Positions 1 through 64,000 of a stretch of 64,000 nt of DNA are shown here, one piece after another. Position 1 is the stretch's first letter. Each line of letters opens with the position of its first letter. Source of the DNA: Gemmatales bacterium (GTDB taxonomy: Bacteria > Planctomycetota > Planctomycetia > Gemmatales > HRBIN36); the NCBI GenBank assembly GCA_041640595.1, contig JBEPZY010000001.1:1-64000 (forward strand), written 5' to 3'. The translations under genes and the position numbers were made by a program. The notes beneath the pieces were generated by a model, which saw nothing but the letters and a program-made list of their open reading frames with translations, was not told the origin of the DNA and searched no databases.

Positions 1-600
1 TGCACTCCTGCAGCCGCCGCTTCGGCAAACGCCTCCCGCTGCAGGCCAAAGGTCTGGATTCCTCGCAGGCTCGCTTGCCACTGCCCTTGCTGGAGCAATT
101 TTTGGATAATCGGCTCGGGCGGATAGCATGTTGCTAGGCCAAAAGCCTTGACGGCCTGGAGCGCCACCTTCCACTGCTGTCGCTCCAGCAGCCGACGTAT
201 TCCCGCAGCCGCAGCCTCGGCAAACGCTTCCCGTTGCAGCCCAAAGGCTCGAATGGCTCGTAGCGCCGCCTTCCACTGCCCCTGATCCAGCAACTGCATC
301 ACCTGCGCGGCCACTGCCTCTGCAAACGCCTTCTTCTGAAGTCTAAAAGCCCGGATTCTCCGCAGAGCCGAATCCCAGTACCCCTTGTCAAATAACCGCC
401 GCACCTCTGCAGCAGCTGCTTCTGCATACACCTCCTGCGGCAGGCCAAAGACCTGGATGCCCAGCACGGCCTGATTCCACTGTCCCTGATCCAGCAACTG
501 CCGCACCTGTTCGGCCGCCGCCTCCATAAATGCCTCCGGTTGTAGACCAAAGCCCTGGATTACCCACAAGGCTGAAACCCACTGCCGCTGCTCCAGCAAG
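1..600 (-). repeat. Coding tandem repeat, ~102 bp / 34 aa (consensus LLxQGQWxxALxxIxxFGLQxEAFAEAAAAxVRx), at least 6 units
   Basis: Manual translation: LLEQRQWVSALWVIQGFGLQPEAFMEAAAEQVRQ / LLDQGQWNQAVLGIQVFGLPQEVYAEAAAAEVRR / LFDKGYWDSALRRIRAFRLQKKAFAEAVAAQVMQ / LLDQGQWKAALRAIRAFGLQREAFAEAAAAGIRR, and further units. Confidence 0.9.
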
Positions 601-3007
601 CTGTCAATAAGCTGGCGAATCTCATCGGCTAAGAGATTTTGGAGTCCAAGCCCTGAAGCCAGCAAAATCAGATGAAGAATTCTAAATTGGTACTTGTACC
701 GCCAAGTCAGCCACAATTGGGCCGCTTGCTTCTGCAACCCCGCTGATATTTTCAAATCCCTACTCTGCAACGGTTGCAAAAGTGGCTGGCTGAATGCCGT
801 GGCGGATTTACCCAACCGCTCCAGCGCAACGAGTGTGGCGCGCACGGCTGGTTCGTCCCCAGTGAATGCTTGCGAAATCTGTCGAGCAATGCCCTTCAGT
901 CGCCCGTGTGCCTGGCGCTGACGCAGATGCTCGGCCAGTAAGGTGCCATCTCCCAGAACATAAATCGCTTTGAGGAGTTCGCCGAGTTCCACGTTCCTGG
1001 CCTCGGCGTAATTTACCTCCCGCACTCGTCGTCGCAGTTCTTGCAGTTCCGTCGGCCTTTTCCGCACGGAACTGAGCAGGCACTCGGCGGCCACTGCCGG
1101 CTCGTTGCGAACAAGCCACTGGAAAAGACTGTCTGGATTTTGTAGTAGCCCGTAGAGCAGCACCAGCGGTTCCCGCCACTGCGGCTGACCTCGCAATGAC
1201 TCGATTGCCTGAGGGTCGGCTTCGTACCGCCATTTCAACCCGCAGGCGGCAAAGTACTCCTGATACATTTCGTGGGCAAACGCCAGTTGCTCCCCCTGGT
1301 CGGCCAGCAAATGATTGTCGCACACCTCGCGGACAAACCTGGCCGAATCCACCCCATAACCCATATCTTGGCTCCGCTGCCTGACGATCTGCCAAGCCTG
1401 CAAACGCGGAAAACTGACACGTCCTGCTTGCCGTGTCTGGTAGCCGAGTTCGCTGAGCAGATCGAGCTTGATGTCACGGGGCGTTTGCGGCCCCTTGCTT
1501 TCCTCGCGTTTGAGCAAGTATTCCACGAACTGCCGCAAAAGCTGGCCGCGATTTTCGGGCAGGTCACCTTTCGCCTTCAGCCCGACCTGGGCAAGCATCC
1601 ACAACTGCAACGGATTGCGCCCCCATTTCCACAACCGCGAATTTCGCCGCAGTGTGCGGGCAAAAGTTTGCCCCGTCGCTCATCCGAAAAATGCCGTTTC
1701 AGGAAGTCCACAATCTGGTCATCGGTCAGCCGATCCAGCCAGAACACGGGGAGCTTCAGGCGTTGCCGGGGCATGTGCCCCCGACTGGTGATCACCAGAC
1801 GGGTCTGCGGATACTCTCCAATCAGCTCCTCCAGTTCCCGCAAGGCTTTCTCCTGCAGGTCGTCCTGCACTTCGTTCAACCCGTCCAACAACAAAATCCA
1901 TTTCCCTTCGGCAATTTCTCTGCGGAATTGCTCGAAGCCACCGTCCACCTGCGAGCCATTGCTGCCCAGGGTTTTTCGGAGCAGGTGCCATAAGCCGCCT
2001 TCCGGATGATCGCGATAGTAGCGCAGTTCGGACGTAGATAGGCACAGGGCGAAACTGCCGCGGATTGTTGAGAAGAGACCGGGCCTGCAAATAGGCATAA
2101 TGCTGCAAAGAGGTCGTTTTGCCAGCTCCCGCATCGGCAATCAGGATCAACCGGCCCACCTGCTCGAACAAGTCGTGTACCTTGCCCCGCCGCAATTGCG
2201 GCAGACTCGCAACGCGCTCCTCGGCTTCCTCCTCATCCTCTTTGCCAGTCTCATCTTCTTGCTCATCAGCTAGGTCATCTTGTGCATTCTCTGCCGGCAA
2301 CTCTCCGGCCGTGAGTTCGGCCAGGCCCGATTCGTCATCGGCAGGTAATTTTTCCGCGTCTAATAGCACCCAGCGACGTATATGCTCTTGCCAGCGCTGT
2401 AGCAATTTTTCCAGATACGACTTACGTGGCAACACGAAAAGTAAGCTTTCCAGCTCCCGTTTGTGTTTCACAGTCGCCCACAACATGGTGAGCCAGAAAT
2501 CTACAAACGCTCGAGCAACTTCCAGTTCGGACAGTTCGGGCGTGGCGTGAGAAAGCTTGTTGCGGATGTTCCTGGCCCGAAAGGCAAAGTCGCAGTATAT
2601 TCGACGACTTGCGTCGGTGATCAGCCCAAGGCCGGGAAAATTCAGTAGGTCTGTGAACATCGGCTCGCGGGGAGGACGCCCCGGCTCGGCTGGCCGACCC
2701 AGTGTCGAATAGGCTTCCGGTGCGGCGAGTTTCACAATGCGCTTCAGACAGGTTTCTGCCGCCACGGCTAAATCGCGCAGGCAACTGATTCGTCTACCGC
2801 AGTCACTGGCCTGACGGTAGCCTTCAACCGCAGTAACAACTGCTCCCAGAAGCCATCCAGATCAGGGTCATCTACGGGCAATTGGGCGACCCGGTAAAAC
2901 AAATCCAGCGCCTCATGCAAAGGCGTATCGGCCCCGAACTGTTGCCAGTCGCTTGCACACTGTCGGCGAATCCACTCCTGGTGCTTTTGCCAAGTGTCTT
3001 GCGGCAT
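1..3007 (-). pseudogene. HEPN-NACHT (STAND NTPase) protein with C-terminal 34-aa helical repeats; three apparent 1-nt frameshifts; runs off the left edge
   Basis: Stitching ORFs 2768..3007, 1719..2765, 1577..2140 and an open frame from ~1665 to 1 gives collinear motifs: HEPN-like RNKLSH, Walker A ADAGAGKTT, Walker B ILLLDGLNEV, VITSR, GRNPLQL and FAHEMYQEYFAA. Frame changes fall near 2800, 2030 and 1665. Confidence 0.8.
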
Positions 3008-3456
3008 GGATTCTTCGCCCCTGGAACGCCCTGGCCTGATTTTAGCCTACGCGCAACCCATTCTTCCGGCCAACATCCGCAGCCGCTCTTCCGGTAACCC
3101 GCCGAAAGCATGAGCGACTTCGCACCATGTTGGCCAGACGAATAACGGATGCTGTACTCGCCCTTCGAGCAGTCCGTCCGAAATAGGCTCGACCTCGCAC
3201 GGGGTGCAAGCACTTTCGTCCAGACGCATTATGCTGCAACTCCATGAACGGATTGTCTCGCGGAGCTCGCAGCCGGTCGGGCTGGTAAGCGATGTTGATG
3301 CGGAGGCTGGCCAGGCAACACGACCGAATAACCGCCAGCGCGGCGCTTACGGTAATGGATGCGTAGTGTTGTGCTGGCATATTCGCAGGTGCGGCGGATT
3401 TGCTATCATGGCAGAAAGTCGAAACGCTCTCCAGGAGCCGTACAGGAGTAGTGAGG

Positions 3457-4935
3457 ATGGCTTGGTGGCAAGCGGTGGACTGGTATCCGCTGGTGTTACT
3501 GGTGCTCGGTATAGCATCAATTTCCGTGTTGCTGCTGTACTGGCGGTTGAATGCTTTTCTGGCGTTGCTGATAGTAGCGTTACTGGTCGGCCTGCTGTCG
3601 CCCCGGGTCGCTTACCGTCAGGACTCAAAATCAGGCGAGCGGAGATTCGCACCGGAACGTGTGGCCGCTGAGGTAGCCCGCGGATTTGGCGAGACGATGG
3701 GTGCGATAGGCATTGTCATTGCTCTGGCGACCATCGTCGGCCGGGCCATGACCGAGAGCGGCGCCGCCGAGCGGATTGTGCGTAGCAGCGTGCGTATTTT
3801 CGGAGAGGAGCGAGCGGCTCTGGCGTTATTGACCGCGGCGTTTTTGCTGGGTATTCCGGTCTTTTTCGACACGGTGTTCCTGATCATGGCACCGCTGGTA
3901 CTGGCGCTGGCCTTTCGCCGACCACAAAGCTACCTGACTTACATCATGGCGGTGGCAGCCGGGGCCAGCATCACTCACTCCCTGGTACCACCGACTCCGG
4001 GCCCGCTGGTGGTAAGCGCTCGGCTGGACGTGGATTTGGGTCTGGCTATACGAATGGGGGTTCTGGTCGCGGCACCACTGGCCCTGATCGGGTTCGCTTA
4101 CGGTAGCTGGATGAATCGCTGGCAACCGGTGCCGGTTCGACTCGATGACCCTAACAAACGGCAGTCGCTTCAGGCCCAGCTACAACGAGCCGATGCTGAG
4201 TTGCCGAGCCTGGCCGTGGCTTTGTTACCGATTTTATTGCCGCTTGTCTTGATCAATTTGCCCACGCTTGCGCAGATACTGGCAGCACAGGACAAACCGA
4301 CGAATAACTGGTCGGCAGTTATCAACTTCGTCGGCGAGCGCAATGTCGCACTGTTGCTGTCGGCTCTGGTATCGCTAGGGCTGACGGCACGCCAGCGTAA
4401 CTGGAGCCGTACCGATCTCGGCCGATTCACCGCGTCCGCTCTCGACGAGGCGGGTATGATTCTGCTGGTAACCAGTGCGGGAGGTGCTTTCGGTAAAATG
4501 CTGCAAATGGTCGGCGTCGGCGAAACGCTCAGCCGGATGGCAGAGCATCTGAACATCCCACTACTGGTGCTGGCATGGGGACTGACGGCCATACTGAAGA
4601 TCGCCCAGGGATCGGCTACGGTAGCCATGATTACCACCTGCGACATTGTGCGAGCAGCTATCGCCCAGAGTGTCGGACTTCCGGCAGAGCAGTTGACCGT
4701 TACCGAGATGAGCGCGTACCTCGGCTATCACCCTGTTTACTTGATGCTAGCGATTGGTTGTGGCTCCAAAATAGGTTCGTGGATGAACGACAGCGGTTTC
4801 TGGGTGGTGTGTCGCGCTGCTGCCCTGACCGAAAGCGAAACGCTGAGGAGCTGGACGATTGGTCTGGTGATCATGGGACTGGCCGGGCTGCCGATCGTGT
4901 GGCTGCTGGCCAGCTTCTGGCCGCATCCGCTGTAG
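3457..4935 (+). CDS. GntP-family (gluconate/H+ symporter-type) permease
   Basis: Multi-TM protein with ESGAAERI, IPVFFD, HSLVPPTPGP, AQGSATVA and SWMNDSGFW motifs. ATG at 3457 preferred over 3400. Confidence 0.9.
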   Translation: MAWWQAVDWYPLVLLVLGIASISVLLLYWRLNAFLALLIVALLVGLLSPRVAYRQDSKSGERRFAPERVAAEVARGFGETMGAIGIVIALATIVGRAMTESGAAERIVRSSVRIFGEERAALALLTAAFLLGIPVFFDTVFLIMAPLVLALAFRRPQSYLTYIMAVAAGASITHSLVPPTPGPLVVSARLDVDLGLAIRMGVLVAAPLALIGFAYGSWMNRWQPVPVRLDDPNKRQSLQAQLQRADAELPSLAVALLPILLPLVLINLPTLAQILAAQDKPTNNWSAVINFVGERNVALLLSALVSLGLTARQRNWSRTDLGRFTASALDEAGMILLVTSAGGAFGKMLQMVGVGETLSRMAEHLNIPLLVLAWGLTAILKIAQGSATVAMITTCDIVRAAIAQSVGLPAEQLTVTEMSAYLGYHPVYLMLAIGCGSKIGSWMNDSGFWVVCRAAALTESETLRSWTIGLVIMGLAGLPIVWLLASFWPHPL

Positions 4936-4995
4936 GATTCATTCGGCCGGGCCGGAAACCCTGCCGAACACCCCTTGGCTTGAACACACTATAGC

Positions 4996-5997
4996 GTGAG
5001 TTGGAAGATGCTCGACTGGAATATCTGGAAAGAGTTGGTGCAAGCGGCGCGATGTGTGGCATTATTGACGCATGTTCGCCCGGACGGAGATGGACTTGGC
5101 TCGTGTGAAGCACTCCGCCTGGCCTTGCTATCGCTTGGCAAACAGGTCCAGCTGTTCGTGCCAGGCAACATTCCTGATCGTTACCGCTTTCTCGACCAGG
5201 ACCACTGCTGGATCAGCGTGCCTCAAGGTCAGGTACCACCGGACTATCTCTTGCACGCGGATTTACTGATTATTGCCGACACGGGTACCTGGTCGCAATT
5301 AGCTGGCCTGGCAGATGCGGTTCGGCAAAGTCCTGCCAAGAAGGTGGTGATTGACCACCATGAAACACAGGACGAACTCGGAGCGATGCGCTTTGTGGAT
5401 ACGCAGGTGGAGGCGACGGGACGGCTGACTTGGCAGGCGTTACATGCGCTGGATGTGCCGATTACTCCCGCGATAGCGCGAGCACTGTTCGTCGCCATTG
5501 CTACGGATACCGGATGGTTCCATCATAGCAACACCCAGGCCCGCACCTTTGCCCTGGCCCACGAGCTGGTTCAAGCAGGTGCTGATCCACATGCTTTGTA
5601 CGAACTGATTTACGAACAAAACACCCTGGCACGGTTGCGACTGGTGGGTTTGTTTTTGCAACGACTCCGGCTGGCCGTTGGTGACCGCGTCTGTTACGGC
5701 GTGGTGCGTTTGGACGACTACCAGGAAACAGGGGCTCAGCCGCTGCATACCGAAGAGTTGATCAATTTCACACGCAGTGTCGCCGGGGTAGAAGTGGGGG
5801 TGCTCTTTATCGAACAGCCTCGCGGTGGAACCAAAGTCAGCTTTCGTTCGCGAGGTCGGGTGAATGTGGCGCGGTTAGCGGAACGCTGGCACGGTGGCGG
5901 TCACGCTGCCGCTGCCGGTGCCATTCTCGATCTGCCCCTGGAACAGGCGATCCCGCTCGTCCTCCAGGCCATCGAAACGGAACTCGCTGCCCAGTAG
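4996..5997 (+). CDS. nrnA: DHH-family phosphoesterase (oligoribonuclease / pAp phosphatase)
   Basis: HVRPDGD, IDHH, TDTGWF and C-terminal GGGHAAAAG (DHHA1). Confidence 0.9.
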   Translation: MSWKMLDWNIWKELVQAARCVALLTHVRPDGDGLGSCEALRLALLSLGKQVQLFVPGNIPDRYRFLDQDHCWISVPQGQVPPDYLLHADLLIIADTGTWSQLAGLADAVRQSPAKKVVIDHHETQDELGAMRFVDTQVEATGRLTWQALHALDVPITPAIARALFVAIATDTGWFHHSNTQARTFALAHELVQAGADPHALYELIYEQNTLARLRLVGLFLQRLRLAVGDRVCYGVVRLDDYQETGAQPLHTEELINFTRSVAGVEVGVLFIEQPRGGTKVSFRSRGRVNVARLAERWHGGGHAAAAGAILDLPLEQAIPLVLQAIETELAAQ

Positions 5998-6024
5998 CAC
6001 GTAACCAGCTTTCGGACACAGACC

Positions 6025-7929
6025 ATGGAAGGCTTACCTCCAGCAGAATCCATGCTTTTTCCGGAACGGTGGGCACGAGAGTTAGAACAACACCTGCCGC
6101 AATATTTGCCCCGTCAACGCTGGTTCGGCGGCAAAGCAAAAACAATTCGTCATGTTCGCCTCGTAGATTTTCTCCGTTTGCGAGCACCGTTGAATGCCAG
6201 CGCCCAGATTGGTGACCGTGTAAACGCAACCGCCCATGCAAGCAATTCCCAGATGCCCGGCGAAAATGCAGAGCCTGAAGGGAGCGGCCGGCAACCACAT
6301 ACATCCGCAAGCCAGGCGGAATCGGTCTTCTGGTTGCTGATCGTATCGGTGCACTACACCGAGGGAGACAGCGAATTTTACACTTTGCCCGTTGCGCTGG
6401 CTTTGAGCGACTCTGCGATCCCCGAAGGGAGCGTCATCGTTAGCTGGCCACAAGCCGACAAAGAAGTGGTGGTCGCCGAGGTTACGCGCTGTCCGGAGTT
6501 CTGGCTGGCACTTGCGGCACGGATGATGCGCTGGACGCACGACACCGACGAGGGGAGTCCTGCGCAAACGGCATCCTGGTCGGTGGTACATACCCAGGCA
6601 TTCTCACTGGCCCAGCTTGCTTCTTTTGAACCAGGCGACCTGGCGATTTTTGCCGGCGAACAAAGCCAGAATTTAGCCGTGCTCGGGCAAAGTGTCGTGG
6701 TAAAACTCTTCCGGCACTTTGAAGCGGGGATTAGTCCTGACTGGGAAATCAGTCGGTTTTTGACCGAGCAACAACACTTTGCTTACATACCGCCAGCCCT
6801 GGCCGCACTGGAATATCGCCCGCTTCGGTCAGGCTGGTCGGAGCAAGGTGGCGCTGTTTCATCGGCTCAGCGCACGCATTGCGAAGCTACCACGTTAGCC
6901 ATGATGACCGGCTACCGGCCCAATCGCGGCGATGCCTGGAAGTGTCTTCTCGAAGAGCTCGCTACGGCCTGCGACGTCGTGCTGGCCGGAAATAATCTTC
7001 CCGATGAGTCCAATTCCGAACTGCCTGAGTTACCTGACGGCTATGACGGTGTTTTCTTTCTGTTAACCGCCGCAATGAGTGAGCCGCAGCAGCTCGCTCA
7101 AGCGACAGGCATGCTGACACAGCCGATTCTATTCCGGGGACGATATACCGCACGAATGAATCTGCTCGGCCAGCGAACGGCACAGCTACACTTGGCACTG
7201 GCTAATTCCCGCGATCCCGCCTTTGCTCCCGAACCGATTGACATGACCTGGCAGCAAACGGTGGCCGAGAGTTGTGTTCGGCAGATTAAGCATGCGCTGG
7301 ATTTGTTGCGACGACGTTTAGCCGACTTGAATCCCGCTACGGTCATGCTGGCCGACCAGGTTTTGCAGCAGGAAGAACGATTGCAAACACGTGCGTGGGC
7401 CATCAGTCAACAGCCTGTGGAAGGGCAACGCATTCGCATTCACGGCGATTATCATCTGGGGCAGGTGCTATGCACAGACGAAGACTTCGTTTTGCTGGAC
7501 TTTGAAGGCGAGCCAACTCGCCGGCTGGCCGAGCGTCGCAGCAAACAATCTCCTTTGCGCGACGTTGCCGGCATGATTCGCTCCTTCCACTACGCCGTGG
7601 CCAGCACCTGGCGGGCGCGAATTTCCGGATTCAGTCCAACGCAGCGAAAGAAAATTCGCCGCTGGCTCGAGCAATGGTATCTCTGGACAGCCGTCAGTTT
7701 CTTACGCGGTTATTTGACAACGCGACACATAACGAGCTTATTGCCCGCACGGATGCCGGAGGTGCACCTGCTCTTGTCCGTTTTCCTTCTGGAAAAAGCC
7801 GCATACGAACTGGCTTACGAATTAAATCACCGACCCGATTGGGTGGATATTCCCCTGCAGGGATTGCTTAGCCTTGCCGGCGAAAAATTCACAGCGCTCT
7901 CTTCCGACCCGTCTATATCCGGGAACTAA
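6025..7929 (+). CDS. Maltokinase (Pep2/Mak; TreS C-terminal-like)
   Basis: YLPRQRWFGGK, RIHGDYHLGQVL, DFEGEP, SPLRDVAGMIRSFHYA and YELNHRPDWVDIP. Confidence 0.88.
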   Translation: MEGLPPAESMLFPERWARELEQHLPQYLPRQRWFGGKAKTIRHVRLVDFLRLRAPLNASAQIGDRVNATAHASNSQMPGENAEPEGSGRQPHTSASQAESVFWLLIVSVHYTEGDSEFYTLPVALALSDSAIPEGSVIVSWPQADKEVVVAEVTRCPEFWLALAARMMRWTHDTDEGSPAQTASWSVVHTQAFSLAQLASFEPGDLAIFAGEQSQNLAVLGQSVVVKLFRHFEAGISPDWEISRFLTEQQHFAYIPPALAALEYRPLRSGWSEQGGAVSSAQRTHCEATTLAMMTGYRPNRGDAWKCLLEELATACDVVLAGNNLPDESNSELPELPDGYDGVFFLLTAAMSEPQQLAQATGMLTQPILFRGRYTARMNLLGQRTAQLHLALANSRDPAFAPEPIDMTWQQTVAESCVRQIKHALDLLRRRLADLNPATVMLADQVLQQEERLQTRAWAISQQPVEGQRIRIHGDYHLGQVLCTDEDFVLLDFEGEPTRRLAERRSKQSPLRDVAGMIRSFHYAVASTWRARISGFSPTQRKKIRRWLEQWYLWTAVSFLRGYLTTRHITSLLPARMPEVHLLLSVFLLEKAAYELAYELNHRPDWVDIPLQGLLSLAGEKFTALSSDPSISGN

Positions 7930-7931
7930 AC

Positions 7932-9026
7932 ATGCTGCTGACAATTGTGGCAAGCGTCTGTTTGCTGGCCTGGGTCAACGGTGCCAACGACAATTTCAAG
8001 GGCGTTGCCACACTCTTTGGAGCTGGCGTCGCCAATTACCGTCGTGCTCTGGGTTGGGGCACCACTGCGACCTTGTTAGGCGGAATTGCGGCAGTCTATT
8101 GGGGCCAGGATTTGCTCGCCCGATTCAGCGGACTGCATGTGCAGCCCAACTGGCCGGATCCCTCATTTCCTTTGGCGGTAGGTCTTGCGGCTGCGATCAC
8201 CGTGACCTTCGCCACGCAACTGGGCATGCCTGTATCCACCACCCATGCGCTGATCGGCGCCCTCACGGGAGCCGGACTCGCTAGTGGCCACGATTTCCCA
8301 TGGCGCACTCTGCTCAACACCATTTTCCTGCCCCTCCTGGTTAGCCCGGTGGTGGCCATGACAATTACCCTGGCGCTGTATCCTCCCTTGCGCTGGATGA
8401 GACGGCGGCTGGGTATCGTCAAGCGCAGTTGTGTATGCATCGGTGCCGCAGAAACGGAAATTTTGCCTGCGGAAGTTTCTGCATTGGTGCGTGCTATGCC
8501 CTTGCAGATTAGCGTGGGTAACATGAACCAGTGCCAGGAGATTTACGCTGGTCGGTTGCTGGGGTTGCCAGCAGAAAAAGTCCTGACAGTGTTGCACTAT
8601 CTGTCGGCAGGCCTGGTGAGCTTTGCCCGCGGCTGGAATGATACGCCGAAAATCGCCGCTCTGTTGATTATTTCCCCCGTGTTCCAGGGGCGACCTTCAC
8701 TGGCCCTGCTGATAGTGGCAGGGGTAATGGCTGCGGGCGGTTGGCTTATGGCCGAGCGTGTTGCAGAAACTCTCAGCCACAAGATTACTCCCATGAACGC
8801 CGGGCAGGGTTTCACCGCTAATTTAGCTACCGGTGCACTGGTATTGCTGGCGAATTGGTACGCCCTGCCAGTTTCGACGACGCATGTCAGTGGCGGTAGT
8901 TTGTTCGGACTGGCCTGGCTTACCGGTCAAGGTCGGCTGGGGATTATTACCAGTATTGCCCTATGCTGGGTGTTCACCCTGCCGATCTCGATGGTGTGTG
9001 GTTACTGTCTGCGGGCCATTTTCTAA
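7932..9026 (+). CDS. PiT-family inorganic phosphate transporter
   Basis: NGANDN, two PVSTTH motifs and GWND. Confidence 0.9.
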   Translation: MLLTIVASVCLLAWVNGANDNFKGVATLFGAGVANYRRALGWGTTATLLGGIAAVYWGQDLLARFSGLHVQPNWPDPSFPLAVGLAAAITVTFATQLGMPVSTTHALIGALTGAGLASGHDFPWRTLLNTIFLPLLVSPVVAMTITLALYPPLRWMRRRLGIVKRSCVCIGAAETEILPAEVSALVRAMPLQISVGNMNQCQEIYAGRLLGLPAEKVLTVLHYLSAGLVSFARGWNDTPKIAALLIISPVFQGRPSLALLIVAGVMAAGGWLMAERVAETLSHKITPMNAGQGFTANLATGALVLLANWYALPVSTTHVSGGSLFGLAWLTGQGRLGIITSIALCWVFTLPISMVCGYCLRAIF

Positions 9027-9037
9027 CACCGCGCCGA

Positions 9038-11233
9038 CTATCGCAGCTGATTTCGAATTACGCTGACAGCTTTTTCACGAGCCTCGGGGCCAGCATCCGG
9101 AGAATAGTTAGCATCCCTGACATTCGGGAAAAGCTCGCGCAAATTCGCCCAGGCAAGATAACGAAGTCCGGCCCGTTTGCCGCGCAGCATAATCTCCAGC
9201 AGGCGATTGGCTATCTCGCGATCGCCAATCGGATACCCACGCAACAGTTCCAACAATAATTGGGCCTCCTCAGGCTCGTAACGAAAAGCAGCCCTTACCG
9301 CTTGCACCAATTGCTCAGCCTGGTTCGGATATTGCCCGAGCCAGTAGTGTAACGCTTCCCGCGCGGCCAGGCGGATGTCCGGCTGAGGTCGGCTATCCAG
9401 GACGCGGACCAGTTCATCAAGCTGATTGCAAGCGGCCAGGGCGAACACGGCGAGGTAAGCCTGATAACGCTGGTTCGTGTCGAGTTGCTCGATAAGCGCC
9501 TGCCGGGCTCCTGCGAGCTGCTGTGCCGGATTTTCCACGGCAGCACGCTGGTACACAGCTCGTTGGAACGCTTCCAGTTCTGCTCGCAATGTGGCTGGCA
9601 GTTTGACGGGCTTTTCCATCCAGGACGCCGGACCAGGAGCAGGCAGCATGAGCGGGCGCGGATGCGGCAATTCTGGGTCAGGCACATCCGCTAACACACG
9701 CGAATACGAAAAGACAGGAAAGATTTGCGAGACTCCATCGGGAGTCGTTCGCCGCCACAGCACGCCGCTCTCCAGTGTCCACAGTTCGCGATTCGGCAGG
9801 GATTGGACTGGTTCGCGTCCGCGCTGCAATCGCCAGCTGACAGCCACCAAAATACGCGGAGCACCAGGCGGTAGATAGACATCCCAGGTTTCTTGTCCTG
9901 CAAAGCGTAAACGCAAGCGCGTTGCTGTTTCTTTTCGCCCGGTGAATACAAACCAACCACGCTCCAGGAGCAGATCGGCATCGTAAGTCGGTTGCGGCGT
10001 AAAAATCTGGCACATCGTGTCCAGAACCGGCTCCGGGTGAATCTCCGGGATGTTTCCTACCAACTCCACATGAACACCGCTGTCGAGGCGAAACGCAGCA
10101 CGATAGCCGGGCCAGACGTGAAGATGCTGTCCGGCCAACAGTTTGTCCTGCGGTTGGAGTAATCGCATTTGCTTGCCGTCCGCGCTCCAGGTGCAAAACA
10201 AACTATCTGCAACTCCGGAAAGAGCCGATGTGCCCAAAACTCGCCCATCGTTCACCGGTGGCGAAATGCGGCCCAACAACTCCGCTACCTCACGCGGCTG
10301 GAACTCTCTCGGTATCGGCTCGAATCCCTCCGGCACTACGAACTCTTCTTTCGGTTCCGGTTTCGGAATCTCCGGACTTGGCCGCGGTGCCGGGGCTTCC
10401 CACGGGAATTCGCCGATCAGCGACGTTGCCAGGCACCCGGGGCCGATCGCGCCCTGGGCCACAAACATCGGCATAAGCAACAGCCACCCAGACAGCCGGC
10501 GACTCTGCTCTGCGTCTGGAACAAAGGTTGTCGGTTCGGCCGCCGGTTTCACCTGACCTTGTTCCACGGTTTCCGGACGAGAAGTTTCCTCACGCGTTGC
10601 TTTTGCTGCTTGCGTGCTGGAAACGGTTCGAATTGTGCTGCGACTGACGGCGAAGTACAGCGAAACGGTCAATCCCAGCAGTAGTAGCACAATCACGGCC
10701 AATGGTACCACCCGCTTCGACCAGGGCCCGTGAACCATCATGGGTAAGCCCAACAACCACGCCTGCTCTTCCGGTCGCAGGGCCGGCACTTCTTGGGAAG
10801 TGCTGCGAGCAGTGGGTACTGCTGTCGGTCCGGACTTGCTTTCTGCTCCTTCCAGCAAACCGTACATTCGCCGATACGCACTGGGCGGCGTGCGGGACCG
10901 ATCCAGCTGCGCACCCCCATAGAGCAACTGATGGCAGGTCGCTACCTCGGCCAGCACAGCATCATCCTGCAAACATCGCCGCTCCAGTTCCGCGGCTTCT
11001 TCCGGCGATAAAGTTCCTTCCAGATATTGTGCCAGCAAGGTCGCCGGAACAGCTTCTTCCTCCCGTTCGCCCTCGCTCAACAGCGAACGACGCCGGGTAA
11101 CCCGCTGGATGCGGGCGACCAGCTCTTGCAATTCCTTGCTCTGAGCGATGGCCTCGCTCACCTCCCGCAGCGTTCGTGCTTCCAGAGCGTCATCCAAATA
11201 CGCCAGTATCTGCTTCAGCGACAACTGCGGCAT
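9038..11233 (-). CDS. Planctomycete-type hypothetical membrane protein (anti-sigma-like N-terminus, one TM helix, HEAT-like C-terminus)
   Basis: 731-aa ORF starting LSLKQILAYLDDAL, with LAEVATCHQLL and a single hydrophobic segment. Confidence 0.75.
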   Translation of the reverse strand: MPQLSLKQILAYLDDALEARTLREVSEAIAQSKELQELVARIQRVTRRRSLLSEGEREEEAVPATLLAQYLEGTLSPEEAAELERRCLQDDAVLAEVATCHQLLYGGAQLDRSRTPPSAYRRMYGLLEGAESKSGPTAVPTARSTSQEVPALRPEEQAWLLGLPMMVHGPWSKRVVPLAVIVLLLLGLTVSLYFAVSRSTIRTVSSTQAAKATREETSRPETVEQGQVKPAAEPTTFVPDAEQSRRLSGWLLLMPMFVAQGAIGPGCLATSLIGEFPWEAPAPRPSPEIPKPEPKEEFVVPEGFEPIPREFQPREVAELLGRISPPVNDGRVLGTSALSGVADSLFCTWSADGKQMRLLQPQDKLLAGQHLHVWPGYRAAFRLDSGVHVELVGNIPEIHPEPVLDTMCQIFTPQPTYDADLLLERGWFVFTGRKETATRLRLRFAGQETWDVYLPPGAPRILVAVSWRLQRGREPVQSLPNRELWTLESGVLWRRTTPDGVSQIFPVFSYSRVLADVPDPELPHPRPLMLPAPGPASWMEKPVKLPATLRAELEAFQRAVYQRAAVENPAQQLAGARQALIEQLDTNQRYQAYLAVFALAACNQLDELVRVLDSRPQPDIRLAAREALHYWLGQYPNQAEQLVQAVRAAFRYEPEEAQLLLELLRGYPIGDREIANRLLEIMLRGKRAGLRYLAWANLRELFPNVRDANYSPDAGPEAREKAVSVIRNQLR

Positions 11234-11384
11234 AACACCCCCTTTCTATCCGCGCCTGTCTCAATTACTGTGCGCAAAAGGCCAGAATCACCGAGCTACA
11301 AATCTATCCACGCTATCCCTGGTGGAAAGTTACTCCTTCATTCGCCCGTCCTTGGGGCTGTCCCGTGTTTATTAGTGACTGAGC

Positions 11385-11553
11385 ACACCGAGTTTCGTTC
11401 ACCTTGCGCTTTACCCGCTGTTTGGCGAGAGGTGTGGGTGGTTTGCTCGCAAAACTCCGCGAACAAGAACGTCGCTTTACCCGCTGCATGGCGAGAAGTG
11501 TCGCCCGAAGAAAGGAAGGTTACACCGACTTTCGTTCACTTTGAGCTTTACCC
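11385..11553 (-). repeat. Degenerate CRISPR-like mini-array A: two 29-bp repeats plus a partial third, with a duplicated 32-bp segment
   Basis: cgctttacccgctg(tt/ca)tggcgaga(g/a)gtgt at 11407-11435 and 11473-11501 (66-bp period); gctttaccc recurs at 11545. Segments 11385-11416 and 11522-11553 are identical at 29/32 nt. The minus strand reads hairpin CUCGC-N6-GCGGG followed by UAAAGCGAC. Confidence 0.55.
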
Positions 11554-11696
11554 TGCCAACCGCGTTGGCTGCGCTACTTCAGCCATCTTTTGGCTTAGCT
11601 TCTCTGCGAAACACACCAGAAACTCTCCATGCAGATTGGCTGCCGGTTCTTGTCCGACTATTCGCTTGGCCGGAAAAAATGTTCCTCGTCAGGCGG

Positions 11697-11858
11697 GTTG
11701 GCGTAACACCGTATTACTGTGCACGGGCTGTTAATATCGGCAAAGTCTTCTAGTGGTAATTGGTCGGCGTAACACCGTATTACTGTGCAGGGGTTGCATC
11801 TATGACCAGCCTGCGAGACCGTGCCCACGTCGGCGTATCACCGTATTGCTGTGCAGGG
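11697..11858 (-). CRISPR. CRISPR mini-array B: three 30-bp repeats and two 36-bp spacers
   Basis: Plus-strand repeats gtYggcgtaWcaccgtattRctgtgcaSgg at 11697-11726, 11763-11792 and 11829-11858, exact 66-bp period, unique spacers, just downstream of the type III operon. Orientation is inferred only from the GCAC..GUGU hairpin plus UACGCCGAC tail. Confidence 0.7.
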
Positions 11859-11911
11859 CGGCATTTTCGCTGGATCGCTGAGTCATTCACTCAAGCGGTT
11901 GGGCTGATAGG

Positions 11912-12489
11912 CTAGCCTCTGTTGACGATTAACTGAGCTTTTAGGCGAATGTACGCCAGAGCTAGTTGAATGATGCCAAAATGTCTCTTTCAACTTGTCA
12001 TATCGCGTGGCGATCCGACGAAACTCTTTCAACTTGCCAATCAGCCGCTCTATCTTGTTACGCTCCGCATACGCCTTCCGGTTCACACGCCCCCGGTTTC
12101 GCCGATTGACCCGATAGGGAATCACCGGCCGAATGTTCCGACTTGCCATAGCTTGCCGCTGTGGCTCACCGTCAAACCCTTTGTCCGCCACCGCTTCCTC
12201 AATCTGAGGAAGACGTGCCTGGCTCGCATCGAGCATCTTCTCGACCTGCGTTGCTTCATACACCTGACCAGGTAACACCTCTACCGCCACCGGCGTGTTT
12301 TCATCTATGGCAGTGAGCACAATCTTCGTCGAGAATCCACCCCGACTCCGACCAAGACCCTGCTCGGAGGCAGACCCCTTTTTTCGGTGCCCCTGCCGCG
12401 CACCGATGAGCTCGCACATTCGTGGCATCTATCAAGATTCGCCGGATGGCCGCTAATCTCGGTGAGCAGTTAACAGCTCAAAAGCCTAG
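11912..12489 (-). mobile_element. Decayed IS5-family (IS427-like) element
   Basis: CTAG at both ends (11912-11915, 12486-12489) with imperfect terminal repeats. The orfA remnant ILIDATNVRAHRCAAGAPKKG ends at an AAAAAAG slippery site (12378-12384). orfB has LGRSRGGFSTK, ADKGFD, YAERNKIER and RRIATRYDK. The orfA N-terminus is missing and there is a further frameshift near 11978. Confidence 0.85.
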
Positions 12490-12535
12490 CATTTAGCATG
12501 ATCGGCAAAGGCTGATATTGGTCGTCGTCGGATAA

Positions 12536-14002
12536 TCAATGGCCAATATACTCTCGCAATAGATCCCTGATGTCACTCTCTTCTAGTGGTCTTTTGCTAC
12601 GGAAAAAGATATAACAGGTGGAACCGGACTTGGAGTGTTCAACTTTACATTCGCTAACTGACCACTTGCGTCCTATCATGCTTCTTATTCTTTCCAGTTC
12701 ATTCGTATTTATCCCGTTGGTACATTTACATCGAATAAGGAACCAATCTGGGGGGCAAAAATAGGCGGCCCATTGTTCTCCACCATCCCGCGCGATCTCT
12801 TCAGACAACGCATCCAAATTTATAATTCGACTGGTTTTAGACGCCCGTTCGCACATCTCAAGCAGAGGTGATGCTGTTCCGAGGCGCGGGACTAAACTTT
12901 TTCTAACTGCTTCTTCAATTATTCTCTCTGCCTGCCGGAGGGTTTCATTGAGTTGGCTAACACCGAAAAACCGGGCCAGTTTGGTAATGACAGTGGAGCA
13001 TTGCTGAGCATCTATTACTTCGAGTTGATAAGCTTCAGCCAATTGACGTTCTGTTTCGCTCAATGAGCGATTAGGTCGCAACAGAAGCAGGCGGGCTCCT
13101 AATCCTCCGAGTTCCCGGCGGGTATGGGCTGCCTGGCGAAGTTGCGAGGTGATGCTTTCCACCTTATCGCGCGCTTCATCTTCCCAGGCCCGCAATTTGC
13201 AGTCAATAATATTCAGGCGACCACCATGGTTGGCAACAATGTCTACCTCCTGGACCACGCCTCCTTCAATAGACTTGCGTAGAACATTGCATATGACATT
13301 ACCAACTCCCATTTCGAGCAAAATGGCAGCCACCAGTTCCTCAAAGAGGAAACCAGGTTGCTCTTTTCCTTCTATACGAGGAACGTTACATTCCTTAAAA
13401 GCCAGCTTCCAGTTCCACTGGTTTTCCGCAGCTACGCGGATGATGTCCACGACCGGCAACCGCCTGGGTCGGATGCCCACATCCACTTCCCAGCCTTCGC
13501 CTCCCCAGAAAGTCTCCAGCAAGGTGCTTACGGGTACAGCATCGGTCTCGGATGGTGGAATGTTAAGTGGTTGTGCTATAATAGTTCGTCCGTCGCGGTC
13601 GCGCAGCAATTCAAACCATCCTGACGTCAGTTCCTTATAGACCACCTTAACTCCCGGTTCCCCGGTCAAACGCAGGACGCCCGCGGTCATAAGTTTCGTT
13701 CCGCCAGTGGCATTAAGAACCCATTCTAATCTATCGAAACGCTGGATCCAGTTCCTTAGTTGCTTAGTAACATCAGCAGGTTGCATCCCTAGTGGTGAGT
13801 CAGGCATGATAACAGTGGCGTCTCTAATATACTTTTCGCAAAACTCTTTGAGCCTGAGAGCCGGTTGCTTCGAACGCCGTGGATCGCCTGTGTAGTAAAT
13901 ACAGACGCACTTTAGTTGGTCATGCCAGTGCACCAGACTCTGGATATTTGGCCAGAGCTGTTCGCTGGCCAGAAGCACCATACCAAGACTGCGCTCAGTC
14001 AT
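12536..14002 (-). CDS. CARF + PD-(D/E)xK nuclease, Card1/Can2-like cOA-activated effector
   Basis: N-terminal LASEQLWPN, CARF motif LNATGGTKLM, and nuclease motifs GFLFEELV..EVDIV..IIDCK. Last gene of the type III operon. Confidence 0.85.
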   Translation of the reverse strand: MTERSLGMVLLASEQLWPNIQSLVHWHDQLKCVCIYYTGDPRRSKQPALRLKEFCEKYIRDATVIMPDSPLGMQPADVTKQLRNWIQRFDRLEWVLNATGGTKLMTAGVLRLTGEPGVKVVYKELTSGWFELLRDRDGRTIIAQPLNIPPSETDAVPVSTLLETFWGGEGWEVDVGIRPRRLPVVDIIRVAAENQWNWKLAFKECNVPRIEGKEQPGFLFEELVAAILLEMGVGNVICNVLRKSIEGGVVQEVDIVANHGGRLNIIDCKLRAWEDEARDKVESITSQLRQAAHTRRELGGLGARLLLLRPNRSLSETERQLAEAYQLEVIDAQQCSTVITKLARFFGVSQLNETLRQAERIIEEAVRKSLVPRLGTASPLLEMCERASKTSRIINLDALSEEIARDGGEQWAAYFCPPDWFLIRCKCTNGINTNELERIRSMIGRKWSVSECKVEHSKSGSTCYIFFRSKRPLEESDIRDLLREYIGH

Positions 14003-14087
14003 GCTCGATCCCCCAGAGCGCCGGTCAGGGCAACCATACTATTTACGAGCGTGGCAGCTAAGGACGGCGGCCCTGCTGCGGGTGCGA

Positions 14088-16571
14088 TTACCGGCGCTCG
14101 CCTCGCTCTAGGATTGGTAAACCCGTGTCTTCCGACAGATTGGGCAGCGCGTAGCCATGTTGTATCCGGCCCTGCTGGACACGTTCATTCTCGACAAACC
14201 ATTCGTAAGCCAGGCCTTCAGGATTTGGTTCTCGTTGACTGCGGGGATAGTGCACAGGTAAGCTGTCGTCGAACCCTTTGGCCATCCGTAGAAAGGCCTT
14301 GATAAACGGCACTTCGTCGAATGCCTTATTCTGTCCATAGACCCGCTTGACGGCGTCTTGAAATGTCTGGATAATTCCACCTGCAGATTGATCACTAAGC
14401 ACGTCATTCAGTGTGTCGTCCATGTTTTCATAAGCATTCTTCCAGGCGGCGCCATTGCCAACTTTGGTGTTAGTCCAGTCGATTTCCAGGTAAACGCTGC
14501 CGAAGCCCAGTGGCTTGGCGCCGCCGAAACGGTGGTAGTGTTCCTTAGGTAAACTAAGCAACCAGAGCAATGCTCCGAGTTCGACCTTAGACAGGTTGGT
14601 GATATGGATATCGAAAGTGAACTCGGTGCCCGGTTTCACCCAGCCCTGAATAGAACGATTCTGATCGTCGCGCTGCTCCTGACCGTTGAGCATAGGCCGG
14701 CGATATTCCTGGAAATATTTCCCATCCATTGCCTGCTGGGTGCGATCTACCATCGGATTGTCCCAATATCGCTCAGGCAGTTTATGATGGGGATAAACCT
14801 TTCGGCCTCGCAGACCCTTGCCGGAAGAGTAGCCAGCTTTCTCCTTATCTAAGCCGTCCTTCTGGGCCTCACCATCGGGACTGGCCGCGACATAGAAGCG
14901 TGCCTGTTGCGGTTTCGGCTGTCCGAGAATGGCCAGCGGCAGGCCAGGCTCTCGTTTTGCCTCTTCGCCATACAGGTTGCGCTTCTGCTTGTTGAACCAT
15001 TCGATGGCGTCTTCAGGAGAAGTTTGGCACGTTACCGGACCTATACGCAGATGGCCGCGATAGGCTCCTTTACCTTCCTGATTGACCCAACCAAAAACGC
15101 GATCCGCCGGGGAGAGTTCCTTGATCTGAGTCGCTGGTCGAAGGGATGGGGGTACCAGGGAAAGTGGGGAAACAGAATAAAGATCCCTGGAAATTGTTAC
15201 AGGATAGATGCCACTAATCCTGGAGTTGTTTTCAAGGCGAACATAGCAAAGCGTTCCAGGCTTAAGTTTGAGGTATTCTTTATCCCATATATGTCGAGAC
15301 CATGCGGTTCTTCCCGGTTCGTTTCCTAGATAGTCAGTTGGGTTTTCTCCTCTTATACGCCGTTGTTCCAAGTCCTTTACGTGAGTTTGCTGATAGTTCT
15401 CGATCAATTCGGTCCAGAGTCGCCTTATTCGCTGGGCTTCCTCATTTGTGAGGACCAGCAAGCGGTCTTTACTGGTGACCACGAAGACCCGCTCGTAGCG
15501 CTTAGTGTTAATGTTAGGCTCAGTGATAAGCACCCATCCCTCATAATAACCTTGAGGAACTGTACGTTCCGTATAGCGCTTTATCTCAGACACCCGACCA
15601 TTACCTTCTACCCGTACCAGGACATGATCGCCATTCTCTGGGAGAGAATTATCAGGATAGCGCAAAGCGGCCCGGCTCTCTCCTTTCCTACGGTCATTGC
15701 GCTGAGGACGTTGTTCATAACGAGGCAGTTTTGCCGCTGACTTGAGCCAGAGTTGGGAAAGGAGGCGAATGACAACGCGGTCTTCTTCACATTCTTCAAC
15801 ACGGGCTGGTACCACTTCGATGCGTGCTGGTCGTCGAAAAGCCAAGCGGGCACCATGCCCCGTCGCATCTCGACTACCGCTGGCTTCATGTCCCGGGAAT
15901 ACGGCCAGGCGGGAATTAGTAATCGCTTCGTAAGCCGAACGCAGCATTCCCTTGAGGGAGGTCGGCGGGATATAGGGTTTGCCGTCGGCGTCGAGACGCA
16001 CGGGAAAGCTTTTATGACCGTTGCCAATGTCGGTAGCGTTGGCGGCGTCGGGGAGCAACAGGGGCGTAATGGCCGTCATTTTGACCCGAATGACGCCAGT
16101 ATAACGATCTGGGAACAAACGGTGGTGGCCGACCGGCTCATGATCGCCTAAGTCCGGATCATTAGTCTTTCGAGGAGGGGCAGGGATGAAATTGTAAGGA
16201 TTATGGAAAGCACGCTGTAGGCTGGTCTTACTTGTCTGGCTAGGCGTCGGCTGGGGTTGACGGCCCGTCGAACCACTTGTGCCCACCATAGGACGAGCAC
16301 CGCTGGCAGCTTGTGGTCTTGTTGAAGAGGCTGACGGAGGAACGAAAGCCTGACCCTTGCGGCGTATTCGTTTGACAGCACCGCCCTCCTGATCAAACTC
16401 CACCTCCACACCATCGAGCTGTTGTATCGTCCGGGAATCCCGGCGCAGTTGTTCTAAGTCGGCGGAGAGTTCGCCTTGCGGAATTTGAGCGAAGACAGGT
16501 TTGCCTTTTTTGCTGGTGTATTCCAACACGAGTGCTTTATTCGTAGTAACGCGCAGTTTGCCTTCAGCCAC
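14088..16571 (-). CDS. cas7: Cas7 with large insertion (TIGR03986-type RAMP), type III-D
   Basis: FHNPYNFIP, PYIPPTSLKGMLRSAYEAITNS, LSPADRVFGWV, LRGRKVYPHH and G-rich loop GGAKPLGFG. Confidence 0.92.
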   Translation of the reverse strand: MAEGKLRVTTNKALVLEYTSKKGKPVFAQIPQGELSADLEQLRRDSRTIQQLDGVEVEFDQEGGAVKRIRRKGQAFVPPSASSTRPQAASGARPMVGTSGSTGRQPQPTPSQTSKTSLQRAFHNPYNFIPAPPRKTNDPDLGDHEPVGHHRLFPDRYTGVIRVKMTAITPLLLPDAANATDIGNGHKSFPVRLDADGKPYIPPTSLKGMLRSAYEAITNSRLAVFPGHEASGSRDATGHGARLAFRRPARIEVVPARVEECEEDRVVIRLLSQLWLKSAAKLPRYEQRPQRNDRRKGESRAALRYPDNSLPENGDHVLVRVEGNGRVSEIKRYTERTVPQGYYEGWVLITEPNINTKRYERVFVVTSKDRLLVLTNEEAQRIRRLWTELIENYQQTHVKDLEQRRIRGENPTDYLGNEPGRTAWSRHIWDKEYLKLKPGTLCYVRLENNSRISGIYPVTISRDLYSVSPLSLVPPSLRPATQIKELSPADRVFGWVNQEGKGAYRGHLRIGPVTCQTSPEDAIEWFNKQKRNLYGEEAKREPGLPLAILGQPKPQQARFYVAASPDGEAQKDGLDKEKAGYSSGKGLRGRKVYPHHKLPERYWDNPMVDRTQQAMDGKYFQEYRRPMLNGQEQRDDQNRSIQGWVKPGTEFTFDIHITNLSKVELGALLWLLSLPKEHYHRFGGAKPLGFGSVYLEIDWTNTKVGNGAAWKNAYENMDDTLNDVLSDQSAGGIIQTFQDAVKRVYGQNKAFDEVPFIKAFLRMAKGFDDSLPVHYPRSQREPNPEGLAYEWFVENERVQQGRIQHGYALPNLSEDTGLPILERGERR

Positions 16572-16592
16572 GGTTCTTCTCCTTTCGCTGAT

Positions 16593-17168
16593 TTATTTCT
16601 GTGGGTTGATGCTAAATCCAGTGAGACGTTCTTCGAAGACGACCACGTTGCCGTGATCACGCTCGACTAAATATTCGATGCTACGCAAAAGCACATCAGC
16701 CTTATCAGGAACGTCCGATACAGGCACCTGCAAGGCGCCGACGCGCGCCATAGCAATGGTGCTCCAGCCATCTAATGTTTGGCCAGTGCCCTGTCCCCAG
16801 AGTAAATACGTTTGTTCGAGTGTTTCTAACACGTCTTCTTTATGCACATTCCAGTCGTTGCGAAGTTTGGCGACCAGGTCTGTTTCTGCCAGGATCACCG
16901 CGCGATGCTGTTTAGCAGCGGTTGGGTCATTTAGCCAGCGTAACTCCAGCTTATCCGTAAAGATGCGTGCTTCATATGCCTGTGATATATCTAAGGTTCG
17001 ACCGGCGGCATTCAAAAACTGACCCGCGGCAAAGCGAGCGAGGTAAAACTTCTCCGGAGTAAAGAGAAAAGCTGTTGCCGGGTCTCCGTTAGCAGCTAAT
17101 GCAAAAGCATCGCCTGCCTGTAGCAGCGATAAGCCCTGCCGGCGGTAAATGTATAAGGTCTTGCTCAT
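16593..17168 (-). CDS. csx19: Csx19 (TIGR03984-type)
   Basis: YEARIF, ELRWL, YLLWG and GNVVVFEERL; located between cas7-2x and cas7-insertion. Confidence 0.88.
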   Translation of the reverse strand: MSKTLYIYRRQGLSLLQAGDAFALAANGDPATAFLFTPEKFYLARFAAGQFLNAAGRTLDISQAYEARIFTDKLELRWLNDPTAAKQHRAVILAETDLVAKLRNDWNVHKEDVLETLEQTYLLWGQGTGQTLDGWSTIAMARVGALQVPVSDVPDKADVLLRSIEYLVERDHGNVVVFEERLTGFSINPQK

Positions 17169-17197
17169 GTATTAGCTCCTTGGCTGGAAGTCCTAGC

Positions 17198-18721
17198 TCA
17201 CTGAGTTTCTTGCAACCATTGCCGCCAGGCTTGCTTGATTTCCTCGGGCACGCTAATAAGTTGGCCATTTTCAATCCGCACCTGGGCAAGCTTAGCTAGG
17301 GTACTATCCGTTGTACTTATCGCGAAGCGCACGTTGATGACGCGAATGCTACCCATGCCGCGATGTGTAGCGAACCCTAATGGGATGCGGTCTTGAGCCA
17401 GGTCGCGCAATATCAGCAGTAATAGCGCCACCGCAGGTAAACGTTCATTAGAAGGGAGACGCTGGAAATCGAGAGTCAGTCGAATAGGTTCCCAATTAGC
17501 ACGGTGCGGTTCCAGCACGGTATAGAGCATACTTTCGGCCGACGAACCGAGCCAGCGATCGACGGCAACATGATAAGCTTCCTGCCACGCCTTCAACATA
17601 GCGCTATCCAGTGCCTGACGCATTTCTAAGTCAGTTTGAGCCGTCTCGATTGCTTGCCATTGCTCTCTGCGTAAACGGTTTCGACCATAACAGTCATCCA
17701 CTGCTAAAGCTCCCTGACCGGGGAGGCAATCCTGATGATCGTTTTGCTTCATTTGCTGCTGTCCTCGCATTCCGAAAAGCTCATTAATCAAAGGTAACTC
17801 GACCTGGCTGAGGAAGCGTTGTTTGGCATCCGATACGTCTTTGAAATCTTTATCCAAAAGAGTGCGAACAATGCGTTCGGCGTGGCTGCGCAGCGAGCCT
17901 TTGATCGAACTGCCAGGCAAAACCAGAGCAACCTGACCATTGACGCCGCTAACTAGAGGGATCATGTCCGCGGCAACACCCTCATAACCGGCTTTGACCA
18001 TAAGTGGGCCAACTGGTTCCCAATCAATAGTGATAGTCCAGGTCTGTGCCTGATGCGGGGAGTAATTCTGACAGGCTGTTTGCAATTCATCTATGCTGAC
18101 CGGACTGCCGTCGGTCTTTTCCAGCGCCTCTAATATTCCATTCCGCTCATTGAATATCCATCGGCGAACCTCGGCATTTTCTAGTCGGACACGTCCTAAA
18201 CCGCGAGTTTTTGCAGCCCCCAGGCGAATTTCCTCGGCTTCTAAAGCATTTTTCAAGTGAGCTAACACGGCCAGCGCTCGCTTATGATCTAAGTCTTCGC
18301 CGACCTCCATGATGAGGGAAAGTCGTAGCCGCGTGCCGCGAGGCAAAATCGCTCGGTCAAACTTGATGTGTTCGGCAGCGCATCCCCATTTACGATCAAT
18401 ACCGACATGGTCGCGGATTTCGTCCAAAACTGAATCGGCGTTTTCAACGGCAGCATCCTCGACTATGACATAGGAAGCATGTCCTTCTTCTCCTTCCTGG
18501 AAACCCCATAAGCGTCGGACAAATTCGACACCGAATCGTCGTTCGCACCAGTGGCGGAAAGGGCCGGCCAGACTCGTACCGGGCACGTACCACTCGCCGC
18601 GACCGTTGCGGGCCAAAGGTAGGTCGGTGTCCACGTCTTCGCTGAAACCACCGACATGCAGCGGCGTAGTTGCGACCAGTGTTCCTTGCAGGCGCAAGCG
18701 GGCTGAAATCGCGCGTGCCAT
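17198..18721 (-). CDS. cas7: Cas7-Cas7 fusion (Cas7-2x)
   Basis: Two RAMP modules: TPLHVGG..YVPGTSLAG..LGAAKTRGLG and VLPGSSIKGSLRSHAERI..LGFATHRGMG. Confidence 0.9.
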   Translation of the reverse strand: MARAISARLRLQGTLVATTPLHVGGFSEDVDTDLPLARNGRGEWYVPGTSLAGPFRHWCERRFGVEFVRRLWGFQEGEEGHASYVIVEDAAVENADSVLDEIRDHVGIDRKWGCAAEHIKFDRAILPRGTRLRLSLIMEVGEDLDHKRALAVLAHLKNALEAEEIRLGAAKTRGLGRVRLENAEVRRWIFNERNGILEALEKTDGSPVSIDELQTACQNYSPHQAQTWTITIDWEPVGPLMVKAGYEGVAADMIPLVSGVNGQVALVLPGSSIKGSLRSHAERIVRTLLDKDFKDVSDAKQRFLSQVELPLINELFGMRGQQQMKQNDHQDCLPGQGALAVDDCYGRNRLRREQWQAIETAQTDLEMRQALDSAMLKAWQEAYHVAVDRWLGSSAESMLYTVLEPHRANWEPIRLTLDFQRLPSNERLPAVALLLLILRDLAQDRIPLGFATHRGMGSIRVINVRFAISTTDSTLAKLAQVRIENGQLISVPEEIKQAWRQWLQETQ

Positions 18722-18735
18722 GAGGTTCCCTCACT

Positions 18736-21111
18736 CTAAGATTGGTGTTCTTCCAGTTCGCGTTTGTGAGCGCGAATACAGGCATCGAAGAACATGCGGA
18801 TTGCCAGGGGCCAGAGTTCCTGCTGGAGTTGCTGCGCCGCATCTTTTGTGAGAGTTGGCCAGTTATGCGATTGGAGAATTTTCTGCCATATTTCACCGCG
18901 ATTCTGCAGCAGGCTTTCGATTCGGTCCAGCGAACCGTTGGGCCATTTCTCGCTGCGGCGGGGATTTTGCTGGAGATGGTGGAGCCAATCCAAAACCGCC
19001 TGTGCATCCTGGGCTGTTCGCAAACGAGCCAGCTGGTTGCGTAACCCGCCGAGCTGACTCATGGGCGGCTTCCCTTCACGTCCACTAACTGTCCAACCCA
19101 GCAACTTTTGCCGTAGCGTTCTATCCGCAGCAATGCGCAGGCAGGCGCGGCGAATTTCCTGTTTCCAGCATTCACGCTCGATCAATCGGGCATACTCGTA
19201 GCCGGCATCCTGCGGTGTGAGCAGGGCAGGGGGCGAATTCGTGGAGACTGGTTGCGGTATCGGCGAGCTTTTGGCTGCCACCTGGGAGAATGGTTGGGTC
19301 AGCAACGGATGGTTGAAACGCACCTGACCGAATCCTTCTGCGGTGCGGTCGCCAATGCCGCTGACCTCCAGCTTGCTCAGTTTGGCCGGGTCTAAAGTTC
19401 CTTGCTGAACTTCAAAAACCACGCAAGAACCCGCTTGCAAGGCCACCAGCGAAGGTCGGGGCAATCCCCAGCCGACGTGCCAGGGTTCCAGCCGGCGGAC
19501 ACGCACCAGGGCATCGAGTGTACCTTGCGCAGCGGAATCCCGGATTCGCAGCGGGACGCCCAACCACCGGCTCAGTTCCTGCCTCAGCGTTTCTGGCGTT
19601 GGTTCTAGATGCACTTGTTCGTTACGCAGGAGCGTGTCCGAAACCAGCCAAACGAACAACTGATTGCCCGACAGCTCAGGCATACTGCCTGACGACTCGC
19701 GGGGCGCTTCTGCGTGCAATTCGACCTCGCCGTAATCGTCCTTTTTCGATCGTCCCAGTGAAACAATCCCGCTGAGTTTGCGGTACCAATTGGGATCGCT
19801 CGCGGTCAGTTGCTTCGCCCAACCGCCCCGCAGTCGCAACTCGCTGCGTAGCACCACTTCAGGAGCGATGGCTTCGTAACTGTAAACGCCGCCGGTTTCC
19901 TCCGAGGGACGCTGATACTCGTCAAACACGCTGTTGTGAGTCAGCATCGTTTTCGGTGTTTTGAGGTACTGCGTTGGCTGCGTGGGTGAGAGAAAACCAT
20001 CGCGGAGCTGTTTCAGTTGCTGATCCCCGCCGGGTTCTCTGGCGACGAGACGGTTGACGACTTTTTCGGGTTCTTGCAATCCCTTACCTTCTTTAGGAGC
20101 GTAAAGTGCCAGAGGCACAGGTTCGCCGCGCTGCCCAGCTATTTCCGGATGGGCCGGCAGAACGACAACATCTCCCGATGGTACCGCGGCTCGCAGTTGC
20201 GGAAACGTTTCTGTGATAAACGGAAGCAGGTAGTAGCCCGGCAGATAATCGAGCGATTCGACGACGTTGCCAGTAGCGCGGTAGGCTACCGCGAGTGGCC
20301 CACGCAGAATGAGTTTCAGCGGCACACTCACCCAGTCGTCGTCTTGGGCAGGTGGCGTTTCTACAGCTGGCGTTAATCGCTGGACTGTTTCGACAGGCCA
20401 GTCGGGCGCGGAAGGGTGTTGCTTGAGCCATTCGATGGCTGGCCTTTCGTCAGCAGGTCTGCCGGCGTTATCAAGAATCTCCAGGCGGCACCGTCCGGCT
20501 CCGCGGCGACGTTTGCCACCGAGCCGTTCGACCAGTTTCGCCGAAGCAATCAGGAGAGCGCTGACGGCCTCGCGGACGCTGTAAGGCACCTGCATGGCAC
20601 ATTCCGCCTCGAGAACGGTACCGACGCGGGCCATTTCTTCGAATCGCAAAAAATCCGTTTTGGCCGAGCCACTGCGAGGGTCAATGGCCACGCCTGGCTT
20701 GACGAACGTCAGCAGCTGACGCAGTCGTGGATCAGCGCTCTGCAAGCATTCACGCAGAGGCGACGCGATTCGTGCGGGCCGAATTTGTACGGCGGAGGGC
20801 AACGGTTCCTGAGCGGGGTCCTGATGTCGGCCATTTGGATCATGAGGCCCGAGGGCAGGCTGGCTCCCGAAGAGATGATCCACGAATCTCGACCAACCGC
20901 CCACCTGACCGTTATCCAGACCTCGACAGAGCAACTCACAGGCATCGCGCCAAATGCCCCGCAGGGTTTTCGCAGGTACGTACGGCAGTTTGTCGTGGTC
21001 TCGCAAAATCAGGCGATCGATGTTTCCCGGCCGACCAGTGCCCGAACCGACATGCCAGTCGCTCAGCATGGTCAGCCGCACTCGAAACTGCTGTGGTAGT
21101 GGCCAAGGCAT
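18736..21111 (-). CDS. csx10: Cas7-Cas5-Cas11 fusion (Csx10-containing)
   Basis: SDWHVGSG..PYVPAKTLRG..LGGKRRRGAG (Cas7); LGRSKKDDYG and GIGDRTAEGFG (Cas5/Csx10); helical C-terminus with SQLGGLR (Cas11-like). Confidence 0.88.
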   Translation of the reverse strand: MPWPLPQQFRVRLTMLSDWHVGSGTGRPGNIDRLILRDHDKLPYVPAKTLRGIWRDACELLCRGLDNGQVGGWSRFVDHLFGSQPALGPHDPNGRHQDPAQEPLPSAVQIRPARIASPLRECLQSADPRLRQLLTFVKPGVAIDPRSGSAKTDFLRFEEMARVGTVLEAECAMQVPYSVREAVSALLIASAKLVERLGGKRRRGAGRCRLEILDNAGRPADERPAIEWLKQHPSAPDWPVETVQRLTPAVETPPAQDDDWVSVPLKLILRGPLAVAYRATGNVVESLDYLPGYYLLPFITETFPQLRAAVPSGDVVVLPAHPEIAGQRGEPVPLALYAPKEGKGLQEPEKVVNRLVAREPGGDQQLKQLRDGFLSPTQPTQYLKTPKTMLTHNSVFDEYQRPSEETGGVYSYEAIAPEVVLRSELRLRGGWAKQLTASDPNWYRKLSGIVSLGRSKKDDYGEVELHAEAPRESSGSMPELSGNQLFVWLVSDTLLRNEQVHLEPTPETLRQELSRWLGVPLRIRDSAAQGTLDALVRVRRLEPWHVGWGLPRPSLVALQAGSCVVFEVQQGTLDPAKLSKLEVSGIGDRTAEGFGQVRFNHPLLTQPFSQVAAKSSPIPQPVSTNSPPALLTPQDAGYEYARLIERECWKQEIRRACLRIAADRTLRQKLLGWTVSGREGKPPMSQLGGLRNQLARLRTAQDAQAVLDWLHHLQQNPRRSEKWPNGSLDRIESLLQNRGEIWQKILQSHNWPTLTKDAAQQLQQELWPLAIRMFFDACIRAHKRELEEHQS

Positions 21112-21125
21112 GGATTCAGCTCCGA

Positions 21126-22799
21126 TTAAGCGTTCGGCTCCTTATTGGCTTCGTTTTCCTGACTTTTTGGTAAAAATTCCGCTGCGTCCATGGCGTCGAG
21201 CAGGGCGGTACGCCAGATGATCCGGCCATCCTTCGTATCGCTCCAGAAAAGTGAGTTGTTATCACCCAGGAGTGTCTCTAATCCCTGCTTGCGATAACGG
21301 GGGAGAACCAACTTAAGTCGGGCATCAGCTTGTTTTCGCCCCAGGAACAGACCCTCACGCAACTCGTGCAACATGCTATTGGGCAACTTCCGCCGATTAT
21401 CTTCGGTAGCCTGAATTGCTTGCACCTTCTCTACCAATTTCGACCAGTGATGATGGCCCTGAGCGTTGGCATGGCTGCTCACAACGTAAGGCCGGGCGGT
21501 CAACATCGTTTCGCCGTTATCCAGCGTCCATTCCTGGCGTATGCGATCCAGGTCGGGATTACTGGCGTCGTAAAGGATGTGAAAGTCAAGGGCTGATTCT
21601 GGCTTACGCTGCTTGGCGGATTTCAATAAGGCTTCTGCGAGTTCATATCCGGCAAAGAACGGGAAATGCGGCTTGATGATGGCGACACCAGCACAACCGG
21701 TCAGGCCGTGCGGCAGATGTTTTTGACCAAGCTCGGTCTGTCTGAAGTTTGCGATAATCGTCTCGATCGCCTGATGGTTCCGAGCCGCCTGCTCGAATGA
21801 TTCCAGGAACTTTACCGTGAACATCAGCGCCTGCTGGCCATCGCAGACCACCGTCAGGTCGTCGCCGCCTAGAACCAGCGGCACAATGGGTAGCCTGTCC
21901 CGGCGCGATGTCAAAGTTCCCAGGGCTTCAGTGAAGGCCTTTTCCGTGCATTCATCCAGTGCCAGGGAGAAGTTACGCAACTGTTCAATATAATGCCGAT
22001 TCCATTGATGCGAACCTCGTGGTGCCGGAGATTCGACGCACTTATCGAAATTCAAAAAGAGTCGGCCCAGTCCGTTGCCATCGGCATGAATGATCGCCAG
22101 CCAGTCGCAGCCCAGGTCTTCCAGGTGGTCCGGCGAATGGGGTAGCCTTGCGTCTGACACAATTTGGCGAATCCGTTTCAGACCGTTTTGGGCAGCTTGA
22201 ATTTTGGCGAACGACATAGCCGATCGTGGGCCGGGATCCCGACCGCTGTTGTCCCACCTGGCGGCTGGCAAACCGCTCGTGGCACAATCCATAACAATCG
22301 GCAAACGCTGAAAACGGGTCAGCGGGCCCGGTAATCGCGATCGCACCCGCTCGTAATCCTGATGCACTTCCTTGATCACCTCGTGAATGGACACGCTGGC
22401 AAGCTCGAACTCGCGCGAAACCGCGCCCCAGACTTCCAGGCCAGGTGCTTCTCTCAAGGCTCGCAGTGTAACTTGACGAACGATATGTCGGCCCAAGGCT
22501 TCGTGCTCAACCAGCAACAGTGCCTTGCCGGAAACGGCGAGGATCACTTCAACCGGATTGCCGTTGCCAATCGCCGGATTTTGCCTGGTATCCCGCAAGG
22601 CCCGGCGAATCCTGTCCGGATGCACCGATCCGTCAGTTTCAGGCCACAGATTTGGCCCACCGGCGTTTGCCACGGCTTCCAACACGAACCTGGTTCCCGT
22701 CTGGTACGTCAATTCCGACGCGCCAACGTTTTCCCGCAATTTGTTCGTAGCAAAAATATACGCCTGATTCCCCGCGGTCTCGATCAATACCAAACGCAC
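21126..22799 (-). CDS. cas10: Cas10 lacking the HD nuclease domain, with an intact GGDD cyclase palm
   Basis: IETAGNQAYIFATNKL, IIHADGNGLG, LGGDDL and KPHFPF. GTG start at 22799 follows GGAGG; the ORF track starts at 22970. Confidence 0.92.
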   Translation of the reverse strand: MRLVLIETAGNQAYIFATNKLRENVGASELTYQTGTRFVLEAVANAGGPNLWPETDGSVHPDRIRRALRDTRQNPAIGNGNPVEVILAVSGKALLLVEHEALGRHIVRQVTLRALREAPGLEVWGAVSREFELASVSIHEVIKEVHQDYERVRSRLPGPLTRFQRLPIVMDCATSGLPAARWDNSGRDPGPRSAMSFAKIQAAQNGLKRIRQIVSDARLPHSPDHLEDLGCDWLAIIHADGNGLGRLFLNFDKCVESPAPRGSHQWNRHYIEQLRNFSLALDECTEKAFTEALGTLTSRRDRLPIVPLVLGGDDLTVVCDGQQALMFTVKFLESFEQAARNHQAIETIIANFRQTELGQKHLPHGLTGCAGVAIIKPHFPFFAGYELAEALLKSAKQRKPESALDFHILYDASNPDLDRIRQEWTLDNGETMLTARPYVVSSHANAQGHHHWSKLVEKVQAIQATEDNRRKLPNSMLHELREGLFLGRKQADARLKLVLPRYRKQGLETLLGDNNSLFWSDTKDGRIIWRTALLDAMDAAEFLPKSQENEANKEPNA

Positions 22800-23167
22800 G
22801 ATGCATTCCTCCACACGTTCTGGGTGTCCTTCGGTTCCGGCAACGTTTTCGCGGCCGAGTAGGTTCGTCGCCGGGACTGATAGTTGGCTTCCCACTCTTA
22901 AAAACGAAAGCTGCTCGGGTGGAGTGACAAATTTTGTCTTGCCAGGCGGAATGGGGCTGGTTGTTTCCAAGGGTGGTTGGTGATGAGCAAATGGCTGGGC
23001 TGGCTGCTTTTCACACGCTCATAACTGCGAGCTCACCCATCTGCGACAATGACAGTCTCGAAAAGCCGTGATGCGTACAGTTGCGGCACAGACGGCGTAT
23101 GCGGATGGGCAATTATCGTTACAAGACTGTGCTGAGCAACTTGCTTGCGCCAGTTGCCTGGTTCTAT

Positions 23168-23773
23168 TTACAGTCCGAAGCCGCTAGTGCTTCCTTGAAC
23201 GGCGAGGGCAGGGGCTGCTAGAGCGGTGTCAGTTTGGTGCAGGCGAGGTAGTGGAAAACAGGCTGCCCAACGGGGACGCGAAATGCAGCTGGACGAATGT
23301 GATGGCAAGCCGATGGCTGCGTTGCGACCAACACCGGCATCTCGGGGCGGAGGTATAGTACAGCTGGGTTGATGCGATTGGTTGGTGCTTAACCTTGCTC
23401 GGCCGAGACGCCACCCTTCCGGGCAAGTGAGATACAGATGGACTAATGCAATGTCATGAGCCTGGCGAGCTACCACTGCTCCACCCCGACTCGCGGGAAA
23501 GTGTAGTGCAGATGAATCAATGCGATGACAACTGGCCGCCAGGATTACGCCGTTGGGAAGAGCCAGAACGTTTGGGCCTGCGAAATCGTGTGTGCCGGGC
23601 TTGATTTTCTCGTTAAGTTTCCATTGCTGCTGCGATTTGTGTTTCTCGCGCTGTTCTTTCATGTGCATTCCTAGGAACGCGAGAGCTAGCAGTGCCGCGA
23701 GCAGCGCTGTGATAATGCCGAAAACGCAACCACAACCGAAGCCGAATCCACTGCGAAAACCGTTTTGGCCCAT
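23168..23773 (-). CDS. Possible small membrane protein (uncertain; C-terminal part may be non-coding)
   Basis: Gly-rich GFRSGFGFGCGC followed by a TM-like stretch. The remainder looks unstructured. Confidence 0.3.
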   Translation of the reverse strand: MGQNGFRSGFGFGCGCVFGIITALLAALLALAFLGMHMKEQREKHKSQQQWKLNEKIKPGTHDFAGPNVLALPNGVILAASCHRIDSSALHFPASRGGAVVARQAHDIALVHLYLTCPEGWRLGRARLSTNQSHQPSCTIPPPRDAGVGRNAAIGLPSHSSSCISRPRWAACFPLPRLHQTDTALAAPALAVQGSTSGFGL

Positions 23774-23824
23774 TGTAAGTTTTCCCTGCATCTCTCAGCT
23801 GATGATAAAGCGACCTCCGCGCAG

Positions 23825-23857
23825 AAAAAAACCCCTGGAGGGGACGCCTCCAGGGGT
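23825..23857 (-). terminator. Rho-independent terminator of the 16S transcript
   Basis: Perfect stem CCCCTGGAGG/CCTCCAGGGG with a 5-nt loop, followed by T7 on the minus strand. Confidence 0.9.
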
Positions 23858-24231
23858 GAGATATCAATCTGGCAGTGCGGGAAGAGGACGATCACGATGT
23901 GGGCCTGTAGGAGGTGCCGGTTGCCCGGCAGACCACTCCTTAGAAAGGAGGTGATCCAACCGCAGGTTCCCCTACGGTTACCTTGTTACGACTTAGTCCC
24001 CATCAGGAGTTTCGTCTTCGGCGCCTGCCTCCCCTTGCGGGGTTAGCGCGGCGACTTCGGACGCCCCTCCCTTTGGTGGCTTGACGGGCGGTGTGTACAA
24101 GACTCAGGAACACATTCACCGCGGCATTGCTGATCCGCGATTACTAGCGATTCCGGCTTCATGGAGGCGAGTTGCAGCCTCCAATCTGAACTGGGCGGCG
24201 TTTTTTGGGATTTGCTCCCCCTCGCGGGTTT

Positions 24232-24272
<41 letters not shown>

Positions 24273-24281
24273 GGGCATAAG

Positions 24282-24331
<50 letters not shown>

Positions 24332-24406
24332 AGTCCCGCCAGAGTGCTCGGCATGACCCGGTGGCAACTGGCGGCAGGGGTTTCGCTCGTTATGGGACTT
24401 AACCCG

Positions 24407-24450
<44 letters not shown>

Positions 24451-24516
24451 CAGGCTCCGGACTGGGTACCGGTCGCCCCACCTTTCGGCAGGGCTACTTC
24501 CTGGCATGTCAAGCCC

Positions 24517-24607
<91 letters not shown>

Positions 24608-24710
24608 GCCATACTCCCCAGGCGGGGTACTTAGCACTTTCGCTTCGGCGGCAAGCCCAGGCCGAGCCTACCGCCTAGTACCCATCGTTTAGGGCTGGGA
24701 CTACCGGGGT

Positions 24711-25701
24711 CAACCTTTCCTCTGTTTCCAGAGGGGTTGGACTATATCATTCTCTGAAGCGGGCAAGCTCACGTTTACGTTCCTCAACGATTCGCTTCAC
24801 CAGCTCCTCGTCGAAGCCCGTCGCCTGCACCACCTCAGAGATCCAGCGTTGCTGGAGTTCGGGATCCCTGTAGAGCAACAGGACCTTTTTGAGCATACTC
24901 GGCACCGGCACATGCGGTAGAATGATCCGCAAGAATTTCTTCAGCTCCTCCACGGAGCGGAACCAGAGCCGATACTGCTGCGATCGCGGTCCTGTCCTGG
25001 CTACCCTCCCGATACGCGGATGCAGCCCCCAAACTACCCGGAAATAGCGGACAATCGTGAGCAAATCCTCGTACGACAGTCCATCCGTGCACAACACTCC
25101 TTGCCGGCCGTTGAGCAGTGAGCCGTCATCCAGCCACCACACGCACAGCGACAAGGGTGTAAGCTGATTCAGCCATTTTCGCCGTACTCGGAGTTTGCCC
25201 CGTTTGTGGGTCAGCCGGTACAACTCAGTCAGCTCCGGCAACGCCGCACTCTGGTAACGCAGTTTGGCTTTACCGAAGCCGCTTTTGTCGGCCTGTTCCC
25301 ACGTGTCCGCTTTTGCCGAAATCTCCTTCAGCTCCCGCACCTTCCAGAGGAAATATTCCTTCTGGTTGGCCGAGTGGCGGAAGGAGAAACGGGCATTCTG
25401 ATACGGCTTGTGCAGTTTGAGGGAACCATCGCCCAGGAGGGAGCCCAGGATGATGGCCCTACAGCGATCCGACAAAGGGGAGCCAAGTTTTTTGCCCACC
25501 TTCTGTCTCCCTAGCTCCATAGTCTCTACGGGGTCGCTTCGGACGCAGGCCTAGCGACTTCCCTCGGGGTTGCCCGCCGGATTTCTCCGGGTAGGGTTTC
25601 CCCGATACAGCTGGATGCGCACCACCGTGTCGCCACGGTGGGGGACACCAGACTTGGCCACAACCGTCCAGCCGAAGGGGCTGGCGAGGCTGCGACCAGG
25701 T
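24711..25701 (-). mobile_element. Group I intron (IB-like) in 16S at S793, 991 nt
   Basis: Exon GGAUUAGAU|ACCCCGGUAGUCC is split. 5' exon ends in U and the intron ends in G. IGS GUCUGG (25648-25653) pairs with UUAGAU. P GUAUCGGGGAAA, Q GGCAACCCCGAGGGAAG, R CGUAGAGACUA, S AUGAUAUAGUCC and a P9 hairpin CCUCUG-GAAA-CAGAGG are all present. Confidence 0.95.
24747..25520 (-). CDS. Double-motif LAGLIDADG homing endonuclease (I-SceI-like, LAGLIDADG_2)
   Basis: IILGSLLGDGSL and SLCVWWLDDGS motifs; intact 257-aa ORF between the R and S elements of the intron. Confidence 0.93.
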   Translation of the reverse strand: MELGRQKVGKKLGSPLSDRCRAIILGSLLGDGSLKLHKPYQNARFSFRHSANQKEYFLWKVRELKEISAKADTWEQADKSGFGKAKLRYQSAALPELTELYRLTHKRGKLRVRRKWLNQLTPLSLCVWWLDDGSLLNGRQGVLCTDGLSYEDLLTIVRYFRVVWGLHPRIGRVARTGPRSQQYRLWFRSVEELKKFLRIILPHVPVPSMLKKVLLLYRDPELQQRWISEVVQATGFDEELVKRIVEERKRELARFRE

Positions 25702-25906
25702 ATCTAATCCCGTTTGCTCCCCCAGCTTTCGTGCCTCAGCGTCAGGACACACCCAGGGACGCGCCTTCGCCTCCGGCGTTCCTGCCGATCTCTACCCATT
25801 TCACCGGTCCACCGGCAGTTCCCGTCCCCTCGTTGTGCCTCTAGCCCACCAGTATCCGGGGCAATTCCCCGGTTGAGCCGGGGGATTTCACCCCGGACTT
25901 GGCAGA

Positions 25907-25940
<34 letters not shown>

Positions 25941-26824
25941 GCAACGTTCGCACGGTTCGTCTTACCGCGGCTGCTGGCACGAACTTAGCCCGTGCTTCCT
26001 CTGGCGTTGGGTCAAGCCTTTCGGCTTTCCCGCCACCTGACAGGGGTTTACAACCCGAAGGCCTTCTTCCCCCACGCGGCGTCGCTCCGTCAGGCTTTCG
26101 CCCATTGCGGAAGATTCTCGGCTGCTGCCACCCGTAGGTGTCTGGCCCGTGTCTCAGTGCCAGTGGCGCTGGTCGTGCTCTCACACCAGCTAGGCATCTT
26201 CGCCTTGGTAGGCCGTTACCCTACCAACTAGCTAATACCACCTGGCCCGATCCCCAGGCGGAAGGCCACCTCACGGTGACCAACCCTTTGACGGATGCGT
26301 CATGCGACCCACCCGTATCGCCCGGTATTAGCCCCAGTTTCCCAGGGTTATCCCGGTCCTGGGGGTACGTTAGCCAGGCATTACTGCCCCGTTCGCCGCT
26401 CGACTCCACTGAGTTGCCCCAGTGGGCCTCGCTCGACTTGCATGCCTTATCCACGCCGCCAACGTTCGCTCTGAGCCAGGATCAAACCCTTCATAGGAAA
26501 TGGCTTACTTCGGCCTGCACAGACCGAAGTGCAAATCCCAACCGGTCGCCATCTGCTCCGGTGGGTTTGCTATCGCCATCCAGGGTTTGACAGCGAGCCG
26601 CCGGACTCGACGAACAGTGCCTGCTTCGCTTTGACATCGTCAAAGCCAGCAAGGCTCTGTGTCTCGCCTCGGCAGCGGACACATCGGATCGGGGCCTCGT
26701 CCCTATCACTGCCAGATTGTCAAAGAGCCAATTTACCGGCCAGTGGCTCGGACCGACTTAGACGCCTGGGCCACACCAGTAATCATCTCTTTTCCACCTG
26801 CCCGTGCGTCCGTCGGCATCAAGT

Positions 26825-26875
26825 AATATACGCACCTCTTTGTTGCCGTCAAGGGGGTACCCGAAAATTTTTTTA
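26825..26875 (-). promoter_or_regulatory. rrn-type sigma70 promoter with UP element
   Basis: TTGACG-N16-TATATT (-35 at 26847-26852, -10 at 26825-26830) with upstream AAAAAAATTTT. Confidence 0.8.
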
Positions 26876-27224
26876 CCCGCCCCTCCGTGTGCAGAGCTTA
26901 CCTGTTTTCGGCACAGACGACCCTCTGGAATCACTTTTTCCAGTCGAATGCGCCGACTGCCAGCAGGAGTGGTTATCAAATCGCAAGTGTTTTCCTGTGA
27001 ATAACTTGCGTCAATTGGCGTTACTGATACCCCGCCGGTTCTGCAATTCTGCGTGCATTGCCGGGGCGGAAACAGGCCCGTTGACCTCTAACGCTGGTTT
27101 TCACTGCCCGGAAAGCCCATCTGAACGGCAATGAATCCGGCAGACTCCCAGCTGATCGGGATTACAGGTAACGCTGCAATATTTTTACGACAACAGCTGC
27201 GGTTCAGTTCAAATCGCTGACCGA

Positions 27225-27977
27225 TCAGCCCTGCGTAACCGCCGCCATTGCTTCTTCGGTAATGTTGATGTTGGAATACACGTTTTGCACATCGTCGTGT
27301 TCGTCCAGCATCTCCATCAGCTTGAGCACTCGCCGGGCAGTTTCCGTATCCACATCGAGCGGGGACTTGGGTTGCTGGGTCAACTCAGCACTGACGATGG
27401 GCACGCCGTGTTGTCGAAGGGCTGCCTGCACCTGCGTAAACACCGAAGGATCGCAGGTAATTTCGTACTTGGAACCGGTACGCTTGAGGTCTTCGGCGCC
27501 GGCCTCGAGGACGATTTCGAGTAGGCGATCTTCCTCAATAGCGCTGGCATCCACGACGATGAGTCCCTTGCGTTCAAACAGCCAGGCAACAGCGCCAGCG
27601 GAACCCATTTTGCCTCCGCCTTTCTCAAACAGCTTGCGAATCTCGCTGGTAGTGCGGTTGCGATTGTCTGTGGTGCACTCGACGAGGATCGCCACACCCC
27701 CAGGGCCGTAACCCTCGTAGGTAACCTCCTCGATGGTTTCCCCTTCCAGCTCGCCGCTGCCCTTTTTAATTGCCCGCTCAATGGTTTCCTTGGGCATGCT
27801 GGCTTCGCGTGCTTTCTCGATAGCGTAACGCAGCTTCAGATTCGCTTCTGGGTCGGGGCCTCCCTGACGTACCGCGATCTGGATAGCTTTAGCCAGCTTG
27901 CTGAAAAGTTGCCCCTTCTTGGCATCAGCAGCGCTTTTTTGTCGCTTGATGGTTGCCCAATGAGAATGGCCGGCCAT
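27225..27977 (-). CDS. yebC: YebC/PmpR family protein
   Basis: MAGHSHWATIK, YEGYGPGGVA, TDNRNRT and DDVQNVYSN. Confidence 0.97.
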   Translation of the reverse strand: MAGHSHWATIKRQKSAADAKKGQLFSKLAKAIQIAVRQGGPDPEANLKLRYAIEKAREASMPKETIERAIKKGSGELEGETIEEVTYEGYGPGGVAILVECTTDNRNRTTSEIRKLFEKGGGKMGSAGAVAWLFERKGLIVVDASAIEEDRLLEIVLEAGAEDLKRTGSKYEITCDPSVFTQVQAALRQHGVPIVSAELTQQPKSPLDVDTETARRVLKLMEMLDEHDDVQNVYSNINITEEAMAAVTQG

Positions 27978-28396
27978 AAGTTGCCTCCCGGACTTCCGGC
28001 GTTTCTAATCCGTGCTATCAACTGCAGGTCTATACCTGACAGCACGCGGATTACTGCGAATCTTCTTTCGATCCCACACTATCCCAACACCATTATCGTC
28101 CAAAACCGTCCAGGCTTCCAGAGCGCATGCAGCGAAAAAGGACACCTTCAACAAATACGGCCGGGCAGACTTGCCGTCCGCCCGACCGCTCCGAGGGGAC
28201 TGAGTGATTCCGCGGAAAGGTCCCCGCTGGCATTTGCACAAGCAACCTGCATGCCTGCGTGTTGTATCTTTCCGTGGAACTTCGAGATTTATACGTGGAT
28301 GTTGGCAGCGACGGACGGAATCTCGAATCGCAGGCAATACGCGTTACTGCACTTTTTCCCAGTACCAAACCGATTTTGGCCTGGTCAAACCTTCGG

Positions 28397-29083
28397 CTAA
28401 TCGTTCCCACTCCGACAATGACCAAAATGTTGCTGCAGATAAACGGGCAATTCCCGCAAGGAAACAAGGATACCGTCGGGCTTGCATTGAGCAAGATATT
28501 CAGCACTTTGGGCTCCGGTCGGCACCACCAGGACAGGAATACCTGCCTGTCGCGCTGATTGAATATCTACGTCCATATCGCCGACATATACTGCCTGCTC
28601 GGCTGAAACATTCAATCGGCGAAGCGCTTCCAGCAGCATATCCGGAGCCGGTTTCGGTCGCGGCACTTCTTCCGGCCCCAGCACTACAGCCACACTGTCA
28701 TGAGGCAGGAAATGTTCCAGTAGCTGGCGGGTGAAATCAACAGGTTTATTGCTGCACACCGCTAGCCGGATATTGCTCTGCACCAGCCTGGCAATGGTTT
28801 CTTCTGCTCCCGGCATCAGGCGGGTGAGTGCGAACATCACACGTTCGTGATGTTGGCGATACTTTTCCAGAACCGACGCCGGCTCCACTCCGGGTACCGT
28901 CTGCCGGAGCAGATGCAGGGCACCGCGACCGACATGCTGACGCACTTCGTCCACCGACAGCGGTGCCAGCCCGAATTGGCCACGCACATAGTTGACACTG
29001 CAAGCGATGGCCTCGAAACTGTCGGCCAGCGTCCCGTCAAAATCGAAAATCACCGCGCGAATGCAGCTACCGGGTTTCGGCAT
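28397..29083 (-). CDS. HAD-superfamily phosphatase (phosphoglycolate phosphatase-like)
   Basis: IFDFDGTLADS, CSNK, KPAPD and VGD..DI. Confidence 0.88.
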   Translation of the reverse strand: MPKPGSCIRAVIFDFDGTLADSFEAIACSVNYVRGQFGLAPLSVDEVRQHVGRGALHLLRQTVPGVEPASVLEKYRQHHERVMFALTRLMPGAEETIARLVQSNIRLAVCSNKPVDFTRQLLEHFLPHDSVAVVLGPEEVPRPKPAPDMLLEALRRLNVSAEQAVYVGDMDVDIQSARQAGIPVLVVPTGAQSAEYLAQCKPDGILVSLRELPVYLQQHFGHCRSGND

Positions 29084-29590
29084 CTCTATGCACCAAAGCA
29101 GTAATGTTTCCCAGGTACTGACACGGAGCATTCAAGCCCTGGGAACACGGTAATCATACAAGGCATGCACACGGTTGACGTCGCTGTGACGCCAACGATG
29201 CTTACCTCGCTAGGAAAAAACCGGTTCAGCGGCGAGGCACGGTTGACGTCACTGTTATGCTCGTAATCCCCCGGTAAAGATACTCGTTGCACAATTCGAT
29301 CTGCTCGGGATGTCAGCTCTTCGCCGGGAAGAGTGTCAGCCCTTCGTCAAAGCGAATCAACAACGAATTCCACAGAAAGACAAGTGCAACGGAGCGCTAG
29401 CCCTCAGGGCAACCGGGACGCGGTGGCGGAGCAGCAACAATTCCATGCGAAAACGCGATAGAGCGGGACGAATTGCCGTTGTCCTAATCGGCGGAGCAGA
29501 GGATGATGTCGGCCGCGAAGCTTCGGTTTCGCAAGCAAAAACTCCAACCCGGCCAACCAGTCTCAGCTACACTCATACAATGAAATCGCC

Positions 29591-30346
29591 ATGAAGCTGA
29601 AACAGGCGATGCGATTGAATCGGTATCTGGCATTAGCGGGTCTAGGCTCACGCCGACAGGTGGAGGATTTGATTCGCGCAGGTCGGGTGAGTGTGGACGG
29701 CGAAATTGTGCGCGATTTGAGTGTGCGGGTGGAGCCCGGACAGACCGTAGCCCTGGATGGCGAACCCATTCGACCGCAGCGCTATGTGTACTGGGTCGTG
29801 AATAAGCCACCCGGCTATCTTTCTACCACTTACGATCCGGACAACCGTCCCAAAGTTGTGGATTTGCTGTTGCACGTACCCGAGCGGATTTTCATGGTGG
29901 GTCGGCTCGACGAGGAAAGCGAAGGGTTGATGCTGCTTACCAACGATGGCGAGCTGGCTTATCGCTTGACCCATCCTAAGTTTGGCATTGAGAAAACCTA
30001 CATTGCTCAGGTGGCCGGATTGCCTTCCAGGGATATTCTCCATCAGTTAGTCAAAGGCGTGTGGACCAGCGACGGCAAAATGCGAGCGAAACGGGTACGC
30101 AGACTGGGCGTGCGAGGAAAAAGCACGTTTCTGGAAATAACCCTGGCCGAAGGCAAGAACCGTGAGATTCGCCGAATTCTTGCACGCCTGGGACACAAAG
30201 TGATGCATTTGAAGCGCATTGCTATCGGCCCTCTCAAACTGGGAGGCCTTAAAAAAGGCCGATGCCGACCGCTTACTCGCAAGGAACTCGACGCTCTCCG
30301 CCGACTCGCTTTTCCGAACGCGAGCACCGAAAGCCAGGGCAACTGA
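29591..30346 (+). CDS. rluB: RsuA/RluB-family pseudouridine synthase
   Basis: S4 domain RLNRYLA..SRR, NKPPG, GRLD and EGKNREIRR. Confidence 0.88.
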   Translation: MKLKQAMRLNRYLALAGLGSRRQVEDLIRAGRVSVDGEIVRDLSVRVEPGQTVALDGEPIRPQRYVYWVVNKPPGYLSTTYDPDNRPKVVDLLLHVPERIFMVGRLDEESEGLMLLTNDGELAYRLTHPKFGIEKTYIAQVAGLPSRDILHQLVKGVWTSDGKMRAKRVRRLGVRGKSTFLEITLAEGKNREIRRILARLGHKVMHLKRIAIGPLKLGGLKKGRCRPLTRKELDALRRLAFPNASTESQGN

Positions 30347-30366
30347 AATTTCACCCATTGCCAACC

Positions 30367-31302
30367 ATGACGCCAGCATCACCTAGCGGTGCCAATCACG
30401 CCAGCACGGTTCGGCCAGGCTGTCATCCGCCGCTTTCTGCGTCGGACTCCGTTTCCGCGAGACGACTGGTCCATGCAACCGTGCCGGTGGTGGAGAATCA
30501 GCTTCTCGCCCGCAGGACTTATCGTTTACGTTTGGAATGTCCGGAGTTGGCTGCGGCAATCGAGCCCGGGCAGTTCCTTATGCTCCGATTTCCCGATCGG
30601 CTGGAACCATTACTGGGTCGAGCGTTTGCCCTGCTGGATGTTGTGCGGGATAGCGACGAACGACCCTGGGGCGTGGATATTGGTTATTTCGTCGTGGGCA
30701 AGACCACTCGCCTGCTGGAACGCTTGCGCCCCGGCGATTTGCTGACCATCTGGGGACCGCTGGGACAACCTTTTCCGAGCTATCATGGAGTACGGGAACT
30801 GGTGCTCATTGCAGGTGGTATCGGCCAGACTCCCTTCGTTGCACTGGTGCGTCGCGTTCTGGGGCTGAGCAGTTATGGCTCGCGTCCGGCTGGCCAGGAA
30901 TGTGAACGTGTTCGGCTGGTTTACGGAACTCGCTCTGCCGATCTGCTGACCGGTGTCGAAGAGTTTGCGCGTCTGGGCGTGTTGGTTCATATCTGCACCG
31001 AAGACGGCACGGCAGGACGCAGCGGTCGCGTAACCGATGTGCTCTCCGATCTGGGCAAGCCTTCGACCGGCGTGCAATGGGTGGCGTGTGGCCCGCACGC
31101 TATGCTCAAAGCGGTGGCTGAGCTGGCCCGGCAATGGCAGGTGCCTTGCCAAGTTACCCTGGAAACGCCCATGGCCTGCGGGACTGGCATCTGCTACAGT
31201 TGCGTAACTCGTGTTCGTGTCGCCCAGGGTTGGGATTATCGGCGGGTTTGTGTGGAAGGGCCCCTCTTCGATGCAGCCCAACTGGTCTGGGAGGAAAACT
31301 AA
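30367..31302 (+). CDS. pyrK: Dihydroorotate dehydrogenase electron-transfer subunit
   Basis: PGQFLML, AGGIG, CGP and MACGTGICYSC..VCVEGP [2Fe-2S] motif. Confidence 0.9.
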   Translation: MTPASPSGANHASTVRPGCHPPLSASDSVSARRLVHATVPVVENQLLARRTYRLRLECPELAAAIEPGQFLMLRFPDRLEPLLGRAFALLDVVRDSDERPWGVDIGYFVVGKTTRLLERLRPGDLLTIWGPLGQPFPSYHGVRELVLIAGGIGQTPFVALVRRVLGLSSYGSRPAGQECERVRLVYGTRSADLLTGVEEFARLGVLVHICTEDGTAGRSGRVTDVLSDLGKPSTGVQWVACGPHAMLKAVAELARQWQVPCQVTLETPMACGTGICYSCVTRVRVAQGWDYRRVCVEGPLFDAAQLVWEEN

Positions 31303-31451
31303 CCAGCGAGTGTCGTCTTCGACACGCCTCGGCGACTTTGCCAGCTTTTATGCTTGAGTTACCGCCAGGATAAAATCCCAATGGCCTGCCCATGACACCG
31401 ATCTGGCATTGGCTGAGCTAGCATTGTCGCGATGGGAGGTTGGTAGCAAAC

Positions 31452-32978
31452 ATGATTCCGGACCTTACGCCGGCTGTATGGCGAGCATTAGCCCAGGCAC
31501 GCTGGTTAGCGAACCAGTTAAACGTTCCGCCGGCTGCGCATCATTTGCTCTGCGCGCTATGCGCGGAACCGGAAGGTCGCGTGGCCAGTTTGCTGGCCGA
31601 TTTTGGCATTATCGGTGAACACCTTTGTGTGGAATTGCTCGAGCAAAACAGTCCACCACAGTTTCCCCCGCCTCCGATTGTGGACGAAACCCAGGTAACT
31701 AATCTCGCACAAGGCTTCTATCGCATTCTGCGAACGGCCCGGCGAATTGCGCTGGAGTGCAGTGGCGAAGCTACGGTTGCCACGGAACACGTCCTCGTGG
31801 CCCTGGCACAAACCGATGAGCGATGCAGGAGCTGCCTGGAAAAACTCGGCTTACCGTTAGAGCGACTCGAAGCCCGCATGCAGCCCGAACCGGGTCCTTT
31901 GCAAATGGACGAACCGCTCAGTTTTGAGACTCCCATGGAGACTCAATCCCTGGCGCGGATCATTGATGCCAATTACAACCGGGCTCGCGAGGCTCTGCGC
32001 GTAGTCGAGGATTATTGCCGTTTTGTCCTGAACGATGCTTATCTGCAACGGGAATGGCGGCAGATACGCCATCAGTTGTCCGAGATACTCGCGCGAAGTG
32101 GTCTGGCGTTGCTGGCGGCACGCGACACACCGGGGGATGTGGGTACACCAGCGGGCAGCGAAACTTCACCCAGGCATTCCTTTCGTGCGGTCGTACGTGC
32201 CAATGCGAGCCGGGTTCAGGAAGCTCTGCGCACTCTGGAAGAGTATTTGCGTCTCCATCAGGCCGATCTCTCCGCTCAGCTGGCAGCCTTGCGCTATCGA
32301 ACCTACACCCTGGAGAAGGCCTCGCTTGGAATGGAGGCCAGTCAAGAAGCGCTGGCGAACGCTCGATTGTGTGTCATCATAACCGGGGCACTTTGCGTGC
32401 GACCGCTGGAGTGGACGGTGAAAGAAGCTTTGGCTGGTGGAGCTGATATCATCCAGCTTCGCGAAAAATCCCTCCCCGACCGCGAATGGCTGCTCCGAGC
32501 GGAATTGCTCCGCCGCTGGACTGCAGAAGCCAGAGCCCTATTTATCGTCAACGACCGACCGGACATCGCTCGTTTAGCCGGAGCCGATGGCGTGCACGTT
32601 GGCCAGGACGATTTGCCCTTGCCGCGCGTTCGTCGGCTGGTCGGGGCGGAGTTTTTGATCGGCGTGAGCACTCACAATCTGGAGCAGCTCCGCCAGGCCA
32701 TCACTGAGGGTGCCAGTTACGTCGGTGTCGGGCCGGTGTTCACGACCTCGACCAAACCAGTCAGCGAACTGGCTGGGCTGGAATACGTCCGGCAAGCCGC
32801 TGCCGAAACCGCTTTGCCCGCGTTCGCCATCGGGGGCATCACACCGGCCAACGTCGAGCAGGTAGTGCAGGCTGGTTTGAACCGGGTCGCTGTCTCTTCC
32901 GTGGTCTGTCGGGCGGAAAATCCCCGCGTTATCGTCCAGGAACTTCGCCGGGTGCTCGATACCGTGAAACCCGCCTAA
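31452..32978 (+). CDS. thiE: Thiamine-phosphate synthase with N-terminal Clp-N-like and ThiD2-like domains
   Basis: HLLCAL and VATEHVLVAL (Clp-N); RIIDANYNRAREALRVVED..RDTPGDVG (ThiD2); QLREK, IVNDRPD, GVHVGQDD and AIGGI (ThiE). Confidence 0.9.
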   Translation: MIPDLTPAVWRALAQARWLANQLNVPPAAHHLLCALCAEPEGRVASLLADFGIIGEHLCVELLEQNSPPQFPPPPIVDETQVTNLAQGFYRILRTARRIALECSGEATVATEHVLVALAQTDERCRSCLEKLGLPLERLEARMQPEPGPLQMDEPLSFETPMETQSLARIIDANYNRAREALRVVEDYCRFVLNDAYLQREWRQIRHQLSEILARSGLALLAARDTPGDVGTPAGSETSPRHSFRAVVRANASRVQEALRTLEEYLRLHQADLSAQLAALRYRTYTLEKASLGMEASQEALANARLCVIITGALCVRPLEWTVKEALAGGADIIQLREKSLPDREWLLRAELLRRWTAEARALFIVNDRPDIARLAGADGVHVGQDDLPLPRVRRLVGAEFLIGVSTHNLEQLRQAITEGASYVGVGPVFTTSTKPVSELAGLEYVRQAAAETALPAFAIGGITPANVEQVVQAGLNRVAVSSVVCRAENPRVIVQELRRVLDTVKPA

Positions 32979-33065
32979 GATGAGCACTAACTACCAATCC
33001 GAATTTGCCCAACCTCGGCAGCGGCTTGCCACTTTTAGATGCGACTACGGACAAGGAACCGACTT

Positions 33066-34343
33066 ATGCCTTACCCGAAAATGGTAACCTTACGCCAGGA
33101 GTTTGAGCGACCGGTCGTCTCGGACATTGCCGCGACGGTATGGCAGACCTTGAGTGGACTCGATTTGGGAAAGCGAATTCGTCCTGGGCAGACGGTTGCG
33201 CTCACGGCAGGAAGTCGGGGCATCGCCAACATTGCTTTGATCCTCCGCGAAACTGTGCGGTTCTTACGTAAGCTGGGGGCCGAGCCGTTCATTGTTCCTG
33301 CAATGGGGAGTCACGGCGGCGCTACCGCGGAGGGACAGCGACGGGTGCTGGAATCCTACGGAATCACCGAAGCGTTTGTCGAGGCTCCGATCCGGGCCAG
33401 TATGGAGGTGGTTTCGCTGGGCACCACTGCCGAAGGTTACCCCGTCGTGCTTGACCGTTTCGCCAGCCAGGCCGATCACATTGGCGTGATCGGACGAGTC
33501 AAGCCGCATACCGGCTTTCACGGTCCAATCGAGAGCGGTTTGCTGAAAATGCTGATGATCGGGCTGGGCAAGCATGCAGGCGCCAGCCGTTACCATCGCA
33601 TTTTGCTTGAGGAACCTTACGATAAGGTGGTTCGCTCGGTAGCCCGTCACATTCTGGCCCGCCAATCGGTCGCTTTTGGCCTGGCCATAGTGGAGAACGC
33701 TTACGACGAGACCGCCCTCATCGAAGCCGTGCCGCCCGAATGTTTTGAAAAACGCGAGGAAGAGCTTTTGCAGCTGGCGCGTCGCTGGTTGCCGCGGCTT
33801 CCCTGGTCCCGGGCTGATCTGCTCATCGTGGACGAGATCGGCAAAGAAATCAGCGGCTCTGGTATGGACACCAATGTCGTCGGTCGCAAACGCGCTTTGA
33901 AAAACGCCAGCGATATTCCCCAGCCGGAAATGCGGCTCATCTTCGTCCGCGATCTTTCTGAAAAAACACACGGTAACGCCACGGGTATCGGTCTGGCCGA
34001 TTTCACGACTTCCCGCCTGATCCGCAAGATGGACTACCGTGCAACGGTGATCAACTGCCTGACCGCTGGCTACCCGAATGGGGCGTTTCTTCCGGTACAC
34101 TTTGACACTGACCGCGAGGTGCTGGACGCTGCCCTGTCCATCGTGGCGCCGGAAGACCCGACATCCGCCCGCGTTCTGTGGATCCGCAATACACTACAAC
34201 TGCAATACGTCCAGGCTTCCGAAGCCTGCTGGCGTCAGGGTTCACCAGAAACTCGCTGCACAGCGATTAGCCCAGCCCGGGAACTGGAATTTGACTCTGC
34301 CGGTAACTTGGTGCCCTGGCACCACGCCTGGACCAAAACTTAG
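33066..34343 (+). CDS. LarA N-terminal-like / DUF362-like protein
   Basis: GSRGI, PAMGSHGGAT, RVKPHT, IGLGK and GKEISGSGMDTNV. Confidence 0.75.
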   Translation: MPYPKMVTLRQEFERPVVSDIAATVWQTLSGLDLGKRIRPGQTVALTAGSRGIANIALILRETVRFLRKLGAEPFIVPAMGSHGGATAEGQRRVLESYGITEAFVEAPIRASMEVVSLGTTAEGYPVVLDRFASQADHIGVIGRVKPHTGFHGPIESGLLKMLMIGLGKHAGASRYHRILLEEPYDKVVRSVARHILARQSVAFGLAIVENAYDETALIEAVPPECFEKREEELLQLARRWLPRLPWSRADLLIVDEIGKEISGSGMDTNVVGRKRALKNASDIPQPEMRLIFVRDLSEKTHGNATGIGLADFTTSRLIRKMDYRATVINCLTAGYPNGAFLPVHFDTDREVLDAALSIVAPEDPTSARVLWIRNTLQLQYVQASEACWRQGSPETRCTAISPARELEFDSAGNLVPWHHAWTKT

Positions 34344-34756
34344 GCCGCACTGCCGCTTTTATTCCCTCAAGAGTCCCGTATAGCCCGCGGAAGCAAAAGG
34401 ACCGTTCGCTGCGAGAGCAACCACCGCAAACCAGCTGGGCCAGACTTACACAGTCATTACTGCATTGCGAGTATGCCCCGGAATCATGGCGCCCCAGAGC
34501 TATGCACTTGCCGAGAGATTAGCACCCGTTTCGCGTTATCGGTAACCGGCGCGCGGGTTCGAACACCTGCGTGTCGCTTGTTACCGCGCTTACGTTTTGT
34601 CGTCTGGTAACCGGAACGCGCATTCGAACACCTGCCCTATCCCGAATCCAAGCCAGTGGATATATTATTTGCTTGCTGCGGTCATTGAAACTGGAGCAAA
34701 CAGCAACGGACAAACGTGAGCATGACCCTTCGGCCCAGGTAAGTCCTAGCACAGGT

Positions 34757-35788
34757 ATGAACACGCAATACGACGGTACTCTGATCAGCGTCCGCCCACC
34801 ATGTCGTTCCTTGTTGGGTGTGCGGATTATCGCTACCGGCAGCTATGTGCCCGACGGTGTGATTACCAACGATTACCTCGGCCAGCATTACGGCTGCGAT
34901 CCGGAATGGATTGTGCGTCGCACAGGCATTCTCGAACGACGGCACGCCTTGCCCCATCAGGCCACCAGCGATTTGTGTTACGAGGCCGCCGAGTTGTGTT
35001 TGCAACGGGCCGGCATTGCTCGCCAGGAGGTGGACTTGCTGATCTGCGGCACCTATACGCCGGATATGTCGTTTCCCTCGACGGCCTGTTTGTTGCAGGA
35101 TCGGCTGGGGCTGCATTGTGCCGCTTTTGATTTGCAGGCCGCCTGTGCCGGTTTCATGTATGCCCTGGTCACCGGGGCCGCTTACATTGCCGCCGGAGTC
35201 AGTCGCTATGCCCTGGTCATCGGCGGCGATACGAACTCTCGCGTCGCCAATCCTCGCGATCAGAAAACCTTTCCACTTTTCGGCGACGGTGCCGGAGCGG
35301 TCCTGCTTGCTAAAGCCCCCAAAGAGTACGGTATCCTCAGCTACAGTCTCGGCTCCGACGGTCGCGGTGGCGATTTGTTGAGCCGTCCGGCCTGCGGTAG
35401 CCGACTTCCTCCCAGCGCCGATCTCCTCGCCCAGGGATTGCAGTATCTATACATGGACGGACGCGCTGTCTTTCGCTGGGCTGTCAATATCCTTTGCGAC
35501 TCCATACGCGACGTCTTGCAACACAGCCACCTGACCATTGATGACATAGATGTGTTCATTCCCCATCAAGCGAACATTCGCATCATTAACGCTGCCTTGG
35601 ACGCCTTGCATATCCCGCGTGAGAAAGTTTTTTGCAATCTCCACAAATACGGTAACACCTCGGCTGGTTCGATCCCGCTGGCCCTGGATGAAGCTGTACA
35701 GGAAGGTCGCATTCGCCCGGGCAGCCTAATTGTCATGAGCGGTTTCGGCGCCGGACTCGCCTGGGGCACCGTCGTCATGCGCTGGTAA
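34757..35788 (+). CDS. fabH: 3-oxoacyl-ACP synthase III
   Basis: AACAGF, FGDGAGA, PHQAN, GNTSAGS and GFGAGLAWG. Confidence 0.95.
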   Translation: MNTQYDGTLISVRPPCRSLLGVRIIATGSYVPDGVITNDYLGQHYGCDPEWIVRRTGILERRHALPHQATSDLCYEAAELCLQRAGIARQEVDLLICGTYTPDMSFPSTACLLQDRLGLHCAAFDLQAACAGFMYALVTGAAYIAAGVSRYALVIGGDTNSRVANPRDQKTFPLFGDGAGAVLLAKAPKEYGILSYSLGSDGRGGDLLSRPACGSRLPPSADLLAQGLQYLYMDGRAVFRWAVNILCDSIRDVLQHSHLTIDDIDVFIPHQANIRIINAALDALHIPREKVFCNLHKYGNTSAGSIPLALDEAVQEGRIRPGSLIVMSGFGAGLAWGTVVMRW

Positions 35789-35932
35789 CGGCGGTGACGT
35801 CTGAGTCTCGTCAGGAACAAGGTGGCACCACAATGGGCTTACTCCCATCGCGCCTGGTGACCATCGTGGGCTTACACGCTCACCTCTCTTTGCTGGCCGC
35901 CCTGGCCAGGCACTCTCCCGTAACCACCCGAG

Positions 35933-37216
35933 CTATGCCGATCGGCTGTACCACAGGATCAGGGCTTCCGTCTCGTTGCGGCTGGCCAGAATATTGAGTG
36001 CCAGACGTTGCCGGTACGAGTCTAGCAGCGGACTATAACCGAAATTTTCATCCACGACCTGTACCGCTTTTTCGACGGCTGCCAGCCCACCGCGTTCCAG
36101 ATAGCCCCGCGTCAGCCAGAGGATCATCGGCAAGGTCAGAGCTAACAATTCCAACCCGGTCAGGAACGGATAATCCATGAAGGCCGGGCCGCAGAATTGC
36201 AGCGATTTCATCTTCACGCAATAATATCGCTCCAACAGTTCCCAGGCGGCCTGAGGCAAGGCGGATAAAGGTCCTTCCAGTTCTTGGAAAGTTTTGTCCG
36301 GGAGTCCCTTTTGCAAGGGGGGTAGTTTCCCCTTGCCGCGTACCATTCGCCACATGGCTGCCATCAAACCCAGTCGGCTGCGTGAAGCCACGCCCCGCCG
36401 TACACCTTGATCCTTGCGCAAGCAAATCGCCAGGAAATTGCGAAACAATATCCGCCCTACCCAGCTGGGCTTAGCATGCCGTTGCAGAAGCTGCTTCACT
36501 TCTTCCTCGGCCGAGCCCTCTAATATCTCTAAGAACTGTCGCAAGCGCTCGCCCCGCACCTGTTCGAAGCGGGCCTCCCGGCAAATGCGGGCTATGTGGA
36601 GAATCGTCAGCCACCGCTCGACTAAGCTTTGGCGGCGTCGCTCTAATATCCGGGTAAAGTGTTCGGCGAAAAGGATCAGATCGCGCCAATCTAATATTTC
36701 CCCCTGACCGAATGGCGGAGGCGGTGTCTCACCCGAAGAATCCAGATGCGGATGCATTTCCCGGTGCCAACGCTCGAATCCCGTAGCATATTCACGCAAC
36801 TCGTCCAGCTGAGCATCTAACCGCCTGCCTTTATTCGCCGTTGCCGACGGACACGCATAGCGCAAACTGATCCGGTAATGGTCGCCGACCGGTACTAAAA
36901 CATAAGGATAGAGCCGGCAGGCAAACGGTTTCGCTTCGGCGCCAAACTTAGCGTGAATGCGACACAGACCATTTTCATCCAGGAAAATGCACCTATCACC
37001 GTCGCGCTGATTGAGCCGCCAGCGGCGCCGCCAGATGGGGCCGTAGGGCACAAACAACGGGATACCTTGAAACTCCGGCAATTGCGACCAGCCTTGCTCG
37101 GCGATACGGCGACGCTCTTCCGGGGTAACCGGCACCCAGTAATCGGTGCAGCAATTGCCGCATTGATGACAATCCCAACGCTGAATCACCGGCAAACTGC
37201 GAATCGGTCGCGCCAT
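35933..37216 (-). CDS. YkgJ/FliB-type CxxCxxCC cluster protein
   Basis: CHQCGNCC, CIFLD..CRIH and KPFACRLYP. Confidence 0.8.
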   Translation of the reverse strand: MARPIRSLPVIQRWDCHQCGNCCTDYWVPVTPEERRRIAEQGWSQLPEFQGIPLFVPYGPIWRRRWRLNQRDGDRCIFLDENGLCRIHAKFGAEAKPFACRLYPYVLVPVGDHYRISLRYACPSATANKGRRLDAQLDELREYATGFERWHREMHPHLDSSGETPPPPFGQGEILDWRDLILFAEHFTRILERRRQSLVERWLTILHIARICREARFEQVRGERLRQFLEILEGSAEEEVKQLLQRHAKPSWVGRILFRNFLAICLRKDQGVRRGVASRSRLGLMAAMWRMVRGKGKLPPLQKGLPDKTFQELEGPLSALPQAAWELLERYYCVKMKSLQFCGPAFMDYPFLTGLELLALTLPMILWLTRGYLERGGLAAVEKAVQVVDENFGYSPLLDSYRQRLALNILASRNETEALILWYSRSA

Positions 37217-37287
37217 GGCGAAACCTCTCCAGCCCGCTGCCACCAGCCCAGCCGGGGCTGGTAATAAATACAAGCATCCCTGCCGCA

Positions 37288-38367
37288 CTAATGACCTATA
37301 TACTTAGCATAGAGAGTGCGGGCACGCTCGACGTCGCTGGTACCCTTGATAATCGCGCGCCCGTCGGGGAAAACGGTGAACTCATAGCCATCCACTTGAA
37401 ATTTGAGCAGGAATTGATTGTAGGTCACCTCCCCCAGGCCGCGGAGGCGTTGCGCCAGTTCCTCGAAATCGAGGCGAGTTGCGCTACGGTGAGCAACTTG
37501 CACAGCATTCCGACCGCATAACGCTGTCGTGTGCGAACCCATTTTCCCTTCCAGCCAGTCAAACTGCCGACGTTTACAGCAAGGGCAATCCACTGTATCT
37601 TTCAGCCGACTTACCTTGAACTGCCGCAGGATATTGTCCCAGACATCTATATAAATCAGTTCGCGGTTGACAGCTTCTAAGTGTCCGGTGAGGATTTTCA
37701 AAGCCTCAGCCGCCTGGAAACTGGCGACGATGTGCACAGCCGGAGCGAGAACGCCAGCGGTCTCGCACGTCGGTGCCATCCCCGGTGGTGGGGCCGATTC
37801 GATCACGCAACGCAGGCACGGCGTCTCGCCCGGCAGGATGACCATCACCTGCCCGTGGCTGCCTATACATCCGCCATAGACCCAGGGTTTACCTGTCTTA
37901 ATGGCCGCATCGTTAATCAGATAACGCACCTCGAAATTATCCGTGCCATCTAATATCAAGTCCGCATCGGCAATCAGGTCGAGAATGTTAGTATGGTCAA
38001 TATCGGTGACAACCGGTTCGATACGCACGGAGGAATTGACACGCTGAAGAATGCGAGCAGCGGCGATCGCCTTGGGCAGATTTTCGGCGACATCCTGCTC
38101 GTCGAAGAGAACCTGCCGTTGCAGATTATGCAACTCGATAAAGTCACGATCCACGATGCGGACAAAGCCGACGCCGGCACGCACTAATAAATTAGCCAGC
38201 ACCGTACCCAGGGCACCGCAACCGCAAAGCGTAACGCGACTGGCGAGCAGTTTCCGTTGCCCCTCCTCGCCGATGCCGGGAAACTTCATCTGGCGACTGT
38301 AGCGCTCTAAGCTAACATCGCCCGATTTCAGGTCGTTGGCATTCGTGGCAATCGCATTGATGCTCAT
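37288..38367 (-). CDS. ThiF/MoeB family adenylyltransferase
   Basis: RYSRQ, GCGALG, DRD..NLQRQ, TDN, PCLRC and CPCC. Confidence 0.92.
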   Translation of the reverse strand: MSINAIATNANDLKSGDVSLERYSRQMKFPGIGEEGQRKLLASRVTLCGCGALGTVLANLLVRAGVGFVRIVDRDFIELHNLQRQVLFDEQDVAENLPKAIAAARILQRVNSSVRIEPVVTDIDHTNILDLIADADLILDGTDNFEVRYLINDAAIKTGKPWVYGGCIGSHGQVMVILPGETPCLRCVIESAPPPGMAPTCETAGVLAPAVHIVASFQAAEALKILTGHLEAVNRELIYIDVWDNILRQFKVSRLKDTVDCPCCKRRQFDWLEGKMGSHTTALCGRNAVQVAHRSATRLDFEELAQRLRGLGEVTYNQFLLKFQVDGYEFTVFPDGRAIIKGTSDVERARTLYAKYIGH

Positions 38368-38391
38368 AGCTGGTTATCGCAGAAATAATAT

Positions 38392-38670
38392 CTAAATTTC
38401 GCCGCCAGCAACTGCGGGAATGATGCTGATCTGGTCGCCTTCCTGGACAGGGGTATCTAAATTGTTGAGGTAGCGGATATCTTCGTCGTTAAGATAGATA
38501 TTGACGAAACGGCGCACCTGGCCGTTATCGAAGAGCCGATGGCCTAATTCAGGAAATTGCCGCACTATATCATTGAGCACTTCGCCCACAGTTTGTCCCT
38601 GACCGTGTACCAGGTCACGACCCTGGGTATGCTGACGTAAGGGTGAAGGGATTTGCACACTAATAGGCAT
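38392..38670 (-). CDS. MoaD/CysO-like ubiquitin-like sulfur carrier with GG followed by an EI extension
   Basis: IPSPLR, RRFVNIYLNDEDIR and IIPAVAGG-EI. Confidence 0.92.
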   Translation of the reverse strand: MPISVQIPSPLRQHTQGRDLVHGQGQTVGEVLNDIVRQFPELGHRLFDNGQVRRFVNIYLNDEDIRYLNNLDTPVQEGDQISIIPAVAGGEI

Positions 38671-38682
38671 AGATAAACCTCG

Positions 38683-39033
38683 CTAGCCAATCATCCAGTA
38701 TAGCAATGTGCCACAGGCCCAGAAGGTGGTGACAAAGCTCAGACAATCGCCTGAAGTCAGCCACCACGGGCGGGGCAATCCAGCTTCCCACACCAGACGT
38801 TCCACACGCCGCCACTGTACATGCAGTATTAAGCCCAGAAGGAGCAGGTAAGTTTCCAGACTAAGTTTCAGCTCCAGCCAGCGGGCCTCGGTAAGGGTGA
38901 AGCTGAGCAGCACCTGGGCGGTCATGTAAAAGATAAGCACACCCCACCCGACCGATCCCAGGACCACTGCTTCCAGGGGTAAGGCAGGCGGTGAGGCAAG
39001 GTCGTCCTGCCAGGTAGGTTCGTAAGCCGACAT
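38683..39033 (-). CDS. Small hypothetical membrane protein
   Basis: Two to three hydrophobic segments; fills the gap within the operon. Confidence 0.55.
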   Translation of the reverse strand: MSAYEPTWQDDLASPPALPLEAVVLGSVGWGVLIFYMTAQVLLSFTLTEARWLELKLSLETYLLLLGLILHVQWRRVERLVWEAGLPRPWWLTSGDCLSFVTTFWACGTLLYWMIG

Positions 39034-39112
39034 AAAGGCTCCAGTCTCGCGCATGCAGCGACCAGGCATTACTGCTGGCGTTATTCTAGCAGGGTTAGCG
39101 GTACAGTGCTGT

Positions 39113-40402
39113 TCAAGCACCGGCTGGGGCGAGTTCGTGAGTTACCTGTGGAGCCGACGTGGTCAAACTACCGGCCAGGAGCCGATCAAATTCCTCTAAT
39201 CGTGGCGGGATGACCGGTGCCTCGGTCAGGACACCGTTGAGCGCTTCCTGCGTTTTCAAGCCGTTGCCGGTGATGCACAGGACGATTTCGTCATCGGGAG
39301 AGATGCGGCCTTGCTCAATGAGTTTGCGAGCAACGGCCAGGGTAACTCCGCCAGCCGTCTCGGTGAAAATTCCCTCGGTTTCCGCCAGCAGGGCCATGCT
39401 TTCAGCAATTTCGGCGTCGGAAGCATCATCGGCCCAGCCGCCAGTTTCCCGAATGACGCGAATGGCAAAGTAGCCGTCGGCAGGATCGCCTATGGCCAGC
39501 GAGCGGGCGATGGTCTGGGGATTTTTCACCGGTTTGTGGCTGTCCCAACCGTTTTTGACGGCGGTGCTGATCGGTGCGCAACCGCTCGCCTGGGCCCCAT
39601 GCACTCGATACGGCGAGGGAGAGACCCAGCCGAGTTGCTGCAGTTCCTGGAAGGCCTTGTGAATCTTGCCGATCAAACTGCCGCCGGCCATCGGCACGAC
39701 CACATGTTGCGGCAACCGCCAGCCGAGTTGCTCGGCGATCTCGTATCCCAAGGACTTGGAACCTTCCGCGTAGAACGGACGAAGGTTGATGTTGACCAGG
39801 CCCCAGCCGTATTTGAATGCGATCTGCGTGCACAAGCGGTTCACCTGATCGTAAGTCCCCTGCACACGCACCAGCCGGGCACCGTACACGGTAGTGCCGA
39901 TGATCTTGGCCTGCTCAATCTCGGCGGGTACGAGGATGTAGGCGGTCATGCCGGCCGCGGCAGCATTCGCGGCGACACTGTTGGCCAGGTTCCCCGTGCT
40001 GGCACAACCGACCGTATCGAACCCGAACTCGCGCGCCTTGCTCAATGCCACTGCTACCACGCGGTCCTTGAAGGAAAGCGTGGGGAAGTTGACGGCATCG
40101 TTCTTGATCCAGACTCGGCGCACTCCCAGGACCTTCGCCAGCCGCGGGGCTGGTAACAACGGGGTACCACCGACAAACTGGCCGACGGTTGGTTCGCCGT
40201 CCAGCGGCAACAATTCGCGGTACCGCCACATAGTAAACGGCCGACGCTGCAAATCGTCGCGTTTCACCCGACGAGCAATGGCTTCATAGTCGTAATCCAC
40301 CTCCAGCGGGCCGAAATCTTCGGAGCAAAAATTGATCGGCTCCTGCGGATAATGTTTGCCGCACAGACGACATTTCAAGCCACGTACCAGGGTGTCGGTC
40401 AC
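39113..40402 (-). CDS. thrC: Threonine synthase-like PLP enzyme
   Basis: N-terminal CxxC, PTLSFKDR (PLP lysine), ASTGN, EGSKS and TGNGLK. GTG start after GGAGG. Confidence 0.88.
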   Translation of the reverse strand: MTDTLVRGLKCRLCGKHYPQEPINFCSEDFGPLEVDYDYEAIARRVKRDDLQRRPFTMWRYRELLPLDGEPTVGQFVGGTPLLPAPRLAKVLGVRRVWIKNDAVNFPTLSFKDRVVAVALSKAREFGFDTVGCASTGNLANSVAANAAAAGMTAYILVPAEIEQAKIIGTTVYGARLVRVQGTYDQVNRLCTQIAFKYGWGLVNINLRPFYAEGSKSLGYEIAEQLGWRLPQHVVVPMAGGSLIGKIHKAFQELQQLGWVSPSPYRVHGAQASGCAPISTAVKNGWDSHKPVKNPQTIARSLAIGDPADGYFAIRVIRETGGWADDASDAEIAESMALLAETEGIFTETAGGVTLAVARKLIEQGRISPDDEIVLCITGNGLKTQEALNGVLTEAPVIPPRLEEFDRLLAGSLTTSAPQVTHELAPAGA

Positions 40403-40618
40403 CGTCAGCCTCCGGAAGTCGGCCACCGCGTGCGAGCCCGAGCAATTTGGTCGGCCAGCGCCTCTGGCTCGCAGCGTTAGCCCGGTTCTGGGAAAAATGG
40501 CGAGCGGCAGCTGCGAATTGGCAATTGGGCGGGATGAAACCGAGCAGTGCTTGTTCCGAGTGGCCTGGCGGTGAGGGCTAGCGAGCGGCCATGCAGGAGC
40601 CTTTTATGTGGCTCCCGG

Positions 40619-40656
40619 AAACAAAAACGCCTCTCCCCGGGATACGAGAAGAGGCG
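40619..40656 (-). terminator. Riboswitch expression-platform terminator
   Basis: CGCCTCTTCTCG..CGGGGAGAGGCG followed by TTTTTGTTT, just downstream of the SAM aptamer. Confidence 0.8.
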
Positions 40657-40675
40657 CAAGTCTGTCAGCTTACGC

Positions 40676-40788
40676 ATCTCATCTCTCCCGGTCGGCATGC
40701 CGGGCGGGAATTAGCACCTGACGCCGAACGAATCGGCCGGTTGCTGTGGCTTCACAGGGCCCGTTCCCTCCGCCACTCTGGATAAGAC
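40676..40788 (-). promoter_or_regulatory. SAM-I (S-box) riboswitch
   Basis: CTTATCCAGAG..GGAGGGA..GGCCC..TGAAGCC..CAGCAACC..GGTGCTAATTCC..GAGAGATGAG matches the consensus. Confidence 0.95.
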
Positions 40789-40892
40789 GCGCGGAATCCC
40801 TCTTTCAAAGAGCTCGCCGCTGCGCTGGCGATTTTCCACGATTGTAGAAGCCAACAGGGAAGCAGGCAAGGTGTCCGGCGCGAAAATTGTTG

Positions 40893-41381
40893 TTAGGCCC
40901 ACCCGTTGAGCCTCAAAAACTCTTCCCGCCAGTGATAGTGCTCGAGCAAGCCGTCAGTGCGCCGACCGAGAATGCGGTAGGCGATATAGAGTGCCTCGAC
41001 CGTGGCCAGCCCTTGCTCCGGGTCGCGGAACAGTTTCGAGACCCGCGGATAGGCCGTGCGATAACCTCGCAGCGACCGCGTCGGCACGTGCTGAAAATCC
41101 CGAGCCATCCGCCGTGCCCACCGCCAGCTACCGTCCAGGATGAGCAGACCGCAGCACTGATCGGCATCGCTAAGCGGCTCGCCGTCCGGGTCGAGCAGAA
41201 TGTAGTTGTCCAGAGCCAGGGGCTGACGAAGCGGCCAGCGCAGGAAAATGAGGTCGGTCCGCCCTCGCAGCGGCCAGATGGTACATTTCTCCAGCCGCTC
41301 TTTCGGATGCCGCACAATTATCGTCGGCGGATAAGCGCACGCCTCGCCTATTGATATCGTCTCCGTGCGACCAGCAGGCAT
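40893..41381 (-). CDS. Tsr3/DUF367- or DTW-like aminocarboxypropyltransferase-like protein
   Basis: HPKE..KCT, LDGSW, LATVEALY and YHW..EFLRLN. Start uncertain. Confidence 0.7.
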   Translation of the reverse strand: MPAGRTETISIGEACAYPPTIIVRHPKERLEKCTIWPLRGRTDLIFLRWPLRQPLALDNYILLDPDGEPLSDADQCCGLLILDGSWRWARRMARDFQHVPTRSLRGYRTAYPRVSKLFRDPEQGLATVEALYIAYRILGRRTDGLLEHYHWREEFLRLNGWA

Positions 41382-41674
41382 GTTCCCTACCTTGTGGGCT
41401 GTCGCGCTGACACTTCGTTCTTGCCGGCAAGTTGCGATGGTTTGCACGTGGTGTCTCATTACCAGTGTAGGCTTGTCCCGAACGCCGGGCGATACGGTTA
41501 CGCAGTACAGAGTTGGAGTATTCTTGCTGCTCGGCAGCCCAGGCGGTCAATTTCTGCGGCGACGGTGTACCGCACTTGCCTTTTGAGGCTCAGCCGCATA
41601 GTAAGCAGAAAGCAGCGGGGTATTGTCTGTCCAGGTTGCCCAATCGTAACGGCTAACTGCAAAAGAGTAGAGCC

Positions 41675-42649
41675 ATGAGTACCGAGACCTGCGGAGCTTG
41701 TTCGGGAACCAAGCGCGAATGGCTGTGGCGAAAGCTGGGTGGCTGCGTGCGCTGTATGCGGCTCAGCTGGTGGGGAATGATAGCGACCTGGCTGGCCCTG
41801 GCAGGGGCGGTCGCGCTAGCCATGCCGCTGACGGTCACCATTTCAGTGGGAGTGGCGGCGTTGGCTTTGAGCCTGCTTTGGCTTATCCACTGGGGAGCGT
41901 TCGTCGGCAAGAATGTGGCGATGGTGTCGGAGATCGTGGAGGCGGGTGGAGAAGTGCTAACTCGGCGGGAGTTGCTGGCGCTGGCTCTGCAAGAAGCTAT
42001 CGCGGCCATTGTACTTGTTTGCACGACAGGCTCCCATTCCCAGGCTTAAGACACCGGGTGCGGGCGCATTGTTGTCGAGGTTGTGGGGCATGGCCAGGGG
42101 AGCAGTGAGAGCGAAGCTTGCCGGAATGCTCGGGCCGACTATGCGATGAGAGCTGCGGCCGAAAGGCTGAATTGTATGCAACGGTGCCGACAAAATGATG
42201 TCTTTTGTCGGGGCGGGGAATGTGGCTGCGTCAACGTTAGTATAGGTCAGCCCCGGTGCGAGATAGCGGTCCATAGCCTCGCACAGCAGCAGAAGCTCTT
42301 TATATGCGCCTGCAGAGGGAATGTCATATTTTGGTGCCGGTGTCTCGGCGCAAGTTGCGCTACGCTCGGCGACGTCCTGGTTATTGGGGCCGAGATGTGT
42401 GATGAAAACCAGCAACAAGCGGTTAACAAGGCGCGAGCGGCCCTGGAGAGGCAGGCCAATCTGTTGTGCGAACAATTGTGTGCAAGGCGTCGGTGCTTCG
42501 GTGGCCTGCGGTGCGTTTGCAGTAACGCACAGAGAACAGGAGATCCCAACTGCCAGGTACGACAGATCCCAGACCCGAACCGCTCAGGTCGCACGCTTTG
42601 GTGCGCCCGATGCGCAGCCGTGTACAGATTACACTGCAAGTGTGTATAG
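41675..42649 (+). pseudogene. DUF3624-like membrane domain + Tat-like signal + duplicated 12-Cys domain, interrupted by an in-frame TAA at 42047-42049
   Basis: ORFs 41675..42049 and 42083..42649 are in the same frame. CxxC..KLGGCVRCM; LTRRELL + hydrophobic stretch + SQA; 24 Cys downstream of the stop. Confidence 0.65.
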
Positions 42650-42832
42650 CGAGGACCGAGCTAAGCCCTTTTCGGGTCAGCTTTGCTCCCGGAGGGCGAA
42701 ACTATCTGAAGCACGGCTCCATTCGCGGAAGAGTTGTCGGCCTTGCCTCCTGGCCGGTGGTCAGCGGCAATCTGACTGGCCTCGAGCTTGCGCGAGCATC
42801 GGGCATAGACGAGCAGTCCGTGTCGGGAATCG

Positions 42833-44497
42833 CTATTCCGGCCGAATGTCCAGGACCCAGTCCTGGTCGTCGGGTGCAACGAAACGGGCTTCCTTGTCGT
42901 GGAGTTCTGCGTTGGCCGGTCGTTTTCTGCCGGTGCGTGGGTCAAACCATTGTGACGACAGCTTGGCTGGCAAAAACTCGCGCCGAAGCCGAATCGTTCC
43001 CCCTTGCGGTAAATAAGCAACCAGCCAGGTGCGTTTTGGCGTGGCCGAAACCGCTACGAAACGCTCCGGAGCTTTTTCTCCCGGTTGTTCGACCAGAGCC
43101 TGGTTAGCGGGTCGCAATTCCGTCCACGGCCCGCTGAGGAAAAACGCTTTCAGAATGCCCATAGCCTGGGCTCCCGGGGCTTCCAGCCCAGCTGTCCAGG
43201 GTCCAGCCTGACCGAGTCGTTCATGCCCTTCCACCGGGCCAGGCTGGTCTAACCAGGGCCAGATATGGTGGTGCCCGTAGGTAACTCCCGCTGGCGGAGC
43301 AATAAGAAGCGACCAGTAGGCTGCCCGCCGCACGTGGTACGGCTGGAAGAGCTGACGGCTATGATAAGCCGGATGCGCTTCATAATTCGGCTCCAGATTG
43401 ATGATGGGTTTGGGTGGTTGGCGAAGCCATTGCTTAGCGGGTGGGCCTTCAATTAGCCAGCGCAAATGGGCTTCGTTGTCGCCGTGTCCCGACTGGTAAC
43501 CGAGAAAGTCTATCCATGCCTCATTGCCGAATCGGTCCCAAATCCAGTTTTGCCCTGAAGGATGCAAACTGACCAGGCGGTCGCGTGGTTGAACGGTGAA
43601 AAGTTGTCGGCCCAATCGCTGCCAGCGCTGCGTATTGCGGTAGTGTCCATCGCCACCGAGCAGCCAGACCACCTGGTATGCTCCCCACCGAGCGATGAGG
43701 TATTCGCAGAGCCGCTGCGCTTCGTTTTCTGACAGTGCTTCGCCTGGGTCCGTTGGCGTCAGAGCCCAGAGCAGAACCGGCACGGCTACCAAATGGTGGG
43801 CGTTGCACTGGGCGAGTTTGGCATCCATTCGGGCCAGCACCTGCGGATATACCCGCAACTTTGCTTCGCGCCCGAACACGTGTTCTTTTAGCGTCTTGTT
43901 TCCGCCTCGCCACTGGGTAGAGACGAATTGCACCGCAGTAAATCCTTGTTTTTGCCGTGTCGCCAGATAGCGTTGCCAATCTGCTGGCTGCGACTTGAGC
44001 ACACCGTTCCAGGCAGTGTCCGCCAACCAGAAAAAAGGCGTGCCGTCGGCATGTTCGAGATATGTGCCACTCGCCGCTACTCGCAAAGCGCCGTGCCGGT
44101 AAAGCGGATTGTCGCCGGTGTACTCGCGCACGCGAAACTCGCCTTGCTGACGATGTAGCCCGATGTCTTCCGGTTTCGCCTGCGTGGACCATTGCCAGGT
44201 GCCGATTTCGTCCGGGCTGAACCGAACCCGCCAGACACGCCCACCGTCCCAAAATGCCTCGCGAACGTGCTTCTTGCCGGACGGTGCCACGAAAGTAACT
44301 TCGACGCGAACATCCCAGATCGGCTCGGCATAATCGCGCGTGGCAGTCAAGCTGGTTTCAAACACGCCCCAGCGATGCACTTCGGCAGTTGCGACTGCTT
44401 TCGGCTTTGCGCTATCGTCCCCGGCAAGTTGCAGTGCTACCACTGCGAGCACGCCAAACGTGCATACGCCCAGCCAGCACGACCGGATTCGATTCAT
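42833..44497 (-). CDS. Secreted DUF5060/DUF4038 (apiosidase-like) glycoside hydrolase with C-terminal collagen-binding-like domain
   Basis: Signal peptide, FWDGG..WRVRF, PFFWLADTAW, QSGH, EPNYE and WFDPRTG..DWVL. Confidence 0.85.
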   Translation of the reverse strand: MNRIRSCWLGVCTFGVLAVVALQLAGDDSAKPKAVATAEVHRWGVFETSLTATRDYAEPIWDVRVEVTFVAPSGKKHVREAFWDGGRVWRVRFSPDEIGTWQWSTQAKPEDIGLHRQQGEFRVREYTGDNPLYRHGALRVAASGTYLEHADGTPFFWLADTAWNGVLKSQPADWQRYLATRQKQGFTAVQFVSTQWRGGNKTLKEHVFGREAKLRVYPQVLARMDAKLAQCNAHHLVAVPVLLWALTPTDPGEALSENEAQRLCEYLIARWGAYQVVWLLGGDGHYRNTQRWQRLGRQLFTVQPRDRLVSLHPSGQNWIWDRFGNEAWIDFLGYQSGHGDNEAHLRWLIEGPPAKQWLRQPPKPIINLEPNYEAHPAYHSRQLFQPYHVRRAAYWSLLIAPPAGVTYGHHHIWPWLDQPGPVEGHERLGQAGPWTAGLEAPGAQAMGILKAFFLSGPWTELRPANQALVEQPGEKAPERFVAVSATPKRTWLVAYLPQGGTIRLRREFLPAKLSSQWFDPRTGRKRPANAELHDKEARFVAPDDQDWVLDIRPE

Positions 44498-44621
44498 GCG
44501 TTTCTCCTGGGTTGGCGTTCGGTCAAAGAGTTTCAGCGATTATTTTCGTATGTTGGCGGAACTTAGCCAACCAAAGTCCCGTGTTTTGCCCCAGGTTTGG
44601 CCTGACCCGCTGCGAGTATCA

Positions 44622-44754
44622 AGAGCGGCGGGCGTCAGCCCGCCGTGGTGGGCGAGACACGCTTGCCGGGGAAATGCGAACCACAGCGCCAAACGATCTC
44701 CGTCCAGAGCAGGAGGCGTCAGCCCGCCGTGGTGGGCGAAACACGCTTGCAGGG
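44622..44754. repeat. Two ~49-bp palindromic REP-like repeats (84-bp period)
   Basis: agagcRgMRggcgtcagcccgccgtggtgggcgaRacacgcttgcMggg at 44622-44670 and 44706-44754; hairpin cggcgggc-gtca-gcccgccg. Confidence 0.8.
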
Positions 44755-44790
44755 CCGTGCTGCCGCAATTTCGTTGCGTGGTGCGAGCCG

Positions 44791-45438
44791 TCAGCTGGAT
44801 CGCGACCGAGATTCTGACCCAGCCGGTTGTCGGAGTTGCGCAGCGTTGGGCAGGTCCTCGATGCGATTCAGACCGAGGAGCTGCAGGAATTTCCTGGTGG
44901 TACCGTAAAGCACCGGCCGACCGAGCGAATTGTGCCGACCGACTATACGCACCAGTCCGCGGTCCATGAGCAGGCGCAGCATGTCGGCACATTGCACGCC
45001 ACGGATAGCCTCGATTTCCGCCCGCGTGATCGGCTGGCGGTAGGCGATAATGGCCAGAGTCTCCTTGGCCGCAGCCGATAATCGCAAGTCGCCCGTACCG
45101 GGACGCAATCGCACCAGCCAGGGTTGAAATCGCGGCAACGTGGTCAACTGGTATCCGCCAGCAATAGCCTGCACCTGAAACGACGACCCTTCCGCTTCCA
45201 ACAAACTTTGCAATCGCCGCACCAGTCGCCGAGCTTCGCCAGCATCGCGCAAGCCGACAACCTCGGCAATGCGTTTCGGGGTGATCGGTTCTTCTGCCAG
45301 GAATAAGACGGCTTCCACCAGCGCCAACGCCCCATCGCGTGCCAGCGGCCCGGCGGCTTGTGTCGCAGCTAGGGGCAACCGTAACCAGGCCCGGTTAACT
45401 TGCCGGCGACCCTGCTCAAGCTCCGATAAGTGCCGCAT
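44791..45438 (-). CDS. scpB: SMC-Scp complex subunit ScpB
   Basis: VEAVLF, AGGYQL, ETLAIIAYRQPITRAEIEAIRGV and GRPVLYGTT..FL. Start uncertain. Confidence 0.93.
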   Translation of the reverse strand: MRHLSELEQGRRQVNRAWLRLPLAATQAAGPLARDGALALVEAVLFLAEEPITPKRIAEVVGLRDAGEARRLVRRLQSLLEAEGSSFQVQAIAGGYQLTTLPRFQPWLVRLRPGTGDLRLSAAAKETLAIIAYRQPITRAEIEAIRGVQCADMLRLLMDRGLVRIVGRHNSLGRPVLYGTTRKFLQLLGLNRIEDLPNAAQLRQPAGSESRSRSS

Positions 45439-45613
45439 CGGACGATACGGCAAAAAGGGAACCAGTCGGTGTAGCGATGGTCTGTCTCTCTCCACGTCCG
45501 TTTTGCGAAGGTAGCTCACCGCGGTGTCCCAGAAAAACACAAAAGCCCTGCGCTGGTCGTTGCGCAAGGCTCATGGAGCTCGGATTAGCCCCAGAGAGCA
45601 GCCGTCGTGATAA

Positions 45614-45961
45614 CTACATGCTGAAGCTGCTGCCGCAGCCGCAAGTCGTGCGGGCGTTGGGATTCTGCACACTGAAACCGCGACGGTTGAGCTCGTTGAT
45701 GAAATCAATCGTCGCCCCGTCCACGTAGAGCAGGCTCTTGCGGTCAACCACGATCCGCACGCCGTGCTGCTCCATCAGTTCGTCGGTCTTCTCGTTGTAG
45801 CAGGTGTCGAGGTCGAGCTTGTGCTGAAAGCCACTGCAGCCGCCACCTTTCACCGACAGCCGCAGATACACCGGCTCGTCATTGAGAGCGCCGGCCTGAC
45901 GCTGTTCCTCGACAATTCGCTTAATCTCTTCCGCCGCACGCGGGGTCAGGGTAATGGGCAT
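45614..45961 (-). CDS. iscA: A-type Fe-S carrier (IscA/HesB/ErpA family)
   Basis: ITLTPRAA, GGGCSGF and NPNA..TCGCGSSF. AGGAGAG RBS before the ATG at 45961. Confidence 0.93.
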   Translation of the reverse strand: MPITLTPRAAEEIKRIVEEQRQAGALNDEPVYLRLSVKGGGCSGFQHKLDLDTCYNEKTDELMEQHGVRIVVDRKSLLYVDGATIDFINELNRRGFSVQNPNARTTCGCGSSFSM

Positions 45962-46098
45962 ATCGTCTCTCCTCGCTCGAAGGATGGCTGGCTCCATCAG
46001 AGGTAATATTGATTCCACCTCGCGGTGTACGTTTCGCCTTATTGGCGATGTATTATACGTTCTGATGCGCTGCCGGTCTATGGCAGAGGATGTTTGCC

Positions 46099-47406
46099 TC
46101 ACTTGGGAGTGTTGCGGTACCAGCGACCGGAACGCAGGGGGGAACCGTATCGGCTGGGTGGGGCCGTCGGCGAAGCTGGTGCGGCGTCCGGCGTGGTTAT
46201 CGTTTCCGGGTCGGGCAGCCGATCCGGTTTCGTGGGCGCGGATTGTGGCGGAGTCTTCGGTTCGGACGCCGATTCGGATGCAGATGCCTCGGCTGGTGGC
46301 AATTCCCCCGTTCCGGGTCGCACGCCGCATATCACGCCGTAGGCTTTCATACGTTCTCCGAGCCATTCGATCGCGATCGGCAGAATGCGCTGAGCGGTGG
46401 CATCGCTGTGCGTTCCCAGTCGGTCCACGTGTACCCGCGGACGAAGTCCCCGAGAGCGGGCGTAGTAGATGAAACTCTCCGCCTGGGCATGGAAGTTGAA
46501 CTCATCCTTGCCGCCGTAACCGACGAACATCTCCAGCTGTCCTGGTTGCAAACGGTAACGGTCAATGAGTTCGATTGGGTTTTCCATGCCGGCACAGACG
46601 ATGGCATAGCAATCGTTGCCGAAAACAGGATGGTAAATCTCCTCGACGCGGATTTTGATCAGACCGTGGGCAAAACAGCCGAGCACCTCTTTTCCGTCCA
46701 GCAGGCTATTGCGCCAGCCCCAGTTGAACGGGTCGAAGCAGGCCTGTGCGTCACCCTGTTCGTTCATCCAGCGGATGTTGAGCGGTGCCAGGATACCGGC
46801 AACGAAACGGAACTGGTGCCGGTGTTTGATCGCGGTGTTGAACGCCCCGAAGCCGCCCAGGGAAACGCCGATAAGGGCATGGTACTCGGCATCGGGCATA
46901 ATCGGGAATCGGCTGGCGACAAAGCCGAGGGCGTCTTGCAGCACCCAATCCTGAAAATCGCCGGCGCGGCCATTGATGAAGAAACTGTGGGGGCACACAC
47001 GACCGCCGCATTCGTCGGTTCGGCCATCGGGAACCACGATGATACACGGCGGTAGTTTCCCACGCAGAATCGCCTGGTCGAAATAGTGCGCCACTCCGAG
47101 GAACTCCTGCTCATCGTTCCACAACCCGTGCAGGTACACAATGACCGGATAGACACTGGCTTTGCTGTAGTTGGGCGGCAGGTACACGTAGAGGTCACGG
47201 CGACTGCCCAGAGCGTAGGACCAGATGCGGCGATCCTGGCCGTGATTGCGGGTGAAGTCGAGAATACGCCCACGCAATTGGTGATTGGCCGACTGCAAAC
47301 TGTCCGGCAGCGGATCGAGCGACCGGTAATAGCGGTCCGCTTCCGCCGGTTTCGTCCAGGAAACAACCATTACTCCCGCCATCAGCACCAGACACCATCC
47401 TGGCAT
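46099..47406 (-). CDS. Secreted alpha/beta-hydrolase (esterase family) with Pro-rich tail
   Basis: VYLPPNY, YLHG and nucleophile elbow GVSLGG. Confidence 0.85.
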   Translation of the reverse strand: MPGWCLVLMAGVMVVSWTKPAEADRYYRSLDPLPDSLQSANHQLRGRILDFTRNHGQDRRIWSYALGSRRDLYVYLPPNYSKASVYPVIVYLHGLWNDEQEFLGVAHYFDQAILRGKLPPCIIVVPDGRTDECGGRVCPHSFFINGRAGDFQDWVLQDALGFVASRFPIMPDAEYHALIGVSLGGFGAFNTAIKHRHQFRFVAGILAPLNIRWMNEQGDAQACFDPFNWGWRNSLLDGKEVLGCFAHGLIKIRVEEIYHPVFGNDCYAIVCAGMENPIELIDRYRLQPGQLEMFVGYGGKDEFNFHAQAESFIYYARSRGLRPRVHVDRLGTHSDATAQRILPIAIEWLGERMKAYGVICGVRPGTGELPPAEASASESASEPKTPPQSAPTKPDRLPDPETITTPDAAPASPTAPPSRYGSPLRSGRWYRNTPK

Positions 47407-47651
47407 CCGCACGGCATGTTCCTCCCCTAAGCGAAGTTTCCCGCCGATCACTCGGCAAAATCGCTATCCCCGATGCAACCAATTTCGCCAACCGTCTCCG
47501 CACAACATGCCGTTGCGATAAGCTGTAACGCTTATTCCGAAAATACCCGAAACCATGACGGCAATAGTCCCAATCGCTACAACACCAGCAAATACCGCCG
47601 ACCTCACACTAACGGTCAACCTATTGTGCATCGGATTCGGGAGACTCTCAC

Positions 47652-49088
47652 ATGCGCTTGCAACTTGCACTCCGGATCGTCTCAGCTTTGGCGGTGCTGG
47701 TATCGGCAACGGTCAGCACCGGTTGGGGGCAGACCGGCAACGGAACCCAGCGGCCGCCGAATGTTATTCTGATCCTGGCCGACGATCTCGGTTACGGCGA
47801 TCTGGGTTGCTACGGGCAGAAGGAAATTCAGACGCCGTGTCTGGATCGCCTGGCGGCGGATGGCATGCGGTTTACGCAGTTTTATGCCGGTTCGACGGTG
47901 TGTGCCCCGTCGCGTTGCGTGCTGATGACCGGACTGCACACCGGGCACTGTTATATACGCGGCAACGCTCGGTATGCTCTGCGACCCCAGGATCGCACCG
48001 TTGCCGAGTACCTCAAGCAGGCTGGATATGCTACCGCCCATATCGGCAAATGGGGACTGGGATTGGAAGGTACAACCGGTGCTCCCACGCGCAAGGGATT
48101 CGACTACTTTTTCGGTTACCTCGACCAGGTGCATGCCCACAACTATTATCCGAGTTACCTGTTCCGCAATGAAACACGATTCCCGCTGAATAACGTTGTG
48201 CCGAAAGAGGGGAAATTCGGTCAGGGCGTGGCGAGCGTTCGCCGACAATACAGCCACGACCTGTTGACGGAAGAGGCCCTGCGCTTCATTCGTGAGAACC
48301 GCACCCGACCATTTTTCCTGTATCTTGGTTACACCATCCCCCACGCCAATAATGAAGCCGGCAAAAACGGCATGGAGGTGCCGGACTTCGGTATCTACAA
48401 GGACAAACCCTGGCCCGACGTGGAAAAAGGTTTCGCCGCCATGATCACCCGCATGGATCGGGATGTGGGTCGGATTCGCGAAACTCTGCGGGAACTCGGA
48501 CTGGAACGCGATACGCTCATCCTGTTCTCTTCCGACAATGGGCCGCATGCCGAGGGTGGGCATGACTCGAAGTTCTTCCAGTCCAGCGGTGGTTTGCGTG
48601 GCATCAAACGCGACCTGTATGAAGGAGGCATCCGTGTGCCGTTCATTGCCTGCTGGCCCGGCACCATTCCCGCTGGCAAGGTCAACGATCATATCGGCTG
48701 GTTTGCCGACGTGCTGCCTACGCTGGCCGAACTGGCCGGGGTCAAAGTTTCGGACAAACTCGATGGGATCAGTCTGGTGCCCACCTTGCTTGGCCGACAC
48801 CACGAACAACCTCAGCACCAATACCTGTACTGGGAGTTTTACGAACTCGGCGGAGCGCAAGCCGTGCGCTACGGCAATTGGAAAGCTGTCTGCAAGCCTT
48901 TCGGCGGGAAGCTCGAACTCTACGACTTGAAAAACGACCCCACAGAATCACGCGATCTGGCCGAGCAACACCCGCAACTGGTGGCACAGTTACGCCAATT
49001 CATGCAGCAGGCCCACACTCCATCCGAACTCTGGCCGATTCCTAAACCGCAGCCCGCGGAGAAAAGCCGCCAACCCGCCCAACCCTGA
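47652..49088 (+). CDS. Arylsulfatase (formylglycine-dependent)
   Basis: PNVILILADDLGYGD, CAPSR, GKW, SDNG, YEGGIRVP and ELYDL..DP.E. Confidence 0.95.
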   Translation: MRLQLALRIVSALAVLVSATVSTGWGQTGNGTQRPPNVILILADDLGYGDLGCYGQKEIQTPCLDRLAADGMRFTQFYAGSTVCAPSRCVLMTGLHTGHCYIRGNARYALRPQDRTVAEYLKQAGYATAHIGKWGLGLEGTTGAPTRKGFDYFFGYLDQVHAHNYYPSYLFRNETRFPLNNVVPKEGKFGQGVASVRRQYSHDLLTEEALRFIRENRTRPFFLYLGYTIPHANNEAGKNGMEVPDFGIYKDKPWPDVEKGFAAMITRMDRDVGRIRETLRELGLERDTLILFSSDNGPHAEGGHDSKFFQSSGGLRGIKRDLYEGGIRVPFIACWPGTIPAGKVNDHIGWFADVLPTLAELAGVKVSDKLDGISLVPTLLGRHHEQPQHQYLYWEFYELGGAQAVRYGNWKAVCKPFGGKLELYDLKNDPTESRDLAEQHPQLVAQLRQFMQQAHTPSELWPIPKPQPAEKSRQPAQP

Positions 49089-49213
49089 GCGCAATGCGCG
49101 GGCCTTTCGCATCAGGCATCCGCGAATCACTGGTCCGCAACTTGCAGGCTAACGGAGGCCGATCGGACAACAGCATCGCGGCAGCAACATAGCGTGTAAA
49201 TGCCAGGCGAAGC

Positions 49214-49870
49214 ATGACTCCCGAACTCGCCGCTTTTCTCGCTAATCTGATACTGATTCTGCACGCGCTGCTGGCGACCTTCGTTGTGGGCGGCTGGCTG
49301 GTGACCGTGGTCGGCGGATTGTGCCGCTGGCAGTGGGTGCGGAGTTTCTGGTTTCGCGTAATTCACCTGCTGGTCGTCGGCGTGATCGTTCTGGAATCGG
49401 TCTTTGGTATGGTATGCCCGCTCACCAGATGGGAGGAACAGTTGCGTAGCCTGGCGGGGCAAGAGGGGACGGACGAGCTGGAACAGCTCGGTTTTCTGCT
49501 GTACTACCTGCGACGGATTTTGTTCCTGCCGGATCACTGGGAGTGGAGCCAGACGGTATTGATGTGGGTGTATATCGCGTTCGGCGTGGGTGTGCTGGCC
49601 ACCTGGATTTTCTTCCCGCCTCGCTGGTCCCGGCAGCGATTCGGTGTGGGAAAGCCTCCTTCGGATGCGCTGAATGCGGGGAAGGCTGCTTCGGATATGC
49701 CAAACCCCGAAAAGCCTGGCTCCAATGCGTTGAATGGCGGAAAGCCTGCATCGGATGAGCGGAACGCGGGAAGGTCTGTGTCTGATACGCCGAATGCTGG
49801 AAAGCCTGGTTCGGATGCGCTCACGAACACCGCCGCACCCAGCCATCATCCGCTTCCGAGCCAAACCTGA
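49214..49870 (+). CDS. DUF2784-like membrane protein with repetitive C-terminal tail
   Basis: FRVIHL..CPLTRWE..LR and three TM segments. Confidence 0.8.
   Translation: MTPELAAFLANLILILHALLATFVVGGWLVTVVGGLCRWQWVRSFWFRVIHLLVVGVIVLESVFGMVCPLTRWEEQLRSLAGQEGTDELEQLGFLLYYLRRILFLPDHWEWSQTVLMWVYIAFGVGVLATWIFFPPRWSRQRFGVGKPPSDALNAGKAASDMPNPEKPGSNALNGGKPASDERNAGRSVSDTPNAGKPGSDALTNTAAPSHHPLPSQT
49649..49828 (+). repeat. Six 30-bp coding repeats (GKPxSDxxNA)
   Basis: GKPPSDALNA GKAASDMPNP EKPGSNALNG GKPASDERNA GRSVSDTPNA GKPGSDALTN. Confidence 0.85.
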
Positions 49871-49938
49871 TCGCTCGCGGCAGGGCTTATACACCGCTCG
49901 GACAAGGCGGTTCGACTATGAGCACAAAAAGCGCGATG

Positions 49939-52662
49939 TCATGGGGCCAGCACTTCGTACCAGAGAGTTTGCCATTGCGGGCCGAGCGTAAGGACAGCTT
50001 GACCGCCTGCATCGCTGGCAACGTGTAGCTCGGTCTTGCGCTGCCCACGTTCGTCCAACGCCCAGGCTTGCACGCCCCTGGCAGGCAAGGGCAGGGTAAT
50101 GACTGCTGAGACACCTTCCACCAGGGTAGGTGGTCGGCCCCAATCGCGCCCGCAACTCGATTTGGGTGGATAGCCCGCGAGGTCTTTCCAGCCTATACCC
50201 GTGTTCTCCACATAACCGGTGGCGGTAATGAGTAACCGGGTTGGGCCACGCCGGGGCTTTGCGATGGATGATGGCAGCGAACCTTCCATCACCGTAACCG
50301 AGATCGCGCACCAGCCGTCCTGGATGGTGTCTGCGGGCCGGATCACCACGCCGCCCAGGTCGTACACTTTGTCAGCTGCAAACCCAATAACTGCTTTACT
50401 GCGGGTGGAGTTGACAGTCACCACACCCCGTCTCTGGTGCCATCCTTGTCCGCGCTCTGTCAAATCCCAAATCAGTTCCCCGGTGTCCGAAACGACTCGG
50501 TCACGGGGAAGTGTCAGCTGCTCGGGCCGAAGTGCGGAGGGCGGCCGGGACGTGTTACCCGCGGCGATGGCTACGCGATGCACGAGAGCTGCTTGCCGGG
50601 GAACACCGAGATGGCCGGCGTGCACCAGCACCCATGGCTCAGACCGCCGTAGCAACTCGATTTCGCGATCTTTCGTAAGACTGACTACCACTTCCGAATT
50701 TGCGGGCCGCACGTCGCCGCGTACGAACATGGCTACTGCAGGTATCAGCGTGACCATTTTGGTGGGGTGCTGAGCGATGTCGAAGAAGTTGCCGATATAC
50801 CGCAAATCTCGCATATTCCAGTGTGCGTATGAGTAGGCATACACCGCGTCCCAATCTTGCAGGGCGGCATAAGCCGCTAACAGAAGATAGCCCTCGCTCG
50901 AATAAGTGTTCGGTGCGGGATGACTGTATTCGGTAACTGAATGAGGTTTGCCCCGAACACGGCGCAAGGCAATATCCGACAGGATCCCGCCCGGTTCGCT
51001 GACCATGCTTCGGTTGGGTACCGCCCAGTCATCGTGCTTCTCCCAAGCTCCTGGCGGCGGAGTAAAAAAGATGGGATGTTGCCAGTAGGCGTGGGTGTCC
51101 ACGCAGTCGAGGGCCGCCATCAAGTTTGGTGTGCTGCAGCCCACGATGGTACCCATCACGAGTGCCTGCACTTTCAACTCCTCCTTGAGGTAACGGTACA
51201 TGGATTGCCAGTAGTGCTCTTCTGTTTCCCAGAGGAAGCGGAGCCAATCACGCTGGGCTAACTGGTGGTGCAGGCAAAAACGACTACGGAGAACCGTTGG
51301 AACGGTTCCGTCCTCCAGGCGTTGATTACCTGGCAATTCGAGATCGCCCCCAGGACGCAAAGATGGTGCGGCCAACCAGTATGTCGTGGCTTGCCTACTC
51401 AGGTTGCTAAACATCAGACGGACATTCTCATCGCCCATCACAGGGACGACGCATATTCGAAACTCTCGCCATTCCTGGGTAAGTTGCACATCACCGCAAA
51501 AGGCGAGATGCTGCCAGGGTTCGTGAGCCTGAGTCAGGCTAACGCTTACGGCGCAGGGTTGAGATGCTTTCGCCCAGAAGGTGACCGTGTAGGGCCGATC
51601 GCCTTGCACTTTTAGGTTGCGCTGATGGAGCAGGACGTGCCAGCTTTCTCGGCCAGGCTTGGTGACATGAATGCGAAGAACCCGCCCTTTGTCCGGGTCT
51701 CTGACCAGTTCTGCGTGAGCTTCGGCGTCGCCGTGGCGTTCCAGAATCCAGTGCTGCAGACCAGCACGGAAATCGGTGTTTACAAGCATCTCCTGGCCTA
51801 ACGGTTCCCGCATGTTCCAGGTCAGCCGCAACCGTTCACTGCTGCCGTAACGCCTTTTGAGCCATCCGTTCCAGCGACTTTGCAACTCGCGTAAGAAAAC
51901 TTCAGGCAGCCTGTCTAGTGCTCCGCTGAGCCAGGCATGCAACAGTCCGTTTTCATTGTTAATCTCCACGAAGGCTACAGCTGGGTCTTCCGCGTAGCTT
52001 AGCCCGGTATAAGTATTGCGATGGGCAAGCAGTTTCCGAGCGTATTCCTTTTCGAGAGCCAGGCATGGTTCATAGAAGCAACCTAAAACCCGCCGCACCT
52101 GCTTGTCAACTTGCTCGATTTCTTTAGGCAAGCCATCATGTGCGCTGAAGGACCGATCGACCAGCAGATTCACATTGACATAAATGCCCTGACGACGCAA
52201 CTGAGCGACGAGATAGTCAAGTCGGTCCAGGGCTTCCGGATCAAGCTCCCGCGTATTGGCGACCTGCCGCTTCAAGATTCCTTCGGGAAAGCGCATCATG
52301 TCCAGATGATGCAACCGCACCAGGTTGATGCCGAACTTGGCCAATCGTGCCGCTATCTTTTCGGCATCTTCCTTGGGCGGAAAATTCGCGCCGAAACACA
52401 GGTTGACACCAAAAAAGCGAATTCGCTGATCGCCTGCGTAAAGGTGGCCATCGGCAGCGGCGCGTATCGGCCCAAACTTGCCGGCAGGTTTGTGCAACCA
52501 ATGGCTCAGGTTGGCAACTGAAGGCGCAGCATCGTCCCAGGGCAGTACAAAGGGAAAAAGTTTCGTTGTTCTATTGGTCGGCGACCGAGGGTCTTGCTTG
52601 GTGGCGCAAACGCTCACACCCACAGCCAGCACGCATCCGAGCCAAAGCAGGGCGTTTCGCAT
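49939..52662 (-). CDS. Secreted clan GH-A (GH5-like) glycoside hydrolase with inserted CBM4/9-like domain
   Basis: RFFGVN, GINLVRLHH, EINNE (acid/base), HAYWQHP and VTEY (nucleophile); CBM-like YTVTFWAKA. Start at 52662 or 52677. Confidence 0.82.
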   Translation of the reverse strand: MRNALLWLGCVLAVGVSVCATKQDPRSPTNRTTKLFPFVLPWDDAAPSVANLSHWLHKPAGKFGPIRAAADGHLYAGDQRIRFFGVNLCFGANFPPKEDAEKIAARLAKFGINLVRLHHLDMMRFPEGILKRQVANTRELDPEALDRLDYLVAQLRRQGIYVNVNLLVDRSFSAHDGLPKEIEQVDKQVRRVLGCFYEPCLALEKEYARKLLAHRNTYTGLSYAEDPAVAFVEINNENGLLHAWLSGALDRLPEVFLRELQSRWNGWLKRRYGSSERLRLTWNMREPLGQEMLVNTDFRAGLQHWILERHGDAEAHAELVRDPDKGRVLRIHVTKPGRESWHVLLHQRNLKVQGDRPYTVTFWAKASQPCAVSVSLTQAHEPWQHLAFCGDVQLTQEWREFRICVVPVMGDENVRLMFSNLSRQATTYWLAAPSLRPGGDLELPGNQRLEDGTVPTVLRSRFCLHHQLAQRDWLRFLWETEEHYWQSMYRYLKEELKVQALVMGTIVGCSTPNLMAALDCVDTHAYWQHPIFFTPPPGAWEKHDDWAVPNRSMVSEPGGILSDIALRRVRGKPHSVTEYSHPAPNTYSSEGYLLLAAYAALQDWDAVYAYSYAHWNMRDLRYIGNFFDIAQHPTKMVTLIPAVAMFVRGDVRPANSEVVVSLTKDREIELLRRSEPWVLVHAGHLGVPRQAALVHRVAIAAGNTSRPPSALRPEQLTLPRDRVVSDTGELIWDLTERGQGWHQRRGVVTVNSTRSKAVIGFAADKVYDLGGVVIRPADTIQDGWCAISVTVMEGSLPSSIAKPRRGPTRLLITATGYVENTGIGWKDLAGYPPKSSCGRDWGRPPTLVEGVSAVITLPLPARGVQAWALDERGQRKTELHVASDAGGQAVLTLGPQWQTLWYEVLAP

Positions 52663-53268
52663 CGTCGTAATCTTCATAGATCGCGCAGTCTTCTGAGTGC
52701 CGATAATTGTCGCCCGGAGCAGAAAGGGCATCTTGGCCGTGGAGATGATACTCGGCGATACCCTCTGGGCAAGGCCATACACGTCTCCCAGAGATGATAA
52801 CTTACAGCGTCGACTGCCAGCAGCACTCCCGACCAAGCCTTGCGTGCATAACTTGGCCTCCAGCCCCACACGAATCCGATCCTATAACGGCTGGCCTATT
52901 CCAGCCGACGCCCGAAGGACTAACGACTGGCGAAAGTTGCGGACTCTGGAACTCACGTCAGCCAGGCACTACTATGCAACTCCGCCGCACACCGAACAAC
53001 TGGCGAAAGTTGCATACTGCGTGGCGCACTGCGACAGCAGGCCTACTGTGCCCGAGGCTCCTGGCAGACTCTCCGCTTCGACGGACAACTGCTGATGCAG
53101 GAAACTGACACTCGCCGCTTTTTGTCAGGCGTTCGTTTGTCGCGGGTTGGCAGATTCCGTGGCAAACGCGATTTGCGGATCACGAAAGGCTCACAGCTGC
53201 CACGTCGGTCGGAGTTTCGCCTCTGGAATCTGCTAAGCGTCAACCCGCTGTAACCGCAGGTAATCGGT

Positions 53269-53475
53269 TCAGTTACCATTCTTATAGGCACTGCCGCCCT
53301 TTCCTGGTTCGTTGCCAGGCGAAGGGTGAGGGGACTCTCCGGGCGGATTGAGCGCTCCCGGTGGGATTTGTTTCAATATGTCGTCAACAGGCTTCGGCCA
53401 ATCCCGGTCGGGACGATAAGTCCTCGTTTCCCCCGGCAGTTCCTTACTCGTTTTGCGAAGCTGCTCTTTGGACAT
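53269..53475 (-). CDS. Small Pro-rich hypothetical peptide
   Basis: ATG after GGAGA-TGAGA; overlaps the end of the DUF6338-like gene. Confidence 0.45.
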   Translation of the reverse strand: MSKEQLRKTSKELPGETRTYRPDRDWPKPVDDILKQIPPGALNPPGESPHPSPGNEPGKGGSAYKNGN

Positions 53476-54025
53476 TCTCATCTCCCGTTTTAGCACCGAC
53501 AAATTTTATGGCAACAATCTGGCTACCGTCTATCCATAAACCTGTTGTCTGACGATCAACGTGCCAGCGTCCCTCTAAGTCCTGACTCAGAATTCCTTCC
53601 AGTGGTAAGTCTCGCCTGTCTGGATCCGAAGAGGCCCGGGAGTTAATACCATAGATCCCGCGAATGACCGTACCGTCTTTCAACACAGTCACCACAAAGC
53701 ACGGTTCCCTTTGCATCCAGAAAGCGGCATCCCAAGCGGTGGCTGGCAAGGGCAGGAAGGAGGATAGTTTTTCTCTATAGCGATTAGCTGTTATACCTAG
53801 AACGAACCCGACGAGAATCGGTAAGACCAAGCCTGTCAGCCAAAACGGCAGACCCAGGAGTCGCAACGCCGCAAATAATGAACCAGACGCCAGGTAGGTT
53901 AGGATTGCCTGGTTGGTTTCCCACCGCAGGAAAGGAATGAATTTCCGAAGAACAGCCGACAACACGAAACCGGGAACCAGCCAGCTAATCGCGACCTCCA
54001 GAGCTTCTCGGGTTTCAATGTTCAT
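53444..54025 (-). CDS. DUF6338-like membrane protein
   Basis: LVPGF, three TM segments, TAWD..F, LKDG..I.G.YG..S.ASS and DL.LE. Confidence 0.7.
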   Translation of the reverse strand: MNIETREALEVAISWLVPGFVLSAVLRKFIPFLRWETNQAILTYLASGSLFAALRLLGLPFWLTGLVLPILVGFVLGITANRYREKLSSFLPLPATAWDAAFWMQREPCFVVTVLKDGTVIRGIYGINSRASSDPDRRDLPLEGILSQDLEGRWHVDRQTTGLWIDGSQIVAIKFVGAKTGDENVQRAASQNE

Positions 54026-54108
54026 GTTCTTGACCTTAGTGGCGCCTCAGCATCTCGAAGCTTCCAGTCCTCAACGGTCTGTTTCGGAAGGTGTGGTGGC
54101 GGTTTGGG

Positions 54109-54813
54109 TTATTCGGTGAGGTAGAGGATGCGGCCACAACTTTTGCAAATGACGGGTCGGTTGAGGCGGAGGTCCTGCAACATCTGCAAAGTGGTTTCGG
54201 TGAAACAGCCCATGCAACTGCCGTGTTCTACTGGGGCCAGGGCTTCGTGCGCTTTACTGCGTACCAGGCGCTGATAGACCTCCTGTAACTCCTGGGGGAG
54301 TTCGGCCTCCAGTCGGGCCAGTTCGGCTCGAGCTTGCTGCAAACGTTCCTGTATGAGCCGGAGACGTTCGGCCCGGGATTGTTCCAGCTGCGCGAGTTCG
54401 GAGCGAAGCGTTTGGACAGCCTGCTCGCGTTCGGGTAACTCCTGCTGTCGGCGTTCGAGTTTGTCTATGAGGTCGAGCATTTCGTCTTCCAGAACGCTGA
54501 GCTGGATGCGAGCGCTTTCGAGTTGATTTTGCAGGGCCTGGAACTCGCGGGCTGTGGCAGCCGACTGAATCTGGCGTTGCCAGCGAGTCATTTTTTCGTG
54601 GAGCTGCTTTTCGGTAACTTCGCGATCGTGAAGGGCAACCTTGAGCTGACGGATTTCTTCCTGCAATTGCTGGAGTTGCTTTTCGCGGTCCTGGAGCTGG
54701 CTTTGCAGGCGAGTAATGGCGCGCTGGCTTTCGTCAATTTCCTGACTGAGCAAATGGATGCGTTGCTGGGCTTCGTGGAGAGCGCGTAATAAAGCCGACA
54801 AGCTCCCGCTCAT
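54109..54813 (-). CDS. Coiled-coil + C4 zinc-ribbon protein (DUF164/CT398-like)
   Basis: Long coiled coil ending in CMGC..CKSCGRIL; usual neighbour of rpoD. Confidence 0.88.
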   Translation of the reverse strand: MSGSLSALLRALHEAQQRIHLLSQEIDESQRAITRLQSQLQDREKQLQQLQEEIRQLKVALHDREVTEKQLHEKMTRWQRQIQSAATAREFQALQNQLESARIQLSVLEDEMLDLIDKLERRQQELPEREQAVQTLRSELAQLEQSRAERLRLIQERLQQARAELARLEAELPQELQEVYQRLVRSKAHEALAPVEHGSCMGCFTETTLQMLQDLRLNRPVICKSCGRILYLTE

Positions 54814-54939
54814 TGCTGGCACGGCTCCTGATCGGTTGTCAAGGTGCAGAAGTGCTGGCCGGCAGAGGCGCGGGAGTCTTTCCCTGGCCGAGTTGCCCAG
54901 CCGCTGTCGTTTCCCGGCGGGGCGATGTGCCAAAGCTGC

Positions 54940-56589
54940 TCAGCGGCGCAGCTGGTCGAGGAATCCTTCCAGTTGACGGCTGCGTGCCGGATGTTGCAGT
55001 TTGCGGACAGCTTTGGCCTCGATCTGCCGGACACGTTCCCGCGTTACCTTGAAGATGCGGCCGACCTCCTCCAGAGTGTAAGTATATCCATCTCCCAGGC
55101 CGTAGCGGAGCTTGATGATCTCGCGCTCACGGTAGGTGAGGGTTTTGAGCACCTGTTCGATTTTCTGACGGAGCATTTCGTGAGTAGCGCTCTGCCAGGG
55201 GCACGGGGCACCTTCATCCGGCAGAAACTCGCCGAAATAACTTTCCTCTCCCTCGCCAATCGGTCGGTCCAGGCTGACCGGCTGCCGATTCACCTGCAGT
55301 ACCTGGCGGGCCTCTTCGACTGGAACCTGAGCAGCGTCGGCGATTTCTTCGATGGTAGGCTCCCGGCCGAGTTGCTGATACAGCTGCCGCTGGGCGTTGC
55401 GGAGCTTTTGCATGGTTTCCACCATGTGAACGGGGATGCGGATGGTGCGAGCCTGGTCGGCAATGGCGCGGGTGATAGCCTGGCGAATCCACCAGGTGGC
55501 ATAGGTACTGAATTTGTAGCCGCGGCGGTATTCGTATTTATCCACGGCTCGCATCAGGCCGGTGTTGCCCTCCTGAATCAGATCGAGGAAACTCAGACCA
55601 CGGTTGCGATAGCGTTTGGCAATCGAAACGACCAATCGCAAATTCCCATCGGCCAGCTGGCGCTTGGCCGATTCGTATTCTTCAAACCGCCGACGAATGA
55701 TCTGCACGCGCAGGCGTAAACTTGCCGGCGTCTCCAGCGTCATCAGCATCAGGTCGCGCAACTCGGCTTCCAGGTTGGCGCGATCCTCACCCGTATTGCC
55801 ACGCTCACGAAGGCGGTTGATTTCCGCCTCCAGCTCATCCATCCGCTGGCTGATCTGCTCCAGCCGTTTCATAAGCGGCTGCAGACGCTGGGTTCGGATG
55901 CTGAGTTCCTCGACCAGGCGGACACATTTGCGGCGGCGCAGACGAATCTGTCTGCGTAATTGCCGCACTTCCTCCTCGCTCAGCCGCGGGTCGAGGCTCC
56001 GAGTGAAATCTTCCACGTTCTGCTGCATCAAAAATTCCAGCGTCCGCAAGTTGTGCGGCATGCGATGCAGAATCTGGTCTTTCTCCAGATTCTCCGTCAG
56101 CGAAGTTTTCATGGTGCGGTCGAAGGGCAACTCGCCGTGATGCACGCGCTTGAGGGTTTCGACTACCGTGGACAGAGCATAGTCGTTTTCCAGAACTTTC
56201 TGGCGGAAACGATTGCGGGTGATCTCGATGCGTCGAGCCAGGGCAATTTCCTGCTCACGGGTCAGCAAAGGAATTTGACCCATCTGGCTCAGGTACATGC
56301 GAACCGGATCACTGCCGCGGGGAAACTCGCCTTCTTCTTCGAGCAGGTGGTGTTCGAGTTCTTCCGTAACAAAGCCGTCCTCGTCGTCGGCAAGCCGGTC
56401 ACGCTCTTCCGCTTCGCTTTCGTCAATCAGTTCGATGCCGTGCTTTTCCAGCAGAAGCAGCAACTGATCGAGTTTGTCAGCACTGGCATAGTCTTCGGGC
56501 AACAACTCGTTGACCTGCGTGTAGGTAAGGTAGCCCTTGCGTTTGCCCATTTCGATCAACGGTTTGAGCGACGCATCGAGTTTCTGCAT
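54940..56589 (-). CDS. rpoD: Primary sigma factor RpoD
   Basis: Region 1.1 [36 protein letters not shown] and TRERVRQIE. Confidence 0.97.
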
Positions 56590-56796
56590 GAAATCCCTCC
56601 TCTCTGTTATTTATCGAGCACGGAAAGCGTGAGTGGTGGTATATCGTTGTCAGTGCTTGGAAGCTCGGCCATTGTACCTGGGTGCAAGTGTCATTGGTTC
56701 CAGGTCGCATCACAGCGTCCCTGTCTGCCTCCGTGCCGTGTCAGGTGTTCAGGTCATTTCAGAGTGGGTAGCTGGCTACGGTTTGAGCCTGGCCGG

Positions 56797-58602
56797 CTAC
56801 CGCGAAGGGAGAGAATGACCCTGCTGAATTTGCCGCAAAAGTTCGGTAGGCGGCGGAGCGTCGCTGTCGAGGTGGCGCAGTTGTTCCTGGAGCTGCTGGC
56901 GGAGTCGCTGAGCGCGGCGTTGCTGAAAAGCCGCCAGCAATTCCCGGAGCCAGCCGCCGCGATCCTGCAACATCTGTCCCCGGTCATGCAGGCGCAGCAA
57001 ATATTGCTCCAGCCGTGGCCGGTCGGCAAACTCCTGCCGCAACCGATCCACGGTCGGTTCCGTGCCGGCTTCCGCCAGTGCATACATTCGCCGCAGCACT
57101 TGCCGCAATCCACGGTGTTGAATCTCCGATAGCGGCACAGCCTGGCGTACCTGAGAAATCAGCGAAGGTTCCGCCAGCAGGATTTCAAGCAACTGCCGTT
57201 CCAGAGGATCCACGCTCACCTGGCGAAGCGGCGGTTCTTCCGGATTGGCCGGAATGCGGTGGATCTGACAGTACCATTGTTGCAGCCGTTGCCACAAAGT
57301 AGTTTCGCTGGCACCGGTGCGGCGAGCTAATTGGGCAATAGCCAGTTCGCGTTTCACCTGCGTGGTGGGCGATCCACGAGCCGGCAGCCGGGCCAGCACT
57401 TGCAATACGCGATCCACAGCCAGGCGTCGGCCTTCGAGGGTAGCCAGAGCCGAAGGGGTCAGTTCCTGACGGAGTTTGTATTCGAGGGCGTCCACTGCCT
57501 GGCGCAGTATCTGCTCGAAAGCTTCCCGTCCGTGCGTTTGCAGAAAATCGCAAGGATCGAGTCCTGCAGGGAGCTGGGCAATGGCCAGTTCGATGTCGTG
57601 TTCGAGGAATAATTGCAGAGCCTGTTCGACGCCGCGGTCTCCACCGCTATCCGCATCAAAAACCAGCACCACGCGGGGCACGAACCGCTTCAGTTGTTGC
57701 AAATGCGAGGCATTTAGCGCTGTACCGAGTGTCGCCACCACAGTTCGACAACCGTGCTGGTGCGCCATCAGCACGTCGGTATAACCTTCCACCACGGCCA
57801 GATAACCAGCCTGTTCGGCCAGTTCTCGCGCCCGGTCCAACCCGTACAAATGCTCGCTTTTGCGAAAAATGGGGGAATCGGCAGAGTTGTAATACTTGGG
57901 CAGGCGTTCTTCCGCTTCCATTCCGGGCAAAACCCGGCCACCAAAAGCCACAGTCCTGCCCCGCACGTCTCGAATCGGAAACAGAATCCGCCCGCGAAAA
58001 CGGTCAAACGGCGCACCATCGGACTCCCGTTGTCCACACAGCCCAACTGTCACCAACTGTTCCATCGTCCAACCGACACGCAAGGCCCGTCGTGCCAACC
58101 AGTCCCATTCCGGCGGGGCAAAACCGATGCCGAACTCCAGCAGCGTTTCCTTTTGCAAACGCCGGGCCGACAAGTATTCGCGGGCCACTTGCGCACGCGG
58201 CGATTCCCACAGGAATCGGCGGTATTGTTCTTCGGCCCAGCGCATCAGCTCATACCAGGCGTTGCGTTCCTGATCACGCTGTGGATTACCCCAACGAGGC
58301 GTGATCCCGGCCCGCCGGGCCAGCATTTCTACGGCTTCGCGGAAACTGCAACGCTCTCGTTCCTGCACAAAGGTGATGACATCGCCATACTTGCCGCACG
58401 CCCAGCAGCGAAACCGTTGCCGCACCGGATCCACATCCAGCGAGGGGTGATGGTCATCGTGGAACGGACATAGCCCTTTATAGGTTCGTCCCTGGCGCCG
58501 AAGGGGCAAATATTCGCGAACCACCTCAACAATGTCGTTAGCTTGTTTGACCTGGGCGATTAAGTCCTCGGCCACGGTGCGCTCCAATTGATGAGCAACC
58601 AC
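56797..58602 (-). CDS. dnaG: DNA primase
   Basis: CPFHDD..CWAC zinc finger, FGGR, KYYNS, VEGYTD, FDAD and DP.D. Confidence 0.97.
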   Translation of the reverse strand: MVAHQLERTVAEDLIAQVKQANDIVEVVREYLPLRRQGRTYKGLCPFHDDHHPSLDVDPVRQRFRCWACGKYGDVITFVQERERCSFREAVEMLARRAGITPRWGNPQRDQERNAWYELMRWAEEQYRRFLWESPRAQVAREYLSARRLQKETLLEFGIGFAPPEWDWLARRALRVGWTMEQLVTVGLCGQRESDGAPFDRFRGRILFPIRDVRGRTVAFGGRVLPGMEAEERLPKYYNSADSPIFRKSEHLYGLDRARELAEQAGYLAVVEGYTDVLMAHQHGCRTVVATLGTALNASHLQQLKRFVPRVVLVFDADSGGDRGVEQALQLFLEHDIELAIAQLPAGLDPCDFLQTHGREAFEQILRQAVDALEYKLRQELTPSALATLEGRRLAVDRVLQVLARLPARGSPTTQVKRELAIAQLARRTGASETTLWQRLQQWYCQIHRIPANPEEPPLRQVSVDPLERQLLEILLAEPSLISQVRQAVPLSEIQHRGLRQVLRRMYALAEAGTEPTVDRLRQEFADRPRLEQYLLRLHDRGQMLQDRGGWLRELLAAFQQRRAQRLRQQLQEQLRHLDSDAPPPTELLRQIQQGHSLPSR

Positions 58603-59242
58603 CCTGCGCTTGCTCCATGCGCTTGCAGCAGGCAGCTCGGCAAGTAACCGGCAGCCCGCTTATGCATTGCCAGCCTCCATGCCAGCAGTGGCTCGGACAC
58701 TTGTGCTATCATCCTATTGATGCCTGAGCAGGCTCCAACCCATCGAACTCAGGCCCACACCTCTCGCAAGCTCGGCCAATTATAAGGTTGCTCCCGATCA
58801 CGGTCAAGCCGAACAACTTTTGCCCGGCTAGACTCACCACTAAAGCAACCCTGGCTCGCTTTCAGTTGCCGCGGCCCTTACCGGCCCGCTCCCAGTTATT
58901 GCTCCCGCTGCGATGATGCTTGTGCGATATTTCCGAGCATTAGAAATGGGCTGCCGACCACATATCCGGATGCAACCAACACCGAACGGGCAGCCGCTTC
59001 AACGTCATTCAGAGGTTGCAAATGGACTGCCAGTCGCACATCCGCGTGCAGCACGTTGAGTTTGCGATTACTGCAGCGAGATTGTTCTGCCCGCTGCCCA
59101 TCGAACAGCAGGGCGCAGCTTCGCTTGCCTGCACGCAAATGCAACACCATTTACGAACGGTCACCAGATAAGCCGTGTTACAGAAGCGGCTTGATTCACC
59201 TGTTTGCTGGTGAAGCGCGACTGGCGACTGGTTGTGCGGTCT

Positions 59243-60886
59243 TCAAATCGCGTGCAATAACCGTTGCCGTGCTTCAGCTTGCATCGTCTCGGCGTATTCG
59301 TGCGACCAGCCCAATTCACCCGCCATAAGCCGAACCACTTCCGGCAATGCTTGCAAGGCCGCTGCCGTATCCAGAAAGGCCAGGCGAATCCGCCGTGCCA
59401 GGAAATCCAGGGGCATGCGTGCCATTTCGTAGCGGGTCGCATGAATGACTTCCGCTCGCAAATAGGGCCAACCTTCCAGCAAGTGGCCGGGATAATCGCG
59501 ACACAAAGCCAGCACGCTACCTAGCTGGCTGCCATATTGCACCAGATGCGGCGCATGGGCGATCGTCTCGGCCAGCGATAAATCCTGGTGTTTGTGGACT
59601 GGCGGATGGGTCGGTTGATCACTGAACGAAGCGGCGTAGCCCAACGCGGGCGGTGCATAGAACGGTGGCTTCCATCGCCGCGTACGCCGCTTTGGCCAAC
59701 CGCGACTTTCCAACCAATCCATAAGTTCCTCGGACATGACGCGAAACGTCGTCCATTTGCCGCCCACCAGTGTCACCAGCCCACGCAATTCTTCGATACG
59801 GTGCTCACGAATCAGCTCGGCAGTGCTCTCCCCTTGGTGACGCAACAATGGCCGAATTCCCGACCAGCGTGCGGTAATGGTCATCGTCTCCACGCTGGGC
59901 AGGTAGGGCCGAACTTGCCGCAACAAGTATTCCACCTCGGCATCGCTGACAGCAGGATAATCCGCAGGCGGCACCGCAACATCAGTCGTGCCCAGCAGCC
60001 AGTGGCCGTACCACGGCAGCAAAAACACCACGCGGCCATCTTCGGTGTGGGGGATCAACAAGCCCCAGCGCCGCACCGGCAACGCTGCGGAGTTGTCAAC
60101 TTCCGCCCATACTCGGTTCGGTCGCAGTACCAGATGGGCGCCGGCACTGGTTTGCAGAATCGGCTCGGCATAAGGGTCGGCGAGTTGGCGAATGGCGTCC
60201 GCAAATGGCCCAGCGGCATTGACCACGAACCTGGCCGCCAGCGAGCGTGTTTCGCCGCTGAGGCGATCGCGAACCACGGCTCCGCAAACCCGGCCATGCC
60301 GTTGTTCCAGAGCAACGACTTCGACATGATTGACCGCCAACGCTCCCTCCGCCACTGCTGTGCGAATCAGTTCCCAGTTGAAACGGGCATCATCGAATTG
60401 ACCGTCTGGGAAAGCGACGCCTCCGGCCGATGCCTGCAAACCGGCAAACCACATTGCCAGCGCTTCGGCCGAAAGGTAACGCGGCCGGTGCAGGCGAGCC
60501 TTGCCCGCCAGCAAGTCGTACAGTTGCACGCCGGCAGAATAGTACCAGCGCTCTCGGGGATTGCGGCACGGCGTGATCAGCCACAGGGCATGGATGAGAT
60601 GCGGCGCCCATTGCAAAAGCCAGCGCCGTTCCTGCAAAGCCTCCGAAACCAGCCGCAGATGCCTTAGGTCGCCGCTGCGAAAAAACAACTCCAGATAGCG
60701 AATCCCGCCATGAATCAGCTTGGTCGAACGCGAGCTGGTTCCTTCGGAAAAATCGTAACGCTCTACGAGAGCCACCCGCCAACCGCGTCGCGCTGCCGAC
60801 AACGCTACCCCCGCTCCCGTCGCTCCACCTCCGATGACCAGCAGGTCAAACTCTCCTCGCAGGCGTTCCCAGAGTCGTTCGCGCAC
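59243..60886 (-). CDS. glpD: Glycerol-3-phosphate dehydrogenase
   Basis: GGGATG, GTSSRSTKLIHGGIRYL and GGKWTT.R. Confidence 0.93.
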   Translation of the reverse strand: MRERLWERLRGEFDLLVIGGGATGAGVALSAARRGWRVALVERYDFSEGTSSRSTKLIHGGIRYLELFFRSGDLRHLRLVSEALQERRWLLQWAPHLIHALWLITPCRNPRERWYYSAGVQLYDLLAGKARLHRPRYLSAEALAMWFAGLQASAGGVAFPDGQFDDARFNWELIRTAVAEGALAVNHVEVVALEQRHGRVCGAVVRDRLSGETRSLAARFVVNAAGPFADAIRQLADPYAEPILQTSAGAHLVLRPNRVWAEVDNSAALPVRRWGLLIPHTEDGRVVFLLPWYGHWLLGTTDVAVPPADYPAVSDAEVEYLLRQVRPYLPSVETMTITARWSGIRPLLRHQGESTAELIREHRIEELRGLVTLVGGKWTTFRVMSEELMDWLESRGWPKRRTRRWKPPFYAPPALGYAASFSDQPTHPPVHKHQDLSLAETIAHAPHLVQYGSQLGSVLALCRDYPGHLLEGWPYLRAEVIHATRYEMARMPLDFLARRIRLAFLDTAAALQALPEVVRLMAGELGWSHEYAETMQAEARQRLLHAI

Positions 60887-61080
60887 CGCATTGTCCCATT
60901 GACATTTCGAATTGGACTACCGATCCAGCTTCGTTCACAAGCCCGTGAGCGGAGCCGTCAGTTTCTGGTGGAACGAAAAGTCCCTTGTGGGCCGATTGCC
61001 CTGCACATTTTTCGGAATCGCTGAAGTGTGATCCACAGCGCAGGATAGGCCCGCAAACATCTTACGCCCAACCAGGTCGC

Positions 61081-62586
61081 TCAATCGCTCAGCCAGTGGC
61101 GGGTGCGTTGAACGGCTTTTTTCCACCAGTGTCGCAGTTGTTCTCGCTGAGCGTGAGCCAGCTGCGGTTGCCATTGTTTATCGGCTTGCCAGAGTTGACG
61201 CAACTCCGCTTCATCACGCCAGAAGCCGACCGCCAGGCCGGCAGCAAATGCCGCACCTAAAACGGTTGTTTCCGTCACTCGCGGTCGAATAATCGGCACG
61301 CCGAGGATGTCGGCCTGGAATTGCATGAGCAGTTCGTTTTGCACCATGCCGCCATCCACTTTCAAGCACCGCAAGTCCATGCCCGCATCGGCTGACATGG
61401 CCTCCAGAACGTCGGCCGTCTGAAAGGCAGTGGCTTCGAGCACTGCCCGGGCCAGATGGCCTTTGTTGGCGTAACGTGTTAAACCTATTATCAGTCCTCG
61501 AGCCGATGCATCCCAGTACGGAGCGAACAAACCGGAAAATGCTGGCACGAAATACACGCCGCCGTTGTCCTGGACACTACGGGCCAGCGCTTCGATTTCC
61601 GCCGAACTGCCGATCAGACCCAGATTATCGCGTAACCACTGCACCAGTGCTCCCGCTATGGCAATTGAACCTTCCAGGGCATAAACGGGCGGATTGTGAC
61701 CAAAACGGTAGGCCACGGTCGTCAGTAATCCCTGCCGCGACATCAACGGTTGCGTGCCGGTATTGAGTAACACGAAACAGCCGGTGCCATAAGTGTTCTT
61801 AGCTTCGCCCGGACCAAAGGCGGTTTGCCCGACCAGAGCCGCCTGCTGATCGCCTAAATCGCCGGCGATCGGCACGCCAGCCAGTTCACCGGTCGCCTGG
61901 GCATACACTTCACTGCTGCTGCGAACCTGCGGCAGCATGACTCGGGGAATGTCCAGCACCCGCAGAATTTCGTCATCCCACTCCAGCGTGTGCAGATTGA
62001 AAAGCAGGGTTCGGCTGGCGTTAGTCACATCGGTAACATGGCAACCGTGTTTCGGTCCACCGCTGAGCTGCCAGATCAACCAGGTGTCCATCGTGCCGAA
62101 CAGCAATTCGCCTTGTTCGGCGGCGTGACGGTACTGCGGCAGGGCATCGAGTAACCAGCGGATTTTCGGCCCGGAAAAGTAAGTGGCCAGGGGCAATCCG
62201 GTTTGCGAGCGGAACCTGTCCGGTCCGCCCGATTGGGCCAGTTCACGCACTAGAGCATCGGTACGGGTGTCCTGCCAGACGATGGCCGGAGCGATCGGTT
62301 TCCCGGTGCTTCGCAGCCACAGAACCGTCGTTTCTCGCTGGTTGGTGATACCGATGGCCGCAATGTCTCCGGCAGTTGCCTGGGCTTGCAGTAACGCTTG
62401 CCGAATCACCTCCTGCGTGTTCTGCCAGATTTCCAGCGGATCATGCTCAACCCAACCGGGACGGGGAAAAATTTGCCGATGTTCTCGCCGAGCCAGTGCC
62501 ACGATTTGCCCGGCATGATCCACCAGCGCACAACGCGTGCTGGTGGTACCCTGATCGAGAGCAGCGATGTAGCGTGGTGCGGTCAT
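61081..62586 (-). CDS. glpK: Glycerol kinase
   Basis: DQGTTS, TNQRET, TNASRT, GDQQAAL, KNTYGTG and PAFSGL.APYW. Confidence 0.97.
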
Positions 62587-64000
62587 TCTTTCAGAGCATA
62601 CAAAACTACTTGCGCGGCCAGGTCAAGGGCACTTTCATGCTTATAACCAACACAATCTCCGGCCGCATGTTTCTCCAGAGCGCAGCCGATATCGTAGGGG
62701 CTGTAGATGACGATCCAGCGACTGCGCGGGTCGTTGGGATTGAGACGGATGCCTTCCAGGCGTGGCTGCACGGGCACGTACGGTTTGCCTGGCTCCGTGC
62801 GACATAACAGCGTTTCAATCCGTTTGCCGATTTGCTCGCTGAAGAGTGGATCGTCCAGCGGAATCGGCTCGAGTTTGCGATCGGGAAACATTTTTTGCAT
62901 CATAGCTCGGAACGACTGATCGAAAGCTTTGCTGCCACAGCAGGCATCTGCCAGCAACAATCCGCCTGATTCGAGGTGCCGACGTAGATTGATGAGATGC
63001 GACGTCGGAATGTCGGCACCCGGTTCGTCACCGCTGGTGAATGCCCGACGTCCGTGCATATACAAGAACCGATAGGTAAACAGGTTCGGACTGCTCAGCG
63101 GAATCGGTCGGGTCTGGCGTATCACGTCCAGTTTGTATTCCTTGAGAAGATACGTGGTGAGATTGGTCATGGCTTTTGGTGCGGGCTGCCAGTCCCGGCC
63201 ATATTGAATCTGTGCCGCCTGGAAAACGTTGCGGAGAATCGGATCGGGTTGCTCGACCAGCACCTCGGGTGTGATTTCCTTCGGTGGGGGTAACTCCAGG
63301 CCAGTGGCGTAGGCGATAATGTTCGCGGCAGTGCGAAATGCCAGCTGGCCTTTGGGGCTATCCTGATCGTTGATGTTCAGGTAACAGCTCATGTCCTGGG
63401 GGGAGTAAATGAGATGCAATCGGCAGCCTTTACGCACTCCCTTCAGGCCGAATGAACCAGGCGGCACCTGGTAAAAGGCTGTCCAGACCGGGTCGCCTGG
63501 CCCCAGAGGTTCTAAAGTCGCATCATCCCCGAATATGTCGCGTATCAGTTGCGGCATGGCCTCGTCGAATTTCTTACTCCCACAACATGCCTCACAAAAG
63601 ATGAAGCCACCCTGTTCCACGAATTCTCGCAACAGCCGTTTTTCCCCGTCCGTGAATTGCGGATCGCGGTGGCCATTGAAGTAGGCGATCGGTGCCTGCA
63701 ATAGTGCGGCAACGGATTCTGGTCGGCCCGGATCGAGCCGGCTGCCGTCGAAAATCTGCCAGGTAACAGGCACAGGACGGCCGTCTTTTTTGAACAGATG
63801 CTGGCTGCAAAAGTCGGTCAGGTGCCGCAGGTCGTCCGGATCGTTGTTCCAATCGCCGACCAGGGAACGCCCCCAGCCTGGAATGACCGGCCCGTGCATG
63901 AGTTTGTGCACCAGCACCGGGGTTTTGCCTTTGGCCAGGAATAACAGAGCGAAGCTCGTCGCCAGCACCGGATCGCTGTCCAGTCCACCATCGCCTCCCC
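62583..64000 (-). CDS. Tandem DUF4159-domain protein (5' partial)
   Basis: Two repeats of GG(F/L)..(E/D)ACCGS..FD; frame open to the window edge; 4-bp overlap with the glpK start. Confidence 0.85.

Follow-up and report, generated by a model that had tools for sequence, protein, structure and literature searches.

What is the role of two short clusters of direct repeats that lie at the 3' end of a type III-Dv CRISPR effector operon? The question is raised by a 64,000-nt stretch of the genome of a hot-spring planctomycete, a Gemmatales bacterium (the window, below), in which a first-pass annotation had described two mini-arrays, A and B, and had suggested that they are either fixed regulatory guides of the CreA/CreR kind or remnants of two systems. 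The present data favour the second of these readings over a functional one: with a probability of about one half, A and B represent a pair of short CRISPR arrays in decay, and the operon in front of them depends on arrays and Cas6 encoded elsewhere. The CRISPR-like nature of B is well supported and that of A is plausible; from the evidence set out below, we infer their loss of function and a supply of guides in trans.

The operon and its flank comprise the following features.

14088-22970, minus strand: type III-Dv effector operon
21126-22970, minus strand: cas10
18736-21111, minus strand: cas7-cas5-cas11
17198-18721, minus strand: cas7-2x
16593-17168, minus strand: csx19
14088-16571, minus strand: cas7-insertion
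12536-14002, minus strand: CARF + PD-(D/E)xK nuclease gene, 488 aa, in an alternative cassette
11912-12487, minus strand: truncated IS5-family copy, lacking about 345 nt at the transposase N-terminal end
9038-11233, minus strand: anti-sigma-like gene, 731 aa, with an anti-sigma-type zinc finger

That the operon is of type III-Dv, as had been stated, is confirmed: the five genes stand in the order expected for this subtype, the products match the Synechocystis III-Dv complex (PDB 8s9t; E values of 1.6e-168 for Cas7-Cas5-Cas11 and 5.2e-104 for Cas10), and Cas10 retains GGDD. The truncation of the IS5-family copy was judged against two fuller genomic copies, and its contig depth is that of a multi-copy element. 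Directly adjacent to the operon, the 16S rRNA gene (23944-26497, minus strand) probably carries an intron: it spans 2554 nt against a model of 1533 positions. The insert of about 1 kb contains an ORF for a 257-aa LAGLIDADG endonuclease (24747-25520), and a group I intron model matches weakly at 24718-24952 (24.8 bits, below the gathering score). The window also includes a SAM riboswitch (40676-40788, minus strand, 86 bits) and a tandem repeat (49649-49821) with a 30-nt period, 5.8 copies and 62% matches.

Both repeat clusters are located within the intergenic stretch 11234-11916, between the anti-sigma-like gene and the IS copy.

11370-11406, minus strand: promoter-like element, TTATTAGTGAC ... 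TTTCGTTCAC on the plus strand, abutting A repeat 1
11407-11435: A repeat 1, 29 nt; minus-strand stem of 5 bp (CUCGC/GCGGG), then UAAAGCG
11436-11472: A spacer, 37 nt; one single change per contig, otherwise equal in four alleles
11473-11501: A repeat 2, 29 nt (from self-comparison and allele alignment)
11522-11553: second copy of a 32-nt direct repeat, consisting of the promoter box and the first 10 nt of A
11554-11696: non-coding stretch between A and B, 143 nt; candidate leader for a plus-strand reading of B
11697-11726: B repeat 1, 30 nt, GTTGGCGTAACACCGTATTACTGTGCACGG on the plus strand (from self-comparison and allele alignment)
11727-11762: B spacer 1, 36 nt, strain-variable (from allele alignment)
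11763-11792: B repeat 2, 30 nt, with the same 24-nt core as repeat 1
11793-11828: B spacer 2, 36 nt, the same across strains (33/35 identical to each contig)
11829-11858: B repeat 3, 30 nt, the most divergent B copy in the window

Self-comparison and shuffled controls confirm the basic layout that had been described, namely three imperfect copies in B and two in A, a common 66-bp period and unrelated cores. The copies of B start at 11696, 11762 and 11828; copies 2 and 3 have 91% and 74% identity to reference copy 1 over 35 nt, and the 24-nt core is identical in copies 1 and 2, with two core changes in copy 3. The copies of A start at 11407 and 11473 and have 90% identity. The best ungapped match between the A and B cores is 12/27, a value reached by 1487 of 5000 shuffles. 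In a scan of region 11234-11910 (offsets 40-199, cut-off at least 17/24 matches), the offsets returned were 66, 132, 137 and a weak 190, and no periodic self-similarity was detected apart from A, B, the 32-nt repeat and this weak offset.

B fits the definition of a CRISPR array as at least three near-identical direct repeats of 23-50 nt; A alone, with two full copies only, does not. The regular spacing by unique sequences of similar length (36, 36 and 37 nt) is found in both, as is adjacency to cas genes. The 66-bp period is also the commonest period of a 317-repeat array of 30-nt repeats elsewhere in this genome (154 of 316 intervals). Dispersed REP or operator elements, the finding that had been named as speaking against CRISPR arrays, are ruled out by the lack of further copies: with up to seven mismatches allowed, neither B nor the 32-nt repeat has another copy in the 42 contigs (4.45 Mb), and the one extra match to A, with seven mismatches, is read as chance.

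The claim that each repeat reads as a hairpin plus a tail ending in CGAC holds in part. The CGAC end is present in two of the three B copies and one of the two A copies, and the minus-strand stem of A occurs in both of its copies (z of only -1.1 and -0.1 against shuffles); none of the A or B copies exceeds its shuffles in folding. The three copies of B adopt different folds, and B has no consistent hairpin. One base pair of the A stem is G-U on the minus strand and a C-A mismatch on the plus strand, which favours, though not decisively, reading A on the minus strand; for B, weak indications point to the plus strand. Around the arrays, no promoter passed the scan, and three terminator-like sites were observed, a weak excess over the 1.1 +/- 1.3 in shuffles. 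A hairpin GCCAAC-CGC-GTTGGC (11555-11569) and a terminator-like site (11566-11585, plus strand) lie between A and B, and a terminator-like hairpin followed by TTTT overlaps B repeat 3 (11847-11863, plus strand). An Rfam search of 10500-13000 (E up to 10) returned two chance-level matches and no CRISPR repeat family.

Comparison among strains provides most of the evidence on the history of the locus. An exact-pattern scan of metagenome contigs yielded three contigs of the same species (L074, L075 and L076), and all three carry A and B at the same place, giving four alleles with the window. L076 is collinear with the window at 97.8% identity over 14.4 kb. L074 (97.7%) and L075 (91-93%) match the window up to 11916, beyond which they contain 1.3 kb of other DNA before the window sequence is rejoined inside cas7-insertion at 14185. 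This alternative DNA encodes a 365-aa CARF-nuclease (PADLOC match) without pairwise similarity to the 488-aa CARF-nuclease of the window. The alternative CARF + PD-(D/E)xK nuclease cassettes are thus placed as follows.

Window, 11912-14184: cassette with the 488-aa nuclease
L074, 10086-11410: cassette with the 365-aa nuclease
L075, 1004-2325: cassette with the 365-aa nuclease

The truncated IS5 stands at the junction in the window and in L076, and both junction types, with and without the IS, are seen among contigs from public runs; the 23-nt start of the IS-free flank is absent from this genome. In L074 and L075 (two of the three contigs), the stop codon of the 365-aa CARF-nuclease is about 20 nt from B repeat 3. 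The arrays thus belong directly behind the operon, and the IS and the 488-aa cassette represent a later exchange.

In B, the period, the third repeat and the second spacer are retained across alleles. Spacer 1 of the window is wholly different from the sequence of matching length that is common to the three contigs (15 of 34 columns match, and 9 of 28 beyond a common TTAA, by hand count), the flanks being retained. Relative to the window, B repeat 1 of the three contigs has an A>T change, a 2-nt gap and a G>A change; about three differences are likewise found in each of the adjoining halves of B repeats 1 and 2, and the B repeats within the three contigs differ from one another at several positions. 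Contigs from public runs have a loose end and variants at B spacer 1. This replacement looks like CRISPR-like recombination or turnover, as a single event. Spacer variation between stable repeats is limited to one of the two B spacers and one event with differing flanking repeat halves, the A spacer being constant. The conservation of spacers among relatives, which had been proposed as a check, thus gives a divided answer: the A spacer and B spacer 2 persist throughout the four alleles, and B spacer 1 has been exchanged.

All four alleles retain A repeat 1, the A spacer, A repeat 2 and the 32-nt repeat. The variable sites of A repeat 1 comprise three in the loop (alleles TTT/CCC/CCT/CCT) and one in the stem, and A repeat 2 has one loop site with three alleles (A/A/T/C). 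Identity between the A region and the contigs is 92.9-94.1%, similar to the level at third codon positions (95.6-97.7% in the anti-sigma-like gene, 85.7-94.8% in cas7-insertion). A and B both change at about the pace of third codon positions, and A thus shows no sign of constraint above near-neutral change. The stretch between A and B is identical at 134 of 142 positions to each of the three contigs.

In one RNA library, the assembled contigs span 10700-11705 with the whole of A, running from the anti-sigma-like gene through A; these contigs carry no strand or end information, and DNA carry-over is possible. RNA library X4 has no contig over 11744-11830 and a depth of 0-3 on 12527-13300; neither finding shows that the region is silent, since strain variants interrupt contigs and depth is an unreliable guide. 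In RNA library X20, one 253-nt contig at depth 3 extends across 11773-11916 into the IS-free flank.

The window had been described as free of cas1, cas2 and cas6; cas1 and cas6 are indeed absent from its 64,000 nt, and a genome-wide search detects two Cas1 and two Cas6 matches outside it, so that the genome, which is very rich in CRISPR, is not Cas6-less. A type I-B + III-B locus adjoins the array of 317 (+27) 30-nt repeats; a type III-A locus, split over small contigs, includes a partial cas6 and an array of six repeats; another cas6 stands alone; and a pair of reverse transcriptase and cas1 genes adjoins a 246-repeat array of 37-nt repeats, with no effector genes beside it. These CRISPR-related sites of the genome (G000) are at C1:358631-377934, C8:2-21080, C10:65236-66999, C20:1210-1570 and C5:156788-157537. 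The C10 array is directly flanked by a copy of the IS5-family element found in the window.

The 37-nt repeat of the genome, CTCGCAACTTAGACCCCAACCAATAGGGGATTGAAAC, has a stem and a ...TGAAAC end, i.e., a III-D-type hairpin plus a AUUGAAAC end. This is the cognate repeat type of III-D and III-Dv systems (35-37 nt, a stem-loop and an 8-nt ...GAAAC-type end), and neither A nor B belongs to it. With 29-30 nt, A and B end in GUAAAGCG and ACGCCGAC on the minus strand and in AGGTGT and GCAGGG on the plus strand, and the canonical 8-nt ...GAAAC tag is absent from both in either orientation. Similarity of A and B to the 30-nt, 30-nt(b) and 37-nt repeats of the genome is within shuffle expectation. The ACGGTG/CACCGT core shared by B and the 30-nt repeat was considered as a sign of kinship and was rejected, being itself within that expectation.

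Arrays occur within the fetched flanks of 23 of 61 related III-Dv loci, mostly with 35-37 nt repeats and a GAAAC-type end, including some in hairpin + ...TGAAAC style (e.g., L057 and L060). An A- or B-like repeat (up to 8 mismatches) is absent from these 61 loci, apart from one 8-mismatch match in L036 that is taken as chance. The A/B region was found in none of 40 relatives, and the B core in none of 266 other genomes of the order. At the nearest loci (L007 and G009 contig 219), the DNA up to the contig ends contains no array. In L007, a Gemmataceae MAG that is the nearest named relative, the operon flank has neither a CARF-nuclease nor an array; at 12514-15208, the operon is followed by genes for a 467-aa protein with weak deaminase and nucleotidyltransferase matches and a 466-aa protein with a Csx3-like match.

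The type III-Dv locus of Synechocystis sp. PCC 6803, in the part of its description considered here, carries cas6-2a together with adaptation genes, and its array holds 56 spacers between 37-nt hairpin repeats that end in ACTGAAAC (PMC11026444). The five-gene effector operon and a CRISPR array downstream are shared with the present locus, which differs in having no cas6 or cas1 in cis, 29-30-nt repeats without the ACTGAAAC end, and only 1-2 spacers. The 37-nt repeat of this genome is in the style of that Synechocystis repeat, and A and B are not.

Mini-arrays have been found near 10-14% of type III loci and judged to be degraded, and the part of that survey considered here reports neither targets nor conserved positions for them (10.1101/2023.03.03.530964). 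A and B resemble these arrays in having 2-3 units just outside the operon, no detectable target and conservation limited to close relatives. They differ from the mini-arrays as described there in three respects: their repeats resemble no full array of their own genome, two unrelated repeat types stand side by side, and one spacer has been swapped between strains, making B recently dynamic.

Taken together, the 66-bp geometry, the uniqueness of the repeats, their constant position, the spacer turnover, the near-neutral change and the lack of a canonical repeat end argue for degenerating arrays. So do the other sources of guides in the genome (the I-B + III-B and III-A loci, the reverse transcriptase + Cas1 module and the two Cas6 matches), and degraded type III mini-arrays provide a precedent, so far as the survey cited above goes. 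B would be a real, if tiny, array in which two 36-nt spacers separate three 30-nt repeats and the content of which changed between strains. A would be a more eroded unit, in which a single fixed 37-nt spacer lies between two 29-nt repeats of hairpin type; it abuts the promoter of the neighbouring gene, with part of the junction duplicated. The main supply of guides probably comes from neither: the effector would most probably load trans crRNAs from the 246-repeat array beside the reverse transcriptase gene and cas1, after cleavage by one of the genome's two Cas6 proteins, which are encoded outside this locus.

Three points run counter to this interpretation. The variable sites of A are clustered in the hairpin loops, which, judged from the alleles, could reflect selection on structure; the RNA-library contigs hold the A region; and both arrays survived in four alleles despite the adjacent IS insertion and cassette swap. 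Moreover, since a spacer was swapped between strains that are 2-7% apart, B-type arrays were still in flux not long ago, and 'dead' is perhaps too strong a word.

An alternative, which we regard as conceivable but unlikely, is that B, and perhaps A, is a working mini-array, transcribed from its own leader and supplying a few crRNAs to III-Dv or another resident effector. A working B would more likely be read on the plus strand, with a leader at 11554-11696, the newest spacer first, a degenerate last repeat and a terminator-like hairpin. In agreement with this polarity, the strain-variable spacer is at the low-coordinate end and the most divergent repeat of the window is at the opposite end; the non-coding flank of B measures 143 nt at its low-coordinate end and about 20 nt towards the operon in IS-free alleles; and the hairpin with TTTT inside repeat 3 is on the plus strand. 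The period equals that of the I-B/III-B array, and the position is conserved in the four alleles. Against it, neither orientation offers a canonical 8-nt tag, and recognition by the resident Cas6, Cas1 and effectors is not expected because the A and B repeats are unlike every array repeat of the genome. The lack of any promoter passing the scan, the weakness of the terminator signal, the divergence among B repeats within the three contigs and the failure to find a protospacer also argue against a working array.

It seems distinctly improbable that A is not of CRISPR origin and belongs to the control region of the anti-sigma-like gene, as protein-binding direct repeats or a structured 5' leader, leaving B as the only CRISPR relic. 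A would then have been created or reshaped during a rearrangement upstream of the promoter. On the gene strand, the promoter-like motif reads GAAC, 17 nt, GTC, which we take to resemble an ECF-type promoter. TTATTAGTGAC and TTTCGTTC, separated by 8-11 nt, precede the anti-sigma-like ortholog in three of three same-genus genomes (L099, L100 and L101), matching window positions 11370-11402. In these genomes, accC lies almost directly beyond the motif; here it is at C1:109607, about 98 kb away, so that the ancestral neighbourhood ends, at a rearrangement breakpoint, at 11406/11407. A repeat 1 starts exactly there, where similarity to the same-genus promoter regions ends. The 32-nt direct repeat (11385-11416 and 11522-11553, 91% identity) includes the promoter box of the gene, which makes up its first 22 nt. 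The partial A copy that had been counted as an array unit is the tail of this repeat, starting 71 nt, not 66, after A repeat 2. The box is mutated in the second copy in three of three contigs, and the first copy is invariant in TTTCGTTCACCTTG; the second copy is thus a decaying duplicate of the junction, not an in-register third A repeat. The presence of two full A copies only, and RNA-library contigs that run from the gene through A, would also suit a control region. On the other side, A shares its period with B and the 30-nt array and is adjacent to a cas operon, has a repeat-spacer-repeat geometry with a unique 37-nt spacer, shows no excess conservation and has no A-like counterpart upstream of the ortholog in any of the three same-genus genomes.

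Still less probable is a reading in which the III-Dv complex, with no cas6 in cis, takes its guides from the two non-canonical mini-arrays beside it. As their repeats lack the usual 8-nt tag, cleavage would fall to a host RNase or to the effector; A, with its invariant spacer, would be a fixed guide to a housekeeping or regulatory target, and B a slowly renewed immune memory.

Searches for spacer targets bear on all functional readings. Spacers and flanks match the rest of the genome over at most 15 nt exactly, or 17/18 with one mismatch (E at least 0.08). Within the locus (9000-24500) and the alternative cassette, the best match is 14/16. A match of this size joins the window-specific B spacer (11746-11761) to the 3' end of the 488-aa CARF gene (12579-12594), with 12 contiguous positions on the same strand; by our own estimate, it is probably due to chance, given the number of comparisons. 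No spacer match was found in the other fetched loci. The suggested search of viral sequences was equally negative: none of 50,697 phage records contains a spacer match, and viral contigs gave no exact match for the two queries used, a 22-nt segment taken from spacer 2 and the core of B.

CreTA/CreR-type crRNA-like regulators are known from type I and V systems, and known regulatory mini-arrays have repeats like the cognate CRISPR repeat. Array A, with two degenerate repeats around one conserved spacer beside cas genes, is similar in outline; A and B differ from such regulators in the type of system (III), in repeats that resemble each of the three repeat families of the genome only at chance level, and in the absence of a partial target at a cas promoter or toxin gene. 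The proposal that A and/or B are fixed regulators of this kind, pairing partially with a host transcript (e.g., a cas or toxin RNA), is the least probable of those considered: the A spacer is the same in four alleles with stems mostly kept, A is beside the cas operon and is present in RNA-library contigs, but the repeats are unlike any cognate repeat, the targets are no better than the 14/16 match locally and chance genome-wide, the conservation of A does not exceed the third-codon-position level, one B spacer is strain-variable, and type III mini-arrays, so far as the survey reports, have neither targets nor conserved positions (10.1101/2023.03.03.530964).

A likeness of the B tail to type III-E repeats had been noted as a possible coincidence, and the comparison agrees with that caution. 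Type III-E (Cas7-11) loci occur in the same phylum, and cas7-insertion has a partial match to the III-E gRAMP model. The repeats of two planctomycete III-E loci are 36-37 nt long and end in ATGTCACGGTAC; they share 11-13 matches with B, equalled by 239-826 of 1000 shuffles, and B is thus not of the III-E type. A literature search turned up no mention of the III-E repeat end together with Cas7-11.

Degraded mini-arrays beside type III loci have already been described (in the part of 10.1101/2023.03.03.530964 considered here), and the population detail of the present case is instructive. If A and B are relics, the locus would be a clear example of a III-Dv module that persists without its own array, cas6 or adaptation genes, depending on arrays and Cas6 elsewhere, with a flank reshaped by the IS and the exchange of CARF-nuclease cassettes. 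If they are functional, a III-Dv effector would accept guides with non-canonical repeat ends, which would matter for crRNA biogenesis and for the engineering of compact effectors.
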